This document shows positions 1-64,000 of a DNA stretch of 64,000 bases, piece by piece. The notes beneath the pieces are model-generated. The model searched no databases and was not told where the DNA came from. It was given only the letters and a program-made list of their open reading frames with translations. Where the stretch lies: positions 2,377,673 to 2,441,672 of the forward strand of contig CP070763.1 of NCBI GenBank assembly GCA_020349025.1. The letters are read 5' to 3'. Position numbers and translations under genes: made by a program. Source of the DNA: Candidatus Latescibacterota bacterium. GTDB taxonomy: Bacteria > Krumholzibacteriota > Krumholzibacteriia > G020349025. Positions within the stretch are counted from its first letter, which is position 1. Each line of letters starts with the position of its first letter.

Positions 1-3000
1 TGGCCATCCGGCTTCGACCACTGGATCCGCGCATTGTTTTCTTCGCGGCACTCCTGATTCCGTGCGCGCAGGCGTCGGCCTTCGAGCCGCAACCCGTTCC
101 GGGTCGGCTGGTCATCCAGCTGCACGAGCGGATCGACACCGAGCGTTTCCAGCAGCAAGCGGATGGATCGACGCGCACGTTTCTCGTCGAGCTCGAGGCG
201 CTGCACGCGCGCTTCGCGGCGGAGCGATTCGTGCCGCATTTCCCGCACGCACCGCAGCGGCGCAAGAGCGGGCAAGTCCCCGCTCTGTCGCGTTTCTACA
301 TCCTCGAGTTCGCGCCGGAACACGACCTCGAAAGCGTGCGTGCAGCGTACGAGGCGCTGGATGCCGTCGAGATCGCAGCCTTCGACTGGGTCGCGCCGCT
401 GCACCTCGAAACCAACGACTTCACCTCACAGTGGCATCTAGAATCGACCTCCGGACGCGACGCACACGTCACCGGCGGGTGGAACCACTCGATCGGGGAC
501 ACGAACGTCGTCCTCGCCATTCTCGATTCCGGCGTCGACTGGATGCATCCCGACCTGGGGGGTGCCGGGCCGGCGTTCACGAACGGCAACATCGCCATCA
601 ATTGGGAGGAGCTCCACGGCGAGCCCGGCGTCGACGACGATGCGAACGGTCGTGTCGACGACGTGCGCGGCTGGGATTTCGTCAGCAGTTTCCTCGGCTC
701 CTTGCCGGCACCGGGTGAGGACGCCACGGTTGCGGACAACGATCCGATGGACTTCAACGGCCATGGCACGCACGTGGCCGGAATCGCGGGCGCGATCACG
801 AACAACGGCATCGGCGTCGCCGGCGTGGGGTACAACTGCAAGATCCTGCCGCTTCGCATCGGCGGCTCCGCTTCGGTCGATGGCGGCGAGCAGGGGGTCG
901 TCTGGATGAGCTTTGCCGCATCCGCGATCGCCTACGCGACGCAGCAGGGAGCGACCGCGATCAACTGCAGCTGGGGCTCGGCGTGGACGCCCGCGTTGCA
1001 GGCGGCCGTCGATCAGGCCATTGCCGATGGCGTCGTTGTCGTGGTCTCGTCCGGAAACGACAACAGCCAGAATCCGAGCTATCTCTCTTCGCGCGGCGAC
1101 TGCTTCGACGTCGCCGCCAGCTCCAGCGCCGATGTCAAAGCGGGCTTCTCGAACTACGGCGATTGGATCGACATCACAGCGCCGGGCGTCGGCATCTTCA
1201 GCACCTTCTTCGATCACGCTCTCGCCGGAGAGGCGCGCCACACCTACCGCTCGTTGCAGGGGACGTCGATGGCAGCGCCGGTGGTGACGGGGCTCGTGGG
1301 GCTCGTCAAGTCGCGCTGGCCGTCCGTGCAGGGAGCCGTCATCCACCAGCTCATCCAGAATGGGGCGACCGACATCGACGCGCTCAACCCCGCTTTCGCC
1401 GGTTTCCTCGGAGCGGGTCGCGTCAACGCCTTGCGCACCTTCTTCGATACCTTCCTCGCGGTCCCGGGCGACTATCCCAGCATCCGCAAGGCTCTGACCG
1501 CCAGCAGCCCGGGGGACACGATTGCCTTGGTTGGGGGCGCCACCTACTCGACCGATCTTCTGATGTCGCAGCTCGATCGTTCGCTGCAGGGAGGCTGGAG
1601 CGCCGATTTCGCCAGCCGCGATCCCGGCAACCACACGACGATCGTGGGTTCCGGCGCCGGACCCGTCCTGCGTTTCGCCCCCGGAGTCGATGAGACCTTG
1701 ATCCTCGAGAGCCTCCGCATCACGGGCGGCCGTGCGCAGCAGCTGGCGGAGCCGTCCGGCGCCTATGGTGGCGGCATCCTCTGTATCGACGCATCACCCC
1801 TCCTGCGCGCTTGCGTGATCGAGGGCAACGGTGCCGGCGGGCCTTTCGACTTCGGCGGCGGCGGCGGCGGGTTCTTCATGAGATCTTCAGCACGTCTCGT
1901 CGACTGCGTCTTTTCCGCAAACGCGGCGCGCCAAGGTGCCGGTTTGGCCGTGCTGGATTCGAACCTGGAGCTCGCGGGTTGCGTCATCGAAGGCAACTCG
2001 GCGCGCGGGGCAACCGATGCACGCGGCGCTGGAATCCACGTCGAGGGGGGCTCGCTCACCATCCGTGGCGGCAGATTCGAAGCCAATCATCAGGCGCAAG
2101 AAGGGGGCGCGCTCTACTCGAGCGCTGCGACGCTCGACATCCGCGCCACACACTTCGTGGCCAACTCCGCCGCCCTCGGTGGGGCCATGGCGTCGAGGAA
2201 CTCCAGCACGCTGCTTCTGGCCTCGGTTCTCTTTCGCGACAACGCAGCCAGCCAGCTGGCCGCGGTCCTGCACGCGACGCAGTCGACCGGGACGATCGCG
2301 AACGCGACTCTCGACGCCAACTCCGGCAACATCGTCGTCTTCCTGCCCGATGCGTCGTCGGCGTGGAGCCTACGCAACTGCATCATCTCCAACCACGCCT
2401 CCGGGAGCGCAGCGCTGGTTCTCACGGCGGACACCGAGCTCGACTACAACCTCTCCTGGAACAACGCCGGCGGAGACGTGTTCGGCGCCAGCAAGGGAGC
2501 GCACGCGACGCAGGCGGATCCGCGCTTCGTGGATCGGGACGCCGGCGACCTTGCGCTCGGGTTGCACTCGCCGGCGCTCGACAGCGGCGATCCGGACGCC
2601 CGCTTCAGCGACCGAGATGGGACGCGCAACGACCGCGGTGGCTTCGGCGGACCGGAGGCACAATCCGCCGCGCCTGCACCACCCGTGGACCTCCGCGCCA
2701 CAACGACCGCCGAGGGGATCGAGGTGTCTTGGAGGCGCGGCGATGCCTCCGACGTCGGTCTGATCGCGCTCTACCGCGACGCGGATTCCACCTTCGCGCC
2801 CTCGGAGCCGAACTTCCTCGTCGCCCTGGCCGCCGACCAGGTGCAGTTCCTCGACGCCGGCGGGGCGGGCCATCATTGGTACCGCGTGGCCGCCGTGGGC
2901 ACGAGCGGTGCGTCCTCCGGCTTCACCACGGCCGTGCGTCCCGAGCCCCCCACGGGCGTCGAGGACGACACGGACGACACCGACACGCCTCCCACACCGA

Positions 3001-3284
3001 TGCCGTCGCAGTTCGCCTTGCACCCGAACGAGCCCAACCCGTTCAATCCCTCGACGCGCATTCGCTTCGATCTGGCGCGCAGCGGACACACGCGTGTGGA
3101 CATCCTGGACGCGCGCGGCCGACTGGTGCGGCGTCTCGCCGATCACGTTCTGCCAGCGGGAACGACCTCTCTCTTCTGGGATGGTCGCGACGAGCAGGGG
3201 CGCGCGCAGCCTTCCGGCGTCTACCTCTACCGCGTCGCTGCAGAACGCTGGAGCGCCGCACGCAAGATGACACTCCTTCGCTGA
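1..3284 (+). CDS. Subtilisin-like S8 serine protease with a parallel beta-helix/FN3-like middle region and a T9SS-type C-terminal sorting domain. The 5' end runs off the window.
   Basis: The reading frame is open from nt 3. The ORF track starts it at GTG 231, but the in-frame upstream peptide RIVFFAALLIPCAQASAFEP looks like a signal-peptide core followed by an I9-like propeptide. The catalytic triad motifs are present: DSGVDWMHPD, HGTHVAGIAG and GTSMAAPVVTG. There is a long Gly/Ala/Asn-rich beta-helix repeat region. The C-terminal ~80 aa (NEPNPFNPSTRIRFDL...SGVYLYRV) match the Por_Secre_tail / FlgD-Ig-like T9SS CTD. Confidence 0.85.
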   Translation, partial: AIRLRPLDPRIVFFAALLIPCAQASAFEPQPVPGRLVIQLHERIDTERFQQQADGSTRTFLVELEALHARFAAERFVPHFPHAPQRRKSGQVPALSRFYILEFAPEHDLESVRAAYEALDAVEIAAFDWVAPLHLETNDFTSQWHLESTSGRDAHVTGGWNHSIGDTNVVLAILDSGVDWMHPDLGGAGPAFTNGNIAINWEELHGEPGVDDDANGRVDDVRGWDFVSSFLGSLPAPGEDATVADNDPMDFNGHGTHVAGIAGAITNNGIGVAGVGYNCKILPLRIGGSASVDGGEQGVVWMSFAASAIAYATQQGATAINCSWGSAWTPALQAAVDQAIADGVVVVVSSGNDNSQNPSYLSSRGDCFDVAASSSADVKAGFSNYGDWIDITAPGVGIFSTFFDHALAGEARHTYRSLQGTSMAAPVVTGLVGLVKSRWPSVQGAVIHQLIQNGATDIDALNPAFAGFLGAGRVNALRTFFDTFLAVPGDYPSIRKALTASSPGDTIALVGGATYSTDLLMSQLDRSLQGGWSADFASRDPGNHTTIVGSGAGPVLRFAPGVDETLILESLRITGGRAQQLAEPSGAYGGGILCIDASPLLRACVIEGNGAGGPFDFGGGGGGFFMRSSARLVDCVFSANAARQGAGLAVLDSNLELAGCVIEGNSARGATDARGAGIHVEGGSLTIRGGRFEANHQAQEGGALYSSAATLDIRATHFVANSAALGGAMASRNSSTLLLASVLFRDNAASQLAAVLHATQSTGTIANATLDANSGNIVVFLPDASSAWSLRNCIISNHASGSAALVLTADTELDYNLSWNNAGGDVFGASKGAHATQADPRFVDRDAGDLALGLHSPALDSGDPDARFSDRDGTRNDRGGFGGPEAQSAAPAPPVDLRATTTAEGIEVSWRRGDASDVGLIALYRDADSTFAPSEPNFLVALAADQVQFLDAGGAGHHWYRVAAVGTSGASSGFTTAVRPEPPTGVEDDTDDTDTPPTPMPSQFALHPNEPNPFNPSTRIRFDLARSGHTRVDILDARGRLVRRLADHVLPAGTTSLFWDGRDEQGRAQPSGVYLYRVAAERWSAARKMTLLR

Positions 3285-3294
3285 GAGGTTCCCA

Positions 3295-3996
3295 GTGGCC
3301 TACGACGTGGTCGTGTTCGGGGCGCACCCGGACGACGCCGAGATGGGAATGGGTGGAACGGTTGCCAAGCTGGCCCGCGCCGGGCGGCGCGTGCTCCTGG
3401 TGAGTCTGACGCGGGGTGAGTGCGGGACGTACGGGTCGCAAGCGGAGCGCGAGCGTGAGGCGGCGCGCGCGGCCGAGGTGCTGGAGTGTGATCACCGCCT
3501 TCTCGATTTTCCAGACTCCCGCATCGAGCCGGACCTGGAAGCGCGCGAACGAATCATGCAGCTTCTCCGTGAGCTGCAACCGCGCATCGTGTTTGCTCCC
3601 TACCACTCGAACCGGTTCGGTCACCACGACGGCATGGCGCATGTCGATCATCTGGCCACCGGTGTCATCGTGCGCGATGCAGTCAAGCTCGCGCGCATGC
3701 GAGGAGTCGAGCGCGAGTCGAGCTCCCACGACGTGCAGCGCCTCTATTTCTACATGGTGCCGCGCGATCGTTATCCAACGCTGCTGGTGGACGTGACCGC
3801 AGAGTACGCGGTGCTGGTGCGCGCCATCGAGGCGTACGAGAGCCAGATGGCGATCGAGCGCCATGGGCGCGCGATTCTCGAGATCCTTCAAACCTATCGG
3901 CGTTACTACGGCATCGCTGCGGGGTGTGAATACGCCGAACCGTTCCTGTGCGAAGAGGCGCTGCGAGCCGACGTGGACACTCTCTTCTCACTCTGA
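3295..3996 (+). CDS. LmbE/PIG-L family N-acetylglucosaminyl deacetylase (BshB1/MshB-like).
   Basis: GTG start with GAGAGG 7 nt upstream. The N-terminus VVVFGAHPDDAEMGMGGTVAKL carries the family's HxDD metal-binding motif. The 233-aa length fits BshB1. Confidence 0.8.
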   Translation: MAYDVVVFGAHPDDAEMGMGGTVAKLARAGRRVLLVSLTRGECGTYGSQAEREREAARAAEVLECDHRLLDFPDSRIEPDLEARERIMQLLRELQPRIVFAPYHSNRFGHHDGMAHVDHLATGVIVRDAVKLARMRGVERESSSHDVQRLYFYMVPRDRYPTLLVDVTAEYAVLVRAIEAYESQMAIERHGRAILEILQTYRRYYGIAAGCEYAEPFLCEEALRADVDTLFSL

Positions 3997-4071
3997 GCCG
4001 GAAGCACGAGGGACGTTGCTCGAGAAGCGCTGCGGCTGCTACACTCGACGCCAAGACGCCCGGGGGGACCG

Positions 4072-4233
4072 ATGGGATCGAACAACAGCATCCTACACGA
4101 GCTCTGGCAGTTCATGCGCGTGCGCAAGAAGTTCTGGTTGGGACCGATGCTCCTCGTTCTCGTGCTTCTCGGCCTGCTCATCGTGTTTACCGAGGGCTCC
4201 TCTCTGGCTCCCTTCATATACACTCTGTTTTAA
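4072..4233 (+). CDS. Small conserved membrane protein (DUF5989-like), 53 aa, not in the ORF track.
   Basis: ATG at 4072 and TAA at 4231. Translation is MGSNNSILHELWQFMRVRKKFWLGPMLLVLVLLGLLIVFTEGSSLAPFIYTLF, with a single TM helix and a conserved ELWQF..RKKFWL..P start. It sits between the deacetylase and the glycosyltransferase. Confidence 0.5.
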   Translation: MGSNNSILHELWQFMRVRKKFWLGPMLLVLVLLGLLIVFTEGSSLAPFIYTLF

Positions 4234-4317
4234 GCCCCGAGACGCTCGTGGCTTCGAGCCGCTCGGACCTCCTCGCTGCAGCGCCTTCGGATGCGCCGGC
4301 GTGACGTTGGAGGCTGC

Positions 4318-5481
4318 ATGAAGGTCGTCGTCTGCGCCGAAGTGCAGTGGCGCTACGTTCGCACCCGCAAGCAGCAGATCCTGTCGCGTCTTCCTGCCGA
4401 CTGGCCGATCCTCTTTCTCCAGGCCTATGTGCGCGGCCGCCCCAACGCCTGGCTACCACGTCGCGACGGCAACCTGACCTACGTCACCGTCCCGGTGCTC
4501 AAGAACGCCCCCAACTCGCTCCTGCGTGCGGTGCTGGCCTGGTGGCCGGTCCGCGCCCTCCTCAACCTGATGCTTCTCAAATGGGTATGGCTCGTGCGGC
4601 TGCTCACCGGGTTCGCGCGCGCTGACGTGATGCTGTACGTCTCAAACATCTACTTCGGTCGCATCCTTCGTTGGCTGCCGCGGCGTGCGGCGGTCTACGA
4701 CTGCAACGACAACCACCTCGCCTTTCCCGGCACGCCCGCGTGGGCGCGTGGCTATTTCGAACGCGTCGTCCATGGAGTCGATGCCGTGGTCGTCAGCCAG
4801 CGCTTGTTGCGAGAGGAGATCGAACCGCTGCGTCGGGACTCGATCGTCGAGATCGGCAATGGCGTCGACTTCGCACTCTTCGATGCCGCGTGGCGGCAGC
4901 CGTCTCGTCCCGCCGACATCTGCAACCTGCCCGGGCCACGCATCGGTTACGCTGGTGCCCTGGCCGCATGGATCGATCTCGATCTCGTCGCGCACATCGC
5001 CGAGGCCATACCGAGGGCGAGCGTCGTTCTCGTGGGCCCAGCCGTCGGCCCGGGCGTCGACCTGGAGGCGCGCTTCCGCTCGCTGGGGAACGTGCACTGG
5101 CTCGGCTCCAAGCCGCACGAGGAGCTCCCGCACTACGTGCGCGAGATGGACGTCTGTCTCATTCCGTTTCGCCCGACGCCACTGACGCGCGGTGTGAACC
5201 CGAACAAACTGTACGAGTACCTGGCGCTCGGGAAACCGGTTGTGAGCACCGATTTCTCCCCCTTCATCCACGACTACGCCCCGCACGTGCAGGTGGGGCG
5301 GACGGCCGAGGAGAGCGTGGCCGCCATCGGCCGCTTTCTCGCCGTGGCCGGCGATCCGGAGCCGCGCCGTGAGATCGCGCGTCAGCACGGCTGGGATCGC
5401 TGCGCCGCGCGCATGCAGGATCTCCTCGAGGCGCTGGTTTCCGGGAGCGACGGTTCCGACGTGCCGCGCCAGTCGCTATAA
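4318..5481 (+). CDS. Family-1 (GT4-type, TuaH-like) glycosyltransferase.
   Basis: ATG 4318 (MKVVVCAE) has GGAGG 5 nt upstream. The ORF track's 4291 start is probably too long. The C-terminal GT-B nucleotide-binding half is recognisable (NKLYEYLALGKPVVSTD, RVxxVGxG-type region). Confidence 0.75.
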   Translation: MKVVVCAEVQWRYVRTRKQQILSRLPADWPILFLQAYVRGRPNAWLPRRDGNLTYVTVPVLKNAPNSLLRAVLAWWPVRALLNLMLLKWVWLVRLLTGFARADVMLYVSNIYFGRILRWLPRRAAVYDCNDNHLAFPGTPAWARGYFERVVHGVDAVVVSQRLLREEIEPLRRDSIVEIGNGVDFALFDAAWRQPSRPADICNLPGPRIGYAGALAAWIDLDLVAHIAEAIPRASVVLVGPAVGPGVDLEARFRSLGNVHWLGSKPHEELPHYVREMDVCLIPFRPTPLTRGVNPNKLYEYLALGKPVVSTDFSPFIHDYAPHVQVGRTAEESVAAIGRFLAVAGDPEPRREIARQHGWDRCAARMQDLLEALVSGSDGSDVPRQSL

Positions 5482-5542
5482 TCGAGGCCTCGCTCGTTTC
5501 GCGATCCACCCCGCGACACGTCGCGGCAGCCGGGAGGTGCAG

Positions 5543-7210
5543 GTGGACAAGACGGCTCGCGCCCTGATCAAGCTCCTGCAGTGCGAGGATCCCAACCTGC
5601 GTCTCGCGGCCATGCGCGTCGTCAGCGCGCTCGGGATGCGCAACAAGTCGGTGATCGCCGCGCTCGGAGCGAACCTGGAGATGGAGCAGGAAGCGTTACG
5701 GATCCAGGCACTGCATGCACTGGCGCAGCTGGGGCCTGCCGACGCGGTGGATCTCGTGGCGCCCATGCTGCTGGAACCGGGTGTCGTGCGCCAGCAGGCG
5801 GCCCGGGTCATGGCGCTGGCGGGCAGCCCCGCCGTCCCCGTGCTGCGGCGCCTGTACGCGCGTGCCGACTTTCATGGCCGCCGCGCCATCGCCTCGACGC
5901 TCGCCGAGATCGGCGGTCGTCCCGCGTTCGACTTTCTCCTGCGCAGCATGCCCCCGGAGGATCTCGAGCTGATCAAACACCTGACCGCGTGTGCACGTGC
6001 GGTGCTCGGTCGCCTGCCGAGCGCTGCGCGCCTCAGCGCGGTGCGAAGCCTGCGCAGCTTCCTCAAGGAGCGCAAGACGCAGAAGAATCCGCACGCGGTG
6101 ATCGCGGGCCTCGTGCTGCTGGGCGGCGTGGCCGATCCGAAGGCGGCCGAGGAAGCGCGCAAGATGCTCCCCGTCTACCTCGACAAGAGGCAGCCGGAAC
6201 CGGTGCGTCGCAATGCCGCGATCTCGATGTCGCGGCTCCCGGTGGCGCCGAAGCAAGCGGATGCGCTGGTGCCCAAGCTCCTGTCCCTGTTGTCGGAGAA
6301 GGAGTGGAGCCCGGTTCCGCAGAACGTCCTGCCGCTCCTGCAACGCCTCGAGCTGTCGCCGCAGGCGTTGCAGAAGCTGCTGCCGCTGCTGCGCAAGTCG
6401 CCGCACGTGGCGGTGCAGCTGCATGTTCTCGAGCGGCTCCACGGCTTGGACAAGCCCGCGGTCGTACGCGAGGTGCTGCCGTTCATCGCGTCGGAGCATC
6501 CGCGTTTGCGGGAGGCGGCGGAAGCCACGCTCAAGACGATGCCATCCGCCATCGGAGCGCTTTTCGAGACGCTGCTGCGGCCGCAGGACGAGGACGTCGG
6601 ACGGCGCGCGCAGTGGATTTTGCGCGCATACCCGGAGGCGGATCGTAAACGCTACGCGGGACGCGCCGCGGATCATGCCGTGAAGCTGTACGAGAAGGGG
6701 GAGCCGCGCGCACGCGTGTTCGTCGATTTCGTCTGCGGTGTCGATCCTGCGCTGCTCCAGAGGCGCGTGGCGACCCGCCTCAAGACGCTCAAGCGCGGCA
6801 GCTCTCGCGGTCGCTGGGAAAGCACGGCGTCGCTTCTACGCCTTCTCTCCGATCGCAACCTCCTGTCGCCGGATCAGCGTTACGACTACGGTGTGGCGCT
6901 TCTGCATCGGAGCCGCAAGGATGTGCGTCGTGAGTCGCGTGCCGCCGATCCTTCGCTGCACGTGCTTGCCGGGGTCGCACGCCAAGATGGTGCCAAGTTG
7001 GTCAAGTCGCTGCTCAAGGAACGCAGCCTCGGCGCCGACGACTACTACTATCTCGGATTCCATCTCAGCGAGGGCAACGAGGAGATGCGCAGCCACGGTC
7101 AGGAACTCCTCGGGCACGTGCTCACACGCTACCCACGCCACAAGCTGCGCCGCGCGGCGAAGCAGAAGCTCGAGCTTCTGGAACGCCACGGCGCTGCGGT
7201 CGAGGCGTGA
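5543..7210 (+). CDS. HEAT-repeat (PBS-lyase-like) protein.
   Basis: Repeated ~30-aa units of the AxRxxAxxALGxLGxxxAVxxL type (LRLAAMRVVSALG, RIQALHALAQLGPADAVDLVAPML, RNAAISMSRLP ...). The start is chosen at GTG 5543 with GGGAGG 5 nt upstream. The ORF-track start 5369 overlaps the upstream gene. Confidence 0.6.
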   Translation: MDKTARALIKLLQCEDPNLRLAAMRVVSALGMRNKSVIAALGANLEMEQEALRIQALHALAQLGPADAVDLVAPMLLEPGVVRQQAARVMALAGSPAVPVLRRLYARADFHGRRAIASTLAEIGGRPAFDFLLRSMPPEDLELIKHLTACARAVLGRLPSAARLSAVRSLRSFLKERKTQKNPHAVIAGLVLLGGVADPKAAEEARKMLPVYLDKRQPEPVRRNAAISMSRLPVAPKQADALVPKLLSLLSEKEWSPVPQNVLPLLQRLELSPQALQKLLPLLRKSPHVAVQLHVLERLHGLDKPAVVREVLPFIASEHPRLREAAEATLKTMPSAIGALFETLLRPQDEDVGRRAQWILRAYPEADRKRYAGRAADHAVKLYEKGEPRARVFVDFVCGVDPALLQRRVATRLKTLKRGSSRGRWESTASLLRLLSDRNLLSPDQRYDYGVALLHRSRKDVRRESRAADPSLHVLAGVARQDGAKLVKSLLKERSLGADDYYYLGFHLSEGNEEMRSHGQELLGHVLTRYPRHKLRRAAKQKLELLERHGAAVEA

Positions 7211-7211
7211 C

Positions 7212-8084
7212 GTGACGCTGCACGAGCTTCCACCCGCTCTGCCGCCCGACGAGGTGGAGAAGCTTCGCTGGGAGACCTTCGGTCACAGGCGCACTCGCGC
7301 CATCGCTTCGCGCGATGAGCTCGTGCGTTTCTGTGCACGCCGCGGCTTCGTTCTCCGTGATCCGAGTCCGGGGGTGCACTTCCCGAGCGTCCTGGAGGCC
7401 GCCGTGGGGCGGCCGCTCCTGGGCCATGCCTGGGACGAGCGCGCCGATGATCTCGAGGCCTGGCGCCGCGCGAGCGTCACGTCGCGACAGCTGGTTTGCG
7501 CCGCGGTTCTCGGCGGGCACCCGACGCTGATCGCCCCAGGCTTCCTGGCCGAGTTCCAGGTGTTGTCGGGGAATCGTGGCGACACGAGAGATCATGAGCG
7601 CCTGCGCGAAACGGGCGTTTTGAATCCCGAGGCGAGCGCAGTCTGCTCCTGGCTCCTGTCGGAGGCGCGGCCCATGACAGCCTCCGAGCTCGTCGAGAGG
7701 CTCGGCATGCGCGGAGCGCTGGGAAAGAAGCGTCTCGACGCCGCTCTGCAGGAGGCGGTGCGACATTTCTTGATCGTCGAGAGCAGCTTCGCCGCCGATT
7801 CCGGAGAGCCGCTGTACGATCTTCTTCCACGGGTGCTGACGGCGGCGATGCGGAAGGCGGAGACGATCTCGCTGCAGGTCGCGCGGCAGCGGGTCGTGTG
7901 TCGGTATCTTCGCAACGTCATCGTGGCGGGTTGCCACGAGGTGGCGCGCCTGCTGGGCTGGTCGCAGGAAGAGACGCTGAAGACGATGCGCAGGCTCGAA
8001 GCGAGGCACATGATCGTCGAGCACCCGGCGTCGCGACACAACCGCTGGTTCTTTCAGGCGGCCGCGACAGACTTGCTCGGCTAG
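7212..8084 (+). CDS. Hypothetical protein, possibly a winged-helix DNA-binding domain protein.
   Basis: GTG 7212 lies 1 nt after the HEAT gene's stop, with GAGG upstream. The codon usage is coherent. There is no confident family assignment. Confidence 0.45.
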   Translation: MTLHELPPALPPDEVEKLRWETFGHRRTRAIASRDELVRFCARRGFVLRDPSPGVHFPSVLEAAVGRPLLGHAWDERADDLEAWRRASVTSRQLVCAAVLGGHPTLIAPGFLAEFQVLSGNRGDTRDHERLRETGVLNPEASAVCSWLLSEARPMTASELVERLGMRGALGKKRLDAALQEAVRHFLIVESSFAADSGEPLYDLLPRVLTAAMRKAETISLQVARQRVVCRYLRNVIVAGCHEVARLLGWSQEETLKTMRRLEARHMIVEHPASRHNRWFFQAAATDLLG

Positions 8085-8151
8085 CGCAGCAACGCGCATC
8101 GGCTCGCAAGCCGACGACGGCTCGAGCGCGCAGGGAACGTGAGGTGCCAGG

Positions 8152-8715
8152 ATGAGCGCAACGCGAGCTCCGGAGATTGGCGCCGTTTCGCCGCCGATCG
8201 ATGTCGTCCGCCTGGACGGCCTGCGTGTGACCGACGAGTCGCTGCGGGGTCGCAGCGTCTTGCTTCTCTTCCTGCGTCATCTGCGCTGACTCCCGTGCCG
8301 GGAGCATCTCGGTGAGGTGCGTCGAGTCGTGGAGTTGGAGCACCCCCAGCTGCGCCATGCAGCCCGCTTTCTCGCGCTCTCGTTCGAGCCGGTCGTCGAC
8401 ATCGTGCCGATGCAGCAGGAGCTGCAGGCCGACTTCTTCGAGATCTGCTCCGATCCCGAGCGTCGCACGTACCAGGCGTTCGGATTGCCACGCGTCGATA
8501 CGTTGGCACTCGTGGCACGCCGCACGCTCTTCTTCTACTTGCGGCAGGCGTTGCGTGGTCGCGTGCAACGTGGCGTGGGCAGCGACATCCATCAGATGGG
8601 TGGGGACTTCGTGCTCGACCGCGCCGGCAGCGTCCGCTTCGCGCACGTGAGCAGCGAGCCCGCCGACCGGCCCGAGGCGCGCGCGATGGTGCAGGAGTTG
8701 GCGAGTTGGTCGTAG
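8152..8715 (+). CDS. AhpC/TSA_2 (PRXL2/SelU-like) thiol-disulfide oxidoreductase with an in-frame TGA at codon 46. It is a candidate selenoprotein (UxxC), otherwise a disrupted gene.
   Basis: ATG 8152 opens MSATRAPEIGAVSPPIDVVRLDGLRVTDESLRGRSVLLLFLRHLR, which ends at TGA 8287-8289. The same frame then continues LPCREHLGEV...GGDFVLDRAGSVRFAHV to TAG 8715. The join VLLLFLRHLR-[TGA]-LPCREH aligns to the family redox motif VxxFxRxFGCxxCR. The TGA therefore sits at the first Cys of CxxC. The SelU family is known to have Sec at this position. A stem-loop at 8304-8330 lies downstream. Confidence 0.5.
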
Positions 8716-8968
8716 CCTGGAGGAGGGCGGGCGCGGCACGGTGTCGACGCGGTTGGGGCGGACGTTCCTCCGCGCCCCTCCAGGGCGCTTCGTCACTCGA
8801 CACCCGGCCTGTTTGGACATCCATGTCCTCACGACGGCCGGTGACGCCGCCCCAACCGCGTCGACACCGTGCCGCGCCCGCGTCGACTCTTCGCACGTCG
8901 CCGACCGCACCTTCCGCGATCCCCGCGCACGACACGGCCGGACACGCGCGCGCGTCCGGCCCGTCGTT

Positions 8969-10585
8969 TCAACGCCGACGGACGACGCGGCGCAGGAGCT
9001 GCACCACCTGACGCGTCTCGTGCAGACGCAGCAGGTGCGCGAGTCCGAAGTAGAGGAGGATGCCGAGCAGGATTGGTGGCAGCGTCACGAGCAGGTCGGC
9101 TGTGACGCTGTCGCTGCCGAAGCGCTGCTCGAGCGCCCGTGCGACGAGGCGACAGACGATTGCCATCGGCAGAGCGGCCGCGGCGACACGCACAACCTGC
9201 CACGCGAGGTCTCGGCCATCGAGGCTGCCGTAGCGCTGCACGAACAGGAGGTAGAGCATGCCGGCGTTCACCAGCGCTCCGATCGAGGTGCCGAGCGCCA
9301 GACCCGGCGCGCCCAGACGCCGGTAGAGAAGCAGATTGGCGACGACGTTGCAGACGACGGCGGCGATGCTGGCGAAGAGCGGAACGCGCGGCGCGTGCAG
9401 TGCGTAGAACGCCGGAGCCATGACCTTGACGCCGGCGTACGCCACCAGACCGATGGCGTAGAGCGAGAGCACTTCGGCGGTGCGAGCGGTGTCGTACGCG
9501 CTGAAACGACCGTGCTCGTACAGCAGGCCGATGATCGGCTCGCGCAGTGCCACCAGACCGGCGGTGGCCGGAAGCGTGAGGAAGGCGACGAGCTTGAGCG
9601 AAGCGGCCAGGGTGGCGCGGAAGGCATCGTGATCCTCGGCGGCGGCGTGACGACTCACCGCGGCCAGGTTCACGGTGGCCACGGCCACACCGAAGACTCC
9701 GATCGGAAGCTGCATGAGACGGAAGGCATAGTTGATCCACGAGGGGCTTCCCTGCTCGAGCTGGCTCGCCAGGATGTTGTTGATCAGGATGTTCAACTGC
9801 GTCGCCGAGAGGCCGATCACAGCCGGTGCCATCAGGCGCATGATCTGGCGCAGCTGCGGGTCGTCGAAATGCGGGTGAAAGCGTGGTCGGTATCTCCATC
9901 CGCTCGCTCGCAGGGGCAGGATTTGCACCCCCATCTGCAGCAGCCCGCCGAGGAGCACGGCGAGCGCCCACGCGATGACGGCAGCGCGCCCGTCGACGCC
10001 TGCCCACAACAACGACAGACCGACGACGATCGCGGCGGCGTTGAAGAGCGCGGGCGCAACGGCAGGCACGAAGAAGCGTTGCTGGGCGTTGAGCATGCCC
10101 ATGAAGACGGCGGCCAACGCGACCATGGGGAGAAAGGGAAGGAGGACGCGCGTGAGCGTCGCCGTCAGATCGAGCTTACCGGGCGTGTCTGCGAACCCGG
10201 GCGCGATCAGGTAGACGATCGGATCGGCGAACAGCCAACCGACGAGAACGACGGCCGCAGTGACAAACAGAAGTGTCGTCAGAACGAGATTGCCGAGCGC
10301 GAACGCTTGGCGCTGCCCGCGTTGAACCAGCGTCGTCGTGAAGGTGGGAACGAACGCGGTCGAGAGCGCTCCTTCGGCCAGAAGATCGCGCAGCAAGTTG
10401 GGAACCCGAAAAGCGACGACGAAGGCGTCGCTGTAGAAGCCGGCCCCGAGCAAGGCGGCGAACAACTGCTCGCGGACGAGGCCGCCGATCCGCGACAGAG
10501 AGGTGGCCACGCTGACCAGCGTGGCCGAGCCAAGCAAGCTGCGCGGCTTGGAGCCCGTTGCGCTCGCGGCATCTCGACCCGACAC
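8969..10585 (-). CDS. murJ: Lipid II flippase MurJ (MviN).
   Basis: N-terminal GLVREQLFAALLGAGFYSDAFVVAFRVPNLLRDLLAEGALSTAFVP is a near-consensus MurJ signature. The protein is polytopic with about 14 TM segments and 538 aa. Confidence 0.9.
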   Translation of the reverse strand: MSGRDAASATGSKPRSLLGSATLVSVATSLSRIGGLVREQLFAALLGAGFYSDAFVVAFRVPNLLRDLLAEGALSTAFVPTFTTTLVQRGQRQAFALGNLVLTTLLFVTAAVVLVGWLFADPIVYLIAPGFADTPGKLDLTATLTRVLLPFLPMVALAAVFMGMLNAQQRFFVPAVAPALFNAAAIVVGLSLLWAGVDGRAAVIAWALAVLLGGLLQMGVQILPLRASGWRYRPRFHPHFDDPQLRQIMRLMAPAVIGLSATQLNILINNILASQLEQGSPSWINYAFRLMQLPIGVFGVAVATVNLAAVSRHAAAEDHDAFRATLAASLKLVAFLTLPATAGLVALREPIIGLLYEHGRFSAYDTARTAEVLSLYAIGLVAYAGVKVMAPAFYALHAPRVPLFASIAAVVCNVVANLLLYRRLGAPGLALGTSIGALVNAGMLYLLFVQRYGSLDGRDLAWQVVRVAAAALPMAIVCRLVARALEQRFGSDSVTADLLVTLPPILLGILLYFGLAHLLRLHETRQVVQLLRRVVRRR

Positions 10586-10819
10586 CCGCAGAACCCCTTC
10601 ACGAGAAGCACGCGACCGGCGCTTCTGGCCCCAACCGATCCACCCAGACCCATCGGCATTCTAGGCATCACCCTGCCCGACTGAGAAGCTCTGGATCGGT
10701 TGATCGCCCCCAGGGTTTGGGCTAATGTCCGAAAGGATCCCCTGGAGGCATGCGTGACCACACCCAAGTCTTCGACTGCGCCCGCCTTGGAGCCCGACAC
10801 CACGGAGACGCGGGATCGC

Positions 10820-11977
10820 ATGTGGGCCTTGGTCGTCGACGCGACGACGTGGGACCAGGGGCGTGGCTTCCGCAGAACCCGCGTGGCTCCACCACGCCTG
10901 GATGAGAAGAGCGCACCTCAGGACGCCGTGCACGTGATCGTCCAGGTGCTCTACGCCGGCGTCTGCGGCACCGACCGCGGGATCTACGAACGCACCAGCC
11001 TGGGTGAGACGATCCTGCGCTCCCTTGCCGAAGAGGGGAAGAGCGAGCGCATCGTCGGGCACGAGCTGGTCGGACGCGTCGTGGAGGTCGGGTCCGACGT
11101 GCCGGTCGAGTTCGGATTCCGAGCGGGCGACATCGTTTCCACCGAATCACACATCTTCTGCGGGCGCTGTTACCAGTGCAGGCTCGGACAGCAGCACATC
11201 TGCAGCGACGATCGCATCATCGGCGTCTCCCGCGACGGGGGGTTCGCCGAGTACATCAAGCTTCCTGCGCGCGTTCTCTGGTCGACCAACACAGAACGGA
11301 TCGCGCTCGAGGTGGCGGCGATCCAGGAACCGTTCGGAAACGCCGTGCACACCTGCACACGCGTGGATCTGCGTGGCAAGACGGTTGGCATCTTCGGCTG
11401 CGGCACGATCGGGTTGTTTGCGGCGATGATCGCCAGAACGCTCGGCGCCGCACACGTCATCGGCATCGAGCCGGAGAAGGAACGCCGCGCCCTGGCACGG
11501 GCGGCCGGCGCCGATCTCGTCCTCCCGGTGCATCGCCGCGAAACACGCGAGCCGAGCCCGGATCCCGAAGTCGTCCGCCAGCTGCACGACGAGACGAGCG
11601 GTGTGGGCTTGGACGTGGCGCTGGAGATGTCGGGCTTCAACAGCTCCCTCAACAACGCCATCGCTTCCACGCGGCGGGGTGGCGAAGTGGTGCTGTTTGG
11701 GCTGCACTCTGGAGACTTCACCATCCACAAGTACGAGAGCGTGATCCTCAAGGGGCTCACCCTCTACAGTGTCATCGGCCGCGAGCTCTTTCGCACGTGG
11801 ACCTTCACGCAACGCCTGCTGGAAGACCGCGCCAACGGCATCCAGGACAAGATCCTCGGCCTCGTATTGCAGCACGGCGAAGGCACGATTCTCGACATCC
11901 GCGACTTCGAGGCGGACACCTTCGAGAGAATGATGCGCGATCACCCCAAGATCCTGCTGCGCTTCGCCTCGTTGTGA
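10820..11977 (+). CDS. tdh: L-threonine 3-dehydrogenase (Zn-dependent MDR family).
   Basis: Motifs GVCGTDRGIY, GHELVGRVVEVG, CGRCYQCRLGQQHIC, EPFGNAVHT, GLEMSG and ETW all align to E. coli Tdh. The start is taken at ATG 10820 (MWALVVD). The longer ORF-track start is unlikely. Confidence 0.85.
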   Translation: MWALVVDATTWDQGRGFRRTRVAPPRLDEKSAPQDAVHVIVQVLYAGVCGTDRGIYERTSLGETILRSLAEEGKSERIVGHELVGRVVEVGSDVPVEFGFRAGDIVSTESHIFCGRCYQCRLGQQHICSDDRIIGVSRDGGFAEYIKLPARVLWSTNTERIALEVAAIQEPFGNAVHTCTRVDLRGKTVGIFGCGTIGLFAAMIARTLGAAHVIGIEPEKERRALARAAGADLVLPVHRRETREPSPDPEVVRQLHDETSGVGLDVALEMSGFNSSLNNAIASTRRGGEVVLFGLHSGDFTIHKYESVILKGLTLYSVIGRELFRTWTFTQRLLEDRANGIQDKILGLVLQHGEGTILDIRDFEADTFERMMRDHPKILLRFASL

Positions 11978-12055
11978 CGTGCCGGCATGCGATGGTGTCG
12001 AGCGGCGCCCGCGGCGAGGCGTCACCTGTTCGAGGCAGCAGCCAAAGGAGTCGTC

Positions 12056-13240
12056 ATGTATGGAGCGGTGGAGGAGAGTCTGCGCGATTCACTGCGCGAG
12101 ATTCGTGACGCAGGTCTCTTCAAGGATGAACGCGTGCTGCACTCGCCCCAAGGAGCGGTCATCCAGGTCAAGGCACGCGACGTTCTCAACTTCTGCGCCA
12201 ACAACTACCTGGGACTCGCCAATCACCCGCAGATCGTTGCCGCCGCGCGCCGCGCGCTCGACACGCACGGCTACGGCTTGTCATCGGTACGCTTCATCTG
12301 CGGCACGCAGGATCTCCACAAGCAGCTCGAGGAGCGCGTCGCTGCCTTTCTCGGGATGGACGACGCCATCCTCTACACCTCCTGCTTCGACGCCAACGGC
12401 GGTCTCTTCGAGACCCTTCTCGGACCCGAAGACGCCGTCATCTCCGACGAGCTGAACCACGCCAGCATCATCGACGGCGTGCGCCTGTGCAAGGCGGAGC
12501 GCCAGCGCTACAAGCACGCCGACATGGCGGATCTGGAGCGCACGCTGCAGGGAAGTCGCTCGCGTCGCCGGCGTCTCGTGGCCACCGACGGGGTCTTCAG
12601 CATGGATGGGAACATCGCACCACTGCGGGAGATCTGCGACCTGGCGGAGCGCTACGACGCCATGGTCATGGTGGACGATTCGCACGCGACCGGCTTCGTC
12701 GGCCGCACCGGCCGCGGCACACCGGAACACTGCGGGGTGCAGGGGCGTGTCGACGTCGTCACCTCCACGCTCGGCAAGGCTCTCGGCGGAGCGACGGGCG
12801 GCTTCACCGCGGCTCGCCAGGAGATCGTCGACCTGTTGCGCCAACGTTCGCGGCCCTATCTGTTCTCGAACAGCGTGCCGCCCGTCGTCGTGGCTGCCGG
12901 CATTCGCGCCTTCGATCTCCTCTCGGAGACGACATCGCTGCGCGACAAGCTGGAGAGGAGCACGCGCTACTTCCGTGAGCAGATGACGCAAGCCGGTTTC
13001 GACATCAAGCCCGGGGTGCATCCCATCGTGCCGATCATGCTTGGCGACGCCAAGCTCGCCCACGACGTGGCCAACGAACTGCTCGAGCAGGGGATCTACG
13101 TCATTGGCTTCAGCTACCCCGTGGTGCCGAAGGGGCAGGCGCGCATTCGCGTGCAGATCTCGGCGGCGCACGAGCAGGAGCATCTCGACCGCGCCGTCGA
13201 AGCCTTTACGCACGTCGGACGCAAATACGAGGTCGTGTAG
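12056..13240 (+). CDS. kbl: Glycine C-acetyltransferase (2-amino-3-ketobutyrate CoA ligase).
   Basis: The N-terminus [28 protein letters not shown] matches Kbl. PLP class-II aminotransferase motifs are present ([28 protein letters not shown]). It lies immediately downstream of tdh, the classic tdh-kbl pair. Confidence 0.9.
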
Positions 13241-13249
13241 TGGCGTGGA

Positions 13250-16180
13250 TCAGTAGTCGAAGCCGATCGAGAAGAAGGTGCGCCAGTCGTTCTTCACGAT
13301 GACGTTCTCGAGCTCCGGCTCCACCTTCAGAGGCAACGCAGCATCGAAGCGCAGCGGCAGGCCGATGAAGCCGCGCACGCCGAAACCCACGGCCGTATTG
13401 ATACGCTCGGCGTCGAAACCCGTGGTCTCGAACCACGTCGTCGCGGCGTCGAAGAAGATCACACCGCGAATGAGCTCCGTGCTCGGGAAGATCGGGAAGC
13501 GCGCTTCGATGTTGGCGATCGCCGTGCGCGTGCCGATAAGCTCCGAGAAATCGGCTCCACGGTAGGTCTCCGGTCCGCCGATCCGGAGCAGCTGCTGGTT
13601 GCGTCCCCAGGAGGCTGCAGTCAGCAGGCGCACCGCGAGTGCGCCTCGCCGATGGACGTTGTAGTAGCGCCGCCAGTCGAGCAAGGCGAACTGGTACTCC
13701 ACCTGCCCGAAGGCGTTGTAGAACTCCGCCCGCCAGCGCCCGCCCGCGATCGGCGTGAAGCCGGAGTAGGAGGTGTTGTCCTGCACCAACGCCAGGCCCG
13801 GAATCGCGTACCAGAAGCGACGATTCAACGTCTCCTCCTGCACCGCGAGCGAGTCGATTCCCTGAGTGCGGAGCACGAAGTGGGACTCGTTCTCGGTGCG
13901 CACGTCCATGAGGAACTCGATGCGCCGGAAACGATTGAACGGGTAGTAGAGCTGCATGCCGAAGCCGCGCCGGATCGTCGACTCGAGGCGATTGCTGCTG
14001 GGATCCGTGATCACCAGGTAGTCGTCCCGGTACTGGTAGCCCGCCATGCCCCACTGCCAGCGCCCGCCGAGGTTGGCGTACTGCAGCAGGAACTCCGACT
14101 GGTCGAAGTCGGTGCGCAGGTTCCCGGCAATGAGCAGGTAGTGGTTTCCCAGCATGTCGCCGAGAAGCAGCTGCCCCGAGCCCGCGGCTCCCGCGTTGCC
14201 GATGTAGAGCGCGCCCACGACCGCGTACTCCGGCGTCAGGCGCGTGCGGTACTTGCGCTCCTCGGAGCTGATGAATAGATCGGCGTCCGCGTGGATGTCC
14301 GGCGGATGCGAACGCGTCAGCTGCATGCGCTCCTCGTCCGGTTCCCCCAGCAGATCCTCCGGGAAGCCGTCGGTGCGGTAGATGTGCCAGCCGCCGTTCA
14401 GGAACACCGAGTAGAAGATCTCGTTCGATTTCGACCACGACAGGGCCGGCCCGGTGGGCACGATCCCGATGACGCCGGAGAGGAAGCGGGTGCGCTGGCG
14501 CACCTCGCCGCTGGCGAGGTCGTACGTGTAGACCTGGTACGTGCCGATGCGATCGGAGACGAACGCGACGGCGTCGCCGGTCGGGCTCCACACCGGGGCG
14601 AAATCGTCCGACGGCGTGTCGATCACCTGGACGACGCTGCCGCCCAGGATGTCGCCGTCGACGAGACGCAGCTTCATGCGCGCAATGTTCCAGGGGCCGA
14701 ACACGAGGTGCTGCAGATCCGTTTCGGCGCCGCGGTCGGTGGCGAAGATGATCTCGTCCCCGGCGGGGGAGAAGCGCGGTGTGCGCTCCGCGTAGGCGTC
14801 GTCGGTCAGGCGTACGAGCCGTTCCGTCTCCACGTCGACCGCGAAGAGATCCTCTTCGCCCCCCTTGAGCGAGGAGAACACGATCCAGCGCCCGTCCGGG
14901 GAGAAGGAGGGGTTGGCGATCGTGAGCAGCTCCGGCTTGAGCGTGCGCACGATGCGGCGCCGCCGGTAGTTCATGATCTGCAGAACGTCTCGACCCTGCT
15001 GCGTGGCGACGAACACGATGTGCGTGCCATCGGCCGACCAGTCCGCCGAGGCGGAAACGAGGGGCAAGCCTTCGAGATCCGGCGTCTTCTGCCCCGTCAC
15101 CATGGGGCGGGAGCGCCAGCCACGCTTGGTGCGCTCTGCCACGAAGAGCTCGTTGTGGAAGCCCGTCGACGAGTAGTAGAGGATCCGCGAGCCGTCGGGA
15201 GCTGCGACCGGCGCGAGGTGGAACGAGCGTCCATACCCGCGCCCCTTCAGCACCGCCTCCACACCCGGGATGGAGTCGGGGTCCATTAGATCGGCACTCA
15301 ATACGGCCGTGAGGCTCTCCGCGTAGGCACGCCACAGCTGCTCGAGCGATTGCCCCTCGGCGCTGTCCGACGCAAAGACGGGCGGCGGTCCCTCTGACGC
15401 CGCGGTCATCGTCGCAGCCGGGGGTGGCTCGCGCACGGTGCCGAGCGAGTCGGAGTCGATGGCACGCTCGCGGCGGCTGCGCGGCTTCAGAATGCGACGC
15501 ACCCGCTCGGGGCCGAGGCTGCGACCGATGACTTCGTAGAGCGCCTGCCCCATGCGGTAGACGCGGATGTCCTGGACGCTGGCGAGACCCTGCACGGAGG
15601 GGATCTTGTCGCGCAGCTGCGCATCCATCACCCACATCGTCGTGATCGGGTCGACTCCGTTGCTCACCCACTCCGCCATTCCCTCCATCATCCAGAGCGG
15701 CAGCCCGCGGCCGCCCACCTGGCCGATGAAGGAGCGTTTCATCAGGTCGAACTGGAAGGCGTGCACGAGCTCGTGCACCAGCACGTGATTGAGCTCGGCG
15801 TAGGAGCCGGTGAGCGGAAGCGTCACGCGGCCCTTCAGCGACTCGGTGACACCCCCGGTCGATTCGCCGATGAAGCCGCCGATAACGTTCGACTGCTCGA
15901 AGTCCTGGTGGGTCGAGTAGAGGATCACCGGGATCTTGTCCTCGAACTCGTGCTGGAAGAACTCCGCCAGGTATTCGTAGCCGCGCTCCGCCATGCGCGC
16001 CGCCTCGTGCGCGGCGGCGCTCTCCTGCGTGTAGTAGTGGATGAGGAAATGGTCGGTCTCGAGCACGCGCCAGTCGAAGCTGCGGTACTGCACCTTGTTC
16101 TGGCCGAACTGGGCAGCAGCGGGCGCGGCCAGTGCCGCCAGGAGGAGCGGCAGTGCCTGGAGGATTCTCAGGGTTCGCAC
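13250..16180 (-). CDS. Outer-membrane Omp85/BamA-family beta-barrel protein. Its periplasmic part is an MA-type zinc-metallopeptidase-like domain plus a TolB/PD40-like beta-propeller.
   Basis: A GTG start at 16180 gives the signal peptide VRTLRILQALPLLLAALAAPAAAQ, with GGAGAGG upstream. The ORF-track start 16528 is too far upstream. HELVHAFQ (HExxH) with a downstream MEGMAEW Glu marks the peptidase-like domain. Multiple PD40-like repeats follow (DGxxIVF..., SPDGRWIVFSS, SPTGDAVAFVSDR). The C-terminal barrel carries the Omp85 loop-6 VRGF motif, then GLPLRFDAALPL, and ends in an aromatic residue (SIGFDY). Confidence 0.7.
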   Translation of the reverse strand: MRTLRILQALPLLLAALAAPAAAQFGQNKVQYRSFDWRVLETDHFLIHYYTQESAAAHEAARMAERGYEYLAEFFQHEFEDKIPVILYSTHQDFEQSNVIGGFIGESTGGVTESLKGRVTLPLTGSYAELNHVLVHELVHAFQFDLMKRSFIGQVGGRGLPLWMMEGMAEWVSNGVDPITTMWVMDAQLRDKIPSVQGLASVQDIRVYRMGQALYEVIGRSLGPERVRRILKPRSRRERAIDSDSLGTVREPPPAATMTAASEGPPPVFASDSAEGQSLEQLWRAYAESLTAVLSADLMDPDSIPGVEAVLKGRGYGRSFHLAPVAAPDGSRILYYSSTGFHNELFVAERTKRGWRSRPMVTGQKTPDLEGLPLVSASADWSADGTHIVFVATQQGRDVLQIMNYRRRRIVRTLKPELLTIANPSFSPDGRWIVFSSLKGGEEDLFAVDVETERLVRLTDDAYAERTPRFSPAGDEIIFATDRGAETDLQHLVFGPWNIARMKLRLVDGDILGGSVVQVIDTPSDDFAPVWSPTGDAVAFVSDRIGTYQVYTYDLASGEVRQRTRFLSGVIGIVPTGPALSWSKSNEIFYSVFLNGGWHIYRTDGFPEDLLGEPDEERMQLTRSHPPDIHADADLFISSEERKYRTRLTPEYAVVGALYIGNAGAAGSGQLLLGDMLGNHYLLIAGNLRTDFDQSEFLLQYANLGGRWQWGMAGYQYRDDYLVITDPSSNRLESTIRRGFGMQLYYPFNRFRRIEFLMDVRTENESHFVLRTQGIDSLAVQEETLNRRFWYAIPGLALVQDNTSYSGFTPIAGGRWRAEFYNAFGQVEYQFALLDWRRYYNVHRRGALAVRLLTAASWGRNQQLLRIGGPETYRGADFSELIGTRTAIANIEARFPIFPSTELIRGVIFFDAATTWFETTGFDAERINTAVGFGVRGFIGLPLRFDAALPLKVEPELENVIVKNDWRTFFSIGFDY

Positions 16181-16490
16181 CGGATTCCTCTCCCGCTGAA
16201 CAGTTGGATGTCGGAGCCACAGGGGAAGCCTGGAATCGGCCGGCTCGAGGTCCTGTCGGTCCCAGTCGGTGCGGTGCATGCCCTCGAGTTGGGCGTCTGT
16301 CAAAGATACACCGAAGCCAGCTGATTTCCAAACATCACAAGCTCTTGGGCCGGCGTCGATTCCCGCCCCATCCGGGGTTTCGTCGTGCGACCCGAATCGT
16401 TCGGTGCGGCGCAATTCGGGTGCCCATCTGCGTGCATCCTCCCCCCGGAGTGATCCGGAATGATTCCGAAAAATGCTTGTCCGAGCGCCG

Positions 16491-16976
16491 TCACGCGTCC
16501 ACCTCGGACTCTGCGCCCGAACCATCATACTCCGCGCTCAGATCTTCCGATTCGTGGATGCGGACGCGCTCCAGCTTGCCCTCGAGGAGCGCTGCGAGCC
16601 GCTCCCACACGAACAGAGCGAGGTTTTCCGACGTGGGCAGCCGGCGCCTGAACCATTCCAGCTCGACGTTGAGGTTGCGGTGATCCAGGGGCTCGAGAAC
16701 TCTCTCCTCGACCATCTGGTCGAGGTCGCGCAGATCGATCAGCATGCCGGTGTCTGGATGTGTCGGCCCGCGAAGCGTGACCTCGACCCGGTAGTTGTGG
16801 CCGTGTCCGTGGCGGTTGGCGCACTTGCCGAAGCGGCGCCGGTTCTCGCTCTCGGAGAGGGCCGGGTCGTAGTAGAAATGCGCCGCCGTGAAGCGGTAGT
16901 GGCGGGTGACGCGGACGAGGGGAAGCTCCAAGAGCGCTCCTTTGGTGTTGGTTCGCGGCGGGCTCCTCCTACCCAC
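16491..16976 (-). CDS. queD: 6-carboxy-5,6,7,8-tetrahydropterin synthase / 6-pyruvoyl-tetrahydropterin synthase family protein.
   Basis: The zinc-site motif CANRHGHGHNY (CxxxHGH) and RFTAAHFY are present. The size fits at ~160 aa. The exact start is uncertain. Confidence 0.7.
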   Translation of the reverse strand: MGRRSPPRTNTKGALLELPLVRVTRHYRFTAAHFYYDPALSESENRRRFGKCANRHGHGHNYRVEVTLRGPTHPDTGMLIDLRDLDQMVEERVLEPLDHRNLNVELEWFRRRLPTSENLALFVWERLAALLEGKLERVRIHESEDLSAEYDGSGAESEVDA

Positions 16977-17071
16977 GGTAGAGTCTGCCGCCGAGCCTCG
17001 TCCAGGGGGTGGCCGCGGCGATGCGTGCTACACTCGCCGGCGCCCCGGATCGACGGAGTCCACCAAACCGC

Positions 17072-18022
17072 ATGAGCTATCGCGACTACTGGAAACGCAA
17101 CTGGATCGAGACGCTCCGACGCGTCTGGTCCGAGATGCTCCTCGACGATTGCTTCGGGGCCTCGGCGCAGCTCGCGTACTACTTCCTCCTCGCTTTCTTC
17201 CCCTTCGTCATGTTTCTCGTCGCGCTCGTGGCGTATCTACCTCTGGAGGACTGGCTGTCGCGCAAGATCGACGTGCTCGGGCAGATGGAGATCCTCGGCA
17301 CGGTTATGCCGCCGCAGGCCATGGAGCTCGTCCGTCGCACGGCGGACGGCCTCAGCCAGCGCAATACGGGCGCGCTCTCGATCTCCGCACTCGGCGCGCT
17401 CGTCGTGGCCTCGAACGGGATGCGCGCCGTCATGGTGACGCTGAATCGGGCCTACAGCGTGCGCGAGGGACGGCCGCTCTGGTATCGCTACGTCCTCGCG
17501 GTCCTGCTGACGCTGGCGCTGGTGGTGACGGTGATCGTGGCTGCGGTGCTCCTGTCACTCTCAGAGGAGATCGGCGAGCGCATCGCCGTCAGCGCCGGCG
17601 CGGCGGCCGCGACCTCCTGGCGCGTCGCGAGCCAGGTGGCCGGTCTCGGATCGCTCCTGTTCATCACCGAGCTCATCTACCACGTCGCCCCGAACGTGCG
17701 GCGACCTTGGCACTGGATCACGCCGGGATCGATCGTGGCGGTGCTTCTCTGGCTACTCGGCATCCAGATGTTCACGGCGTACGTGTCGCGATTCGGGCGC
17801 TACGAGGTCATGTACGCCGGTCTCGGCGCGGTGGTGGTGTTTCTGCTCTGGCTCTACATCGCCGGCCTCTCGCTCCTGGTCGGAGGCGAGCTGAACGCGG
17901 AGCTCGAGCGCTCGACCGGGCTGATCCCGCAGGCGCGGGCCAAAGCGCCACGATCGGTGGACGCCGCGGGGCACGATCGCTCGGTGCGCGACACCCTTCC
18001 TCGGGCACCCGCCAGCAGGTGA
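17072..18022 (+). CDS. YihY/BrkB (virulence factor BrkB / RNase BN-like) family inner-membrane protein.
   Basis: GASAQLAYYFLLAFFPFVMFLVAL is the family's diagnostic N-terminal TM region. There are six predicted TM helices. The start is taken at ATG 17072 (MSYRDYW). Confidence 0.75.
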   Translation: MSYRDYWKRNWIETLRRVWSEMLLDDCFGASAQLAYYFLLAFFPFVMFLVALVAYLPLEDWLSRKIDVLGQMEILGTVMPPQAMELVRRTADGLSQRNTGALSISALGALVVASNGMRAVMVTLNRAYSVREGRPLWYRYVLAVLLTLALVVTVIVAAVLLSLSEEIGERIAVSAGAAAATSWRVASQVAGLGSLLFITELIYHVAPNVRRPWHWITPGSIVAVLLWLLGIQMFTAYVSRFGRYEVMYAGLGAVVVFLLWLYIAGLSLLVGGELNAELERSTGLIPQARAKAPRSVDAAGHDRSVRDTLPRAPASR

Positions 18023-18274
18023 TTCCCGCAGGGGGGCGTCGGGCTGGGTGGCGTCTGGAGGCCTCGCTCCCGAAGCGCATCTCCGCCGCCTGTGCTTGCT
18101 GGAAGCGGGGCTGATGTTTATGATGCCGCTCGGCGCGAGCCCCTGCGCGGTGCGACGCACGTGGAGCAATGAGTTTCTCTTGGCTCGATCCACGGCCGAA
18201 GCGCGCTCCCCGGGCCGCCTCGTGACCAGCTGGGCCTGTGTGGCCCGAACAGGAGTTCCCGAAGGAGGGGGACG

Positions 18275-18634
18275 ATGACACACGTCGTGACCGAGCGCTG
18301 CGTCGATTGCCGCTACGTGGACTGCGCCCGGGTCTGTCCTGTGGATTGTTTCTACGTCACCCAGGACCCGGCCATGCTGGTGATCAGTCCCGACGAGTGC
18401 ATCGACTGCAAGGCTTGCATCCCGGAGTGCCCCGTCCACGCCATCTGGCCGGACGACGAGTTGCCCGACGTCTACTCCGACTGGCTGGAGAAGAACGAAG
18501 AACTCGCGGCGCAGGGGGAGCAGATCACGAGCGATACGGACTTGGAGAAGTTGCCCACGGCGATCACGTTGGAGCAGGTCCAGGAGCGGGAGCGCGAGCG
18601 CGGTTGGGAGGTTCCCGAACCGTCGGACGCGTGA
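18275..18634 (+). CDS. fdxA: 7Fe ferredoxin (Azotobacter FdxA type, [3Fe-4S][4Fe-4S]).
   Basis: MTHVVTERCVDCRYVDCARVCPVDCFY...DECIDCKACIPECP aligns residue-for-residue with the FdxA cysteine pattern. GAAGGAGGG lies 6 nt upstream of ATG. Confidence 0.85.
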   Translation: MTHVVTERCVDCRYVDCARVCPVDCFYVTQDPAMLVISPDECIDCKACIPECPVHAIWPDDELPDVYSDWLEKNEELAAQGEQITSDTDLEKLPTAITLEQVQERERERGWEVPEPSDA

Positions 18635-18699
18635 GCCGGAGAGCGCGGGTCGACGCGCGGCTGTTGGCGTCGACCCGTATCGCCGCCGAGCGAGAGCAG

Positions 18700-18736
18700 A
18701 ACGGATGGTGCGCGCACCATCCGTTTTGTCGTTTCC
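18700..18736 (+). terminator. Putative intrinsic terminator downstream of fdxA.
   Basis: AACGGATGGTG-CGCG-CACCATCCGTT is an 11-bp perfect stem with a 4-nt loop. It is followed by TTGTCGTTTCC, which is T-rich for this genome. A second perfect 10-bp hairpin, GGGTCGACGC...GCGTCGACCC, lies at 18647-18676. Confidence 0.5.
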
Positions 18737-18759
18737 GACCCGCATGCTAATGTCTTGCG

Positions 18760-20601
18760 TTGCTGCTTCGAGCGGTCGCTCCAGGAAAACATGAACCGTG
18801 TCGCGGCGGGGTTGAGTTGCGGGAAGGGTCGCAGAGGCGAGCGGGAATCGAGCGGCGCGCGGCCGTGTCTCGAAAGGTGCGCGACGGCGCCCGAGGCGGG
18901 CAGCGCCAGGCGGCGACGGCTCGGCTGCGCAGCGACCAACGGGCGCGCACCCGCAGCCTTCCCCGCATTTGCATCGACAACATCGAGCCCGCGCCCCAGC
19001 GCACCGGATTGAAGCGACTCGTCGGCGACAGCCTGGAAGTCAGCAGCGACATCCTCTGCGACGGCGCCCCCGTTCTCGACGCATGTATCCGCTACAAGGT
19101 GCCCGGCGAGCCACGCTGGCGCTACGCGCCGCTGCGCCCGGCGCAAGAGCCGGAGCGCTGGTGTGGCGTGGTGCGGCTGCAGAGCGGTGGACTGCACCAA
19201 GTGGCCGTCGAAGCGTGGGTCGATCCGTTCGCCACCTGGCAGCGCGACCTGGCGGCGCTCCCCGACGACGATCCGAAGGCGCTCCTCGACGACGGGCGTG
19301 CGCTTCTGGAGCGAGCCGCCGCCCGCACGGCGGGGCTCGATCGCGAGTTCCTGGCGCAGCGGGCGCGCCAGCTCGAAACGGCGGAAGAGCCGCAGCGGAG
19401 CCGCCAGTTGGCACTCGACCCGCAGCTGGGCAAACGCATGCGCGTGCACGGCGACCGGCGCGAGCTGGTGCGCAGCGAGCCGCCGTTGCGCGTGACCGTC
19501 GACCGCAGACGAGCCGGTTTCGCGGCCTGGTGTGCATGCTCGCCCGAGGCGCCGCCCCAGAACGTGCGCATCGCGCTCGAGTCGGAGATCGAAGCGATCG
19601 CGGCAGCGGGGTTCGACGTTCTCTGTCTGCCGCGCGGTGCAACGCGCTCGAGCGCAGGCGGGCTTCCGGACGCGCGCCTCGCGACGCTGGCGCAGCGCGC
19701 GCGCCTTCTGGGTCTCGAGGTCGCTCTGGATCTGGGCACATGCGAGATCACGCCGCCCGCCCGAGCCGCGCAGGAGCCGGAGAGCTGGGCGCTGTGGCTC
19801 GATTCCATGCGCGCGTGGATCGAGCGTGGGATCGCCACCTTCCGGGTTGGCGCACCACACCTCAGGCCCTTTCCCTTCTGGTCGCAACTCCTGGAACGCC
19901 TGAAGAGGGAGCACCCGGAGGCCGTGATCCTCGCCGGGCGCTCACCCGAGAAGCACGCGCGCGCTCTGGCGCGGCTCGGCTTCTCGCAGACGGACCCTGG
20001 AGTGGAATGGAGCGCGGAGGCGCCTGCGCTGCGTCGCCGGCTCGAGCCGCTGTTTGGCGCCGGAAGCGTCGAGAGCATGCGTCCACACCTGCTCCTGGAG
20101 GCGTTCCAATCGACGCCGGGATCGTGCGCCGCCGCAGCAGCACGTGTTCAGCTTCTCCTCGCCGCCACGCTGTCCCCCCTCTACACGTTGCAGGTCGGGG
20201 ACGGGGGCTTCCGTGAGGTCGCAGGCGCGCTCGCGCAGGAAATCCGGCGCGTCAATCGCATGCGGCGCGAGAATCGCGCCCTGCAGCTGTTCACGAACGT
20301 TCGCTTCCTGCGCTCGGAAAACGAGCGCATTCTCTGCTTCTCGAAATCTTCACCGCATCATCGCAACGAGCTCGTGATCGCCGTCAACCTGGACACGCGA
20401 CAGGTGCAGGAAGGCACGGTCGAGGTCCCGCTCGATGCGCTCGGCTTGGGCCGCGAGCAGGAGTACGAGGTCGACGACCTGTGGAGCGGTCGGCGCTTCA
20501 CCTGGCGCGGCGAGCGCAACTTCGTGCGCCTCGATCCGCGACAGCAGCCGGGGCACGTCTTGCGTGTGGTTCGCGAGCGCGAGCTGGGGGTGTGTTTGTG
20601 A
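18760..20601 (+). CDS. GlgE-like (alpha-1,4-glucan:maltose-1-phosphate maltosyltransferase family, GH13_3) protein lacking catalytic residues. It is a probable pseudo-enzyme.
   Basis: The whole length aligns to GlgE (RICIDNIEP, DPFATWQRD, GFDVLCLP, LGLEVALDL, the C-terminal beta domain). GH13 region II reads FRVGAPH instead of FRVDNPH. Region III reads VILAGRSPE instead of VIFLAEAFT. The segment carrying the GH13 region-I-adjacent substrate loop (~30 aa) is missing. The start is uncertain: TTG 18760 or GTG 18865/18877. The stop TGA overlaps the treS GTG (GTGA). Confidence 0.7.
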   Translation: MLLRAVAPGKHEPCRGGVELREGSQRRAGIERRAAVSRKVRDGARGGQRQAATARLRSDQRARTRSLPRICIDNIEPAPQRTGLKRLVGDSLEVSSDILCDGAPVLDACIRYKVPGEPRWRYAPLRPAQEPERWCGVVRLQSGGLHQVAVEAWVDPFATWQRDLAALPDDDPKALLDDGRALLERAAARTAGLDREFLAQRARQLETAEEPQRSRQLALDPQLGKRMRVHGDRRELVRSEPPLRVTVDRRRAGFAAWCACSPEAPPQNVRIALESEIEAIAAAGFDVLCLPRGATRSSAGGLPDARLATLAQRARLLGLEVALDLGTCEITPPARAAQEPESWALWLDSMRAWIERGIATFRVGAPHLRPFPFWSQLLERLKREHPEAVILAGRSPEKHARALARLGFSQTDPGVEWSAEAPALRRRLEPLFGAGSVESMRPHLLLEAFQSTPGSCAAAAARVQLLLAATLSPLYTLQVGDGGFREVAGALAQEIRRVNRMRRENRALQLFTNVRFLRSENERILCFSKSSPHHRNELVIAVNLDTRQVQEGTVEVPLDALGLGREQEYEVDDLWSGRRFTWRGERNFVRLDPRQQPGHVLRVVRERELGVCL

Positions 20602-23600
20602 AGCCGCATTCGTTGTGGCACATGGACGCCATCATCTACGAGATGCACGTCAAGGCGTTCCGCGACAGCAATCGCGACGGCTTCGGCGACTTTCGCGGCC
20701 TCACCGAGAAGCTCGACTACCTCGAGCGGCTCGGGGTCAATTGCATCTGGTTGCTTCCCTTCTACCCCTCGCCACTGCGCGACGACGGCTACGACATCTC
20801 GCTGTACGAGGGGATTCACGAGAACTACGGCTCGTTGCGCGATTTCCGCCGCTTCGTCCGCGAAGCGCACCGTCGCGGGCTGCGTGTGATCACCGAGCTG
20901 GTGCTCAACCACACTTCAGATCAACATCCCTGGTTCCAGGCCGCACGTCGCGCCCAGCCTGGGTCGTCGAAGTGGAACTTCTACGTCTGGAGCGACACGG
21001 GCCAGAAGTACCCCGACGCGCGCGTCATCTTCGTCGATTCTGAGACGTCGAACTGGACCTGGGATCCGGTGGCGAAGTCGTACTTCTGGCATCGCTTCTT
21101 CCACCACCAGCCGGATCTCAACTTCGACAACCCGGCCGTGGTGCGCGCCATCATCAAGGTGATGCGTTTTTGGCTCGACCTGGGCGTCGACGGGCTCCGG
21201 CTTGACGCCGTGCCCTATCTGGTGGAGCGCGAGGGCACGCACTGCGAGAACCTCGAGGAGACGCATGCAATCTTGAAGAGGCTCCGGCATGAGCTCGACG
21301 CGCACTACGAGGACAAGATCTTCCTGGCCGAGGCCAACCAGTGGCCGGCCGACGTGCGACCCTACTTCGGGGCGGGCGACGAATGCCACATCGCCTACCA
21401 CTTCCCCGTGATGCCACGCATGTTCATGGCTCTGCGGCAGGAGGACCGCCATCCGATCGTGGAGATCCTGGCACAGACGCCAGAGATCCCGGACAACTGC
21501 CAGTGGGCTCTGTTCCTGCGCAACCATGACGAGCTGACGCTCGAGATGGTGACCGACGAGGAACGCGACTACATGTACGGCGAGTACGCCAAGGACCCTC
21601 TCATGCGCCTGAACGTCGGCATCCGCCGGCGCCTCATGCCGTTGCTCGATGGCAACCGCAGGCAGTACGAGCTGCTGCACTCCATGTTGATGTCGCTCAA
21701 GGGCACTCCCGTCATCTATTACGGTGACGAGCTGGGGATGGGGGACAACATCTACCTGGGGGACCGCGACGGTGTGCGGACGCCGATGCAGTGGACGGGG
21801 GATCGCAACGCCGGCTTCTCCGAAACGGACGCCGCCCGGCTCTACAGCCCGGTGATTTCCGACCCGGTTTTCGGCTACCAGGCGGTCAACGTCGAGGCGC
21901 AGGAACGTCTGAGCACGTCGCTGCTGTCGTGGATGCAAAGCCTCATTCGGGTGCGCAAACAGAGCAAGGCATTCGGTCGTGGCAGCTTGCGCGTCCTCGA
22001 GCCGGAGAACCGCAAGGTCTTCGTCTACCTGCGCGAGTACCGCGACGAGACCCTGCTCATCGTCAACAACCTGTCGCGCCAGGCGCAAGCGGTCGAGATC
22101 GACCTGCAGGAGTTCGCCGATCGGGTGCCCGTGGAGCTCTTCGGCAACAGCGCTTTTCCCGCCGTCGGCGAGCTTCCCTACCTCCTGACCTTGGGGCCGT
22201 ACGGCTTCTACTGGTTTCGCCTGGCTCGCGCGGGGGAGCGACCGCAGCTACCGCCGCGCATCGTGCCGCGCGTCCAGGAGGACGTGCCGGTGCTGACGCT
22301 GGCGGGTCCACGCTCCGATGCAACCTCGGCTCCGGTGCTCGAAGCGCTGGAGAGCTCCGTGCTCATCCGCTTCCTGCTCGAACAGCCGTGGTTCGACGGC
22401 TCTGTACGAACCCCGCGCTCCGCACGCGTCGTGGAGGTCATCCCGTTGGCAGGGGAATGCGCCGTGTTCGCGCGCCTGGATGTGCGCTTCAGCGACGCGC
22501 TCCACGAGTCGTACCTGGTCGTGTTCATGGCTGCCGAGAACGCACCGGAATCGGCGATCGTCGCCGGCGCCGTGCTGGCGCAGCTGCGCTGTCGGGAGGG
22601 TGATGGGTTTCTCTTCGATGCCGCACACGACGCGCGCTTCCAAGCTCGTCTGCTGGAGATCGTGCGTGCAGAGCCGGAGATTGCGTCGGAGGATGGCGCC
22701 CGGATTCGCATCCGTGTCAGCGCGGGAGGACTCGATCTTCCAGAGCAGGTGGGCGCGCGTCTGCTCGACGACGAGCCCGTCGAGGGCAGCCCACCTCTCG
22801 AGAGCGCCGGCGAGGCGGTTGCGAGCGACGCACGTCGTGCGCCGGAGGCGGCGGGCGCCGGAGTCGTGCCGCAGCGCCTCGGTGCGCACGGCGAGCCGGA
22901 GCAGTCCGAGGTGCCGGAATGGGGTCCCGGCGACGGGACGCCGGTGCTCCCGCGTTTCCGTCGTCGCTCGCAGACGTCGATCGTGTACGGCGAGCGCTTG
23001 CTCCTGAAGCTGTACCGCAGACTGGAGCCGGGATCGCACCCGGAAGTGGAGATGCTGGAGATCCTGGGCAAACGGCCGGCGTTCTCACCGGTGCCGCCCC
23101 TCGTGGCGCGCCTCACTCTGGAGAGCGGGGACGCAACATTCGCGGTGGGCGTGCTGCGACGTTTCGTTCCCGACGTGGCCCCTCTCTGGTCCATGGCACG
23201 GCGCGATCTCGACGAACACCTGCTCACCGAACGCGTGCCGCAGCGGAAGGACGGCTTCGTCGACACGGCGGCGCGTCTTGGCGGCTTGACTCGGCGCCTG
23301 CACGAGACGTTGGCGGAGCGCTTCGCTGCAACGTCGGACGCCGCGCGTCCCGCGAATCGTTCCGATCTCGAGCAATGGGGGCGTCGCGTCCGCCGCCTGG
23401 TCACCCACACCTTGCACGAGCTGAACGCCAGCTGTGACGACGGCGCGCTCCCGGCCAAACTGTACCGCGACGCACGCGCGGTCGTGAACCGGAGCACGAA
23501 GGCGGCCGATCGCGTCGATCATTTGATCTCCAGCTTTGGTGCACAGCTGGGGATCGTCACGCGCGTGCACGGTCGCTATCGACTGCAGGACGTTCTGCGC

Positions 23601-24014
23601 ACACCGGATGGGGGACTGATGGTCGTCGGCTTCGAGGGAGACCCTGCGCTCCTCTTCGGCGAACGCCGACGTTTGGAGAGCCCGCTACGCGACGCGGCCA
23701 GCATGCTGCGTTCGTTCGCCTACGTGGCCACCGAAGCGGTCGGGATGCACGTCGATCCGGCGACACGGCGTCGCGCCGAGGAGCGCGCCGACCAGTGGGA
23801 GCGCAGCGCCAGGACGGCGTTTCTTCGCGGCTACATGGGAGAGCGCCGCGCCGCACCCTCGCCGGTCCTCCCGCCGCGTCGCGACGCTGTCTCAAAGCTC
23901 CTCACCCTCTTCGAGATCGAGGCCCTCTTCCGTGAGCTGCACGATCAGATCGTGCACGACCCGGAGCGCGTCGGTCTGCCCCTCAAGCGAATTCGCACGC
24001 TTCTCGACCTTTGA
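20598..24014 (+). CDS. treS: Trehalose synthase (maltose alpha-D-glucosyltransferase) fused to a C-terminal maltokinase-like (Mak/Pep2) domain.
   Basis: The four GH13 regions are intact: VLNHTS, GLRLDAVPYL, FLAEANQWP and FLRNHDELTLEMV. TreS-specific stretches are present (FHHQPDLN, GDNIYLGDRDGVRTPMQW). The ~540 C-terminal residues have a Mak-like fold. The Mak catalytic loop reads HGRYRLQD (consensus HGDxHxxQ/N) and the DFE motif reads GFEGDP. GTG 20598 (VKPHSLWHMDAIIYE) overlaps the upstream stop. Confidence 0.85.
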   Translation: MKPHSLWHMDAIIYEMHVKAFRDSNRDGFGDFRGLTEKLDYLERLGVNCIWLLPFYPSPLRDDGYDISLYEGIHENYGSLRDFRRFVREAHRRGLRVITELVLNHTSDQHPWFQAARRAQPGSSKWNFYVWSDTGQKYPDARVIFVDSETSNWTWDPVAKSYFWHRFFHHQPDLNFDNPAVVRAIIKVMRFWLDLGVDGLRLDAVPYLVEREGTHCENLEETHAILKRLRHELDAHYEDKIFLAEANQWPADVRPYFGAGDECHIAYHFPVMPRMFMALRQEDRHPIVEILAQTPEIPDNCQWALFLRNHDELTLEMVTDEERDYMYGEYAKDPLMRLNVGIRRRLMPLLDGNRRQYELLHSMLMSLKGTPVIYYGDELGMGDNIYLGDRDGVRTPMQWTGDRNAGFSETDAARLYSPVISDPVFGYQAVNVEAQERLSTSLLSWMQSLIRVRKQSKAFGRGSLRVLEPENRKVFVYLREYRDETLLIVNNLSRQAQAVEIDLQEFADRVPVELFGNSAFPAVGELPYLLTLGPYGFYWFRLARAGERPQLPPRIVPRVQEDVPVLTLAGPRSDATSAPVLEALESSVLIRFLLEQPWFDGSVRTPRSARVVEVIPLAGECAVFARLDVRFSDALHESYLVVFMAAENAPESAIVAGAVLAQLRCREGDGFLFDAAHDARFQARLLEIVRAEPEIASEDGARIRIRVSAGGLDLPEQVGARLLDDEPVEGSPPLESAGEAVASDARRAPEAAGAGVVPQRLGAHGEPEQSEVPEWGPGDGTPVLPRFRRRSQTSIVYGERLLLKLYRRLEPGSHPEVEMLEILGKRPAFSPVPPLVARLTLESGDATFAVGVLRRFVPDVAPLWSMARRDLDEHLLTERVPQRKDGFVDTAARLGGLTRRLHETLAERFAATSDAARPANRSDLEQWGRRVRRLVTHTLHELNASCDDGALPAKLYRDARAVVNRSTKAADRVDHLISSFGAQLGIVTRVHGRYRLQDVLRTPDGGLMVVGFEGDPALLFGERRRLESPLRDAASMLRSFAYVATEAVGMHVDPATRRRAEERADQWERSARTAFLRGYMGERRAAPSPVLPPRRDAVSKLLTLFEIEALFRELHDQIVHDPERVGLPLKRIRTLLDL

Positions 24015-24074
24015 GCCGTGGAGCGCGGCCGAAGGTTCTCGACGCCGCTGCGGCTGGCATTCTAGGATGGCGTC

Positions 24075-24845
24075 ATGACGCCGACTCCTGTACCGGATGT
24101 TCATTGCCACCTGGATCAGCTCGCCGATCCGGAGCGCGCGGTGGAGGAAGCGCTGGAAGCGGGAGTCACTCCCATCCTCGCCGTCGGCATGGAGCAAGCT
24201 TCGAGCGAGCGCGCTCTCGAGCTGCGCGAGAAATACCCGGCTGCTTTGCGCGTCGCGGTGGGGTTGCACCCGAGCGAGATCCCGAGTCTCGAGGCGGAGG
24301 AGCTGCGCGCCGAGCTCGCCTTCGTCGAGCAGACGCTGCGCGATGCGGATGCGCTCGGCGAAGTGGGGCTCGACTACCGCGACGCGGTCGACGAAGAGCA
24401 GCGCCAGCGGCAGCGTCAGGCGTTGCGGCAACAGCTGGAGTGGGCGGAGCATGAGCGCAAGCCATTGAGCATGCACTGCCGCCGAGCGGAGCACGAAATC
24501 GTCGATCTCGCCACGCAGTTCGTGCAACGCACCGCACTCGGCGTCAACCTGCACTGGTTCACGCACTCGGAGAAGCTGGCCCACGTCTGCGGCGAGAAGG
24601 GCATCTACATCTCGCCAGGACCCTCGATCCTGTCGAGCGAACCGCAAGCGAGCGTCGCACGCAGCATCGTTCCGGGCTACCTCCTCGTGGAAACGGACAG
24701 CCCGGTCGAGTTTGGCGGCGAGCCGGCGCGCCCAGCTTGGGCTCGAAAGGTGGCGCAGGCGCTCGCCGACCTCCGCGGCGAGTCTCTCGAGTCGCTGGCG
24801 CAGCGGCTGCAGGAGAATGTCGAGCGCTACCTGCGATCCACCTGA
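24075..24845 (+). CDS. tatD: TatD family metal-dependent hydrolase (DNase).
   Basis: DVHCHLD, GLHP, GEVGLDY, MHCR and LLVETDSP give the characteristic TatD metal-ligand pattern. The protein is 256 aa. Confidence 0.85.
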   Translation: MTPTPVPDVHCHLDQLADPERAVEEALEAGVTPILAVGMEQASSERALELREKYPAALRVAVGLHPSEIPSLEAEELRAELAFVEQTLRDADALGEVGLDYRDAVDEEQRQRQRQALRQQLEWAEHERKPLSMHCRRAEHEIVDLATQFVQRTALGVNLHWFTHSEKLAHVCGEKGIYISPGPSILSSEPQASVARSIVPGYLLVETDSPVEFGGEPARPAWARKVAQALADLRGESLESLAQRLQENVERYLRST

Positions 24846-27154
24846 TCGACGAGCCGACGCAGTCGCTCGGCGAGCAGCGTGTTGCGCTCGAGACCACGCT
24901 CGTTGCGCAGTGCCGTGGAGAGAGCGCGTCGTTCCCCCACCACCACGATCTGTCGGCGTGCGCGCGTGACCGCCGTGTACAGGAGGTTGCGCTGCAACAT
25001 GAGATGGTGCTGGGAGTGCAGGACCAGCACGACGACCGGATACTCGCTCCCCTGCGACTTGTGCACGGTGCAGGCGTACGCCAGGCTGAGCTCGTCGAGA
25101 TCGGCGAAGCCGTAGTGCAGACTGCGGTCGTCGAAGCGCACGCGGGCTGCCTGCTCGTTGTCGTCGACAGCCTCGACGCACCCGATGTCGCCGTTGAACA
25201 CCTCGAGAGCGTAGTTGTTGCGCACCTGCATCACCTTGTCGCCGACGCGCATCCCGGTCGCACCCAGCGGCTCGCCGTTCGGGTTGAGCAGGTGTTGGAG
25301 CTCGGGGTTGAGGGCGAGCGTCCCCAGGTTGCTGCGATTCATCGGTGACAACACTTGCACGTCACGGCGCGGGTCGACCCCCAACGCTTGAGGCAGGCGC
25401 TCGCACACCAGAAGGCTCACGGTGTCGAGAATCTCCTGGGGGAGTCGCCGTTCGACGAAGACGAAGTCGGCGCGTTCGCCCGCTGGCGGAATGCGCGGCG
25501 GCTGCCCCCGACGGATGAGGTGGGCATTGTGGACGATGAGACCGCGCTCGTCCTGGCGGAAGATCTCGCTGAGGCGCACGCAGTCGACGACGTCGGAGTC
25601 GATGATGTCGGCGAGGACGGCGCCCGGTCCCACGGAGGGCAGCTGATCCACGTCTCCGACCAGGACGAGGCGCGCTCCGGAGCGAATCGCCTGCAACAGG
25701 TGATACATCAGGGGCAGATCGACCATCGAGGTCTCGTCGACGACGAAAACGTCGGCGTCGAGCGGCGTCCTGGCGTCGCGCTGGAATCGATGCTGATGCG
25801 GGCTCCATTCGAGGAGACGGTGCAGAGTCACGGCTTCGCGTCCCGCGGCCTCTGCCAGGCGCCGCGCCGCGCGTCCGGTCGGGGCCGCGAGGACGACGCG
25901 CTGGCGTCGCCCCAGGATCCTGATCAGTGCGCGGACGAGAGTCGTCTTCCCCGTGCCGGGTCCACCCGTGATCACGAGCACGCGCGAGACGAGAGCGCGC
26001 TCGACCGCTCGGCGCTGGCCCTCCGAAAGCTGCACACCCTCGCGGCCTTCGAACGCCGCGATCGCGCGGCGCGCGTCGATTCCGGCGAGGCTCCCCGCGC
26101 CACGCAGACGCACGAGCGCTCGTGCACATTCCACTTCCATGTCGCGGATCCGGCGTGTGTAGAGCGGTGCGAATTCATGGCTCGGCTCGGTCGCCAGATG
26201 TGCATGCGCCAGGAGACGATCGATGGCGACATCGACCTGCGCCGGCGCCAGGCGCTGCGTCTGCACCGGTTCCGGGTGGCGCTGCGGCTGTTCCGGATGC
26301 AAAAGCTTGAGCGCGCGCGCGCGCAGGCGCCGCCGCGGCAGAAAGCAGTGGCCGTCGTTGAGAGCTTCTTCGAGGACGTGTCGGACGCCCGCCTCTAGAC
26401 GGCGCGGTGCGTCCGCCTCCAGGCCCAGCGCTTTCGCGATCCGGTCGGCGCTTCGGAAGCCGATTCCAACGATGTCGTGAGCGAGCCGATACGGGTTCTC
26501 GGTGACGCTCGCAATCGCACGCGCCCCGTAGGTCCGGAAGATCCGCAAGGCGTGCGCGGTGCCGATATCGTGACGCTGCAGGAACACCATGACGTCTTTG
26601 ATGTCACGTTGCTCACGCCACGCCTTGCGAATGGCCGCAGCGCGTTTGCGCCCGAGACCCGGCACCTCGCGCAGCCGCTGCGGCTCTTCGTCGAGAACAC
26701 GCAACGTCTCGGCACCGAACTTCTCGACGATGCGTTCGGCGGTCACCCGTCCCACGCCGGAGACCAATCCGGAAGCGAGGTACTTGCGGATTCCCTCGAG
26801 CGTCGACGGGTGCGTGCTGCGGAAGGAGGTGACGCGGAACTGCCGTCCGTAGCGGCGATCCTCCTCCCAGGTGCCCTGCAGCTGCAGGGTTTCGCCGGGT
26901 CGGACACCGGCCAGGTTGCCCACGATGGTGAGCGGTTGGGCGACACCCTCGACGCGGAGTCGTGCCACGCTCCAGCCACTGCCGGGATTGTTGAACACGA
27001 GGCGTTCGAGCGTGCCCTCGAGCGTGGCACCGCTGGACCGAGAGAAGAGATCTGTCGACAACGGATAGGCTCCACGGGAGATCCGGGGGAGGCAGGTGAG
27101 CGGATCACCGGCGCTCGCAACGTCATGATGCCGCCTGCATCGTCGAGCGGTCAA
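24827..27154 (-). CDS. recD2: RecD2-like SF1 ATP-dependent DNA helicase (RecD/TraA family).
   Basis: Walker A ITGGPGTGKTT is present, with helicase motifs VVDETSMVD, VLVGDVDQLPSVGPG and TVHKSQGSEYP. The N-terminal OB/HhH region (LEGTLERLVFNN...) is typical of RecD2. The start may be an internal TTG about 90 nt downstream of 27154. Confidence 0.85.
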   Translation of the reverse strand: MTARRCRRHHDVASAGDPLTCLPRISRGAYPLSTDLFSRSSGATLEGTLERLVFNNPGSGWSVARLRVEGVAQPLTIVGNLAGVRPGETLQLQGTWEEDRRYGRQFRVTSFRSTHPSTLEGIRKYLASGLVSGVGRVTAERIVEKFGAETLRVLDEEPQRLREVPGLGRKRAAAIRKAWREQRDIKDVMVFLQRHDIGTAHALRIFRTYGARAIASVTENPYRLAHDIVGIGFRSADRIAKALGLEADAPRRLEAGVRHVLEEALNDGHCFLPRRRLRARALKLLHPEQPQRHPEPVQTQRLAPAQVDVAIDRLLAHAHLATEPSHEFAPLYTRRIRDMEVECARALVRLRGAGSLAGIDARRAIAAFEGREGVQLSEGQRRAVERALVSRVLVITGGPGTGKTTLVRALIRILGRRQRVVLAAPTGRAARRLAEAAGREAVTLHRLLEWSPHQHRFQRDARTPLDADVFVVDETSMVDLPLMYHLLQAIRSGARLVLVGDVDQLPSVGPGAVLADIIDSDVVDCVRLSEIFRQDERGLIVHNAHLIRRGQPPRIPPAGERADFVFVERRLPQEILDTVSLLVCERLPQALGVDPRRDVQVLSPMNRSNLGTLALNPELQHLLNPNGEPLGATGMRVGDKVMQVRNNYALEVFNGDIGCVEAVDDNEQAARVRFDDRSLHYGFADLDELSLAYACTVHKSQGSEYPVVVLVLHSQHHLMLQRNLLYTAVTRARRQIVVVGERRALSTALRNERGLERNTLLAERLRRLVDQVDRR

Positions 27155-27218
27155 CCGCGGTGCGCCCGCCTCCGCGTGCTACCCTGGCGGTTGCGGCGCG
27201 CTCCACCGGAGATCTTGC

Positions 27219-27785
27219 ATGCACGAGGCCCGCTTCTGGATCATCGCGGCGTTGGCGGCGCTGGCCCTGCTGGCGTTCCTTCTCCTGCGCCGCGTCTCAC
27301 CGCGCTGGCTGCTTCCGGGGGCCGTCGTCCTGGGCCTGGCGACTGCGCTCGGGGTCCGTAGCGATTCGCTGGCGGAGCTGACGCAGGAACGTCTGACCCA
27401 AGCGCGCGAACGCTGGTCGCGACATGCGCCCGCCGACTACGTACTCGAGTTGCAAGTTCACGCCGACCGGCTCGAGAACGCGCACTTCCACCTCCGAGTA
27501 CGCGACGGGGAGGTGTTGGAAGCGCTGCAGAACGGCAGCGTCCGCGCCGCCCGCGCCGACGCCTACACGGTCGCCGGTCTCTTCGACATCCTCGAGCGCG
27601 AGCTCGAGCTGGCGCTCGATCCGAGTTCCGGTTTCGGTGCACCGGCGGGATACCGCGCCTATCTCAAGGCGCGGTTCGACCCCGACTACGGCTACCCGCT
27701 ACGCTACCGGCGCAGCGTCGGAGGCACCAGCAACGCCGTCGAGATCACCGTGCTTCGTTTCGTGCCTGAGTTTGAGGCGGACTAG
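27219..27785 (+). CDS. Hypothetical membrane-anchored protein (DUF6174-like?).
   Basis: The N-terminal TM segment is FWIIAALAALALLAFLLL. The conserved-looking core is YVLELQVHADRL...VRDGEV...FDPDYGYPLRYRRSV. It converges on, and overlaps by 4 nt, the radical SAM gene. Confidence 0.5.
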   Translation: MHEARFWIIAALAALALLAFLLLRRVSPRWLLPGAVVLGLATALGVRSDSLAELTQERLTQARERWSRHAPADYVLELQVHADRLENAHFHLRVRDGEVLEALQNGSVRAARADAYTVAGLFDILERELELALDPSSGFGAPAGYRAYLKARFDPDYGYPLRYRRSVGGTSNAVEITVLRFVPEFEAD

Positions 27786-28753
27786 GTGCGGCGCCAGAGC
27801 TCGAGGACGCGTTCCAAGGTGAGTGAAGCCTCCGCTTCACCACGACAGCTGTACCAGCAGCGCGTGCACTCGGTGGGCTCCATGCCGCGATACTGCGTGT
27901 AGTGCACGAAGGGCGCGAAGTCGGCACACTGGCGCACCTGCCCGTCCGGCGTGAGCTGCACGAACCCGGTTCCCGCCTTGCAACCGGGGATGCCGCCGTT
28001 CGTGAAGTAGGGCACGATGCGTTCCAGGTAGTAGCGCGAGTTCGTGATGTTGCCGTGCGTCGACTTGTGCTGGATGAGCGCGTCGACGATGTGGGAGAGC
28101 TCGTCGATCTGGTCGCCCGAGAAGTAGTGGGCCCGATTGCCGTTCTTGAAGTCGGTGTAGCAGCTGAAGGAGACCTTCGCACCCCACTCCAGCGTCCGGC
28201 GCGCCATGGAGAGGATCTGGTCGAGGTTCTCACGCATGATCACCGTATTGGCGAGCATGTTGTGTCCGGCAGCTGTGAGCTTGGGGACGAGCTCCGCGAC
28301 GTGCTCGTACAGCCCCGGCAGCTTGCGCTCCTCATCCTGGCGCGCGTCGAGGTAGTTGAGCGAGATCGAGATCTGGTCGAGCCCGGCATCGAAGAGCTGC
28401 GTCGCCTTCTCCTCGGTGAGGAGCGAACCGTTGGTGATCACGTAGACGTAGATGAAGCGCTGGTGTGCTTTCACGTCGCGCACGATCTGCACCAGTTTCT
28501 TCTCCAGGAGGGGCTCCCCGCCCGTGATCGCCAGGACCATCGGGTTGAGCTGGCGCACCATGTCCACGACGTCGCCCAGCTTCGGGCTGTGCTTGGTCTT
28601 CCAGTCATCGCAGAAATCGCAGCCGGCGTTGCAGTGCTTGGTCATCTCGATGCTCGCCAGCATCGGCAGACGGTGGCGGCGGTTGTGGATGTACTTGCGC
28701 GTGGCGTCGATCTTCTCGTGCAGCTTGAGGCTGTGGATTGCGCTCACCTCCAC
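27782..28753 (-). CDS. Radical SAM protein with a C-terminal SPASM/twitch auxiliary-cluster domain. Function unknown.
   Basis: The CNAGCDFC CxxxCxxC motif is about 40 aa from the N-terminus. A glycine-rich SAM motif (ITGGEPLL) follows. The C-terminal Cys pattern is GCKAGTGFVQLTPDGQVRQC...CTRCWYSCRGE. GTG start. The protein is 323 aa with no RRE-like N-terminal domain. Confidence 0.8.
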   Translation of the reverse strand: MEVSAIHSLKLHEKIDATRKYIHNRRHRLPMLASIEMTKHCNAGCDFCDDWKTKHSPKLGDVVDMVRQLNPMVLAITGGEPLLEKKLVQIVRDVKAHQRFIYVYVITNGSLLTEEKATQLFDAGLDQISISLNYLDARQDEERKLPGLYEHVAELVPKLTAAGHNMLANTVIMRENLDQILSMARRTLEWGAKVSFSCYTDFKNGNRAHYFSGDQIDELSHIVDALIQHKSTHGNITNSRYYLERIVPYFTNGGIPGCKAGTGFVQLTPDGQVRQCADFAPFVHYTQYRGMEPTECTRCWYSCRGEAEASLTLERVLELWRRT

Positions 28754-28812
28754 GCGGCAGAACGTGCCCTGCGGCCGCGAATCCTAACAGAATCTGATAT
28801 CAGGTTGAAAGG

Positions 28813-30576
28813 CTACTTGCGCCGGCGAAGCTTGTCCTTCAGGGCGCCCAGCTGGTCGGCCATCGTGTGGGTGAGGGATCCTCCGCCGGACGCCGCCGCA
28901 ACCTGTTCTGGGCCGCGCTGCTGGCGGCCGCTGCGCGATTCGCGGCGGGGTGGGCGCTCCTTGGTGCTCTTCGGCTCCTCGTGGCAGCGACGAATGGAAA
29001 GGGAGATCCGGCGCTTTTCGGAGTCGATCCGCAACACCTTGACCTGGACCTCCTGGCCGACGCGGACTGCCTCCTTCGGGTCGCTCAGGCGCTTGCTCGA
29101 GAGCTCCGTGACGTGGACCAGTCCGTCGATGCCGACCGGCAGGCGCACGAACGCACCGAAGGGTGCGAGGCGTGCCACGACGCCGTCGACCACGTCCCCC
29201 TCGTGCAGCTGCTCCTGCACCTGGCTCCAGGGATCGGGTCCGAGGTCGGCGAGCGCCAGCGCGATGCGCTCGCGCCGCGTCCCGGGGTTCTCCACCGTCA
29301 CGACGCGCACCTTCACCGTTTGCCCCACCGAGACGACGCCCTTGGGGTCGTCGATGCGGGTATGCCCCATGCGCGACACGTGCAGGAGCCCCTCGAGGCC
29401 ACCCAGGTCGATGAAGGCGCCGAAAGGTTGGATGCGCTTGACCACGCCTTCGAACTCGGCACCCTCCTCCAGGTGCTTGCGCGTTTCCCGCGCTTTCTCC
29501 TTCGCTTCCTCGCGCAGGATGGCGCGACGCGAGACCACGATGTTGCGACCACTGTTCTCCCAGCGCAGGACGCGGAAGGTGAGGCGCTTGCCCACGTACT
29601 CCTGCGGGTCGGCAACGAAGGTCGTGTCGATCTGCGACAGGGGACAGAAGGCGCGAACACCACCAACGCTGACGTCGAAGCCGCCCTTGTTGACGGAGCG
29701 CACGGTGCCCGACACGGGGACGCGGTTCTCGTGCGCGATGCGAAGCTTCGCTGCGTTCAGGGCGCCACGCTTCTTGCCGAGCGTGAGCGTGACTCCGTCG
29801 TCGATCGAGACCACCGTGGCGCTCAAGGTATCGTCGACGCGTAGCAGGACCGCACCCTCCTTGTCGCGCAGCTCCGAGGTGGCGATGCTCGCCTCCGCAC
29901 GTCCGCCGTAGTCCACGAATGTCTGGTCCTCCTGAATCGACGCGATTCGCCCGCGCACGCGTTCCCCCACCTTGACCTCGCGTGGTGGCTTGCTCTTCTC
30001 GAGAATCTCAGCCATTCCGGCCGCCGCCGCGGCCTCGGAAGGCGTCTCCGCCGTCTTCTCCAGCTTCGCTGCGTCGGCCTCTGCAGCGAGCGCCGCAGCA
30101 CTCTTCTCGACGTCGGTCGTCGTGTCCGCCGTCGTCGTCTCGGCGGCGGCCTCCACGTGTGGCTTCGACTCGTCGGCCGGCGCCGGCTCGGTTGGCGACG
30201 GAACCTGCGCCGTGGGCTCGACGTCGGGCTGCGTTGCAGCTGGCGGCTCCGGAGTTGGAGTTGCAGGCGTTTCGATCGGCTCCGCCGGCTGCACCTCGGT
30301 CGTTGGCGGCACCTCGGTCGTCGGCGACACCTCGGATTTCGGCGCCAAGTCTCCGTTCCCGGCGATCGTCGGCTCGACTTGCGGTGTTGTGGTGGATTCG
30401 GAGTCGACCTCTCCGTTGCCCTCCGCCGCGGCGGTCTCCGACGTCGTCACGCTCGCCTCCACGGCTGCTTCTGCGGCAGCGTCTTTTTCAGCGGGACGTG
30501 CGTCGTCCACGTCCGGGTGTGCAACATCGGGTCGTGTCCTGGCCTGATCGGGTGGCAAGGTGGGCTCTTCGGGCAT
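28813..30576 (-). CDS. Multi-S1-domain RNA-binding protein (ribosomal protein S1-like) with a ~190-aa acidic Pro/Thr/Glu/Ala-rich disordered N-terminus.
   Basis: Four S1-type OB folds are present (GERVRGRIASI..., GTVRSVNKGGFDVSVGG, FEGVVKRIQPFGAFIDLGG, GDVVDGVVARLAPFGAFVRL). The start is taken at ATG 30576 (MPEEPT) with GGAG 6 nt upstream. Confidence 0.75.
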   Translation of the reverse strand: MPEEPTLPPDQARTRPDVAHPDVDDARPAEKDAAAEAAVEASVTTSETAAAEGNGEVDSESTTTPQVEPTIAGNGDLAPKSEVSPTTEVPPTTEVQPAEPIETPATPTPEPPAATQPDVEPTAQVPSPTEPAPADESKPHVEAAAETTTADTTTDVEKSAAALAAEADAAKLEKTAETPSEAAAAAGMAEILEKSKPPREVKVGERVRGRIASIQEDQTFVDYGGRAEASIATSELRDKEGAVLLRVDDTLSATVVSIDDGVTLTLGKKRGALNAAKLRIAHENRVPVSGTVRSVNKGGFDVSVGGVRAFCPLSQIDTTFVADPQEYVGKRLTFRVLRWENSGRNIVVSRRAILREEAKEKARETRKHLEEGAEFEGVVKRIQPFGAFIDLGGLEGLLHVSRMGHTRIDDPKGVVSVGQTVKVRVVTVENPGTRRERIALALADLGPDPWSQVQEQLHEGDVVDGVVARLAPFGAFVRLPVGIDGLVHVTELSSKRLSDPKEAVRVGQEVQVKVLRIDSEKRRISLSIRRCHEEPKSTKERPPRRESRSGRQQRGPEQVAAASGGGSLTHTMADQLGALKDKLRRRK

Positions 30577-30758
30577 GCGTACTCCGGGAGGAGATCGACT
30601 CTGCACTATTAGGGCGCTAGCATAGCGCATCTTGCCCGATTCCCCAAGCGCCTCGCCGCCGGCCGCAAGTCACCGTAACCAAAACACTTCGGGCTTTGGC
30701 GCGGGTCACAGGTCGGCAGCGCGGCCGGGATCCGGCACGCGGGCACTCCACTCCCCCT

Positions 30759-30764
30759 TATAAT
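30759..30764 (+). promoter_or_regulatory. Candidate -10 box (TATAAT) for the downstream QueD-family gene.
   Basis: A perfect TATAAT hexamer lies 24 nt upstream of ATG 30788 in a very GC-rich context. GGAGG sits between it and the start codon. Confidence 0.3.
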
Positions 30765-30787
30765 GCGGTCCTCAGGCGGAGGCGTCC

Positions 30788-31189
30788 ATGTACCAGATCA
30801 CGCGCGAGCTCGCATTCTGCTACGGGCATCGGCTTCTGGAGCACGCTGGCAAGTGTGCCCACCTGCACGGACACAATGGCCTGGCTGTCCTGACACTCGG
30901 CTCGGAGCACCTGGACGCGCTCGGGATGGTCGCGGACTTCCAGCTGGTGCGCGATCGATTGGGCGCATGGATCGACGAGCACCTCGATCACCGCATGATC
31001 CTGCGTGAGGACGATCCTGCTCTGCCTGCACTTCTCGAGCTCGGCGAGCCGGTCTACGTCGTCGATTCCAATCCGACGGCGGAGCACTTGGCGCGGCTCC
31101 TCTTCGAGCGCGCGCGCGAGCTCGGGTTGCCTGTTGTGAAGGTGCGCCTTGTCGAAACGCCAACTTGCGCCGCAACGTATCGCCCCTGA
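30788..31189 (+). CDS. 6-pyruvoyl-tetrahydropterin synthase / QueD family protein (second paralogue in the window).
   Basis: CAHLHGHN (CxxxHGH) and FCYGHRLLEH match the PTPS fold. The protein is 133 aa. Confidence 0.75.
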   Translation: MYQITRELAFCYGHRLLEHAGKCAHLHGHNGLAVLTLGSEHLDALGMVADFQLVRDRLGAWIDEHLDHRMILREDDPALPALLELGEPVYVVDSNPTAEHLARLLFERARELGLPVVKVRLVETPTCAATYRP

Positions 31190-31291
31190 CGCGATTCCGC
31201 AGCCTGCGATTGTGCACGACGTTGCGCCTGGATCAATCCCCTGGGGCCTGTTTCTTGCGCTTCCGCTCCATTCCCGAGGTCTGGAGCGCTC

Positions 31292-31738
31292 GTGTCAGCC
31301 GAAGACTACAGGATCAACGCCGAAGTTCGACGCCACCTCACGAGCCGGTGGGTCGACGTGTCGCGTCTGCAGATCGGCACCACGAACGGCGTGGTCTACC
31401 TGATGGGGACGTTCGAACCGACGGTCGACGATGCGCTGCGCCGTGTCGGGCAGCAGCAGATCGACGATCCCGTCAAGCGCTTGATCAAGCTTCTCCTGAT
31501 CGTCGATCGAGAGTTGCGCCGCCTGCGCAACGTCCGCGATGTCGTCCACAACTTCCGCAACATCAAGAGACGCGGTGGAACGTGGCGCGTGTCCACCCCG
31601 CGCGGCGTGCAGACCGTGTCCGACGACGACGCGCGCGGCGACACCAAGAAGAGACGCAAGAAGGTCGCGGTGCAGACGAACAAGACGGAAGAACTGAGGG
31701 AAGAAGATGGGAGCGACACCACTCCACAGTCTGAGTGA
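31292..31738 (+). CDS. BON-domain protein (OsmY-like) with a basic C-terminal tail.
   Basis: GTG start with GGAG 7 nt upstream. LTSRWVDVSRLQIGTTNGVVYLMGTFEP...VRDVVHNFRNI fits the BON consensus. The tail is Lys/Arg-rich. Confidence 0.45.
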   Translation: MSAEDYRINAEVRRHLTSRWVDVSRLQIGTTNGVVYLMGTFEPTVDDALRRVGQQQIDDPVKRLIKLLLIVDRELRRLRNVRDVVHNFRNIKRRGGTWRVSTPRGVQTVSDDDARGDTKKRRKKVAVQTNKTEELREEDGSDTTPQSE

Positions 31739-32909
31739 GCTCATCCACGAGCTCGACATCAAGATCGAACGCAACCCCGGCTATGCCGACCTGCGCAACA
31801 TGCGCGGTCTCGTGCTGGTCTGTCGCCGGGAGGCGGGGGCAGCCGCTAACGACTTCACGGTGGCTCTCGAGCGCAACCCGCGCTACACGGCCGCGCTCCT
31901 CAACCGCGCCTGGGCGCACTTCGAGCGCGCCGAGCCGGAGCTCATTCGCGAGTTCCTGGCAGAGCGTGCCGGGCAGCAGCTGAGCGCAGAGCATCGCCGT
32001 CACCTGAAGCTTCTCGAAGTGCTGGGGCGCGATGGGATGCAGGCCGCGGCGGAGCTACTCGAACACTACGCTCCGACCGAGCTGCCCGCACGCCAACGTT
32101 GGCTCGAGCTCGATCGCTTGTGGATCGGCTGCCAGCAGCGCCGCTGGGACCTGGTCGATGCACAGCTGGAACGCATCCTGGAGTGGATTCCCGACATGAT
32201 CCCGCACTTCCGCGCCGTCGGATTGCTGCAACCGGGGTCTCGAGGCCGTGATGCGCTCGCGCTCTGGAGCGAGACCTACCGTGGCAACCCGCAGATCGCG
32301 GCGGCGCTGCGCGAGTGCGTCATGCTCTGCTCGCGCCCCGAATCGCACGGCGACGCGCTCCTGCACTGGAGTGCGGCGATCTCGTTGGACCTCTGCGATT
32401 ACTGGATGGCGATCGGGACACGGTGCGAGCTCCAGGGTCGCGACGCCGATGCAGAGACGGCGCATCAGCGCGCCGTCGACTGCAACCCTCGTTGCGCACA
32501 GCCCTACGTCAAGCTGGGGCTGCTCTATGCCGCCTGTGGCCGCCCGCACCAGGCCGTGCTGGAGCTCGAAGAAGCGACTGCTTTGCAGCCGCGCTATCCC
32601 GACCTGCGCTACATGCTGGGCTTGCTGCACGAGGACCTGGAGCAGCCCGATGAAGCCGAGGCGGAGTACCGCAACGCCCTCAGCATCCACGCCGGATACA
32701 CGATGGCGCGGCTGGCTCTGGGATGCCTCCTCGATTCGCGGCGCCATGACGAGGAGGCGTTGACGCTCCTCGAGGACGTGCGACAAGCGGGTGTCGAGTC
32801 CGCCGACCTGGAGCACCGACTCGCCGGCCTCTACGACCGCACGGGCCGGCCCGAGGATGCGATCGACGCGCGTGCACGCGCACGCGAGCTCAACATCTCC
32901 GAAGTCTGA
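31707..32909 (+). CDS. Tetratricopeptide-repeat protein.
   Basis: Several 34-aa TPR-like units are present (NPRYTAALLNRAWAHFERAEPE, AHQRAVDCNPRCAQPYVKLGLLYAACGRPHQAVLELEEATALQPRYPD ...). It overlaps the upstream gene by 32 nt. Confidence 0.6.
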   Translation: MGATPLHSLSELIHELDIKIERNPGYADLRNMRGLVLVCRREAGAAANDFTVALERNPRYTAALLNRAWAHFERAEPELIREFLAERAGQQLSAEHRRHLKLLEVLGRDGMQAAAELLEHYAPTELPARQRWLELDRLWIGCQQRRWDLVDAQLERILEWIPDMIPHFRAVGLLQPGSRGRDALALWSETYRGNPQIAAALRECVMLCSRPESHGDALLHWSAAISLDLCDYWMAIGTRCELQGRDADAETAHQRAVDCNPRCAQPYVKLGLLYAACGRPHQAVLELEEATALQPRYPDLRYMLGLLHEDLEQPDEAEAEYRNALSIHAGYTMARLALGCLLDSRRHDEEALTLLEDVRQAGVESADLEHRLAGLYDRTGRPEDAIDARARARELNISEV

Positions 32910-33091
32910 GCCACGTGGCATGAAGCGACAGGCGCGGGGCGTGCACGGCTTCTGTGCGGACGCTCCTCGCCGGCCCTCCAGGCCGTCTCGTCTCTTGTGT
33001 GCCGAGTGAGCAGGCGCGCGCCGGAAGCGCGCGCGCGAACGTCCGCCCGAACCCCTCGCGACGGAGCGCACACCGCTGCGCGCGCGAGCCG

Positions 33092-36000
33092 TCAGTCGCC
33101 CGAGGCAGGAAGGTGACGCCGGCGTCGCAGACGCGACACCGCGGCCACGAGGCCGGAGGGACGGTTGACGTGCACGTGGCCGCTGCGGCTCCAGATGCCG
33201 CGCGCGTAGTCGAGCAGGCGTTCTTCGAGGACGTAGAAGGTGGGGAGCACGATCAGGGTCAAGGCGGTGCCGGACAGGAGTCCGCCGATGAGCGCGCGAG
33301 CCATGGGGTAGTACTGCGCGTCCGACATCGCGGTGTCGCTGAGTGCGAGCGGCAGCAGCCCGAGAACCGTGGTGGCCGCCGTCATCAGGATCGGGCGGAA
33401 GCGCTCGCGCCCCGCTTCGATGATGGCGTCGTGGAGCGGCAAGCCGCGTCTCCTGAAGGTGTTGACGTGGCTGATGAGGACGATGCCGTTGTTGACGATG
33501 ACGCCGATCAGAACGACGACGCCGATCATCGCCATGATGTTCATGGGCGTGTTGGTGAGCGCCATCAGCCAGATGACCCCGAAGATGGCGAACGGCACCG
33601 TGAGCATGATGACGAGTGGGTGCAGGAACGACTCGAACAGCGCGGCCATCACGAAGTAAACGCAGGCGAGCGCGAGCTGGATGTTCAGGAACATTTCGTT
33701 CTGCTCCTGCGCGACGCGCCGGTCCTCGCGGCCGAACGACCAGGCGTACCCCGCCGGCAGCACCATCGTGCTCATCAGCTCCGCCATCTCTTCGCGCGCG
33801 TCGCCGAACTCTTCACCTTCGTACGTGCCCAGGATGCTGATCGACGTGCGCTGCTGCTCGCGGTGGATGTTCGTCGGCGCGTGCTTGAACTGGAAGTCCG
33901 CCACCTGTTCCAGCGTCACGGGGCGGCCATCCTGGATGCCGATCGTCATGACGCGCAGATGCTCGAGGCTCTTGCGATCCTCCGGCGTCAGCAAGATCCC
34001 GATCGGCACCTCCCGGTCGTCCGCTTGCATCTCGCGCAGGTCGACACCACGGAAGGTGAGATTCAGAATGCCGGCGATGCCGTTCGGGTTCACGCCGAAG
34101 CGGCTCGCCTTTTCCCGGTTGACGATGACGTGCACCTCTTCCCGGCCCTGCTCCACGTTCGTGCGCACGTCGTGCACGTCGTGTACGAGAGCCATGCGCC
34201 GCTTCGCTTCGACGGAGAGCTCGGCCAGCATGTCGGAGTCCTCGCCGAAGAGCGACACGCGCAGAGTCTGCGCGCCCATGTTGGGCGCGTCGTCGTCTCC
34301 GAGCATGTAGGTCACACCCGCCTGCTCCGGTAGCTCCTCGCGGAACATGTCGCGCAGGTCACGGATCTCGCGCTCGCGCAGCCGGTGGTCGAAGAACAGC
34401 GTCACCTGGCCGAGGTTGTCCATGAAGAAGCTGTAGACCTCGGCACCGAGCGAGTCGGACTTCGTGAGCAGGTAGTCCTCCACGTTCTTCACGTACTCGT
34501 CCGCTTTGTAGACGTTGACGTTGTCATGGAAGCGCAAACGCACCATCAGTCGATTGGTGCGGAAGCCACGCTCACCGAACGTGTCCATCCCGAACCCGCT
34601 CAGCTTGGTCATGCCGATCGTCGCTGGAATCAGCGCAAGAATCAGCAACAACGTCAGCACCGGGTGCTCCGACGTCGTCCAACGCAACACCCGGATGTAG
34701 CGTGCCTGCAGTGCAGCCACCACGCGCGAAGGCTCGCCCGCTTTGGGCGCACGCAGGCGCGCAGCCATCAGTGGAACGAGCGTGAGCGAGATCAGGAGCG
34801 AGAAGAGGAGCGTCACGGAAAGCGTCAACCCCACCTCGCGCAGCCAGACGACGATCTGGTCTCCGCCCCCCAGGACGATCGGTGCGAAGACGATGACCGA
34901 CGTGAGCGTGGACGCCGTCACCGCGACGCCCACCTCGCGCGCACCCGACTCCGAGGCGGAGTTCCCCCTTTCGCCACGCAGCTGATGGCGGTAGATCGAC
35001 TCCAGGACGACAATGGCGTTGTCGACAAGCATTCCGACCGCCAACATGAGCCCCATCATCGTCAGCAGGTTGAGTGTCTTGCCGCTCAGGTAGAGGAAGA
35101 CACACGTCGCCATGATCGAGAAGGGGATCGCCGTCGCCACGACGATCGTCGTGCGCACGTGGCGCAGGAAGAAGAAGAGCACGAAGACGGCGAGCAGCGA
35201 GCCCACGACCCCCGAAACCAGCAACCCGTTCAGCGACTCCAGAATCTCGTCGGCCTGATCGAAGAAGAGAACGAGGTCGATTCCAGCGAGCGCCGGATCC
35301 TCCGCAGCACGGTCGAGCGCGCGCTGGACCGCACGCGAGACGTCGACGATGTAGGCGCCGGACGCTTTCTGGATCTCGAAGGCAATGGCGGGTTCACCGT
35401 TCAGACGTCTGTACCAGTTCGCATCCGGCTCGCGCTCGACCACGTCGGCGATGTCGGCGAGCACGAGACCCTGTCCGGAGATGCGCAGGTTGGCGATCTC
35501 CTCCGCCGTCTTGTAGGCGCCCACCGTGCGCAGGTTGTAGCGCATCCCCGCGGTGGTCACCTTGCCGACCGAGAGGTTGATGTTGTTGCTGTTGAGCTCG
35601 CGGAAGACGCGGTTGACGTCGATCTGGTGCGCCTTGATCGCATCCATCTTCAAATAGATGGTGACCTCGCGTGGCGCGATCCCATCGATCTGGACGCGCC
35701 CCACGCCCTCGATGCGTTCGAGCGGCTTGATGATCTTGCGTTCCAGGAGCTCGTACGATCCGGCCAAGTCGCGGTTCTTCGCCGAGATGCGCCCCACCAT
35801 GATCGGGATGTCGTTCGAGTTGAAGGTGAACAGGAAGATGTCGCGCACGTCGGAGGGCAGGTCGGCGCGCACCTGGTCGATGCGTTCGCGCACGTCCATG
35901 CGCATGACGTCGACGGGACGGCCGAACTCGAACTCCACCCACACCCAGCACCCCTGGGAGTCGCTGTTCGATCCGATCTCGTGCACGTCGCCGAGGGTGG

Positions 36001-36214
36001 CCAGGACCTCCTCGAGCGGCTTGGCGATCTCGCGCTCCACCTGGGTGGGGAGCGCGTTCGGGTAGGGCACGTTGACGACGATGACCGGAAAATCGACATC
36101 GGGGAGGAAGTTGATCTTCAGGCGCGTGACCGAGATGAAGCCGAGGACGAGGAGCGTCAGCACCATCATCAGCACGGTGACCGGCCGCGTCAGTGCCATG
36201 CGCGTCAGCTTCAC
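33092..36214 (-). CDS. RND (HAE1-family, AcrB/MdtC-like) efflux permease. Second permease of operon 1.
   Basis: 1040 aa with 12 TM segments. Canonical RND N-terminus (MKLTRMALTRPVTVLMMVLTLLVLG) and a conserved VDNAIVVLE motif. GTG start with GGAGGA upstream. Confidence 0.9.
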   Translation of the reverse strand: MKLTRMALTRPVTVLMMVLTLLVLGFISVTRLKINFLPDVDFPVIVVNVPYPNALPTQVEREIAKPLEEVLATLGDVHEIGSNSDSQGCWVWVEFEFGRPVDVMRMDVRERIDQVRADLPSDVRDIFLFTFNSNDIPIMVGRISAKNRDLAGSYELLERKIIKPLERIEGVGRVQIDGIAPREVTIYLKMDAIKAHQIDVNRVFRELNSNNINLSVGKVTTAGMRYNLRTVGAYKTAEEIANLRISGQGLVLADIADVVEREPDANWYRRLNGEPAIAFEIQKASGAYIVDVSRAVQRALDRAAEDPALAGIDLVLFFDQADEILESLNGLLVSGVVGSLLAVFVLFFFLRHVRTTIVVATAIPFSIMATCVFLYLSGKTLNLLTMMGLMLAVGMLVDNAIVVLESIYRHQLRGERGNSASESGAREVGVAVTASTLTSVIVFAPIVLGGGDQIVVWLREVGLTLSVTLLFSLLISLTLVPLMAARLRAPKAGEPSRVVAALQARYIRVLRWTTSEHPVLTLLLILALIPATIGMTKLSGFGMDTFGERGFRTNRLMVRLRFHDNVNVYKADEYVKNVEDYLLTKSDSLGAEVYSFFMDNLGQVTLFFDHRLREREIRDLRDMFREELPEQAGVTYMLGDDDAPNMGAQTLRVSLFGEDSDMLAELSVEAKRRMALVHDVHDVRTNVEQGREEVHVIVNREKASRFGVNPNGIAGILNLTFRGVDLREMQADDREVPIGILLTPEDRKSLEHLRVMTIGIQDGRPVTLEQVADFQFKHAPTNIHREQQRTSISILGTYEGEEFGDAREEMAELMSTMVLPAGYAWSFGREDRRVAQEQNEMFLNIQLALACVYFVMAALFESFLHPLVIMLTVPFAIFGVIWLMALTNTPMNIMAMIGVVVLIGVIVNNGIVLISHVNTFRRRGLPLHDAIIEAGRERFRPILMTAATTVLGLLPLALSDTAMSDAQYYPMARALIGGLLSGTALTLIVLPTFYVLEERLLDYARGIWSRSGHVHVNRPSGLVAAVSRLRRRRHLPASGD

Positions 36215-36236
36215 GTCGCTCCTCCGTTCGGGAAGG

Positions 36237-39200
36237 CTACGGGCGCCGGTCGACGACGGAGTAGAAGACCGGGATGACGACCAGGGTCAACAACGTCGAG
36301 AGCGTCAGGCCGCCAATGACCGCGATCGCCATCGGCGCGCGGATCTCAGCACCTTCGCCGAACCCGAGCGCCATCGGTGTGAGACCCAGCACGGTCGTCA
36401 GCGTGGTCATCAGGATGGGACGCAAGCGCACGCTCGCCCCCTCGCGCAACGCTTCGATCTTGGAGCGGCCGCGCTGCCGCAGCCGGTTCACGTAGTCGAC
36501 GAGAACGATCGAGTTGTTGACCACGATTCCCGACAGCATGATCACGCCGAGGAAGACGACGACACTGACGGTCGTCCCGGTCAGCGCCAACGCCAGAATG
36601 ACGCCGATCAACGCCAGTGGCACAGTCCCGAGAATGACGAACGGATGCAGCAACGACTCGAACTGGCTCGCCATCACGATGTACACCATGAAGACGGCGA
36701 GCAGGACGGCGAGAATCAGGCTGCGGAAGGAGTGCTGCAGCTCCTCGTTCTGCCCGGTGAGCTCCGCCGTCACCGTTCCGGGAAGCGGCGTGGATGCCAG
36801 CACCGCGTCGATGTCGCGCGACACGGAGCCGAGATCGCGGCCCGCCAGGTCGGCGTAGACGAGCGCGGCTCGCTGCTGGTCCAGGTGCTCGATCTGACTC
36901 GGACCGCGCTCGACGGCGATGTCGGCGACCGACGAGAGCATGACCGGGATCCCCTCCGCGTGCGCGACGACGAGGTTGCCCACCTGACCGATGTCGATGC
37001 GGTCGGCGCGCTCGGTGCGGACGAGAATGTCGATCTGGCGGTCACGCTCCTTCAGGCGCGTCGCGGCGTCGCCGCGGATCTTGTTGCGCAGCGTTCTCGA
37101 GATGGCGTCGATGTCGAGGTCCATCGCCGATACGCGCGCGCGATTGAAGGCAATCTGAACCTCGGGACTTCCGGGTTGCAGCGAAGCGCGCACGTCGCGC
37201 AGTCCAGGCACCTGCCGCAGACGCTGGACGAGGACGTCCGTGGCCTCCGCGAGGTCGTCGAGCTCGAAGCCGTACACCTCGATCTCGATCGGCGTGCGGA
37301 AGCTGAAGTAGCTGGGTCGCCGAAATTCGTAATCGAGATCTTCAATCGACTCGAGTTGCCCGCGGATGTCCTCGACCACGCGTTCCTCGACCACATTGTT
37401 GGCTCGCTCCTTCAATACGACGTTGATCTGCGCCAAGCTCGGCTTCTTCGAGTTGACGTCGGCGCCGAGTCGATCGGTGCCCCCGACGTCGACGAAGACG
37501 GTGCGCAAGCGCCGATCGTGGACGAGGTTGCGCTCGACGTTCGAGATGGTGGCGTCGGTGACGGGCAAAGGCGTGCCGTCCGGGAGCTGCGCCTCGAACG
37601 TGAACTCCCCCTGCGTGAACGATGGGATGAGCTCCATGCCGAGCATCGGAACGAGCGCGATGCAGACGGCAAACAGCGCTCCCGTACCCAGAAGGACGGG
37701 CGCGCGGTGCGCCAACGCCCAGTCGAGGAGCGGCGTGTACGCCGTCTGAACACGCGAGAAAGCGGCGTCGAAGATCGGGAAGATCGTGCGACGACAAAGT
37801 GCCATGAAGGAACCGAGCAACACTCCCGACCGGTTCGACTCGTCGAGCTCGTAGAACGGGAAGAGGAAGCGTAGGATCGCGATGAACCCAACGACGAGTG
37901 GGATGATGATGTAACGCCAGATCCCTTTGATGATCGGCGTCAGCAAGCCGTCGAGCACGAGCCAGACGAGCTGACGGATCGGCCACAACAGCAGCCAGAC
38001 GATGCGAACGATCCAGCGCGCAACGAACCACACGAGCCGGAGCGGGAAGAAAACGAGCCGCAGCACGCGCGGCATCGGAACCACGGCCTCACCGTTCTGG
38101 ACAGCGTAGGCCTTGAGCGAATCGACTCCGTTCTGCGCCGCGCTCTCGTCCGGCTGCACGCTCGCCAAGCGCCACCAGTAGCCGGGGCGCAGCGCCGAGA
38201 CCATGGGAATCAGGGTGAGAGCGACGATGAGCGAGACGATGAGGGAGAAGGTGACCGTCAACGCCTGATCCTTGAAGATCTGGCCCGCGACGCCCTCGAC
38301 GAAGACGATCGGCAAGAAGACCGCGACCGTCGTGAGCGTCGAAGCGACGACGGCGCGCCCCACCTCGTTGGCACCGCGCTCGGCGCTCTCCGGCGCGTTG
38401 TCCTCCCCCTTGCGATGGCGGGCGATCGCTTCCAGCACGACGATCGAGTTGTCGACCAGCATGCCCACACCGAGGGCGAGACCCCCCAGCGACATGATGT
38501 TGAGCGTCACGTTCATCTGTCGCATCAAGACGAACGTCGCGACGATCGAGACGGGAATCGACATCGCGATGATCATCGTGGAGCGCGGATCCTTGAGGAA
38601 GAGGAAGAGGATCAGGACCGCGAGGATTCCACCGATGATGGCGTTCGAGCGTACCTCGTTGATCGAGTTCTCGATGAAGACCGACTGATCGAAGAGGATG
38701 GTCGTCTCGACGCCCGGCGGCAGCCTTTGCTGCAGCCAGTCGAGTCGGTCGCGAACACGCTGCGCCACCCGCACCGTGTTGCTGTCCCCCTCCTTGTAGA
38801 TGGAGACCTGCACGCACTCCCGTCCGTTCACGCGCGAGATGATCTCGCGCTCCTGCCAGCCGCGATCGACGCGCGCCACGTCGCCGAGCGTGACCCGACG
38901 ACCTTCCTCGTCGAGCAGGATGACGCGCTGGATGTCGTCGACGTCGGCGAGCTCGTTGAGCGTGCGCACGAGGAACTCGGCATCGCGGTCGCGTAGACGT
39001 CCACCGGAAGCGTTGATGTTGTTCTGGCTCACCACCCGGGTGACGTCCGTGATCGACACGCCGAGGAGCGCCATCTTGCCCTCGTCGAGGTCGACGTGGA
39101 TCTCTTCGACCAAGCCGCCCTGGACGCGCGCTGAGGCGACTCCATCGAGAGCCTCCAGGTCTTTCTTCAGCGTCCGATCCACCCAGTGACGCAGAGCGAT

Positions 39201-39641
39201 CATGTTGGAGTCACCGTGAGCCGCCACGCGCAGAACCGGATCGAGCGTAGGGTCGAAACGCAACAGGATTGGAGGGCTCGCATCGTCGGGCAGGCGCACC
39301 AGGTCGATCTTTTCGCGCACGTCGAGGCTGGCGTAGTCCATCTCGGTATCCCAGGCGAACTCGAGAACGATCTGGGACATCCCCGACTGCGACACCGAGT
39401 GCATCTTGCGCAATCCCTGCACTACCGCAACCGCCTCCTCCAGCGGTTCGGTGATGAAGGCTTCCACCTCGGCCGGTGCCGCGTCGGCGTACTCGGTCTG
39501 GATCGTGAGCGTCGGGTAGGAGATTTCCGGCAGCAGATTCACCGAGAGGCGCCCGAGCGAGACGAATCCGAAGAGCACCACGGCGATGGTGGCCATGGAA
39601 ACCGTCACCGGATGGCGGATGGAGAAGCGGATGATGCCCAT
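36237..39641 (-). CDS. RND efflux permease (MdtB-like). First permease of operon 1, with a ~100-aa Trp-rich insertion.
   Basis: 1134 aa. RND N-terminus (MGIIRFSIRHPVTVSMATIAVVLFG) and the LVDNSIVVLE motif. An extra hydrophobic, W-rich segment lies at aa ~495-600, between TM6 and TM7. This segment is absent from the paralogue. Confidence 0.9.
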   Translation of the reverse strand: MGIIRFSIRHPVTVSMATIAVVLFGFVSLGRLSVNLLPEISYPTLTIQTEYADAAPAEVEAFITEPLEEAVAVVQGLRKMHSVSQSGMSQIVLEFAWDTEMDYASLDVREKIDLVRLPDDASPPILLRFDPTLDPVLRVAAHGDSNMIALRHWVDRTLKKDLEALDGVASARVQGGLVEEIHVDLDEGKMALLGVSITDVTRVVSQNNINASGGRLRDRDAEFLVRTLNELADVDDIQRVILLDEEGRRVTLGDVARVDRGWQEREIISRVNGRECVQVSIYKEGDSNTVRVAQRVRDRLDWLQQRLPPGVETTILFDQSVFIENSINEVRSNAIIGGILAVLILFLFLKDPRSTMIIAMSIPVSIVATFVLMRQMNVTLNIMSLGGLALGVGMLVDNSIVVLEAIARHRKGEDNAPESAERGANEVGRAVVASTLTTVAVFLPIVFVEGVAGQIFKDQALTVTFSLIVSLIVALTLIPMVSALRPGYWWRLASVQPDESAAQNGVDSLKAYAVQNGEAVVPMPRVLRLVFFPLRLVWFVARWIVRIVWLLLWPIRQLVWLVLDGLLTPIIKGIWRYIIIPLVVGFIAILRFLFPFYELDESNRSGVLLGSFMALCRRTIFPIFDAAFSRVQTAYTPLLDWALAHRAPVLLGTGALFAVCIALVPMLGMELIPSFTQGEFTFEAQLPDGTPLPVTDATISNVERNLVHDRRLRTVFVDVGGTDRLGADVNSKKPSLAQINVVLKERANNVVEERVVEDIRGQLESIEDLDYEFRRPSYFSFRTPIEIEVYGFELDDLAEATDVLVQRLRQVPGLRDVRASLQPGSPEVQIAFNRARVSAMDLDIDAISRTLRNKIRGDAATRLKERDRQIDILVRTERADRIDIGQVGNLVVAHAEGIPVMLSSVADIAVERGPSQIEHLDQQRAALVYADLAGRDLGSVSRDIDAVLASTPLPGTVTAELTGQNEELQHSFRSLILAVLLAVFMVYIVMASQFESLLHPFVILGTVPLALIGVILALALTGTTVSVVVFLGVIMLSGIVVNNSIVLVDYVNRLRQRGRSKIEALREGASVRLRPILMTTLTTVLGLTPMALGFGEGAEIRAPMAIAVIGGLTLSTLLTLVVIPVFYSVVDRRP

Positions 39642-39644
39642 GGG

Positions 39645-40991
39645 TTACTTCCGCGCCACGTCGGTGTCGCCGGCTTCATCCTCGGAGCTCTGCTCCTCGT
39701 CGGCGTCCGACTCTGCCGTCTCGGCACCGAGCTCGCGCACGCGCGTTCCGTGCTTCAGACCGCCCTGGCCGACGGTGATGACACGCTGGTCGTCGTCGAG
39801 CCCGACGAGCACTTCGGCGAACTCCTCGTCGGTGTAGCCGGTTTCCACACGCACCTTGACGACGCTGTCCGCCTCGGCGCGGAAGACGTAGGTCTCGCCA
39901 CCATCCTCGATGAGCGCCACCTTCGGGATCACGAGCGCGTCCTCGTGCATGTCGGTCGTGATCTGCACGCGGACGAAGGAACCGATGCGAAGCGTCTCCG
40001 GGGCCGCGTCCAGCTCCACGGTGACCTTCACGGTTCCGGAGCGCGTATCGACGACCGGTGCGATCATGCGCACGCGCCCCGGGTGGGAGAGGTCGTCCTT
40101 GGCGTCGGGGAAGACGCGCACGCGTTGACCCACCTCGATGCGGTCCACCTGCCGCTCCGGCATGTAGACGCGCACGAGAAGCGGATCGAAGTCGGCCACG
40201 TCGAAGAGCGCTTCGTTGACCTGCACATACTGACCGACGTCGATGTGGCGCAGGGTGACGCGACCGCTGAAGGGCGCACGCACCTTCGTGTAGTCGAGCC
40301 GAATCTCACCGACGAGAAGCTTCGCGGCGGCTTCGTCCATGAGCAGCTTCTTGTCTTCGAACTCGCGATCGCTGGCGAGATCCTTCTCGAGGAGTGAGCG
40401 CGTGCGCTCGTACTCGTTCTGGAGGCTCTGGGCCCGCACACGCAGCTCCTGCAGGCGCGCGGCCTCTTCGGCGTCGTCGATCTGCAGCAAGACCTGTCCG
40501 GTCTCGACGTTGTCACCCTCCTCCACGAGGATCTTCTCCACCGTGCCGGCGATCTTGGCCAGCACCTGGGCCTCCTGCAGCGCCTCCACCGTGGCTGTGC
40601 CGGTGAAGTAGGAGGGCACGTCACGACGGCTCACCGCCGCCATCTCGACGGGGACCGCGGGCTCCTCCTCTTCCTCCTCCTCGGGCTCCTCGTCGTTCCC
40701 ACCCCCCAGGAAGGCGAAGAAGCCACCACGCTTCTTCTTCTTGGCCTGGGTCGCGGTCGAGTCTGTCGCGGCGCTGTCGTCGAGCGCCACGGCGGTGGAG
40801 TCGGTCCCCGCCGAATCGGCGGCCGTCTCGCTGGCCTCTGCGGTCTCCGGTTCCTCGCCCCTCTGCAACAACGTCGCGCCGGCCACGATCGCAACGAGAA
40901 CGACGAGGCCGCCCAGGGCGCGCAGAACGCGCCGCCGGCGGCTTCTGGGTTGGTCCTGCGATGCGCTCAAAGCCGCTCCTCTCGCCAGCAC
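39645..40991 (-). CDS. Efflux RND periplasmic adaptor (membrane fusion protein, HlyD family) with an acidic low-complexity N-terminal linker.
   Basis: The N-terminal TM anchor is LGGLVVLVAIVAGATLL. Lipoyl/beta-barrel MFP motifs are present (EEGDNVETGQVLLQIDD, RAPFSGRVTLRHIDVGQYV). The stop abuts the permease start with a 3-nt gap. Confidence 0.8.
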   Translation of the reverse strand: MLARGAALSASQDQPRSRRRRVLRALGGLVVLVAIVAGATLLQRGEEPETAEASETAADSAGTDSTAVALDDSAATDSTATQAKKKKRGGFFAFLGGGNDEEPEEEEEEEPAVPVEMAAVSRRDVPSYFTGTATVEALQEAQVLAKIAGTVEKILVEEGDNVETGQVLLQIDDAEEAARLQELRVRAQSLQNEYERTRSLLEKDLASDREFEDKKLLMDEAAAKLLVGEIRLDYTKVRAPFSGRVTLRHIDVGQYVQVNEALFDVADFDPLLVRVYMPERQVDRIEVGQRVRVFPDAKDDLSHPGRVRMIAPVVDTRSGTVKVTVELDAAPETLRIGSFVRVQITTDMHEDALVIPKVALIEDGGETYVFRAEADSVVKVRVETGYTDEEFAEVLVGLDDDQRVITVGQGGLKHGTRVRELGAETAESDADEEQSSEDEAGDTDVARK

Positions 40992-41352
40992 CGGGCTCGC
41001 AGCCTACGGGTTTCGGTGGATTCGTCTCCCCGCTGAGCACTACGCAGTCGACCGGTGCGAGGTTCGCCCTATTTCCGCCGGTCTGGAACGGAGGGGGGCC
41101 GCGGGGCTGCGTTCGGCGCCCGATCCGCTTGGGATCGAGCGGGCACCCGCATGCCGGCGAGCCCGGGACCTCGCTGCGGAGGGGTAAGGGGCGTTCCAGG
41201 TCGCGACGGGTGTTCACGCTTCCACAGCTTCAACGGGCCCAGGGGGTGGGAGTGTTACGTCGCCAGCGGCGTGACGTGGCGCTACACTCTGCGAACCCCA
41301 CGCACGGCATCCGTGCCGATCCGCCGCTTCCGTTCTGCAGGAGGGAGGGGAT

Positions 41353-42300
41353 GTGGTCCAGCCCGAAGCCGTCCTCGAGGCGCGCCCACGCATCGCCAAG
41401 TCGATGCACACGACGCCGATGCTGCGCGCTTCGTCGCTGGGGGAGCCGCTGGGGATCGACCTCCACCTGAAGGCGGAGCTGTTCCAGAAGACCGGTTCCT
41501 TCAAGGTGCGCGGCGCCCTGCACAAGGTGTCGCGCCTCGATGCGGTGGAGCGCCGCCGCGGCCTCGTGACGATCTCCGCCGGCAACCACGCCGCAGCGCT
41601 GGCGTATGCGGCAACGTCTGCGGGTGTGGCGTGCACGGTGGTCATGCCTGCGAACGCCAATCCGACGAAGGCGGAGGCGACACGCGCCTACGGCGCCGAG
41701 GTTCTCCTCCACGGCGACGTGCAGCAGGCGTTCGAGCGTTGCCACCAGCTGGAGCGCGAGCGCAACCTGCGCTACATCCACGCGTTCGACGATCCCGAGA
41801 TCATCGCCGGCGCCGGAACGCTCGGTCTCGAATGCATCGAGCAGCTGCCCGATGCCGACGCCATCGTCGTCCCCGTGGGAGGTGGGGGCCTCATTGCGGG
41901 TGTGGCGATCGCAGTCAAACACCTGCGTGCGCAGACGCGCATCTACGGAGTGGAACCGCAAGGAGCCGCGGCGATGTGGAAAAGCCTGCAGGAGGGGCGG
42001 CCGGCGACGCTCGACAAGATCCACACGGTTGCGGATGGCCTGGCCCCGCCCATGGCGGGAAAGCTCAACTTCGAGATCGTGCGACGCTACGTCGACGACA
42101 TGGTCCAGGTGTCCGACGCCGAGATCCTGGCCGCAATGCGTGACCTGATGACTCGCGCCAAGCTCTTCGCCGAGCCCGCCGGCGCCGCCGCGCTCGCGGC
42201 GTTGCAGACGGGTCGAATCCCCACCACGCCCGGCGCCCGTGTGATCGCTGTCGTGAGCGGCGGCAACATCGACCTGGAGCAGCTCCGAACGCTCCTCTGA
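41353..42300 (+). CDS. Threonine/serine dehydratase (PLP fold type II).
   Basis: The PLP-lysine motif KTGSFKVRGA and the glycine-rich loop GGGGLIAG are present. GTG start with GGAGGG upstream. Confidence 0.8.
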   Translation: MVQPEAVLEARPRIAKSMHTTPMLRASSLGEPLGIDLHLKAELFQKTGSFKVRGALHKVSRLDAVERRRGLVTISAGNHAAALAYAATSAGVACTVVMPANANPTKAEATRAYGAEVLLHGDVQQAFERCHQLERERNLRYIHAFDDPEIIAGAGTLGLECIEQLPDADAIVVPVGGGGLIAGVAIAVKHLRAQTRIYGVEPQGAAAMWKSLQEGRPATLDKIHTVADGLAPPMAGKLNFEIVRRYVDDMVQVSDAEILAAMRDLMTRAKLFAEPAGAAALAALQTGRIPTTPGARVIAVVSGGNIDLEQLRTLL

Positions 42301-42475
42301 GTCCGCGCTCCGTTCCCGGGCTCTGCTGCCAGCGGGTGAGCGGCTCCTTCGACCGCGTGGGTCGGCATTGACACGCTGTGCCGCTGGACGTACTCCCACA
42401 GCTGGAGGGGTGCCGCTCGGCTGCGCCGATTGGCGCGGGGGGCGAGCGCTGCACCGAGTCTAACCAGGAGGGATC

Positions 42476-43531
42476 ATGCGGAGGACATCGGTCGCGAATG
42501 GGATTTGCGCGCTTGCATTGCTGCTGTCTGGGTGCTCGAGTCCCACTCCCGAATGGGAGCAAGCGAATCCGATTCAGCCACTCCCCGAGCCGCCGCTGGG
42601 GATTTCGTCGACGTTCGCCGAGCTCGAGGAGGCGCCGACCCCGGAGCGGGTGCGCTTGGGGCGCTGGCTCTTCTACGACACCCGCCTCTCGGCCGACGGC
42701 ACCATCTCGTGCGCGACGTGCCATCGGCCCGAGAACGCCTTCTCGGAGCCCACGCCTGTTTCGACCGGGATCGATGGTCAGAAGGGGACGCGCAAGGCGC
42801 CCTCCTTCGTCAACCTGGCCTGGACGCTCTATCCGCACTTCTTCTGGGACGGACGTGCGGCAGCGCTCGAGGAGCAGGCTCTCGGTCCGATCGAGAACCC
42901 GATCGAGATGGGAAACACGCATGACGCGATGCTGCTGGCGCTGCGGGGCGTTCCCGCATACGCGCCGTACTTCGAAGAGGCGTTCGGCACACCCGAGATC
43001 AGCGCTCCGCGCGTAGCCAAAGCCATTGCCGACTACGAGCGTACAAGGATGAGCGGCAACTCCCCCTGGGATCGCTGGCGCGATGGCGACGAGAGCGCGG
43101 TGTCGGAGCAGGTGAAGATGGGACACGAGCTCTTCTTCGGCAAAGCGCTCTGCAACCAGTGCCACCTGGGACAGAACTTCACCGACAACCTGTTCCACAA
43201 CCTCGGCGTCGGCTGGGACGCCGAGCAGAAACGTTTCGCGGATCTGGGGCGCTACGTGGTGACACAGAAGGAGGAGGACCAGGGAGCCTTCAAGACGCCG
43301 GGCTTGCGCGAGGTCACGAAGCACGCGCCCTTCATGCACGACGGCTCGCTGCAGACGCTGCGACAGGTCGTGGAGCACTACGACGAGGGAGGCATCGCCA
43401 ATCCGCACCTGAGCCCGAAGATCGAGCCGCTCGACCTCACGCAAGAGGAGATGGATGCACTCGTGGCTCTGATGGAAGCGCTCGAAGGCGAGGGGTACCA
43501 GGACACGCCGCCGACGGCGTTCCCTCAGTAA
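42476..43531 (+). CDS. Di-heme cytochrome c peroxidase (CCP/MauG family) lipoprotein.
   Basis: Lipobox LLSGC. Two CxxCH heme motifs are present (CATCH, CNQCH). FFWDGR and PFMHDGS are conserved CCP segments. Confidence 0.85.
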   Translation: MRRTSVANGICALALLLSGCSSPTPEWEQANPIQPLPEPPLGISSTFAELEEAPTPERVRLGRWLFYDTRLSADGTISCATCHRPENAFSEPTPVSTGIDGQKGTRKAPSFVNLAWTLYPHFFWDGRAAALEEQALGPIENPIEMGNTHDAMLLALRGVPAYAPYFEEAFGTPEISAPRVAKAIADYERTRMSGNSPWDRWRDGDESAVSEQVKMGHELFFGKALCNQCHLGQNFTDNLFHNLGVGWDAEQKRFADLGRYVVTQKEEDQGAFKTPGLREVTKHAPFMHDGSLQTLRQVVEHYDEGGIANPHLSPKIEPLDLTQEEMDALVALMEALEGEGYQDTPPTAFPQ

Positions 43532-43614
43532 TCGGGTTCGCCAGGTCGCGCGGGTCGGCGAGGCTGGCCACGCCCGCTGGGAGCGGGAGCGCGACCGGTG
43601 TTGGTCACGGTGCG

Positions 43615-44199
43615 CTACCAGCGATGGTAGGCAGGATGGCCCGGCTTCACCGCGACGAAGAGGCCACGGCAGGTGGCGCAGACGTGGCCATCCGCCTCAA
43701 GCGTGCCTTCGATCGTGGCACGCTCGTCGGTGGACTCGACGACATGGCTCCGCAGCTGCACCGCGCCCCGGCTCGGCGCAGGCCGGCGTAGCTGGATCGT
43801 GTACTCGGCGGTGACGGTGCAGGGGGGGCTGTCGGCGCCGGCGCGCTGCATCAAGTGGTAGGCGGCCGTCCAGTTGCAGTGGCAGTCGAGCAGCGAACCG
43901 ATGATGCCGCCGTTGAGGACGCCGGGAAAGGCTTCGTGGTGCGGCTCGGGCGTCCAGGTGGCGACCACCTCCTCCCCCTGCGGGAAGCTGCGAATGCGCA
44001 GCCCCTTGGGGTTGGCGGGGCCACATCCGAAACAGGCGTTGCCGGGTGCGTAACGCTCCTGAAGGCTCGCGGCACCCGCTTCTGCGTCGTGGCCCAACTC
44101 TCCTCCTCGGTCTTCGTGGACCTCTTGCGTGCAGCGCAGCGTATCATCTGGCGCCGGAACCGGCACGCCCCGTTCGTGTAGACTGGGGGAAAACCCCAC
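43615..44199 (-). CDS. PaaI/YbgC-like hotdog-fold thioesterase.
   Basis: NACFGCGPANPKGLRIRSF and NGGIIGSLLDCH match PaaI-family motifs. The start is uncertain and is possibly internal. Confidence 0.55.
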   Translation of the reverse strand: MGFSPSLHERGVPVPAPDDTLRCTQEVHEDRGGELGHDAEAGAASLQERYAPGNACFGCGPANPKGLRIRSFPQGEEVVATWTPEPHHEAFPGVLNGGIIGSLLDCHCNWTAAYHLMQRAGADSPPCTVTAEYTIQLRRPAPSRGAVQLRSHVVESTDERATIEGTLEADGHVCATCRGLFVAVKPGHPAYHRW

Positions 44200-44226
44200 G
44201 CGTCACCCACGGAGTCGCAGCGGAAC

Positions 44227-45135
44227 ATGCAACACGTCTCTGTCTTCCGGCTATGGTTCCGATCGCCCGCCGCGCGAGAATGCCTGCGACGAGCGCAGCT
44301 CCTCCTCGCGTGTCTGCTCCTGCCGTTGCTCTGCGTGGCGACGCGTGCCGACGAGAAAGTGCCCGCCGCAGGCAAGGTGGTCCTCGTCGAGCTCTTCACG
44401 AGCTCCGGCTGTCCCCCTTGCATTGCCGCCGACATCGCTGCCGACAAGCTGCTCGAGAACTACTCCTCGGACGAGGTCGCGTTTCTCATGTACCACATGC
44501 ACGCGGGCTACCCCGATCCAATGGGGAGCCGCGTGAGCATCTCGCGCATGCAGCTCTACGGAGCCCGTGGCGCACCCACGTTGGTGGTCGACGGCGGGCG
44601 CAAGACCAGCTCCGGAGGCGGCGCCAGCCAGGCGGAGAAGCTCTACGCCATCTACGAGCGCGGCATCGAACGCCGGCGCGAGGTGAGCACGCCGCTGTCG
44701 CTGCAGTTGCACGGTCGCGTCGAGGAGGGCACGCTGCTCCTGCAGGCGCGGCTCGAGTTGCTGGATGAGCATCTGAGTTCGAGCAAGCTCGTGCTGCACG
44801 TGGCTGTGGTCGAACGTTCGATCTCCTATCGTGGCGAGAACGGTGTGGACCACCATCCGATGGTCGTGCGTGCGATGCTGAACGCAGGCCGTGGCGTCGA
44901 CGTGACGTGGAACGACGAGAGCTTCGAGATCGACGCGCGCTTCCGGCTCGCCGACGTCGAAGCGGATCTACTCGCGCACCTGGAGGATGTGGAGGCGCGC
45001 TTCGCCGGAGACGTATGGAGAGGCTTCTCACGCAAGATGCACGAGGTTGATCCGGCCAACCTGATGTTGGTGGCGTTCGTGCAGGAGGCGAGGAAGCACG
45101 AGGTTTTGCAGGCCGCCGGGGCACCTGTGGAGTGA
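44227..45135 (+). CDS. Secreted thioredoxin-fold protein with a CPPC motif.
   Basis: The signal-like segment is LLLACLLLPLLCVATRA. It is followed by VVLVELFTSSGCPPCIAAD, a thioredoxin-like CxxC. Confidence 0.5.
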   Translation: MQHVSVFRLWFRSPAARECLRRAQLLLACLLLPLLCVATRADEKVPAAGKVVLVELFTSSGCPPCIAADIAADKLLENYSSDEVAFLMYHMHAGYPDPMGSRVSISRMQLYGARGAPTLVVDGGRKTSSGGGASQAEKLYAIYERGIERRREVSTPLSLQLHGRVEEGTLLLQARLELLDEHLSSSKLVLHVAVVERSISYRGENGVDHHPMVVRAMLNAGRGVDVTWNDESFEIDARFRLADVEADLLAHLEDVEARFAGDVWRGFSRKMHEVDPANLMLVAFVQEARKHEVLQAAGAPVE

Positions 45136-45169
45136 ACGCACCGCGGTGTCCGCCAAGAAGGAGGAACCC

Positions 45170-45358
45170 ATGCCGAGCAAGTCGTGTGTGATGTGTGAGC
45201 GGCCCGCGAGCGACGTGCCGCTCCTCACGTTGGATTACCGGGACTCGACCTTCTGCGTCTGTCCGCAGCATCTCCCGGTCCTGATCCACGACCCGGGACA
45301 GCTGATCGGGAAGCTGCCGGGGGCCGAGCGTCTGCGACCGTCCGACATCCACGACTGA
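45170..45358 (+). CDS. Small Cys-containing hypothetical protein (62 aa, possible zinc ribbon).
   Basis: A strong SD, AAGGAGG, lies 6 nt before ATG 45170. The cysteine pattern is CVMC...CVCPQH. Confidence 0.4.
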   Translation: MPSKSCVMCERPASDVPLLTLDYRDSTFCVCPQHLPVLIHDPGQLIGKLPGAERLRPSDIHD

Positions 45359-45386
45359 GGCGGCGTCTGTGTAGGAGGAGTTCGAC

Positions 45387-47039
45387 ATGAGCTCGTTGCA
45401 CCGCATCCTGGTCCCACTGCTCCTCCTTGGCCCGGCTGCAACCGCAGCGCAGGATGGGCTCGATGCCGCGCTGCAGAGCGTGCGCGCGGAGGCGATCCGC
45501 GCGCACATGGCGTTCTTGGCCGACGATCTGCTCGAGGGACGCGAGACCGGCACGCGCGGCTATCAGCTGGCCGCAAACTACGTCGCGACCCAGCTCGATC
45601 TCCTGGGGCTGAAAGCGGCGGGCGACGACGGCGGATTCCTGCAGTGGATGCCGCTGCGGCGCGCGCAGCAGATCGAAACGGAGTGCCGCTTTACGCTCGT
45701 CGGCGAGACCGAGGCGCAGGAGCTGGTCTACGCCCAGCACTACCTGATGACGGCGGATGCGTTGCGCGAGACGTCGGATGTCGCGGCGCCCCTCGTGTAC
45801 GTGGGGTACGGCGTCAGCGCGCCCGATCTGGGCTACGACGACTACGCCAACGTCGACGCGACCGGCAAGGTGGTCGTCCTCCTGCGCGGCGCCCCACCCA
45901 CGTTTCCACACAATCAGCGCGCCTACCACGCCACGTCGCGCGTGAAGCAGAGGCTGGCGGCCGAGCGCGGCGCCGTCGGGATGTTGCAGTTTCTGACGCC
46001 GGAGGACGCCGCCAAGCGACCCTGGGAAAAGAGCGTCGTCAACTCGAAGATTGCATCGATGCGCGCGCTCGATGGCGACGGCAACCCGACCGCTGTGCAG
46101 CCGGAGCTGCGCATTCACGCCTTCCTGAGCCGCCAGGGGGCCGAGGCGCTTTTCGCCGGGGCGTCCTCTTCGCTGCAGGAGGTGTTCGCGGCGGCCGCGT
46201 CGGGGGAGACGCACTCGCTCGACCTGCCGTACAGCGGTCAGCTCAAACGTGCGAGCCGACATCAACGCGTGCGCTCCTGCAACGTTGCGGGGCTCCTGCA
46301 GGGGTCTGACCCACTGCTGCGCGACGAGGTCGTCGTGTACACCGCGCACCTCGATCACCTCGGTGTCGGAGCCACGGTGGAAGGGGATAGCATCTACAAC
46401 GGCGCCTTCGACAACGCCTCCGGAACGGCCGTCCTGCTCGAGATCGCGCGTGCCTTTGCCAGCATGCCGCAAGCGCCGAGGCGCTCTCTTTTGTTCCTCG
46501 CGGTGACGGGCGAAGAGAAGGGGCTTCTCGGTTCCGAGTACTTCATGGAGTTTCCGACAGTGCCGCGCGAGAACATCGTCGCCAACATCAACCTCGACAT
46601 GTTCCTGATGCTGCATCCGATGCGCGACCTCATCGCCTTCGGCGAGGAGCACTCCACGCTGACGCGTGCGGTGGCGCGTGCAGCGGATCGGCTGGGGTTC
46701 GAGGTCACGCCCGATCCCATGCCGGAAGAGGTCATCTTCGTCCGCAGTGACCAATACTCCTTCGTGCGCCGAGGCATTCCAGCGCTCTTCCTGGTGGCCG
46801 GCGGCAAGGGACACGAGCCGGGAAAGGTGCACTTCAGCACCTGGATCCGGGACATCTACCACACCCAGAAGGACGACCTGGGCCAGGACGTGGATTACGG
46901 CGCCGGGGTGACCTTCACGCAGGCGAACGTGCTCATCGGTTACGAGATCGCCAACGAGGAGGGTCGTCCACGCTGGAACGACGGCGACTTCTTCGGCGAT
47001 CTCTTCGGACGCACGAACGCCGCCGATGCGTCGCGCTAG
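45387..47039 (+). CDS. M28-family zinc aminopeptidase with a PA domain (secreted).
   Basis: Signal peptide LVPLLLLGPAATAAQ. M28 metal-ligand motifs are present (HLDHLGVG, NGAFDNASGTAVLLE, VTGEEKGLLGS). Confidence 0.85.
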   Translation: MSSLHRILVPLLLLGPAATAAQDGLDAALQSVRAEAIRAHMAFLADDLLEGRETGTRGYQLAANYVATQLDLLGLKAAGDDGGFLQWMPLRRAQQIETECRFTLVGETEAQELVYAQHYLMTADALRETSDVAAPLVYVGYGVSAPDLGYDDYANVDATGKVVVLLRGAPPTFPHNQRAYHATSRVKQRLAAERGAVGMLQFLTPEDAAKRPWEKSVVNSKIASMRALDGDGNPTAVQPELRIHAFLSRQGAEALFAGASSSLQEVFAAAASGETHSLDLPYSGQLKRASRHQRVRSCNVAGLLQGSDPLLRDEVVVYTAHLDHLGVGATVEGDSIYNGAFDNASGTAVLLEIARAFASMPQAPRRSLLFLAVTGEEKGLLGSEYFMEFPTVPRENIVANINLDMFLMLHPMRDLIAFGEEHSTLTRAVARAADRLGFEVTPDPMPEEVIFVRSDQYSFVRRGIPALFLVAGGKGHEPGKVHFSTWIRDIYHTQKDDLGQDVDYGAGVTFTQANVLIGYEIANEEGRPRWNDGDFFGDLFGRTNAADASR

Positions 47040-47065
47040 ATTCCCGCTCGGACGTTTGAGGCGAA

Positions 47066-47212
47066 CACGGCGCGCGGGTGCACTCGCACCTTCGGGGGAC
47101 GCTCGGCGGCGCGCCTCCGCGCGCGCCGCTCTCTCTCGGCACGCGCGCGGCTCGGGCATCCTGCCCTCGCTTGCGCGCGCGTGACGCCCCCGAAGGTGGA
47201 GTGCACCCGCGC
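47066..47212. repeat. Imperfect ~30-bp inverted repeat flanking an ~85-bp GC-palindromic spacer. It lies in a convergent intergenic region.
   Basis: Left arm GCGCGGGTGCACTCGCACCTTCGGGGG at ~47069-47095. Right arm CCCCCGAAGGTGGAGTGCACCCGCGCGC at ~47183-47210. The two differ by one indel. The spacer contains the self-complementary block GGCGCGCCTCCGCGCGCGCC. Confidence 0.5.
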
Positions 47213-47415
47213 GCCTCGACACCAAGGTCAACCGCACGCAGTCGCAATCGAAGTCGGTTGCGTTTCGCCGAGTCCGACTCGCGCCGGTCGCCTCGCCGCA
47301 CACGCACTGCAACGGCCAGGCGGCAGCGGGCTCGATCACACGAGGGGTCACGCGGGCGCTCCCGCCCGAAACGTTCGGGACGGAGCGCCGTTTGTAGCGT
47401 CCACGCAAACCTCGA

Positions 47416-50400
47416 TCAGTCGCCAGCCGTCGGCGTGTGCGGGATACGGCGCGGGCGCACGATCCGGAGCCGGCGCAACGTGCCGATCGTCCCACGCTTC
47501 ATGAGCCCGGGCAGATCCTCGGCGAGCGTCACCGTCGTCGGCAGCAGGACGAGCGTCAGGACGGTCGAGATGGCCAGTCCTCCCATGATGACGAGCGCCA
47601 TCGAGTAGTAGTAGACCCCCGCCAGCGTCGGTTTCTGCACCACGATCGGCACCAGGGAGAGGAGCGTCGTCGTCGCCGTCATGAGGATCGGCCGCAGGCG
47701 CTCGCGGCCACCGTGGATCATTGCCGTGATGCGCTGCTCGCCGTGACGCCGGTAGGTGTTGATGTGCTCGATCATGACGATGCCGTTGTTGACGACGATG
47801 CCGATGAGAAGGAGGAGCCCCACCGCCGCCGGTTGATCGAAGTCGGTGCCGCTCGCATACAGCGTCCACGCCGCGCCGCTGATGGCGAAGGGGAGCGCGA
47901 TCAGGAGAGCCACGGCTTGGCGCATCGACTCGAACAGGCTGGCCATGACCGCGAAGATGAGCAGCAGAGCCAAGATCAGGTTGTCGCGAAACTCGGTGGC
48001 CTTCTCCTGCTGCCGGCGTCCGAAGTTGCCGAAGCTCCAGGCGTAGCCGTACGGCATCGCGAAATCCTGCATCGCTGCACGCACCGACTTCATGTGCTCG
48101 TCGCGTGTGCCCTCTTCGTAGCGCGCTCCCACCCACACGCTGGTGCGGCGGGCGTCGCGATTGATGCGCTCCGCTCCGGGGACGACACGAAAGTCGGCAA
48201 CGGCGCCGAGGGGGATGGTGGCACCGTGGTCTGCCTGTAGCCTCAGGTTGCGCAGCTGTGCCAGGCTCTCACGATCCTGCTCGTCCAGGGTGAGTCGCAT
48301 CTCGACCTCGCCGTTGGCGGTGCGGAAGCGGCGCAGCGGACGACCGCGGAAGGTGAGCCCGACGACCTGCCCCGGCTGATCGAGGTTCATCCCGTAGCGG
48401 TGCGCCAGCACCCGGTCGATGCTCACGTGCACCTCCTGCTGCCCTTCGCGGTTGCTCGAGAAGCTCTCGTAGAGGCCGGGAATCGCTTCCAGTCGCTTGC
48501 GTGCAGCATCCGCCAGATCCGCGAGCACCTCCGAATCCTCACCCGTGAGCTGGAAGGCGACGCGTTTGCCGCGATCCTGGCGCCAGAACTGGCGGTTCTC
48601 CATGACCTCGAGCTTGACGCCGGCGACGGCCGGGAGCGCGTCGCGCAGGCGCCGCCGGATGCGCGTCATGTCCTCCTCGGTGGCGTGACCCTCCTTCGGG
48701 TAGAGCCGCGTCAGCGTCCAGCGGTCGCTCCAGAAGCTGTAGATCGAGCGCAGGTTGAAATCGTCCCGGTACGGTTCGAGCGCCTGTTCGACGACGGTGA
48801 CGAGCTCCTCCTTGCGCTCCAGGCTCGGCTCCTCGCTGAACTCGTAGCGCACCTGCACGAACATCTCGCTCTCGTTGGTGTCGAAGTTCATGTCGATGTG
48901 CGTGAAGGGGAAGACCGCCGAGGCCGTGATCCCGAGCCCCACGATCGGTGCGATCCAGCGGTGGCGCAGATTGAAGCCGAGCGCACGCACGTAGTGTTTC
49001 TCCAGCCAGGTCATGAAACGGCCTGGCTCCTGCGCTTTGGCGCGAATGAAGCGCGACGTCGCCAGCGGGATCAGGGTCTGGGTGACGAAGAGCGACGCCA
49101 GCAGCGTGATGGCGACCGTGAGGCCGAGCTCGCGCAGGTAGATGTTCATCTCACTCGGCTTGTTGAAGATGAGCGGCAGGAAGGCGATCACCGACGTGAG
49201 CGTGGCTGCGGTCACCGCGAGCGACACCTCGCGCGAGCCGACAAACGCCGACTTGCGCGCGCTGTACCCCTTCGACTGGTAGCGGAAGATGTTCTCCATC
49301 ACAACGACGGCGTTGTCCACGAGCATGCCGATGCCGACGATCAGCCCGAGGAGCGTGAGCGTGTTCAGCGACTTCCCCTGCAGGAAGATCACGCCGCAGG
49401 TGGCGATCAGCGAGAAGGGGATGCACACCACCGCAACGAGCGTGGTGATGAGACGGCGCAGGAAGGCGTAGAGGACGATCGTCGCCAGGATGGCACCGAC
49501 GACCCCCGTGTTGCGCAGGTCGTCCAGCGTCGTGCGGATCTCCTTGCCCATGTTGAACCACACGAGGATGTTGATTCCGTCCAGCTCCGGATCGGTCGCC
49601 ATCCCCTGCAGACGCGAAACCACCTGATCGCAGATGACGACAGCGTTGGCGCTCGGCTCCTTGTTCACCGTGATGCCGACCGCGAAGTTGCCGTCGAGGT
49701 GGCGCCCGTACTCGAGCGGCGGCTCCTCGTAACGCACGTCGGCCACGTCGCGCAGCTTCAAGCCGCGCTCGTTCAGCGGCAGCTGGGCGATCTCCTCGAC
49801 GGCGGCGAATGTCGCCACCGTGCGCAGGCTGTAGCGGTTCTCGTCGCCACGCAGCGTGCCGAGCGCTTGGTCGAAGTTGTTGTTCTGCAGCAGCCGCACG
49901 ACGTCGCGCACGTCGACGCGGTGGCGCGTGAGATCCGTGAGGCGCAGGTTGATGCGCACCTCGCGCGGGTTGACCCCGTCCAGATTCACCTGCGCCACAC
50001 CGGGGATGCGTTCGAGCGGTCGGATGATCTTGCGATCGAGCAGGTCGTAGCTGTGGCTGAGGTCGAGCTTCGACGAGATGCGCGCCTCGAGAACCGTCTC
50101 GGAGGTCTCGACCGCGTCCCAGTTGCTGGAGACGCTGATCTCCCCGATGTCGTCCGGCAGCTCCTTCTTGATGCGATCGATCTTCTCGTGCACCTCGACG
50201 CGGACGAGATCCATGTCCATGGCCCAGTCGAACTGGGCGCGGATGCCGCCGCCGTTCTGGTCGCACCAGGACCACATGTGCTTGAGGCCCTTGACCGAGC
50301 CGATGCTCTCCTCGAGAGGCCGCACGATGCTGCGCTCCACCTGCTCCGGCGAGGCATTGGCGTACGGCACGCGAATGAAGAGCGCCGGCTCATCCACCTC

Positions 50401-50514
50401 GGGGAGGAAGCCGAGCGGCAAGCGGTCGAGCGCGATCATGCCGATGACCGCGATGCAGACGAGAGCCATGAGCGTTGCGATGGGACGGCGAATGGCGATT
50501 TCCGGCAGCGTCAT
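47416..50514 (-). CDS. RND efflux permease. Second permease of operon 2 and paralogue of 33092-36214.
   Basis: The N-terminus MTLPEIAIRRPIATLMALVCIAVIG is present. The start is chosen at ATG 50514, with GGGAGG 5 nt upstream, rather than GTG 50526. The LVDNAVVVMENI motif is present. Confidence 0.9.
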   Translation of the reverse strand: MTLPEIAIRRPIATLMALVCIAVIGMIALDRLPLGFLPEVDEPALFIRVPYANASPEQVERSIVRPLEESIGSVKGLKHMWSWCDQNGGGIRAQFDWAMDMDLVRVEVHEKIDRIKKELPDDIGEISVSSNWDAVETSETVLEARISSKLDLSHSYDLLDRKIIRPLERIPGVAQVNLDGVNPREVRINLRLTDLTRHRVDVRDVVRLLQNNNFDQALGTLRGDENRYSLRTVATFAAVEEIAQLPLNERGLKLRDVADVRYEEPPLEYGRHLDGNFAVGITVNKEPSANAVVICDQVVSRLQGMATDPELDGINILVWFNMGKEIRTTLDDLRNTGVVGAILATIVLYAFLRRLITTLVAVVCIPFSLIATCGVIFLQGKSLNTLTLLGLIVGIGMLVDNAVVVMENIFRYQSKGYSARKSAFVGSREVSLAVTAATLTSVIAFLPLIFNKPSEMNIYLRELGLTVAITLLASLFVTQTLIPLATSRFIRAKAQEPGRFMTWLEKHYVRALGFNLRHRWIAPIVGLGITASAVFPFTHIDMNFDTNESEMFVQVRYEFSEEPSLERKEELVTVVEQALEPYRDDFNLRSIYSFWSDRWTLTRLYPKEGHATEEDMTRIRRRLRDALPAVAGVKLEVMENRQFWRQDRGKRVAFQLTGEDSEVLADLADAARKRLEAIPGLYESFSSNREGQQEVHVSIDRVLAHRYGMNLDQPGQVVGLTFRGRPLRRFRTANGEVEMRLTLDEQDRESLAQLRNLRLQADHGATIPLGAVADFRVVPGAERINRDARRTSVWVGARYEEGTRDEHMKSVRAAMQDFAMPYGYAWSFGNFGRRQQEKATEFRDNLILALLLIFAVMASLFESMRQAVALLIALPFAISGAAWTLYASGTDFDQPAAVGLLLLIGIVVNNGIVMIEHINTYRRHGEQRITAMIHGGRERLRPILMTATTTLLSLVPIVVQKPTLAGVYYYSMALVIMGGLAISTVLTLVLLPTTVTLAEDLPGLMKRGTIGTLRRLRIVRPRRIPHTPTAGD

Positions 50515-50526
50515 GCGTCCTCCCAC

Positions 50527-53500
50527 TCAGTCGGTCGCGGAAACGGCACCCGGGATGCCGTCCGCGCTGAGCTCCTCCAGCTCCGACTCCGCCTTCACGC
50601 GCGACGGCACGATCATGTACGCCGCCGGGATCACGAGCAAGGTCAGGAAAGTGGAGACGGCGAGGCCGAACGCCACGGTCACCGCCAGCGGTGCGCGCAG
50701 CTCGGAGCCTTCCCCGATTGCCAGCGCCATCGGCACCAAGCCGAGCACCGTGGTCAGGGTCGTCATGAGGATCGGGCGCAAGCGCAGGTGCCCCGCCCGC
50801 ACCACCGCGTCGAGCTTCGCCAGACCGGAGCGACGGCCCTGGTTGATCGCGTCCACCAGGACGATGGCGTTGTTGACGACGATTCCCGCCAGCAGGATGC
50901 AGCCGATCAGAACGATGACGCTGATCGGATGCCCCGTGATTCCGAGACCCAGAACGACGCCCACCGCCGAGAGGGGAATGGTGAAGAGGATCACGAAGGG
51001 GTGCACGAGCGACTCGAAGGTGGCGGCCATGACCAGGTAGACGAGAAACACGGCGAGGGCCAAGGCGAAGCCGAGGCTGCCGAAGCTCACCTGCATCTCC
51101 TGGTTTTGGCCCCCGAGCTCGACCGCGACGCCCCGCGGCGGCGGCGTCGCCGCCAGCGTGGCGCGGATGTCGCCGATGACGTCGCCCAGGCTCCGCCCAC
51201 TCAGGCTTGCGGAGATCACGGCGGCGCGTTGCTGCTGCAGTCGATGGATCTCGGCCGGGCCGCGCGCCAGCGTCACCTCCGCGACCGAGGTGAGGCGGAT
51301 CGGCACCCCCTCGCGCTCGGCGATGACCAGGTTGCGGATGTCCTGCATCGTGTTGCGATCCACCTCGCGATTGCGCAAGCGGATGTCGATCTGGCGATCC
51401 GCTTCCTTGAAGAGGGTCGGAACCGCACCCTGCACCCGGTCGTGCAGCGTCTGGGAGAGCGCGCCGAGGTCGAGGTCCAGCGCCGCCAGGCGTTGGCGGT
51501 CGAACACGACCTGCAGCTCCGGGTTGCCGAGCTCGAGCGAGGAGCGCACGTCGGTCAGCCCGGGCACGTCGCGCAGCGAAGGCAGGAGGGTTTCGGAGTA
51601 GCTGCGCAGGAGCTCCAGCTCCTCGCCGAAGAGCACGATCTCCACCGGCGTCCGCAGGCTGAGGTAGGAGGGCGTGCCGATCTTCGTGCGCAGGTCGGGA
51701 GTCTCGTCGATGCGCTTCCGCATGACGTCGAAGACGGCGTTGCGCGCGTCGGCGTCGGCGTCGCTGCGCAGGACGATGTTGAGCTGCCCCAGGTTCTCGT
51801 CCCGCGTTCGCAACGACAGGCCGCCGGCGACTTGACGGCTGCCGACGCTCGTGTAGTAGCGTTCCACCGCGCCTGCGTCCGCGGCGACCGCTTCCATCGT
51901 GGCGAGCGCACGGTCGGTCGCGGCCAACGACGCGCCCTCCGGCATCATCACCTCGTAGTAGAACTCCCCCTGATCGAGCCGCGGCACGAGCTCGGCACCG
52001 AGCTGCGGCACCACCCGCACAGCGAGCGCAAAGGCGACAAAGCCAAAAGCGAGCGGCACCCAAGGCCGCCGCAGAGCTGCGCGCAGAGCGCGATCGTAGC
52101 GCTGCGAGAAGGCACCGAGGGTGTGTGCCGGCGCGGGGCCGTGCGCGCTGCGCGCGCCGCGCTTCCCGGCGCGCGCGCCACCGAGCGAGCTCAGCATCGG
52201 GATCAGTGTGATCGCGACGAGGAGCGAGGCGATCAGGCTGATCGTGACGGTGAGGGCCTGATCTCCGAAGAGCTGCGCGGCGATCCCCTCGACGAAGAGG
52301 ATCGGCACGAAGACCGACACCGTGGTGAGCGTCGAGGCGACGACCGCGCCCCCCACCTCGCGTGTGCCCTCCACCGCGGCGCGCGCCATGTTGGCGCCGC
52401 GCTCGCGGGCGCGGAAGATCGCTTCGAGAACCACGATCGAGTTGTCCACGAGCATTCCGACGCCGAGCGTCAGCCCACCCAGCGACATGATGTTGAGCGA
52501 GACGTCGAGCCGGTACATCAGCATGAACGTCGCCACGACCGAGATCGGAATGGAGGTGGCAATGATGAGCGCGCTGCGCGGGTCGCGCAGGAAGAAGAGG
52601 AGTACGGCGATTGCGAGCACGCCTCCGAGCAACGCGGCAACGCGCACGTCGTTGATGCTCTGCACGATGAACTCGGATTGGTCGAAGAGAACGGCAAGCT
52701 CGTACCCTTGCGGAAGATCTTCGCGCACCTCCTCGATCTTCCGGCGCAGCGAGCGCGCCACCTCCACCGTGTTGGCGTCTCCCTCCTTGTAGATGGCGAG
52801 CTCGACGCACTCGGTCCCATCCACGCGTGTGATCTCGACGCGCTCCCGGTGACCGCGCGTCACCGTGGCGACATCGCGCAGGTACACGGGCGCACCGCCC
52901 TGCAGACTCACGACGAGCGCACCGATGTCATCGAGGTCGTCGTACTCGTTCAGGGTGCGCACGAGGTACTGGCTGTTCAGGTCGCGCAGCGAACCGCCGG
53001 GGAGATTGATGTTCGATACCTGGATGAGATCGGCGATGCGTTGCAGCGGGATTCCCATGGCCGCGAGCTTGCCCTGGTCGACGTTGACCTGGATCTCCTC
53101 CTCCAGGCCGCCCTTCACCTGTGCCGCGGCGATTCCGGGCACGGTCTCGAACTCCTGCTTGATGCGCTTCTCCGCCATGTAGCGCATCTCGTAGAGGTCG
53201 TCGCCTCCGTAGAGCGCAAGTCGCGCGATGGGATCGAGAGACGGATCGAAGCGCAGCACGACCGGGTCCTCCGCGTCATCCGGGAGAATGAGGCGGTCCA
53301 GCTTTTCGCGCACGTCCATCGCCAGCATGTCCATGTCGGAATCCCACGTGAACTCGAGCGTCACCTCCGAGACTCCGGCGCGCGACACGGAGTGGATCGA
53401 CTGCAGGCCGCGCAGGACGCCGACCGCCTCTTCGACCGGGCGTGTGATCAGGTTCTCCACCTCGCCCGGCGCGGCGTCCGGGAACTCGGTCTGCACGGTC

Positions 53501-53640
53501 AGAGAGGGGTAGGAGATGTCGGGGAGCAGGTTGACCGATAGACGGCTGTAGCCGACGACACCGAAAGCGAGGATGGCCAGCGTTGCCATCAGCACCGTGA
53601 CGCGGCGCGCCACGGCGAACGCCACGAGCGTGCGGATCAT
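50527..53640 (-). CDS. RND efflux permease. First permease of operon 2 and paralogue of 36237-39641.
   Basis: The N-terminus MIRTLVAFAVARRVTVLMATLAILAFG is present. ISYPSLTVQTEFPDAAPGEVE parallels ISYPTLTIQTEYADAAPAEVE in the paralogue. Confidence 0.9.
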   Translation of the reverse strand: MIRTLVAFAVARRVTVLMATLAILAFGVVGYSRLSVNLLPDISYPSLTVQTEFPDAAPGEVENLITRPVEEAVGVLRGLQSIHSVSRAGVSEVTLEFTWDSDMDMLAMDVREKLDRLILPDDAEDPVVLRFDPSLDPIARLALYGGDDLYEMRYMAEKRIKQEFETVPGIAAAQVKGGLEEEIQVNVDQGKLAAMGIPLQRIADLIQVSNINLPGGSLRDLNSQYLVRTLNEYDDLDDIGALVVSLQGGAPVYLRDVATVTRGHRERVEITRVDGTECVELAIYKEGDANTVEVARSLRRKIEEVREDLPQGYELAVLFDQSEFIVQSINDVRVAALLGGVLAIAVLLFFLRDPRSALIIATSIPISVVATFMLMYRLDVSLNIMSLGGLTLGVGMLVDNSIVVLEAIFRARERGANMARAAVEGTREVGGAVVASTLTTVSVFVPILFVEGIAAQLFGDQALTVTISLIASLLVAITLIPMLSSLGGARAGKRGARSAHGPAPAHTLGAFSQRYDRALRAALRRPWVPLAFGFVAFALAVRVVPQLGAELVPRLDQGEFYYEVMMPEGASLAATDRALATMEAVAADAGAVERYYTSVGSRQVAGGLSLRTRDENLGQLNIVLRSDADADARNAVFDVMRKRIDETPDLRTKIGTPSYLSLRTPVEIVLFGEELELLRSYSETLLPSLRDVPGLTDVRSSLELGNPELQVVFDRQRLAALDLDLGALSQTLHDRVQGAVPTLFKEADRQIDIRLRNREVDRNTMQDIRNLVIAEREGVPIRLTSVAEVTLARGPAEIHRLQQQRAAVISASLSGRSLGDVIGDIRATLAATPPPRGVAVELGGQNQEMQVSFGSLGFALALAVFLVYLVMAATFESLVHPFVILFTIPLSAVGVVLGLGITGHPISVIVLIGCILLAGIVVNNAIVLVDAINQGRRSGLAKLDAVVRAGHLRLRPILMTTLTTVLGLVPMALAIGEGSELRAPLAVTVAFGLAVSTFLTLLVIPAAYMIVPSRVKAESELEELSADGIPGAVSATD

Positions 53641-54791
53641 GAGCCTCCGCGTTGTGCTGTCGGTGAGGTGCTGTCGCTCATCACGGCGGTGTCGCCGTCG
53701 AGAATGCGGATGCGTCCGCCGTCGCGCAGCGAGCGCTGGCCCTTCACGACGACCAGATCGCTCTCCTCGAGGCCGGTGCGGATCTCGGTGTAGGCGTCGT
53801 CGATGAAACCGATCTCGACGCCGCGGCGCACGGCGACGCTGTCCTGGGCGACGTAGACGACCTGGTCGCCACGGTCTTCGAACACCGCGATGTTGGGAAC
53901 GCGGAGCACATCCTGGTGGCGCTCGGTCACGACGCTGACGTGTGCAAAGTCGCCGGGTCGTGTCCCCGCGGGGTAGTCGTCCACTTGCACGGTGACCTTC
54001 ACGGTGCCGGTGCTCGGGTCGATGATCGGGCTCACGAGACGCACGACACCCGTGAGCTCCTCATGGTTGCTGTCGAGGAGGAGCCGTACCTGCTGGCCGA
54101 CGCGCAGTGTGCCCATCTCCTTGGCCGGGACGTGGATGCGCGCCAGGAGCGGCTCGAAGTTCGCCACCTGGAAGAGCGGGGTTCCGACGCTGACCGTCTG
54201 CCCCACCTCCACGAGGCGCTGCGTCACCATGCCATGAAAGGGTGCACGCACGCGTGTGTAGGAGAGCTCGTGCGCAGCCAGGTCGCGTTCCACCTTCGCC
54301 TTGTCCAGGCTCGCCTTTGCCAGATCGAACTCCGCCTGCGTCACGACGTCGCGAGCCAGCGACGCCTGCTGGCGTTCGTAGATGGTGGTCTGCTCGGCGA
54401 GCGCGACCTCGGCCTGGTCGAGCCGCAGGCGCGCCTCGTCATCTTCCAAGCGCAGGAGCTCGTCGTTCTCCTCGACGCGGTCCCCCTCCTCGCGGAGGAT
54501 GCGCTTCACCACCCCCTGTGCGCGCGAGAGGACCTCGGCACGGTTCTCCGCCTCCAGCGTTGCCGTGGTCGTGTAGCGTGCCACGATCTCGCCCCGGGAA
54601 ACTCCCTCGACGGCGACGCTCGTGGGGGGATCGACTCGGCCACCGCCACGCCCGGCGTTGCCGCGAGGCCCATCCCCTTCGTCTCCGCCACAACGGGCGC
54701 CCGCGGCCAGGAGGGCGGCGAGGCCGCAGGCCGCCAGTGTCGGGCGTGTGAAGCGTCTGACAGCGTGGCGCCGCCGGCGTGCGTGGGTCAT
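53637..54791 (-). CDS. Efflux RND periplasmic adaptor lipoprotein (MFP).
   Basis: A lipobox-like TLAACG lies near the N-terminus. MFP motifs are present (RAPFHGMVTQRLVEVGQTV, beta-barrel and MP domains). It overlaps the permease start by 4 nt. Confidence 0.8.
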   Translation of the reverse strand: MTHARRRRHAVRRFTRPTLAACGLAALLAAGARCGGDEGDGPRGNAGRGGGRVDPPTSVAVEGVSRGEIVARYTTTATLEAENRAEVLSRAQGVVKRILREEGDRVEENDELLRLEDDEARLRLDQAEVALAEQTTIYERQQASLARDVVTQAEFDLAKASLDKAKVERDLAAHELSYTRVRAPFHGMVTQRLVEVGQTVSVGTPLFQVANFEPLLARIHVPAKEMGTLRVGQQVRLLLDSNHEELTGVVRLVSPIIDPSTGTVKVTVQVDDYPAGTRPGDFAHVSVVTERHQDVLRVPNIAVFEDRGDQVVYVAQDSVAVRRGVEIGFIDDAYTEIRTGLEESDLVVVKGQRSLRDGGRIRILDGDTAVMSDSTSPTAQRGGS

Positions 54792-55026
54792 CGTTCCCCT
54801 TCAGGATTGTTGGTCGAAAGGAAGCCGTCGAGCTTCGAGGAACTACTACCGCGACGACGATAGAGTTCCAGCGAGGTGGCTTCATTCTAGCCGAGACCGC
54901 GGCGCCACGCGCGCGATCTTCTCTGCCCTTGGCGAGGCGAAGCGGCGGCCGGCACAACGTGCCTTGTGTCGGCCGCTCGCTTTCTCCCGCTCCAGGCGCG
55001 GTTCCCGAGCGCTGCCGCCGTCCCGT

Positions 55027-55362
55027 TCAGCTCTTCTTGCGGATCTGCACGCTGCCCGGAGGTGGGACCCAGCCTGCGGGCCGCGTTGCCGAAGCCGCGT
55101 CGAACAGGAAGGCCTCGCACTCCTGCATGAGAAGTTGGCGCACCTGCGGATCGGAGAGGCGCAGCTCACGCTCGTTGATGAGCAGCAAAGAGTGCTGAAT
55201 CCATTGATTCCACGCCTCTTGCGAGATCGACTCGTAGATCCTCTGCCCCAGCTCGTTGGCGAATGGTGCGGCGGGGAGCCCAGGGAGCTCGCGATTGAGC
55301 TTCTTGCATTGCACCAATCGAGGCCCGGTGGGGGGTTGATTTGTCGTGCTAGACTGACCCAT
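55027..55362 (-). CDS. yggX: YggX-like Fe(II)-trafficking / oxidative-damage protection protein.
   Basis: The protein is 111 aa. C..L.RE.PGL...PF...LGQRIYESISQEAWNQWIQHSLLLINERELRL...R..L..E...FLFD aligns to E. coli YggX. GAGG lies 5 nt upstream of ATG 55362. Confidence 0.7.
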   Translation of the reverse strand: MGQSSTTNQPPTGPRLVQCKKLNRELPGLPAAPFANELGQRIYESISQEAWNQWIQHSLLLINERELRLSDPQVRQLLMQECEAFLFDAASATRPAGWVPPPGSVQIRKKS

Positions 55363-55500
55363 CTCGCCTCGTCGTGTGTGATTGACTTTCGAGCCGGTGC
55401 GCCATCGTGTGGCAGGGCAGGGGTTTGAGCGGAGATTGTAGAGGCCGGGCGGCAATCGGGCAATACCGCGATGATGCTGGTAAAGAGGGCCCAGGACGCG

Positions 55501-55506
55501 TATATT
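55501..55506 (+). promoter_or_regulatory. Candidate -10 element (TATATT) in a locally AT-rich divergent promoter region.
   Basis: 55470-55537 (…gtattgtagg…) is the most AT-rich stretch in this part of the window. TATATT lies 32 nt upstream of the TTG start of the basic protein. Confidence 0.25.
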
Positions 55507-55537
55507 ACAGTATTGTAGGAACGAGGAGAGGAGAGCT

Positions 55538-55906
55538 TTGACTAAGAGGAAGTCCCCCCGCTCTACCGCAGCCAAGGCCAAGGCCAAGTCCAAGAAGAAG
55601 AGTGCGAGCCGGCGAAACGGCAACAAAGCCAAGCGGTCACCCCGGAAGAAGGCTCCGGCCGCGAACGTCGAGGCCGTCCCGAGCGGCCCCGGTCCGCGCA
55701 TGCAGCAGATCCTCCAGGCCGAGATCGCCCCCTGGGCTCGCGATACCTTCAGCGACGAAGAGGCCCAGTTGCGCGAGCTGAAGCGCATGCCCGTGCGCAA
55801 CGTCTACGACAGCGAAGAGGCGCGGCGCCGACTCGTCGGGCGCGCGCCGACATCCGGGAAGCGACGCTTCTCGCGTTCGAAGGGCACGGCGGCATCCAGC
55901 TCCTGA
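55538..55906 (+). CDS. Histone H1-like, lysine/alanine-rich basic protein.
   Basis: TTG start with a strong SD, AGGAGAGGAGAG, upstream. The N-terminal 45 aa (KRKSPRSTAAKAKAKSKKKSASRRNGNKAKRSPRKKAPAA) resemble H1/Hc1/AlgP-type KA repeats. Confidence 0.55.
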   Translation: MTKRKSPRSTAAKAKAKSKKKSASRRNGNKAKRSPRKKAPAANVEAVPSGPGPRMQQILQAEIAPWARDTFSDEEAQLRELKRMPVRNVYDSEEARRRLVGRAPTSGKRRFSRSKGTAASSS

Positions 55907-56021
55907 TGGCTGCCCGCGCGCTCCCAGTTTCGATCCAACCTCGCTAGATCGCGCACTCGAACGCGTGTCCGCGCCTGTTTGGTGCTGCTCGGTGCTCTGC
56001 TGCACGACGCCGCGGGTTCGT

Positions 56022-57005
56022 CTATTCCTCCTGGAACAGGATCTCTTCGAAGAAATCGACGACGCGCGGATCATCGACTTGTGAAAGCCAGAAGATGGCG
56101 CTCTCGCGCAGCTCCGGATGCGCCGCGGAGCGCGCCACGCGCAGGAGTGCCGGGACGCTCTGGTCGGCGGGGCGCTGCGACAACGCGAAGACCGCGTGCT
56201 TGCGGATCTCCACATCCTCGTCGTCGTCGCGCACGAAGGCGTTGAGGTCCGCGGTCACCGCATCGCCCACAGCCTGGCCGAGCCAGAAGACCGCCTGCTT
56301 GCGCACTTCGCGCGACACCTCGTGGTCACGCGCCACGGCCAGCAGTGGCGCGACGCTCTCCTCCTGCGGGCGCTGCGACAGCGCGAACACCGCGTGCTCA
56401 CGAATCTCGCGCGGCTCGCGTCGCGCCCGGATCCACGCCACCAGATCCTGCGCGACCCCTTCGGCGTCGCTGCGCGCGAACCAGAAGATCGCGCTCTTGC
56501 GCACGTCGAGCGGGCGCTCGCGATCGCCCGCCAAGCGCCGCAGCTGCGGCGTGTGGTCGACGCCTGCGGCCAGGACGGCGGCAGCGAGTGCATCCTCCGC
56601 CACCTGCCCGTGGCCCTCGAACGCCAGCGTCATCAGAAACTGCGACGCGAGCAGCGCTGGAACCGAGCCGAGGTCACGCGTTCCGCGCGGGGCAGTTCCC
56701 CAGCGGCCGCCCACCTGTCGTTTCACGCGCACGACCTCAGCGTCGCGCAGCGTGAGCGTGACGCGCACCGGGCCAGGCTCGTAGCGTCCTCTCCAGCCGT
56801 GGTCGTCCTCCGGGACCTCGCCCGGATGCATGATCAGGACGCTTCCACCATCTCCCCACACTCCCGCACGCGCGGCAAAGAGGAAGCGGAGCTTGCCATT
56901 CTGGACCTCCCGGGCGGCGTCCTCGAGCGCGTCTGTCCGCGCCTGCAACGACGTCGTCGCCAGGAGGAGCAACGTGATGCTGGTGGCTTGAAGCATCCGC
57001 ATCAT
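56022..57005 (-). CDS. Secreted HEAT-repeat protein (E-Z / PBS-lyase-like repeats).
   Basis: Signal peptide MMRMLQATSITLLLLATTSLQA. Repeats of the type VRKSAIFWFARS, IREHAVFALSQR, VRKQAVFWLGQA, IRKHAVFALSQR and LRESAIFWLSQV. The ATG overlaps the upstream stop (ATGA). Confidence 0.6.
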   Translation of the reverse strand: MMRMLQATSITLLLLATTSLQARTDALEDAAREVQNGKLRFLFAARAGVWGDGGSVLIMHPGEVPEDDHGWRGRYEPGPVRVTLTLRDAEVVRVKRQVGGRWGTAPRGTRDLGSVPALLASQFLMTLAFEGHGQVAEDALAAAVLAAGVDHTPQLRRLAGDRERPLDVRKSAIFWFARSDAEGVAQDLVAWIRARREPREIREHAVFALSQRPQEESVAPLLAVARDHEVSREVRKQAVFWLGQAVGDAVTADLNAFVRDDDEDVEIRKHAVFALSQRPADQSVPALLRVARSAAHPELRESAIFWLSQVDDPRVVDFFEEILFQEE

Positions 57006-58399
57006 GGCTCGATCAACTCCTCGAGGATGCCGATGGCGCGCGGATCGTTCGTCTGGCTGAGCCAGAAGATGGCGTTCTTGCGCAACTCGAAATCCTCCTC
57101 GGTGCGGACGATGTGGATCAGGATGTCGACGCAAGCGCTCTCGCGCCTCTGGGAGACGACGAAGATCATCTTTTCCCGCAGCTCGGGGTCCTCGAAGGTG
57201 TCGTAGAGAGATCGCAGATCTTCGCATGCAATGAGACCCTGTTGGCCGGCCCAGAAAAGCGCGTTCTCGCGCAGCTCCATCTCTTCGCTCTCGTCGCGGA
57301 CACGCTCCAGGAGCCACGCCTGGCTGCGATCGTTCTGCTGTTGTGCGATCGAGAAGATCACCTTCTCCTTCAGCGCCGGCTCGTCGAGATCGGCGTACAC
57401 GCCGGTGAGGAACTCGAAGTTCTCGTCGGCGTGGTGCTGGCCGAGCCAGAAGATGGCGTTCTCCCGCAGCTCCACCGACTTGCTCGAATCGCGCGCGTAC
57501 TCGCGCAGGATGGCGCCCGCGTGTGCGCTCCGATGCTGCGACAGTGCGAAGATCGCCTTCTCCTGGATGGCTTCCTCCTCCGAGTTGAGGAGGATCTCCT
57601 CGAGCGCGTCGACCGCCTCGGGACCGCGCACCTGGGAGAGCCAGAAGACGGCGTTCTCGCGCACCTCGAGATCGGGATCGTTGCGTGCCACGTCGAGCAT
57701 GATCCCCAGCGTCTCGGGACTCTGCTTCTGCGACAGGATGAAGATCGCCCTCTCGCGCATCTCGACGCTGCTCTTGTCGCGGTTGTCGATGAGGACCTTG
57801 CGCAGAATCGGCATGGCCTTGTCGGGGTTCATCTGCAGGAGCGCATTGAGTGCGATGATGCGCAGCTCCTCGTCGTCGCCCTCTTGCGCGTAGCCCGTCA
57901 CCTCTTTTGCGGAGGACTCCTCTCCGAGCTCTGCGAGCCGTGCATGGATTCGCGCCTCCAGCTCCTGTGCGTCCTCGTACGTCGCGGTGCCGCGATAGCC
58001 CTCGTAGAGCTTCTGCAGCTGCTCGAGCGCGCTGTCGAGATCCTGCCGGCGACCGCGCTTGTAGAGCGCGAAGGCGTGCCAATAGAGCGCATCGTCCGCG
58101 TAGGCCGATTCACCGTACTTCTCGTGCACGCGCTCGAAGTACTTGGCAGCGTCCCTGTAGCGCGCCCGATTGAGCGCCTCGCGTGCCTTTTCGAAGTCGG
58201 CGAAGCCGGGATCCTCCGGGTCCTCCTGGGCCCGCGCCACCAGAAAGGAGTCGAGCGCGCGTGAGAGGGTGACTTCGCCGTCGGACGCCACCTCCACGGC
58301 AGCTTCGACGACTCGCTCCCCGCCGACCGCAGCGTCGCCTGCGGCGAAGGCTGCGATCGACACGATCATCCAGATCGGATTGCTTTTGCGCTGAAGCAT
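57002..58399 (-). CDS. Secreted TPR-like plus HEAT-repeat protein. Paralogous repeat family to 56022-57005.
   Basis: The start is taken at ATG 58399 (MLQRKSNPIWMIVSIAAFAAG, a signal-like segment) with GAGGAG upstream. An N-terminal TPR-like helical region is present (YRDAAKYFERV...YWHAFALYKRG). Six or more repeats of the E(L/V)RExA(I/V)F(W/A)LSQ type follow. Confidence 0.6.
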   Translation of the reverse strand: MLQRKSNPIWMIVSIAAFAAGDAAVGGERVVEAAVEVASDGEVTLSRALDSFLVARAQEDPEDPGFADFEKAREALNRARYRDAAKYFERVHEKYGESAYADDALYWHAFALYKRGRRQDLDSALEQLQKLYEGYRGTATYEDAQELEARIHARLAELGEESSAKEVTGYAQEGDDEELRIIALNALLQMNPDKAMPILRKVLIDNRDKSSVEMRERAIFILSQKQSPETLGIMLDVARNDPDLEVRENAVFWLSQVRGPEAVDALEEILLNSEEEAIQEKAIFALSQHRSAHAGAILREYARDSSKSVELRENAIFWLGQHHADENFEFLTGVYADLDEPALKEKVIFSIAQQQNDRSQAWLLERVRDESEEMELRENALFWAGQQGLIACEDLRSLYDTFEDPELREKMIFVVSQRRESACVDILIHIVRTEEDFELRKNAIFWLSQTNDPRAIGILEELIEP

Positions 58400-58410
58400 C
58401 GTTCGACTCC

Positions 58411-59061
58411 TCATGTTCCGGCCCCGGCTGGCCACTGGGGCATCAAGAGACGCAGGCGTTCCATGACGCCGCGTTGATCCATGCTGTCGGCGACCCACTG
58501 CCGCTCCTCCATCCGGCGCTTGGTCGCGGCGCGTACGATCTGCGCGAGAACGAGCTCCAGATCCTCGAGAAGCTCGCGATACTCCAGGTCCTCCGCCGCC
58601 GGCGAGTCGAGGAGCAAGCGCGTGTCTCCGAGGAGCTCTCGCGCCCAGGAGGAGAACTCCGCGTCGCGCTCGCTCGGCTCCGCGTCGGAGCGGAACTGGG
58701 TGAGCAGGACTTCGGCGCGGCCGAAGTGTTTCTCGGCGGCGACCCGGTAGGCGGCCGGCACGACCGGCGCGCGTGTGGTCGGGTCCGATGCCTCGACGAC
58801 GGGGGAGGGCGGCCCACCGCTTTCGGGTGCGGTGAAGCGCCCGATGGCGATTCCCAGGAGCAGGAGCGCGGCGACCGCGGCACCCGCCCACACCCAGCGG
58901 CGCTCGAAGAGCGTCCGCTGACGCTGGAAGCGGCGTTTGCTGCGCTCCGCCTGGATGCGCGCCCAGATCTCCTTGCGCGGAGTCTCGGGCGGCTCGTTGT
59001 ACTCCGCGGCATGCTCGCGCACGAAGTCTTCGAAGCGATCTTCCGGCATCATGACGTCCAC
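58411..59061 (-). CDS. Anti-sigma factor (single-pass membrane protein) cognate to the upstream ECF sigma.
   Basis: A cytoplasmic N-terminus is followed by the TM segment WVWAGAAVAALLLLGIAIG and then a periplasmic domain. Possible starts are GTG 59061 or ATG 59052. ATG 59052 overlaps the sigma stop as ATGA. Confidence 0.6.
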   Translation of the reverse strand: MDVMMPEDRFEDFVREHAAEYNEPPETPRKEIWARIQAERSKRRFQRQRTLFERRWVWAGAAVAALLLLGIAIGRFTAPESGGPPSPVVEASDPTTRAPVVPAAYRVAAEKHFGRAEVLLTQFRSDAEPSERDAEFSSWARELLGDTRLLLDSPAAEDLEYRELLEDLELVLAQIVRAATKRRMEERQWVADSMDQRGVMERLRLLMPQWPAGAGT

Positions 59062-59627
59062 TCCGGCGCGAAGCTCACCAGGTCGCGGCGCAGCGCAGCG
59101 CGAGCGCGCGCAAGACGCGCCTTCGACGTGCCAATGGGGATCGCCATGATCGTGGCGATCTCCGCGTGCTTGAACCCCTCGACATCGTGCAGCAGGAGCA
59201 CGGCGCGATGGTCGTCGCTGAGCTGGTCGATGGCATGCGCGAGCGCCGACCTCAAGACCGGATCCCCCTTCGGATCCGCGCCCACCCCCCGTGCGCCGTC
59301 CAGATCCGTCTCGCGTTGGCGGTGGCGCTTCACCTTGCGCAGACCGTTCAGGACCACCGACATCGTGATCGAGTGCAGCCAGGTGGAGAGCGCGGCGTCG
59401 CCGCGAAACGACGGCAGGCGGTCGAAGGCGCGGATGAAGGTCTCCTGTGTGAAGTCTTGCGCCAAGGTCTCGTCTCCAGTCATGCGATGGGCGAGCCGAA
59501 AAACACGATCGACGTGGCCGTCGTACAGGGCTCTCTCGGCGGCCGCGTCACCGGCAAGCACGCGGTCGATCAGCTGTCGTTCCTGCACGCGCTCCTCCGG
59601 GATCACGCTCCTTCGTCCTCGACCCAT
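59049..59627 (-). CDS. ECF-subfamily RNA polymerase sigma-70 factor.
   Basis: The sigma-2 region (LAQDFTQETFIRAFDRLPSFRGDAALSTWLHSI) and the sigma-4 HTH (HRAVLLLHDVEGFKHAEIATIMAIPIGTSKARLARAR) are present. The start is chosen at ATG 59627. The longer ORF-track N-terminus is unlikely. Confidence 0.8.
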   Translation of the reverse strand: MGRGRRSVIPEERVQERQLIDRVLAGDAAAERALYDGHVDRVFRLAHRMTGDETLAQDFTQETFIRAFDRLPSFRGDAALSTWLHSITMSVVLNGLRKVKRHRQRETDLDGARGVGADPKGDPVLRSALAHAIDQLSDDHRAVLLLHDVEGFKHAEIATIMAIPIGTSKARLARARAALRRDLVSFAPEWTS

Positions 59628-59884
59628 GAGACACGCCGTGGCGCCCGAGGGTTGCACGGCACGGGTCGAGTTCCATGCAACCACATTGTGCCGCAGCGTG
59701 TCTCAGCGGAACGGAGCGGAGCAGGCGAACCGACCACAGGTCGGTCGAGGCGTGGGGTCCGTTGTGCCCGCCGCGCCGAACGAAGAAATGGAAACCTCGG
59801 GCGGGAGTTTTCCGTAAGCGCGAATGTCGCTGGCGTATCCCCACGAGGTGTCCTCTGGAGCAGACACAGAAGGGATTGGCTCCC

Positions 59885-62449
59885 ATGCCTTCGAGCCGCC
59901 AGCGCCAAACCGCCGCAGCCCGCGCGCTCACCGCACTCCCGATGCTGCTCCTGCTCGCGCTCTCACCTCTCCACGCCTTCCAGGGCTTCGACCCGAATGG
60001 CCAGGGGAGCCGCTACCCGCGCGAGGCGAACGGCCGCCAGACGAGTGCTCCGAGCATTCGGGCCCAGCGCGTGGAGTTCGAGCCCGTGCGCGTCGACGGG
60101 GTCCTGGACGACCCGGTCTGGCGCGCCGCGGAGGCGGGTACCGGCTTCTCCATGCATGAGCCGGATCGCGGCGGGATTCCCAGTGAGGAAACGGTTTTCA
60201 AGGTGGCGTACGACGACAACGCCATCTACTTCGCCGTCGCCTGCTACGAAAAGGACGCGAGCCAGACCAAGAGCGCGTTGTCACGCCGCGACCGCCTCAC
60301 CGATTCCGATCTCGTGAGCATCTACATCGATCCCTATCTGGATCGGACGACCGGCTACAACTTCCGCGTCAATCCGGACGGCGTGCAGGGCGATCGCTAC
60401 GTCTTCAACGACGGCGAAATGGATGGCGACTGGGACGCGGTGTGGCAGGCGGAAACGCACCGCAACGGCGACGGTTGGTCGGCCGAGATGCGGATCCCCT
60501 TCTCCACGATTCGCTATCGTCCCGCGGAATCGATGACCTGGGGGCTCCAGGTCTACCGTTACATGCAGGGACGCGGCGAGGATGACGGCTGGGTGACGTG
60601 GGACAAGGAGACGCGTGGCTTCGTCAGCCGCTTCGGCACCGTCAGCGACATCCGGGGGATCCGCTCACCCCGACAGCTGGAGGTCGTGCCGTACATCGTG
60701 CAGCGCAGCACGGACGCGTCGGCGGATGGACGCGAGGGGCTCGACAACTTCGGCAACTTCGGTGCCGACATCCGCTACGGTCTCACCGCCGCCTTGACAC
60801 TGAACGCTACGGTGCAGCCGGACTTCGGCCAGGTGGAGGCGGACCCGGCGGTTCTGAACCTGTCGCCGTTCGAGACCCGTTTCGACGAGAAGCGCCCCTT
60901 CTTCATCGAGGGTGCGCGTTTCTTCCAGCACCCCGACTTCAACCTGTTCTACTCGCGTCGCATCGGCACCGAGGATGAGCTCGGCAACTCGCGCATCCGT
61001 TTCGCCGGCAAGCTCACCGGGAAGACCGCAAACGGCTTGTCGGTGGGTGCCCTCGTCGCGGCAACCGACATCGCAGGCACGGGGCAGGCACACAACGCCT
61101 TCCGCTCCGGTTCGAATCCGTCGCAGTACTTCGTCGGCCGTCTGGGGAAGGAGTTCGCCGACGGTGCCCACCGCTTCAACGTCATGCAGACCGCGTCGCT
61201 GTGGGGTGTGAATCACCGCAACGCCTACACCACTGGAGTCGACTTCGACCTCAATTTCCACGACCGCGACTACAACATCCAGGGCTCGGTCGTGGGCTCG
61301 ATCGTGGAGCCATCGCCTCTCGACGAGAACCCTGGCGGCACGCGGTATGGCACCGGCGGGGCGGTCGACATCCGCAAGCTCGGTGGCAAGTATCGCGGCG
61401 GCCTGTGGGGGCGCTGGGAGAGCGACCGGTTGGACCTCAACGATCTCGGCTTCCTGGGCGCGCCCGACGAGATCGTCGGCGGCTGGTGGGGGCAGCGGCG
61501 CTTCGTGGGCGGCGACAGCTCCCCGTTCAACCAGGGCAGCGCCAACATCAACCTCTGGTCGAGCGTTCTCTACGCGGGCGGCGCGAGCCTCGACGCCGAG
61601 GGCGTGCCGCTCTGGAAGTACGACCGCGGTCACCATCAAGGCGGGGGCGGCAACGTCAACGGCTGGTGGCAATACAAGAACTACTGGGCGAACTGGTGGG
61701 GCGTGTGGGTGAACGTCGAGGGCACCTCCAAGTACGAGACGCGCGGCGGGCCGCTCATGACCGTGCCGGAGCGTTTCGGCTTCTGGTTCGGGGGCGAGAC
61801 GGATACGCGCAAGCGCTTGAGACTCGACAGCGAGCTCGAGATGAGCTGGAGCGCGGTCGGTACACGGCGCACCGACCTGGAGCTGGGCATGCGCTGGAAC
61901 CAGAGCACGTCGGTGAACCATCAGATCCGCTTCGGCTACGACGTGCGCCACGAGGATGCGCAGTACATCGACACGTTCACTCACCAGAATGAAGAGGGCA
62001 CGATCGACGCGAGCCGGGGCATCGGAGGCTCCAGCTACGTCTTCGGCGCCTTGGATCGCACCACGTTCGACGTCACGTTGCGCTCCAACTTCGTATTCAC
62101 GCGCAAACAGTCGTTGGAGCTCTACGTGCAGCCGTTTTGGGCGAAGGGACGCTTCGCCAGAGGTCGCGAGCTGGTGACGCCCGACTCGTACGAGCTGCGC
62201 CCCTACGCCGACTACGACGTCCGCGACGCGGACTTCAACAGCACGAGCTTCAACTTGAACCTCGTTTACCGGTGGGAATATCGGCCCGGGAGCACCCTGT
62301 TCCTGGTCTGGACGCAGAGCCGCAACACGGACGAGAGCCGTGCAGACATGGGCTCCCGTTTCAGCGCGGATCCGCGGGCAGGGGTGATCATGCGCAACGA
62401 GCCCGAGAACGTCTTCATGGCCAAGCTCACCTACTGGTTCTCGATCTGA
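59885..62449 (+). CDS. Secreted / outer-membrane DUF5916-family protein with an N-terminal CBM9-like domain.
   Basis: ATG 59885 gives the signal peptide ALTALPMLLLLALSPLHA. The CBM9-like N-terminus carries conserved W/Y/D residues (DGVLDDPVW, YFAVACYEKD). A long beta-rich C-terminal region ends in aromatic-rich strands (KLTYWFSI). Confidence 0.65.
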   Translation: MPSSRQRQTAAARALTALPMLLLLALSPLHAFQGFDPNGQGSRYPREANGRQTSAPSIRAQRVEFEPVRVDGVLDDPVWRAAEAGTGFSMHEPDRGGIPSEETVFKVAYDDNAIYFAVACYEKDASQTKSALSRRDRLTDSDLVSIYIDPYLDRTTGYNFRVNPDGVQGDRYVFNDGEMDGDWDAVWQAETHRNGDGWSAEMRIPFSTIRYRPAESMTWGLQVYRYMQGRGEDDGWVTWDKETRGFVSRFGTVSDIRGIRSPRQLEVVPYIVQRSTDASADGREGLDNFGNFGADIRYGLTAALTLNATVQPDFGQVEADPAVLNLSPFETRFDEKRPFFIEGARFFQHPDFNLFYSRRIGTEDELGNSRIRFAGKLTGKTANGLSVGALVAATDIAGTGQAHNAFRSGSNPSQYFVGRLGKEFADGAHRFNVMQTASLWGVNHRNAYTTGVDFDLNFHDRDYNIQGSVVGSIVEPSPLDENPGGTRYGTGGAVDIRKLGGKYRGGLWGRWESDRLDLNDLGFLGAPDEIVGGWWGQRRFVGGDSSPFNQGSANINLWSSVLYAGGASLDAEGVPLWKYDRGHHQGGGGNVNGWWQYKNYWANWWGVWVNVEGTSKYETRGGPLMTVPERFGFWFGGETDTRKRLRLDSELEMSWSAVGTRRTDLELGMRWNQSTSVNHQIRFGYDVRHEDAQYIDTFTHQNEEGTIDASRGIGGSSYVFGALDRTTFDVTLRSNFVFTRKQSLELYVQPFWAKGRFARGRELVTPDSYELRPYADYDVRDADFNSTSFNLNLVYRWEYRPGSTLFLVWTQSRNTDESRADMGSRFSADPRAGVIMRNEPENVFMAKLTYWFSI

Positions 62450-62518
62450 GAATGGACGGGTCCCCGTTCCACGCCTCGGAACAGGCTCCCCTCGGGATCG
62501 GGGATCCGTTCGCTCGCA

Positions 62519-63790
62519 TCAAGTCGACGGCAGAAGCTGGCTCTCCAGATCGTCCTCTTCATCCAGATTGGTGCTCGACTGCGGCTGCTCGTGCTTGCGC
62601 CCGCTGCCGCGGACGAAACGGATACACGCGAAGAAGCAGAGTGCGCCGATCAGATGGGCGGCGAGAGCGACGTGCATTCCGTTCAGCAGGCCCCAGCGGT
62701 CGGCGACCCGTCCGACGACCGGGGGCGCCCAGGTGACGGCAAAGAGGTGCACGAAGGCGTTGTAGAGCGCCACGGCGGTCGCATGCGCCCGCTTGGGCGT
62801 GAGGTCGTGGAGCACTGCGGTCAGCGGGCCGTGGTACCAGCTCATGAAGAAGCCCGCAATGAAGAAGAACACCAGGAAGAGCGCCTTGTTGCTGATGTGG
62901 AACGAGATGAACAGAAAGGGCACGCCGAGCAACAGACCAAGGGCGATGATGAAGATCCGGCCCCACTCGACACGCTGCATCATGCGGTCGGCGAGGGAGG
63001 CGCCGACGACGATACCGAGAACGCCCGCGACGAGCAGATTCGCCCCGAGGATGACGCCCGCTTCATCCAGCTCGAAACCCTTCACGCGATGCACGAACGT
63101 CGTACCCCAGAAGATGAAGCCGTACGCCGCGAAGGTGATGAACCAACCGCTGACGAGCACCGCCACGTAGGCGCGGATACGCAGCAGCTGCAGAATGGGA
63201 ACGGGCCGCGCACGCTCCACGCGCGGCTCGCGCAGCCGCGCGATGCGCCACGCCAGGAGAAGGCCGGGGAGCGCAACGATGAAAAGCGCCGGGCGCCAAC
63301 CCATCCACACGGCGAGCACGCTGCCGAGCCCGAGTCCGACGCAGCCGCCGATGAACATGCCGGCATCGAAGACACCCTGTACGCGCGCACGCAGCGCGAC
63401 CGGAAAGCTGCCGGTGATGATCGCCGCCGCTGCCGGTGTGAAGGCCGCTTCTCCGACGCCAACCAGCGCGCGCGCCCCCAGGAGCGTACGAAAGGAGGTG
63501 GCCAAGCCGCTGAAGAACGTGGCCGCGCTCCAGAACAGGATGCCGAACCCGATCACCCGCTTGCGCGAAGTCCGATCGGCGAGGATGCCGAAGGGCAAGG
63601 TGAACAGCGCGTGCACCAGGCTGAACACCGTTCCGAGCAGAGAGACCTGGAAGTGGCTGAGGAGGAAATCGGTCTGGATGAGCGGTACGAGCGCGCCGAT
63701 GATCTGTCGGTCGATGAAGTTCACCGCGTTCACGAGCGCCAACGTGCCGAGAATGTGGATCTGGTCGCTCGTGAAGCGATTGGAGCTCAT
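62519..63790 (-). CDS. MFS transporter.
   Basis: Twelve predicted TM helices. The MFS loop-2/3 signature GILADRTSRKRV is present. The protein is 423 aa. Confidence 0.85.
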   Translation of the reverse strand: MSSNRFTSDQIHILGTLALVNAVNFIDRQIIGALVPLIQTDFLLSHFQVSLLGTVFSLVHALFTLPFGILADRTSRKRVIGFGILFWSAATFFSGLATSFRTLLGARALVGVGEAAFTPAAAAIITGSFPVALRARVQGVFDAGMFIGGCVGLGLGSVLAVWMGWRPALFIVALPGLLLAWRIARLREPRVERARPVPILQLLRIRAYVAVLVSGWFITFAAYGFIFWGTTFVHRVKGFELDEAGVILGANLLVAGVLGIVVGASLADRMMQRVEWGRIFIIALGLLLGVPFLFISFHISNKALFLVFFFIAGFFMSWYHGPLTAVLHDLTPKRAHATAVALYNAFVHLFAVTWAPPVVGRVADRWGLLNGMHVALAAHLIGALCFFACIRFVRGSGRKHEQPQSSTNLDEEDDLESQLLPST

Positions 63791-64000
63791 TCTACCTTCC
63801 GCGCGCGTGGGGTCCCCCAGCGCCTCCTGAGGTGGCCGCGAGGATTCCCCTTTCCGCCACCGATGTCAAACAGGGGTCGTAGTCGCTTCGTTCTCGGGGA
63901 GCTTCTGCGATCGATCAGCGCGCCAGAATGGCCCGGGCGGCGAGCATGCCCGGTGTGCAGCTCAAGCCGCCTCCGGGGTGGCTGCCGCTGCCACAGAGAA

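Follow-up and report, generated by a model that had tools for sequence, protein, structure and literature searches.

The window (the whole stretch of DNA that was analysed, 64,000 nucleotides from a Candidatus Latescibacterota bacterium) carries on its plus strand, between positions 8152 and 8715, a single reading frame of 187 sense positions that begins with an ATG at 8152, ends with a TAG at 8713-8715 and contains a sole internal stop, a TGA at 8287-8289. Direct translation agreed with the original prediction in both the frame and the peptide around the stop, for which VLLLFLRHLR-[TGA]-LPCREHL had been given; the residues VLLLFLRHLR precede the TGA, LPCREHLGEV follow it, and neither further stops nor frameshifts were found in 8152-8715. 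We propose that this TGA (8287-8289, +) is a selenocysteine (Sec) codon specifying U46 of a U-L-P-C motif, and that the frame 8152-8715 (+) is the coding sequence of a SelL-related redox selenoprotein of 187 residues including Sec46, as suggested by the single frame, a match to the NCBIfam model NF040769 and orthologues whose similarity extends over its entire length. The TGC at 8296-8298 (+) encodes Cys49, which closes the UxxC motif and would be its resolving residue; this Cys is invariant across the relatives. A putative Shine-Dalgarno-like sequence, GAGG, can be read at 8141-8144 (+), 7 nt 5' of the ATG. In GenBank, the locus is represented by an ORF at 8329-8715 (+) whose product is a 128-aa 'hypothetical protein' (UCE01586.1 / JSW67_09880). 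Since this protein (P0155 in our searches) is identical to the product of 8329-8712 only, with the GTG start read as Met, the gene is mis-annotated in its own record.

Upstream of the frame lie a HEAT-repeat gene (5369-7210, +) and a gene for an AlkZ-related protein recognised by Pfam (7212-8084, +). The order HEAT-repeat gene, AlkZ-related gene, selenoprotein gene was conserved in one of the two main clades of relatives, clade A (L001-L008, L009, L011, L012 and L014, the last from Krumholzibacteriia), and murJ was located convergently on the 3' side of the selenoprotein gene in the window and in L001-L006. No conserved gene neighbourhood was found for the other clade, clade B. In the window, the convergent intergenic region between the selenoprotein gene and murJ contains a perfect 35-nt inverted repeat (GCGGGCGCGGCACGGTGTCGACGCGGTTGGGGCGG) at 8727-8761 and 8847-8881, separated by an 85-nt spacer and occurring nowhere else in the window, which may act as a terminator in both directions or represent a small palindromic element.

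Two other same-frame TGA junctions in the window were discarded. The one at 31187-31189, considered as a second Sec codon, is simply the stop with which a complete QueD/PTPS gene (30764-31189) ends, and the one at 50527 separates two AcrB genes. A second PTPS paralogue is present at 16494-16976 (-). Two RND efflux clusters (33092-41003 and 47416-54800) together encode four AcrB-type transporters and two HlyD-type adaptors, and a di-haem cytochrome c peroxidase gene (42476-43531) is located between them. A GlgE-like maltosyltransferase gene occupies 18760-20601; the long ORF after it (20217-24014), which overlaps it out of frame, encodes alpha-amylase/TreS and maltokinase N-cap domains, and the region 18760-24014 looks like a GlgE alpha-glucan pathway cluster.

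When the joined protein with U replaced by C was used as the query in a word-indexed search, only five relatives were found, all of them short proteins of 126-152 aa that matched no more than the C-terminal two thirds of the query. Protein representatives were searched with the C-terminal part of the window protein. On the contigs of the relatives, an ORF of 45-50 codons, a stop and the called gene followed one another in the same frame. Comparison of the orthologues for TGC or TGT versus TGA at this codon showed TGA at the identical alignment column in 17 out of 17 distinct sequences (the window, L001, L009, L011, L012, L014, L016, L017-L023, L025, L026 and L027), down to 30% protein identity, and TGC, TGT, TAA and TAG in none of the 17. 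The TGA column was thus kept in the Krumholzibacteriia metagenome-assembled genome (MAG) represented by L014, in three additional loci and in nine metagenomic loci that include clade B, whose members are 30-37% identical, have a lower GC content and carry the motif FHRHLG-U-LPCREHLSQLRQ. JGI, ENA, Logan and NCBI each contributed independent assemblies with this TGA.

The codons preceding the TGA were conserved as protein. Between the window and L001, the 27 codons 5' of the TGA differed by five synonymous and no non-synonymous changes, and the pN/pS of these codons was ca. 0.15-0.55 in 11 other pairs. The pN/pS was below 1 on both sides of the UGA, indicating that the frame is conserved as protein upstream and downstream. 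Purifying selection on the 27 upstream codons means that they are neither an untranslated leader nor a 5' half in decay. The comparative signal, consisting of the fixed TGA column and the two-sided protein conservation, is, as judged from these alignments, far beyond what chance would be expected to give.

Known Sec/Cys pairs occur at redox-active Cys columns. Full-length Cys homologues of the window protein have RHL[AG]-C-[LI][PL]-C-[RQ]EH at the aligned site, and one of these Cys forms, P0035, shares 41% identity with the window protein in an alignment running across the motif. Because the homologues carry C-xx-C at this site, the TGA stands where a CxxC motif has its first Cys. The second position of the motif is a Cys codon in every relative, giving UxxC, which is what had been anticipated when the stop was first noticed. 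An exhaustive profile search of 1.84 billion representatives gave 1355 matches, and the best 150 of these (representatives at 50% identity) were classified. Among the best 150 of the 1355, the ca. 50 N-terminal residues that lead up to the motif are exactly what is missing in at least 119, in which QxGGD lies ca. 88-92 residues from the start versus ca. 140 in full-length proteins; nine are full-length CxxC forms and two are SxxC forms. Since at least 119 of the best 150 representatives are truncated exactly up to the motif, recoding appears to be the rule in the SelL-related family. Three proteins of ca. 470 aa (P0018, P0036 and P0094) consist of an N-truncated SelL-related domain fused to a C-terminal membrane domain bearing the CDP-alcohol phosphatidyltransferase motif DGxxAR...D...D, a hint that in some lineages the family may be connected with phospholipid metabolism.

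The window protein (U replaced by C) passed the NCBIfam model NF040769, 'SelL-related redox protein', with 131.1 bits against a cut-off of 120 (E = 3.1e-38), and the alignment was near full-length, with residues 16-182 on profile positions 6-172 of 173. A clade B member scored 182 bits against the same model. The original prediction had placed the protein in the SelU/PRXL2 family, and this part stood only as a distant relationship. Pfam PF13911 (AhpC-TSA_2) was indeed passed, at 30.1 bits versus 27, as was AhpC-TSA (PF00578), at 26.8 versus 26 bits. Both margins were narrow, and the PF13911 match covered residues 71-166, leaving the redox motif outside. The only solved structure that aligned over the full length was that of PRXL2B (PDB 9us9), in which LRRFG-C-VVC-R is matched by LRHLR-C-LPC-R of the window protein, and this alignment was weak (E = 0.044). 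An assignment to the SelU/PRXL2 family proper, as a bacterial member, instead of to the SelL-related one is favoured by the passed AhpC-TSA_2 threshold and by the position of the CxxC of PRXL2B on the motif, but both matches are marginal, whereas NF040769 is the specific curated model and was clearly passed; we consider this assignment unlikely. On the profile scores, the resemblance to SelU/PRXL2 is taken to be real but distant and the specific curated family to be the SelL-related one. The further claim of a 'new UxxC member of the SelU family' was overstated because NCBI already names and curates the family.

SelL is reportedly found in fish, invertebrates and marine bacteria and is said to contain two Sec residues in a UxxU motif that form a diselenide, as described by Shchedrina et al. 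in PNAS in 2007; in the bacterial members, the SECIS element reportedly lies inside the coding region. The window protein resembles SelL in its Prx-like thioredoxin fold and in the location of the proposed Sec in a motif corresponding to CxxC, and its candidate SECIS would lie within the coding region, as in the bacterial members. In contrast to SelL, with its UxxU and two Sec residues, all 17 sequences examined here have UxxC. Since the second position is an invariant Cys and SelL is UxxU, the window protein is not SelL proper. The two UGA codons of SelL lie two codons apart (PMC4989117), and SelL, 'a Prx-like protein', has been counted among the families common to prokaryotes and eukaryotes (PMC2398784).

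The SelU/PRXL2A-C proteins (AhpC-TSA_2, CDD PRX_like2; PRXL2B is prostamide/PGF synthase) share with the window protein the motif shape R-x-x-G/R-[C/U]-x-x-C-R and its location in the fold, and differ from it in that the similarity is marginal, as the E value for PRXL2B indicates. The known Sec-containing SelU proteins are eukaryotic and have their SECIS in the 3'-UTR. Among bacterial proteins, reviews of 2022 and 2026 list an AhpC/TSA family selenoprotein (PF13911/cd02970) with UxxS, a Prx-like thiol:disulfide oxidoreductase (PF00578) with UxxC/UxxU and a Redoxin (PF08534) with UxxC, all of which were predicted by Sec/Cys pairing together with bSECIS (PMC9312934, PMC13188914). These thioredoxin-fold selenoproteins belong to the same superfamily as the window protein and follow the same logic of Sec in place of the first Cys. 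The reviewed PF13911 family has UxxS as opposed to the UxxC of the window protein, and the PF00578 and PF08534 UxxC families were compared with it by description only. In the published tables, UxxC thioredoxin-fold proteins are frequent among the predicted bacterial selenoproteins (PMC9312934, PMC13188914), and the main text of the 2026 review, including its Table 1, mentions neither 'SelL' nor NF040769 (PMC13188914).

The name 'SelL-related redox protein' is applied by NCBI to Cys forms (e.g. P0202) and also to truncated calls, from Planctomycetota, Phycisphaerae and Pirellulales MAGs. The window copy, which passes the curated cut-off over its full length, comes from Latescibacterota and is unnamed in its own GenBank record. 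Two of the family-named NCBI entries, P0207 and P0215, are TGA forms which begin with MPCREHL, directly past U-L. In three entries (P0204, P0233 and P0279), W is printed at the Sec column. For P0204, the one W entry whose DNA was checked, the codon is a TGA (L025, 376-378) that had been translated with a table in which TGA is Trp.

The region 3' of the UGA was then evaluated against the published bSECIS model, which specifies a loop of 3-9 nt with G in its first two positions, an upper stem of 4-16 bp, a UGA-to-loop distance of 16-37 nt and a free energy of at most -7.5 kcal/mol (PMC13188914). The best candidate, hairpin 1 (8304-8320, +; GCAUCUC-GGU-GAGGUGC), agrees with every element of this model: its 7-bp stem closes a GGU loop that starts 21 nt past the UGA, and its free energy is -8.9 kcal/mol alone and -11.0 kcal/mol with three more pairs (8299-8324). 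Of 14 relatives, 10 have, at a fixed place, a hairpin conforming to the model. Clade A members show a GGY or GGGCG loop 20-21 nt past the UGA, and in this clade 93.9% of the cells of hairpin 1 were paired versus 31-61% in slid controls; across both clades, the value was 83.7%, with one C-G/G-C swap between the clades. The clade B hairpin, CUGUCGC-AGUU-GCGRCAG, has its loop at 25 nt and 91.4% of its cells paired, with one compensatory change from C-G to U-A (L027). An alternative, hairpin 2 (8308-8326, +; CUCGGUG-AGGUG-CGUCGAG), occupies the position of the clade B hairpin and is mutually exclusive with hairpin 1; its free energy in the window is -4.8 kcal/mol, and 63% of its cells were paired across all sequences.

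The evidence for hairpin 1 is nevertheless modest because 27% of the ordinary sense codons in the window pass the same model (15% at -11 kcal/mol or lower). RNAfold with dinucleotide shuffles showed no excess stability of the local fold after the UGA (z = -0.08), and these two values mean that the hairpins alone are not beyond chance. Covariation was not significant against shuffle controls within clade A or within clade B, and nothing relevant was found with Rfam in the whole window at gathering thresholds or in 8200-8420 at permissive E-values. The stems overlap strongly conserved codons (EHLGEV / EHLSQLRQ), so that the conservation of the hairpins may be driven by the protein. Judged from the sequence comparison, hairpin 8304-8320 is a plausible SECIS element. 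Two other hairpins had been pointed out originally. CUCCCG-UGC-CGGGAG, directly after the UGA, does exist (8290-8304, 6 bp, -9.2 kcal/mol) but was rejected as a SECIS since its loop lies 6 nt from the UGA, outside 16-37 nt; it is also poorly conserved, with 66.7% of cells paired versus 50-60% in slid controls. In the 9-bp hairpin at 8304-8330, seven of the nine pairs form and the loop lies 23 nt past the UGA, but the structure is weak (-4.6 kcal/mol); it is a variant related to the clade B type, and the conserved candidate at 8304-8320 is a different, overlapping hairpin.

Genes for the Sec machinery were sought around the family. None of selA, selB, selD and tRNA-Sec was found within the 64-kb window: Pfam searches of ca. 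38 window ORFs, including those in annotation gaps, gave no SelA, SelB or SelD, and ARAGORN found no tRNA-Sec in the window or in 16 relative loci. No Sec machinery was found in the examined relative loci carrying the TGA form, nor, on two long contigs, within 10 kb on either side of the SelL-related members. A physical link between the SelL-related family and sel genes was seen only in L024 (1-2585; ENA ERZ23498372 scaffold_47470), where the 3' end of selA is followed by an ORF that joins a SelB-like GTPase N-terminus of ca. 97 residues in frame to a Cys-form SelL-related domain, and then by a CDP-alcohol phosphatidyltransferase gene. This fusion reflects either a deletion in the genome or a chimeric assembly. 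As for the lineage, which had been described as poorly documented for selenoproteins, this description holds as far as we have checked, and no report linking Latescibacterota or Krumholzibacteriota with selenoproteins was found among the papers searched.

In the AlphaFold model of the Cys homologue P0035 (pLDDT 82.1), the CxxC lies between a strand (31-36) and a helix (43-54), which, as modelled, would be the classical active-site position of the thioredoxin fold. A Foldseek search with this model retrieved Bcp/AhpE peroxiredoxins and ResA (TMq 0.62-0.76). The peroxiredoxin signature PxxxT/SxxC is not present in the window protein, in which the corresponding stretch reads L39-F-L-R-H43-L-R-U46, with Leu at -7 and His at -3. 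Since PxxxTxxC is absent, we infer an oxidoreductase chemistry of the CxxC type rather than a peroxidase, and a reaction of the disulfide-reductase type or one like that of the PRXL2 reductases seems more likely than classical peroxidase chemistry.

We consider it very probable, on the strength of the comparative sequence data, that the UGA at 8287-8289 is decoded as Sec in a SelL-related redox protein, and from the same data we infer that Sec is actually inserted. The core of the original prediction, namely a selenoprotein of thioredoxin/Prx-like fold with Sec at the first Cys of CxxC, has been borne out by the conserved TGA, the Sec/Cys pairing and the purifying selection. Every gene caller as well as the GenBank record treats the locus as two products instead, a 45-aa peptide that stops at the TGA and a downstream ORF (128 aa, from the GTG at 8329) that alone would be functional, and the failure to see Sec machinery in the window is in line with such an arrangement. 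However, the downstream ORF is devoid of strands beta1-beta3 and of the whole redox motif, purifying selection acts in the same frame on the 27 upstream codons, which are homologous to the N-terminus of the full-length Cys forms, and the junction is exactly TGA at the Cys column in all 17 sequences, which makes this explanation very improbable.

Readthrough of the UGA without Sec, whether by near-cognate or suppressor insertion of Trp, Cys or Arg or through reassignment of the code, could draw on the database entries that show W at the Sec column; but the sole W entry checked (P0204) proved to be a TGA under the wrong code table, and a Trp at the redox-active Cys column would destroy the motif. 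TGA is, moreover, the commonest terminator in the window, ending 20 of the 32 predicted genes at a GC content of 66.6%, so that the genetic code has not been reassigned. As the name chosen by the NCBI curators also ties the family to selenoprotein L, we give this reading just as little credence as that of two products. A pseudogene, or a sequencing or assembly error turning TGC or TGT into TGA, needs only a one-base change, and the source is a MAG. This explanation is effectively refuted by the occurrence of the same TGA in the JGI, ENA, Logan and NCBI assemblies and in 17 distinct sequences down to 30% identity, by the lack of other stops and frameshifts and by the purifying selection on both sides.

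Returning to the decoding of the UGA as Sec, it is hypothesised that the gene works as described below. A stem-loop in the coding sequence just 3' of the UGA, for which 8304-8320 is the best candidate, would recruit SelB.GTP.Sec-tRNA(Sec), and this recruitment would let the ribosome read through the UGA into the remaining 141 codons. The product would be a cytoplasmic thiol/selenol oxidoreductase of 187 residues with a thioredoxin fold and the active site R-H-L-R-U46-L-P-C49-R-E-H. Sec46, at the strand-to-helix junction and in the place of the attacking Cys of CxxC, would act as the nucleophile, and Cys49 would resolve the intermediate as a selenenylsulfide.

The gene is an unannotated member of an already curated family and represents neither a new mechanism nor a new family; no new mechanism is revealed, and the UxxC thioredoxin-fold kind is already frequent among predictions. 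What can be put forward jointly, with a confidence that stays a little below an even chance, is the first evidence for the decoding of UGA as Sec in Latescibacterota and Krumholzibacteriota, together with the proposals that the SelL-related family consists overwhelmingly of selenoproteins (at least 119 of the best 150 representatives being truncated at the motif), that public calls split the gene or give Trp, family-named entries included, and that the SECIS hairpins apparently differ between the two main clades (21 and 25 nt after the UGA). UCE01586.1 / JSW67_09880 should be corrected to a 187-residue selenoprotein from a 128-residue hypothetical protein, and the same annotation error runs through most public entries of the SelL-related family. 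Set beside the UxxU of SelL, the UxxC of this family would be useful for comparing selenenylsulfide with diselenide motifs. If the Sec reading is true, a trait for which we found no report in these lineages, the decoding of Sec, would be carried by both a Latescibacterota genome and a Krumholzibacteriia MAG.

Follow-up and report, generated by a model that had tools for sequence, protein, structure and literature searches.

In the 64-kb stretch of DNA analysed here (the window), which comes from a metagenome-assembled genome of a Candidatus Latescibacterota bacterium, we consider it likely that TreS has been kept together with a non-catalytic maltokinase partner, a pseudo-Mak, and that the steps that make and use maltose-1-phosphate (M1P) have been inactivated together at this locus. 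The GlgE pathway, which comprises TreS, Mak, GlgE and GlgB, is widespread; its intermediate M1P is toxic, and for this reason the pathway is a validated drug target in mycobacteria. The locus can be described as a natural experiment, in which the M1P-making and M1P-using steps would both be off and selection still acts on both proteins. This points to non-catalytic roles of Mak and GlgE, for example as a scaffold or regulator of TreS or in glucan binding, which are hard to detect where the two proteins stay active.

One ORF encodes the fusion, in which an N-terminal TreS is followed by a C-terminal Mak-fold domain, and a glgE homologue adjoins it (Table 1). At NCBI, the product is annotated as maltose alpha-D-glucosyltransferase only. 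In exact look-ups, the form that starts at ATG-20622 was the sole recorded form of the protein, and there was no record of 1177-aa or 1138-aa forms, or of P0059. The gene may truly start at the GTG at 20598, a codon that overlaps with the stop codon of the gene before it. ORFs on the opposite strand over this region (e.g. 22208-23497, minus) were rejected as high-GC artefacts; codon-position GC and the synonymous/nonsynonymous patterns fit the plus-strand frame.

The TreS half passed the equivalog cutoff of TIGR02456 (TreS, GH13_16; 904.3 bits, cutoff 678.35) and aligned to a solved TreS, 5x7u, with an E-value of 9e-257, about 72% identity and identical motifs. The catalytic Asp/Glu/Asp of GH13 and regions I-IV are all present, in agreement with the first-pass annotation, which had described four intact GH13 catalytic regions, and this half is apparently a working enzyme. 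The adjoining GlgE had been called dead, and we reach the same view. Its nucleophile and acid/base motifs are replaced, more than 100 residues are deleted in the catalytic domain and domain B, Pfam matches were obtained for the N/S and C domains only, and no NCBIfam model matched the protein. No glgB, glgA, glgC, otsAB or treYZ was found in the rest of the 64-kb window. The homologue lists, which also missed the window's own TreS-Mak cluster, held no stand-alone Mak or second GlgE from the 3,836,608-bp source contig. The downstream TatD gene is syntenic with the fusion gene in the related contigs L001 and L002, and is missing jointly with treS-mak in L007 and L008.

Table 1 Features of the treS-mak* locus, with positions numbered along the window.
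Feature	Position	Strand	Remarks
GlgE-like pseudoenzyme, translationally coupled, adjoining treS-mak*	18865..20601	+	UCE01593.1, 578 aa
GlgE-like, former nucleophile motif FRVGAPH	19840-19860	+	consensus FRVDNPH
GlgE-like, former acid/base motif ILAGRS	19927-19944	+	SEAF replaced by AGRS
treS-mak* gene	20622..24014	+	NCBI protein UCE04229.1, 1130 aa
TreS half, GH13 catalytic domain and C-terminal β-sandwich	20622..22226	+	TIGR02456, 5x7u match
TreS region I ELVLNH	20895-20918	+	
TreS nucleophile motif GVDGLRLDAVPYL	21183-21221	+	
TreS acid/base motif FLAEANQ	21321-21341	+	
TreS motif FLRNHDELT	21513-21539	+	
Mak N-terminal cap subdomain	22371..22631	+	Pfam PF18085 Mak_N_cap, 26.6 bits, cutoff 22
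Disordered Ala/Pro/Glu-rich insert, from cap to P-loop remnant	22758..22949	+	lineage-specific
Degenerate P-loop RRRSQTS	22959..22979	+	consensus xEQSNTS
Retained phosphate-binding Lys motif LLKLYRR	23001..23021	+	AMLKV equivalent
Remodelled catalytic loop HGRYRLQD	23568..23591	+	consensus HGDxHLGQ
GFEGDP	23628..23645	+	consensus DFEGEP; Mg-binding Asp replaced by Gly
Former maltose-pocket helix LFEIEALFRELHDQIVHDPER	23907..23969	+	
TatD-family hydrolase gene, downstream	24075..24845	+	

Positions 23568-23642 of the window translate to HGRYRLQDVLRTPDGGLMVVGFEGD. The first-pass annotation had placed the motifs HGRYRLQD at 23568-23591 and GFEGD at 23628-23642, and had claimed that both signature aspartates were lost, to Arg and to Gly. 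Coordinates and peptides are exact, and the losses were confirmed by phmmer against solved maltokinases. The Mak-like domain aligned to PDB entries 4u94, 5jy7 and 4o7o with E-values from 2e-27 (4u94, the best match) to 3e-25. In all three alignments, HGRYRLQD pairs with HGDLHLGQ and GFEGDP with DFEGEP, and the domain of the window has no Asp at the catalytic-base and DFE columns. There are no gaps around either motif, which removes the worry about register that came with the claim.

Judged from these alignments, the residue loss is broader than two aspartates and extends to the Asn of the P-loop, the Gln that binds Mg and the Lys/Tyr/Tyr of the maltose pocket. In the catalytic loop, the catalytic base Asp and the His are both changed to Arg, the Gly to Gln, and the Mg1-binding Gln (Q310) to Asp. 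The replaced Asp of the DFE motif corresponds to Mvan D322 and Mtb D339. In the P-loop, the Glu and the Gln are changed to Arg and the essential Asn to Gln; of the canonical gamma-phosphate residues Ser136 and Asn137, the Ser is retained and the Asn is lost. In the maltose-pocket helix, Ala, Arg and Asp stand where Mvan Mak has K413, Y416 and Y420. The roles of the P-loop and pocket residues were assigned from published work on Mak, in which the Mtb D339N and N145 mutants are inactive, S144A loses 97% of the activity, and mutation of K413, Y416 or Y420 nearly abolishes it (PMC4306142). In alignment A1, K209 and R212 do not vary, and the domain also keeps the His of VAxVH and the Asp of DVA. 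Altogether, 21 of the 61 family-conserved columns are altered and the scaffold residues are retained. The score of the domain against the maltokinase (EC 2.7.1.175) model TIGR02457 (TreS_Cterm), 218.7 bits, is below the curated cutoff of 375.05, and there is no match to Pfam APH (PF01636) in it.

These replacements are rare in the family. When 1.84 billion representatives were searched exhaustively, about 206 nearest Mak homologues (58 + 148) were obtained. Among them, P0001, an orthologue of about 59-60% identity, is the sole full-length relative that lacks HGD. In the 59-sequence alignment, HGD is found in 57 of 58 homologues and DFE in 56 of 58; the catalytic base position (Mvan D305) is Asp in 100% of the canonical homologues. 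In the window and in the metagenome contigs L002 and L006 this position is Arg; in P0001, it is His.

The fold of the domain was modelled with AF2 (pLDDT 84.5, pTM 0.86) from an input alignment dominated by canonical Maks, so that recovery of the family fold is partly expected. In the model, the maltokinase (ELK) fold is kept, with N-cap, N-lobe and helical C-lobe. The pLDDT is about 90 in the N-cap and below 50 in the insert (domain residues 126-189). The closest PDB structures are the Maks 4u94 and 5jy7, with target TM-scores of 0.77-0.81 (4u94: Foldseek E 9e-29, target TM 0.77).

Selection on the domain was assessed by pairwise comparisons, in which the counts are small. Between the window and L002, at a dS of about 0.25, 7 nonsynonymous changes against 37 synonymous ones were counted in the Mak C-lobe, which gives an ω of 0.04-0.08 (binomial p = 9e-16 versus neutrality), and ω is 0.046 in the TreS half and 0.07-0.25 in the neighbouring genes. 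The N-lobe is less constrained than the C-lobe (ω 0.25), the N-cap has a dN/dS of 0.21, and the Ala/Pro/Glu-rich insert (dN/dS 0.58) is indistinguishable from neutral. The segment with the catalytic and DFE loops has an ω of 0.07. Between the window and P0001 (about 59% identical), ω is 0.09-0.19 over the C-terminal two thirds. Since purifying selection on the C-lobe is as strong as on TreS, the substitution pattern indicates that the dead Mak domain is maintained and is not a decaying pseudogene. Homology to an enzyme family, absence of essential residues and purifying selection were all found in this domain; they are the operational marks of a pseudokinase, its inactivity itself being predicted.

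The Mak substitutions recur in independent metagenome contigs (L002-L005, L001 and L006). The four dead lineages are only 45-63% identical and have the catalytic loop HG[RH]xRLQ[DE] in common, which is seen in L002, P0001 and L006 as in the window. Loss of the DFE Asp is confined to the window and L002; the motif is DFAGD in P0001 and DFEGD in L006. From this distribution, we read the catalytic-loop change as the older one and the loss of the DFE Asp as recent. Even in lineages of only about 45% identity, the Mak-like domain has its full length. At this locus treS-mak is either whole or missing, and a gene cut back to TreS was never seen; treS-mak is lost altogether in the related L007, L008 and L010. 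The pseudo-GlgE persists even in lineages that lack treS-mak, and in every case seen, a dead GlgE goes with a dead Mak or with a missing TreS-Mak.

The nearest relative, L009 (Krumholzibacteriia, GCA_046757105.1), has 86% identity in TreS and 48-53% in the Mak part. It resembles the window in gene order (BrkB, ferredoxin, GlgE, TreS-Mak) and in the clade-specific helical segment DLExWG..RRLVT..L..LN.SCDDGALPA.LYRDARA. The insert is missing from it, as it is from L006. Unlike in the window, both GlgE (FRVDNPH, SEAFTRP) and the Mak motifs (TEQTNTS, HGDFHLGQ, DFEGEP) are canonical in L009, which stands for the active state. Its Mak is 44.8% identical to canonical Maks and the dead Maks are 34-36% identical to them, the latter having diverged faster. 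The clade-specific peptide patterns of alignment A2 matched no relative in the GTDB representative and metagenome contigs.

These observations can be arranged in a model. The ancestral locus would have had an active Mak and an active GlgE, as in L009; the occurrence of both active types there indicates that the two activities were lost together, presumably in the window's own lineage. A Mak-like domain without base, Mg ligands, P-loop Asn and maltose pocket would make no M1P, and the coupled upstream GlgE, without nucleophile and acid/base, would not use it. M1P is toxic where TreS-Mak is expressed without GlgE (PMC7935935; PMC11046441), and the joint inactivation fits this toxicity. The dead Mak may have been kept as a docking, scaffolding or regulatory partner that TreS needs, and by analogy it probably serves TreS in a structural or regulatory way. 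If Mak no longer pulls on the reaction with ATP, TreS would simply equilibrate maltose and trehalose. Its physiological direction would be altered, and its output would probably be trehalose, made or salvaged, instead of the feed of alpha-glucan synthesis, which bears on trehalose in these uncultured bacteria.

The first-pass annotation had offered two readings: that inactive Mak and GlgE are kept for a structural, non-catalytic role, and that the M1P route was lost and trehalose-maltose interconversion retained. The evidence supports both, the structural role being assigned by analogy, and the two are not mutually exclusive.

A less likely explanation is that the pseudo-Mak, perhaps with the pseudo-GlgE, has been re-tooled as a ligand sensor, in which the Arg-rich pocket and the Lys would hold a nucleotide or a sugar phosphate as ligand and so gate TreS allosterically. 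The remodelled loop is itself conserved over the four lineages, the loop segment is strongly constrained, the Lys that binds phosphate, the His of VAxVH and the Asp of DVA have been kept, and in mycobacterial TreS:Pep2 the ATP site and the interface with TreS have elements in common (PMC6509496). However, most of the nucleotide pocket is formed by the less constrained N-lobe, a disordered insert precedes the degenerate P-loop, and three conserved loop residues within a generally conserved C-lobe are statistically not compelling. If such a sensor did exist, a former alpha-glucan module would have become a regulated trehalose/maltose switch, and it would be the first allosteric pseudokinase among bacterial sugar kinases.

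We regard it as improbable that the domain is a functionless relic heading for deletion, with its constraint due to selection against misfolding or aggregation of the useful TreS to which it is fused. The loss of treS-mak in three relatives, the faster evolution of dead Maks than of the active L009, and the relaxed insert and N-lobe are consistent with it, but the C-lobe ω is as low as that of TreS, the domain stays full length, and truncation to TreS is not seen.

More doubtful still is a domain that remains a kinase, through non-canonical catalysis or as a neo-functionalised small-molecule kinase with a new substrate. Some pseudokinases stay active through non-canonical residues. The acidic residue (Asp or Glu) gained at the former Gln310, the retained Lys, the DFE Asp of P0001 and L006, and the His at the base position of P0001 count against an inactive Mak, and the active-site segment is under purifying selection. 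Against this, the base, the Mg-binding Asp (in the window and L002) and the P-loop Asn have all been lost along with the entire acceptor pocket, at several of these sites a single mutation is enough to kill Mak (PMC4306142), the domain falls below the TIGR02457 cutoff and has no APH match, and the loss of GlgE, the consumer of M1P, argues against ongoing M1P synthesis. A sequencing, assembly or register error, for which nothing speaks beyond the metagenomic source, is refuted by alignments to three solved Maks that are free of gaps around both motifs and by identical motifs in five independent contigs of other samples, which rule out sequencing error, with related motifs in two more divergent lineages.

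The reading that we prefer is a TreS kept with a non-catalytic Mak partner. At such loci, annotation by homology will too often call the GlgE pathway functional in Latescibacterota and related MAGs; the JGI labels 'trehalose synthase-fused maltokinase' and 'starch synthase (maltosyl-transferring)' are examples. Pseudokinases are kinase-fold proteins that lack the catalytic Asp and/or the DFG Asp and are kept as scaffolds or allosteric regulators, and the well-known ones are mostly eukaryotic protein kinases. The Mak-like domain is like them in its fold, in the lost catalytic-loop and metal-binding aspartates, in the retained β3 Lys and in the purifying selection. It differs from them in being a bacterial small-molecule (ELK/APH-type) sugar kinase fused to an isomerase of a glycoside-hydrolase family. 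In the literature searched, we found no paper that joins maltokinase with pseudokinase or GlgE with pseudoenzyme.

The bifunctional TreS-Mak (TreS-Pep2) fusions of Pseudomonas aeruginosa PAO1 and Estrella lausannensis match the protein of the window in domain order and, at about 1100 aa, in length (PMC7935935; PMC11046441). They share with it the GH13 TreS, the C-terminal β-sandwich, the linker, the Mak N-cap and the kinase lobes, as well as the linkage to glgE and a fully canonical TreS half. However, the characterised fusions make M1P with HGD, DFE and EQSNTS, while in the window the catalytic, metal- and maltose-binding residues are replaced. The best sequence and structure matches of the Mak-like domain are mycobacterial Mak/Pep2 (4u94, 4o7o, 5jy7). 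In the mycobacterial TreS:Pep2 hetero-octamer, the C-lobe of Pep2 gives most of the contacts, which are made to the C-terminal β-sandwich of TreS (PMC6509496), and the interface spans two TreS protomers. The region of the published TreS:Pep2 salt-bridge residues (Pep2 D218, D228) is gapped in the phmmer alignment, where the numbering is ambiguous. Pep2 is a separate and active polypeptide, and the pseudo-Mak would dock onto TreS by analogy with it; the C-lobe is both the docking part of Pep2 and the most constrained part of the Mak-like domain in the window.

The window is part of a 3.84-Mb contig belonging to a metagenome-assembled genome that carries the label Candidatus Latescibacterota bacterium at NCBI. 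An exact look-up identified the fusion protein, read from the ATG at 20622, as UCE04229.1 (1130 aa), whose record names only a maltose alpha-D-glucosyltransferase, and UCE01593.1 matches its GlgE-like neighbour at 100% identity. The fusion can be described as composed of two halves, TreS followed by a Mak-like (maltokinase-like) half. The TreS half scores 904 bits against TIGR02456 (cutoff 678) and aligns to the solved TreS 5x7u with an E-value of 9e-257. All four of its GH13 regions are identical or conservatively changed relative to 5x7u, and the catalytic regions that the first-pass annotation had described as intact are so. A GTG codon, which could be the start of treS-mak, overlaps the stop codon of the GlgE-like gene, and an equal 4-nt overlap is called at the related locus L006; on account of these two overlaps, the genes are probably translationally coupled. 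NCBI places the start at the downstream ATG; the L006 protein has a conserved N-terminus, MKPHSLWH, and lacks a counterpart of this ATG. Two tandem pairs of transporter genes, also listed below, are unrelated to the finding.

Coordinates of features in the window and at related loci from other contigs (L006 to L010).
Feature	Position	Strand	Remark
GlgE-like gene	18865-20601	+	upstream of treS-mak
GTGA overlap	20598-20601		GTG at 20598; TGA of GlgE-like gene
TreS-Mak fusion gene	20622-24014	+	from NCBI start ATG to ORF end
Insert in Mak-like domain	22758-22949		about 65 residues, directly 5' of P-loop remnant
Catalytic-loop to Mg-ligand motif	23568-23642		translation HGRYRLQDVLRTPDGGLMVVGFEGD
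TatD-family hydrolase gene	24075-24845
RND/AcrB-family genes, first pair	33092-39644		tandem, large
HlyD-type adaptor gene	39645-41003		follows first RND/AcrB pair
RND/AcrB-family genes, second pair	47416-54060	-	tandem, large
Gene overlap, L006	2776 vs 2779		4 nt
Degenerate GlgE gene, L007	2099-3856
Degenerate GlgE gene, L008	4609-6321
Degenerate GlgE gene, L010	505-2328

The HGD and DFE aspartates of the Mak-like domain had been reported as replaced, with a caution about the consensus motifs and the register. Both hold, as in phmmer alignments to three solved maltokinases the region pairs without gaps with HGDLHLGQVLRTP..(L/I)IDFEGEP. Among 58 database homologues aligned with the domain, HGD is found in 57 and DFE in 56. 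The C-terminal half matches the Pfam Mak N-cap and has no APH-family Pfam match. Against the maltokinase HMM TIGR02457, it reaches 218.7 bits, under the cutoff of 375. When 1.84 billion cluster representatives were searched exhaustively with HMMER, 5551 relatives came up, of which a single protein, P0001, exceeds 40% identity; apart from P0001, no other full-length member of the 206 nearest homologues examined lacks HGD.

Residue roles were taken from the M. vanbaalenii (numbering below) and M. tuberculosis enzymes (PMC4306142). In the window protein, Arg replaces both the catalytic base D305 and the catalytic-loop H307, Asp replaces the Mg1 ligand Q310, and Gly replaces the Mg ligand D322. 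In the P-loop, E134 and Q135 are both Arg and N137 is Gln, while K413, Y416 and Y420 of the maltose pocket are Ala, Arg and Asp, respectively. Mutants of M. tuberculosis Mak at the counterparts of D322 (D339N) and N137 (an N145 mutant) are dead (PMC4306142). Canonical Maks have 61 columns with a conservation of 88% or more; 21 of them are changed, and these are concentrated in the four elements just named, the catalytic loop, the Mg-ligand motif, the P-loop and the maltose pocket. The scaffold is kept, including the phosphate-binding Lys, the VAxVH His, the H and G of HGD, the F and G of DFEG, the DVA Asp, MLRSF, and conserved Trp, Tyr and Pro residues. The losses thus exceed the two aspartates.

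The AlphaFold2 model of the domain, with a pLDDT of 84.5 and a pTM of 0.86, is confident except in the insert, and among PDB structures it best matches Mak 4u94 and the 5jy7 Pep2 chains, followed by glucosamine kinase; as the input alignment consisted mostly of canonical Maks, this match is supportive and not independent. The Mak fold is predicted to be retained. The insert is Ala/Pro/Glu-rich, lineage-specific and predicted to be disordered. The window and L002 both carry it, whereas it differs in P0001 and is lacking in L006 and L009.

Orthologous loci were retrieved via neighbouring proteins. At L002-L005 (JGI, four samples), the fusion is 93% identical, HGRYRLQD and GFEGDP are unchanged, and the gene order is that of the window: ferredoxin, GlgE-like, TreS-Mak, TatD and RecD2. 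The protein at L001, P0001, is 59% identical and has HGHSRLQD and DFAGD; TatD and RecD2 come next. L006 has HGRYRLQE and DFEGDP, with identities of 45-48% in Mak and 87% in TreS. Based on this comparison, the loop HG[RH]xRLQ[DE] is a shared derived state, and the replacement of the DFE Asp by Gly is recent, confined to the window and L002. The clade with a dead Mak is small, comprising a single 50%-identity cluster and L006. An unrelated Mak homologue, P0045 (387 aa, from a 293,514-bp JGI contig), has HGDYHLRR and GFGDD. The catalytic Asp is thus kept, but neither the DFE Asp nor the Mg-binding Gln is, and P0045 may be another maltokinase that degenerated independently.

Selection was estimated as pairwise dN/dS (Nei-Gojobori) between the window and L002, at a dS of about 0.25. 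The value for TreS is 0.046, and the three segments of the Mak C-lobe gave 0.076, 0.070 and 0.036. In the pooled C-lobe, 7 changes are nonsynonymous and 37 synonymous, a nonsynonymous share of 16% where neutrality would give 74% (binomial p = 9e-16). Selection on the C-lobe is strong, with TreS-like constraint. The Mak N-lobe (0.25) and N-cap (0.21), the GlgE-like gene (0.38, p = 3e-9) and nine flanking genes (0.065-0.25) were estimated likewise, and the insert is near-neutral (0.58, p = 0.096 versus neutrality). Between the window and L001, where dS is near saturation, the C-terminal two thirds gave 0.09-0.19, similar to TatD and RecD2. Over 235 columns shared with 11 canonical Maks, the L009 Mak has an identity of 44.8% (canonical-to-canonical mean, 44.6%), whereas three dead domains have 34-36%, which indicates that change accelerated after inactivation.

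In the GlgE-like protein, the N/S and C domains of GlgE are still recognised by Pfam. The first-pass annotation had called it dead, and indeed its nucleophile motif is FRVGAPH instead of FRVDNPH, its acid/base motif is AGRS instead of SEAF, and its catalytic and B domains are short by more than 100 residues. Both Mak and GlgE lack residues essential for catalysis. Five other proteins (P0060, P0062, P0063, P0064 and P0102; 570-613 aa, 36-85% identical) are alike. These degenerate proteins form a family of their own, always encoded after the same small ferredoxin gene, with large deletions and without the nucleophile and acid/base residue in all members. The ORF is still intact in three lineages from which treS-mak has been lost, which suggests a non-catalytic function independent of TreS-Mak.

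The window, L002-L005 and L006 combine a dead GlgE with a TreS-Mak whose Mak is dead, while at L007, L008 and L010 GlgE is dead and TreS-Mak absent. L009, from a Krumholzibacteriia MAG (GCA_046757105.1), has a canonical GlgE of 688 aa and a TreS-Mak with TEQTNTS, HGDFHLGQ and DFEGEP. Its gene order (BrkB, ferredoxin, GlgE, TreS-Mak) is that of the window, and its Mak is the nearest relative of the window domain, with which it shares a clade-specific helical segment; for these reasons, the ancestral locus was in all likelihood active. No active Mak was found beside a dead GlgE among the loci examined, and the two activities appear to have been lost together. This fits the documented toxicity of maltose-1-phosphate (M1P): attempts to transform E. 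coli with a plasmid carrying treS-mak failed when GlgE was absent (PMC7935935), and GlgE or GlgB inactivation kills M. tuberculosis via M1P accumulation (PMC11046441). TreS without the Mak-like domain was never found at this locus, the gene being whole or absent. The TatD gene follows treS-mak wherever the latter is present (window, L001, L002) and both are missing in L007 and L008; they may be gained or lost as one unit. In the alignment of another protein, P0247 (1134 aa), the C-terminal region of GlgE (SEEYLASEKY ... VRLDP ... VLRL) precedes a canonical Mak domain, and P0247 appears to be a GlgE-Mak, not a TreS-Mak, fusion. No stand-alone mak, glgE, glgB, otsAB or treYZ lies within the 64-kb window; homologue searches gave no further copies from the source genome, a weak negative since they also missed the window's own TreS-Mak cluster (P0327/P0328), which is in the collection.

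We propose that trehalose is no longer routed into alpha-glucan by this locus. Fusion to Mak biases flux toward trehalose consumption (PMC11046441); without the irreversible, ATP-driven pull of Mak, TreS would equilibrate maltose and trehalose. The pseudo-Mak domain would be kept as a partner of TreS, the C-lobe being the part with TreS-like constraint. It is also possible that the conserved, now Arg-rich pocket serves as a sensor. Kinase chemistry, whether residual or new, is unlikely, as the base and metal ligands were lost simultaneously with the P-loop Asn and the acceptor pocket. A decaying pseudogene is ruled out by the closeness of the C-lobe estimates to that of TreS, and a sequencing or assembly artefact by the recurrence of the motifs in four samples and by the related motifs in L001 and L006.

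Full-text literature searches returned no paper that links maltokinase to pseudokinases or GlgE to pseudoenzymes, and a 2024 review of alpha-glucan enzymes covers active fusions only (PMC11046441). The window protein has the same architecture as the characterised TreS-Mak and TreS-Pep2 fusions, and its C-terminal domain is homologous to Mak/Pep2. This domain lacks every catalytic feature used to recognise a maltokinase and falls below the curated family cutoff, and for this reason the protein is best classified as a TreS with a putative pseudo-maltokinase domain rather than a bifunctional TreS-Mak.
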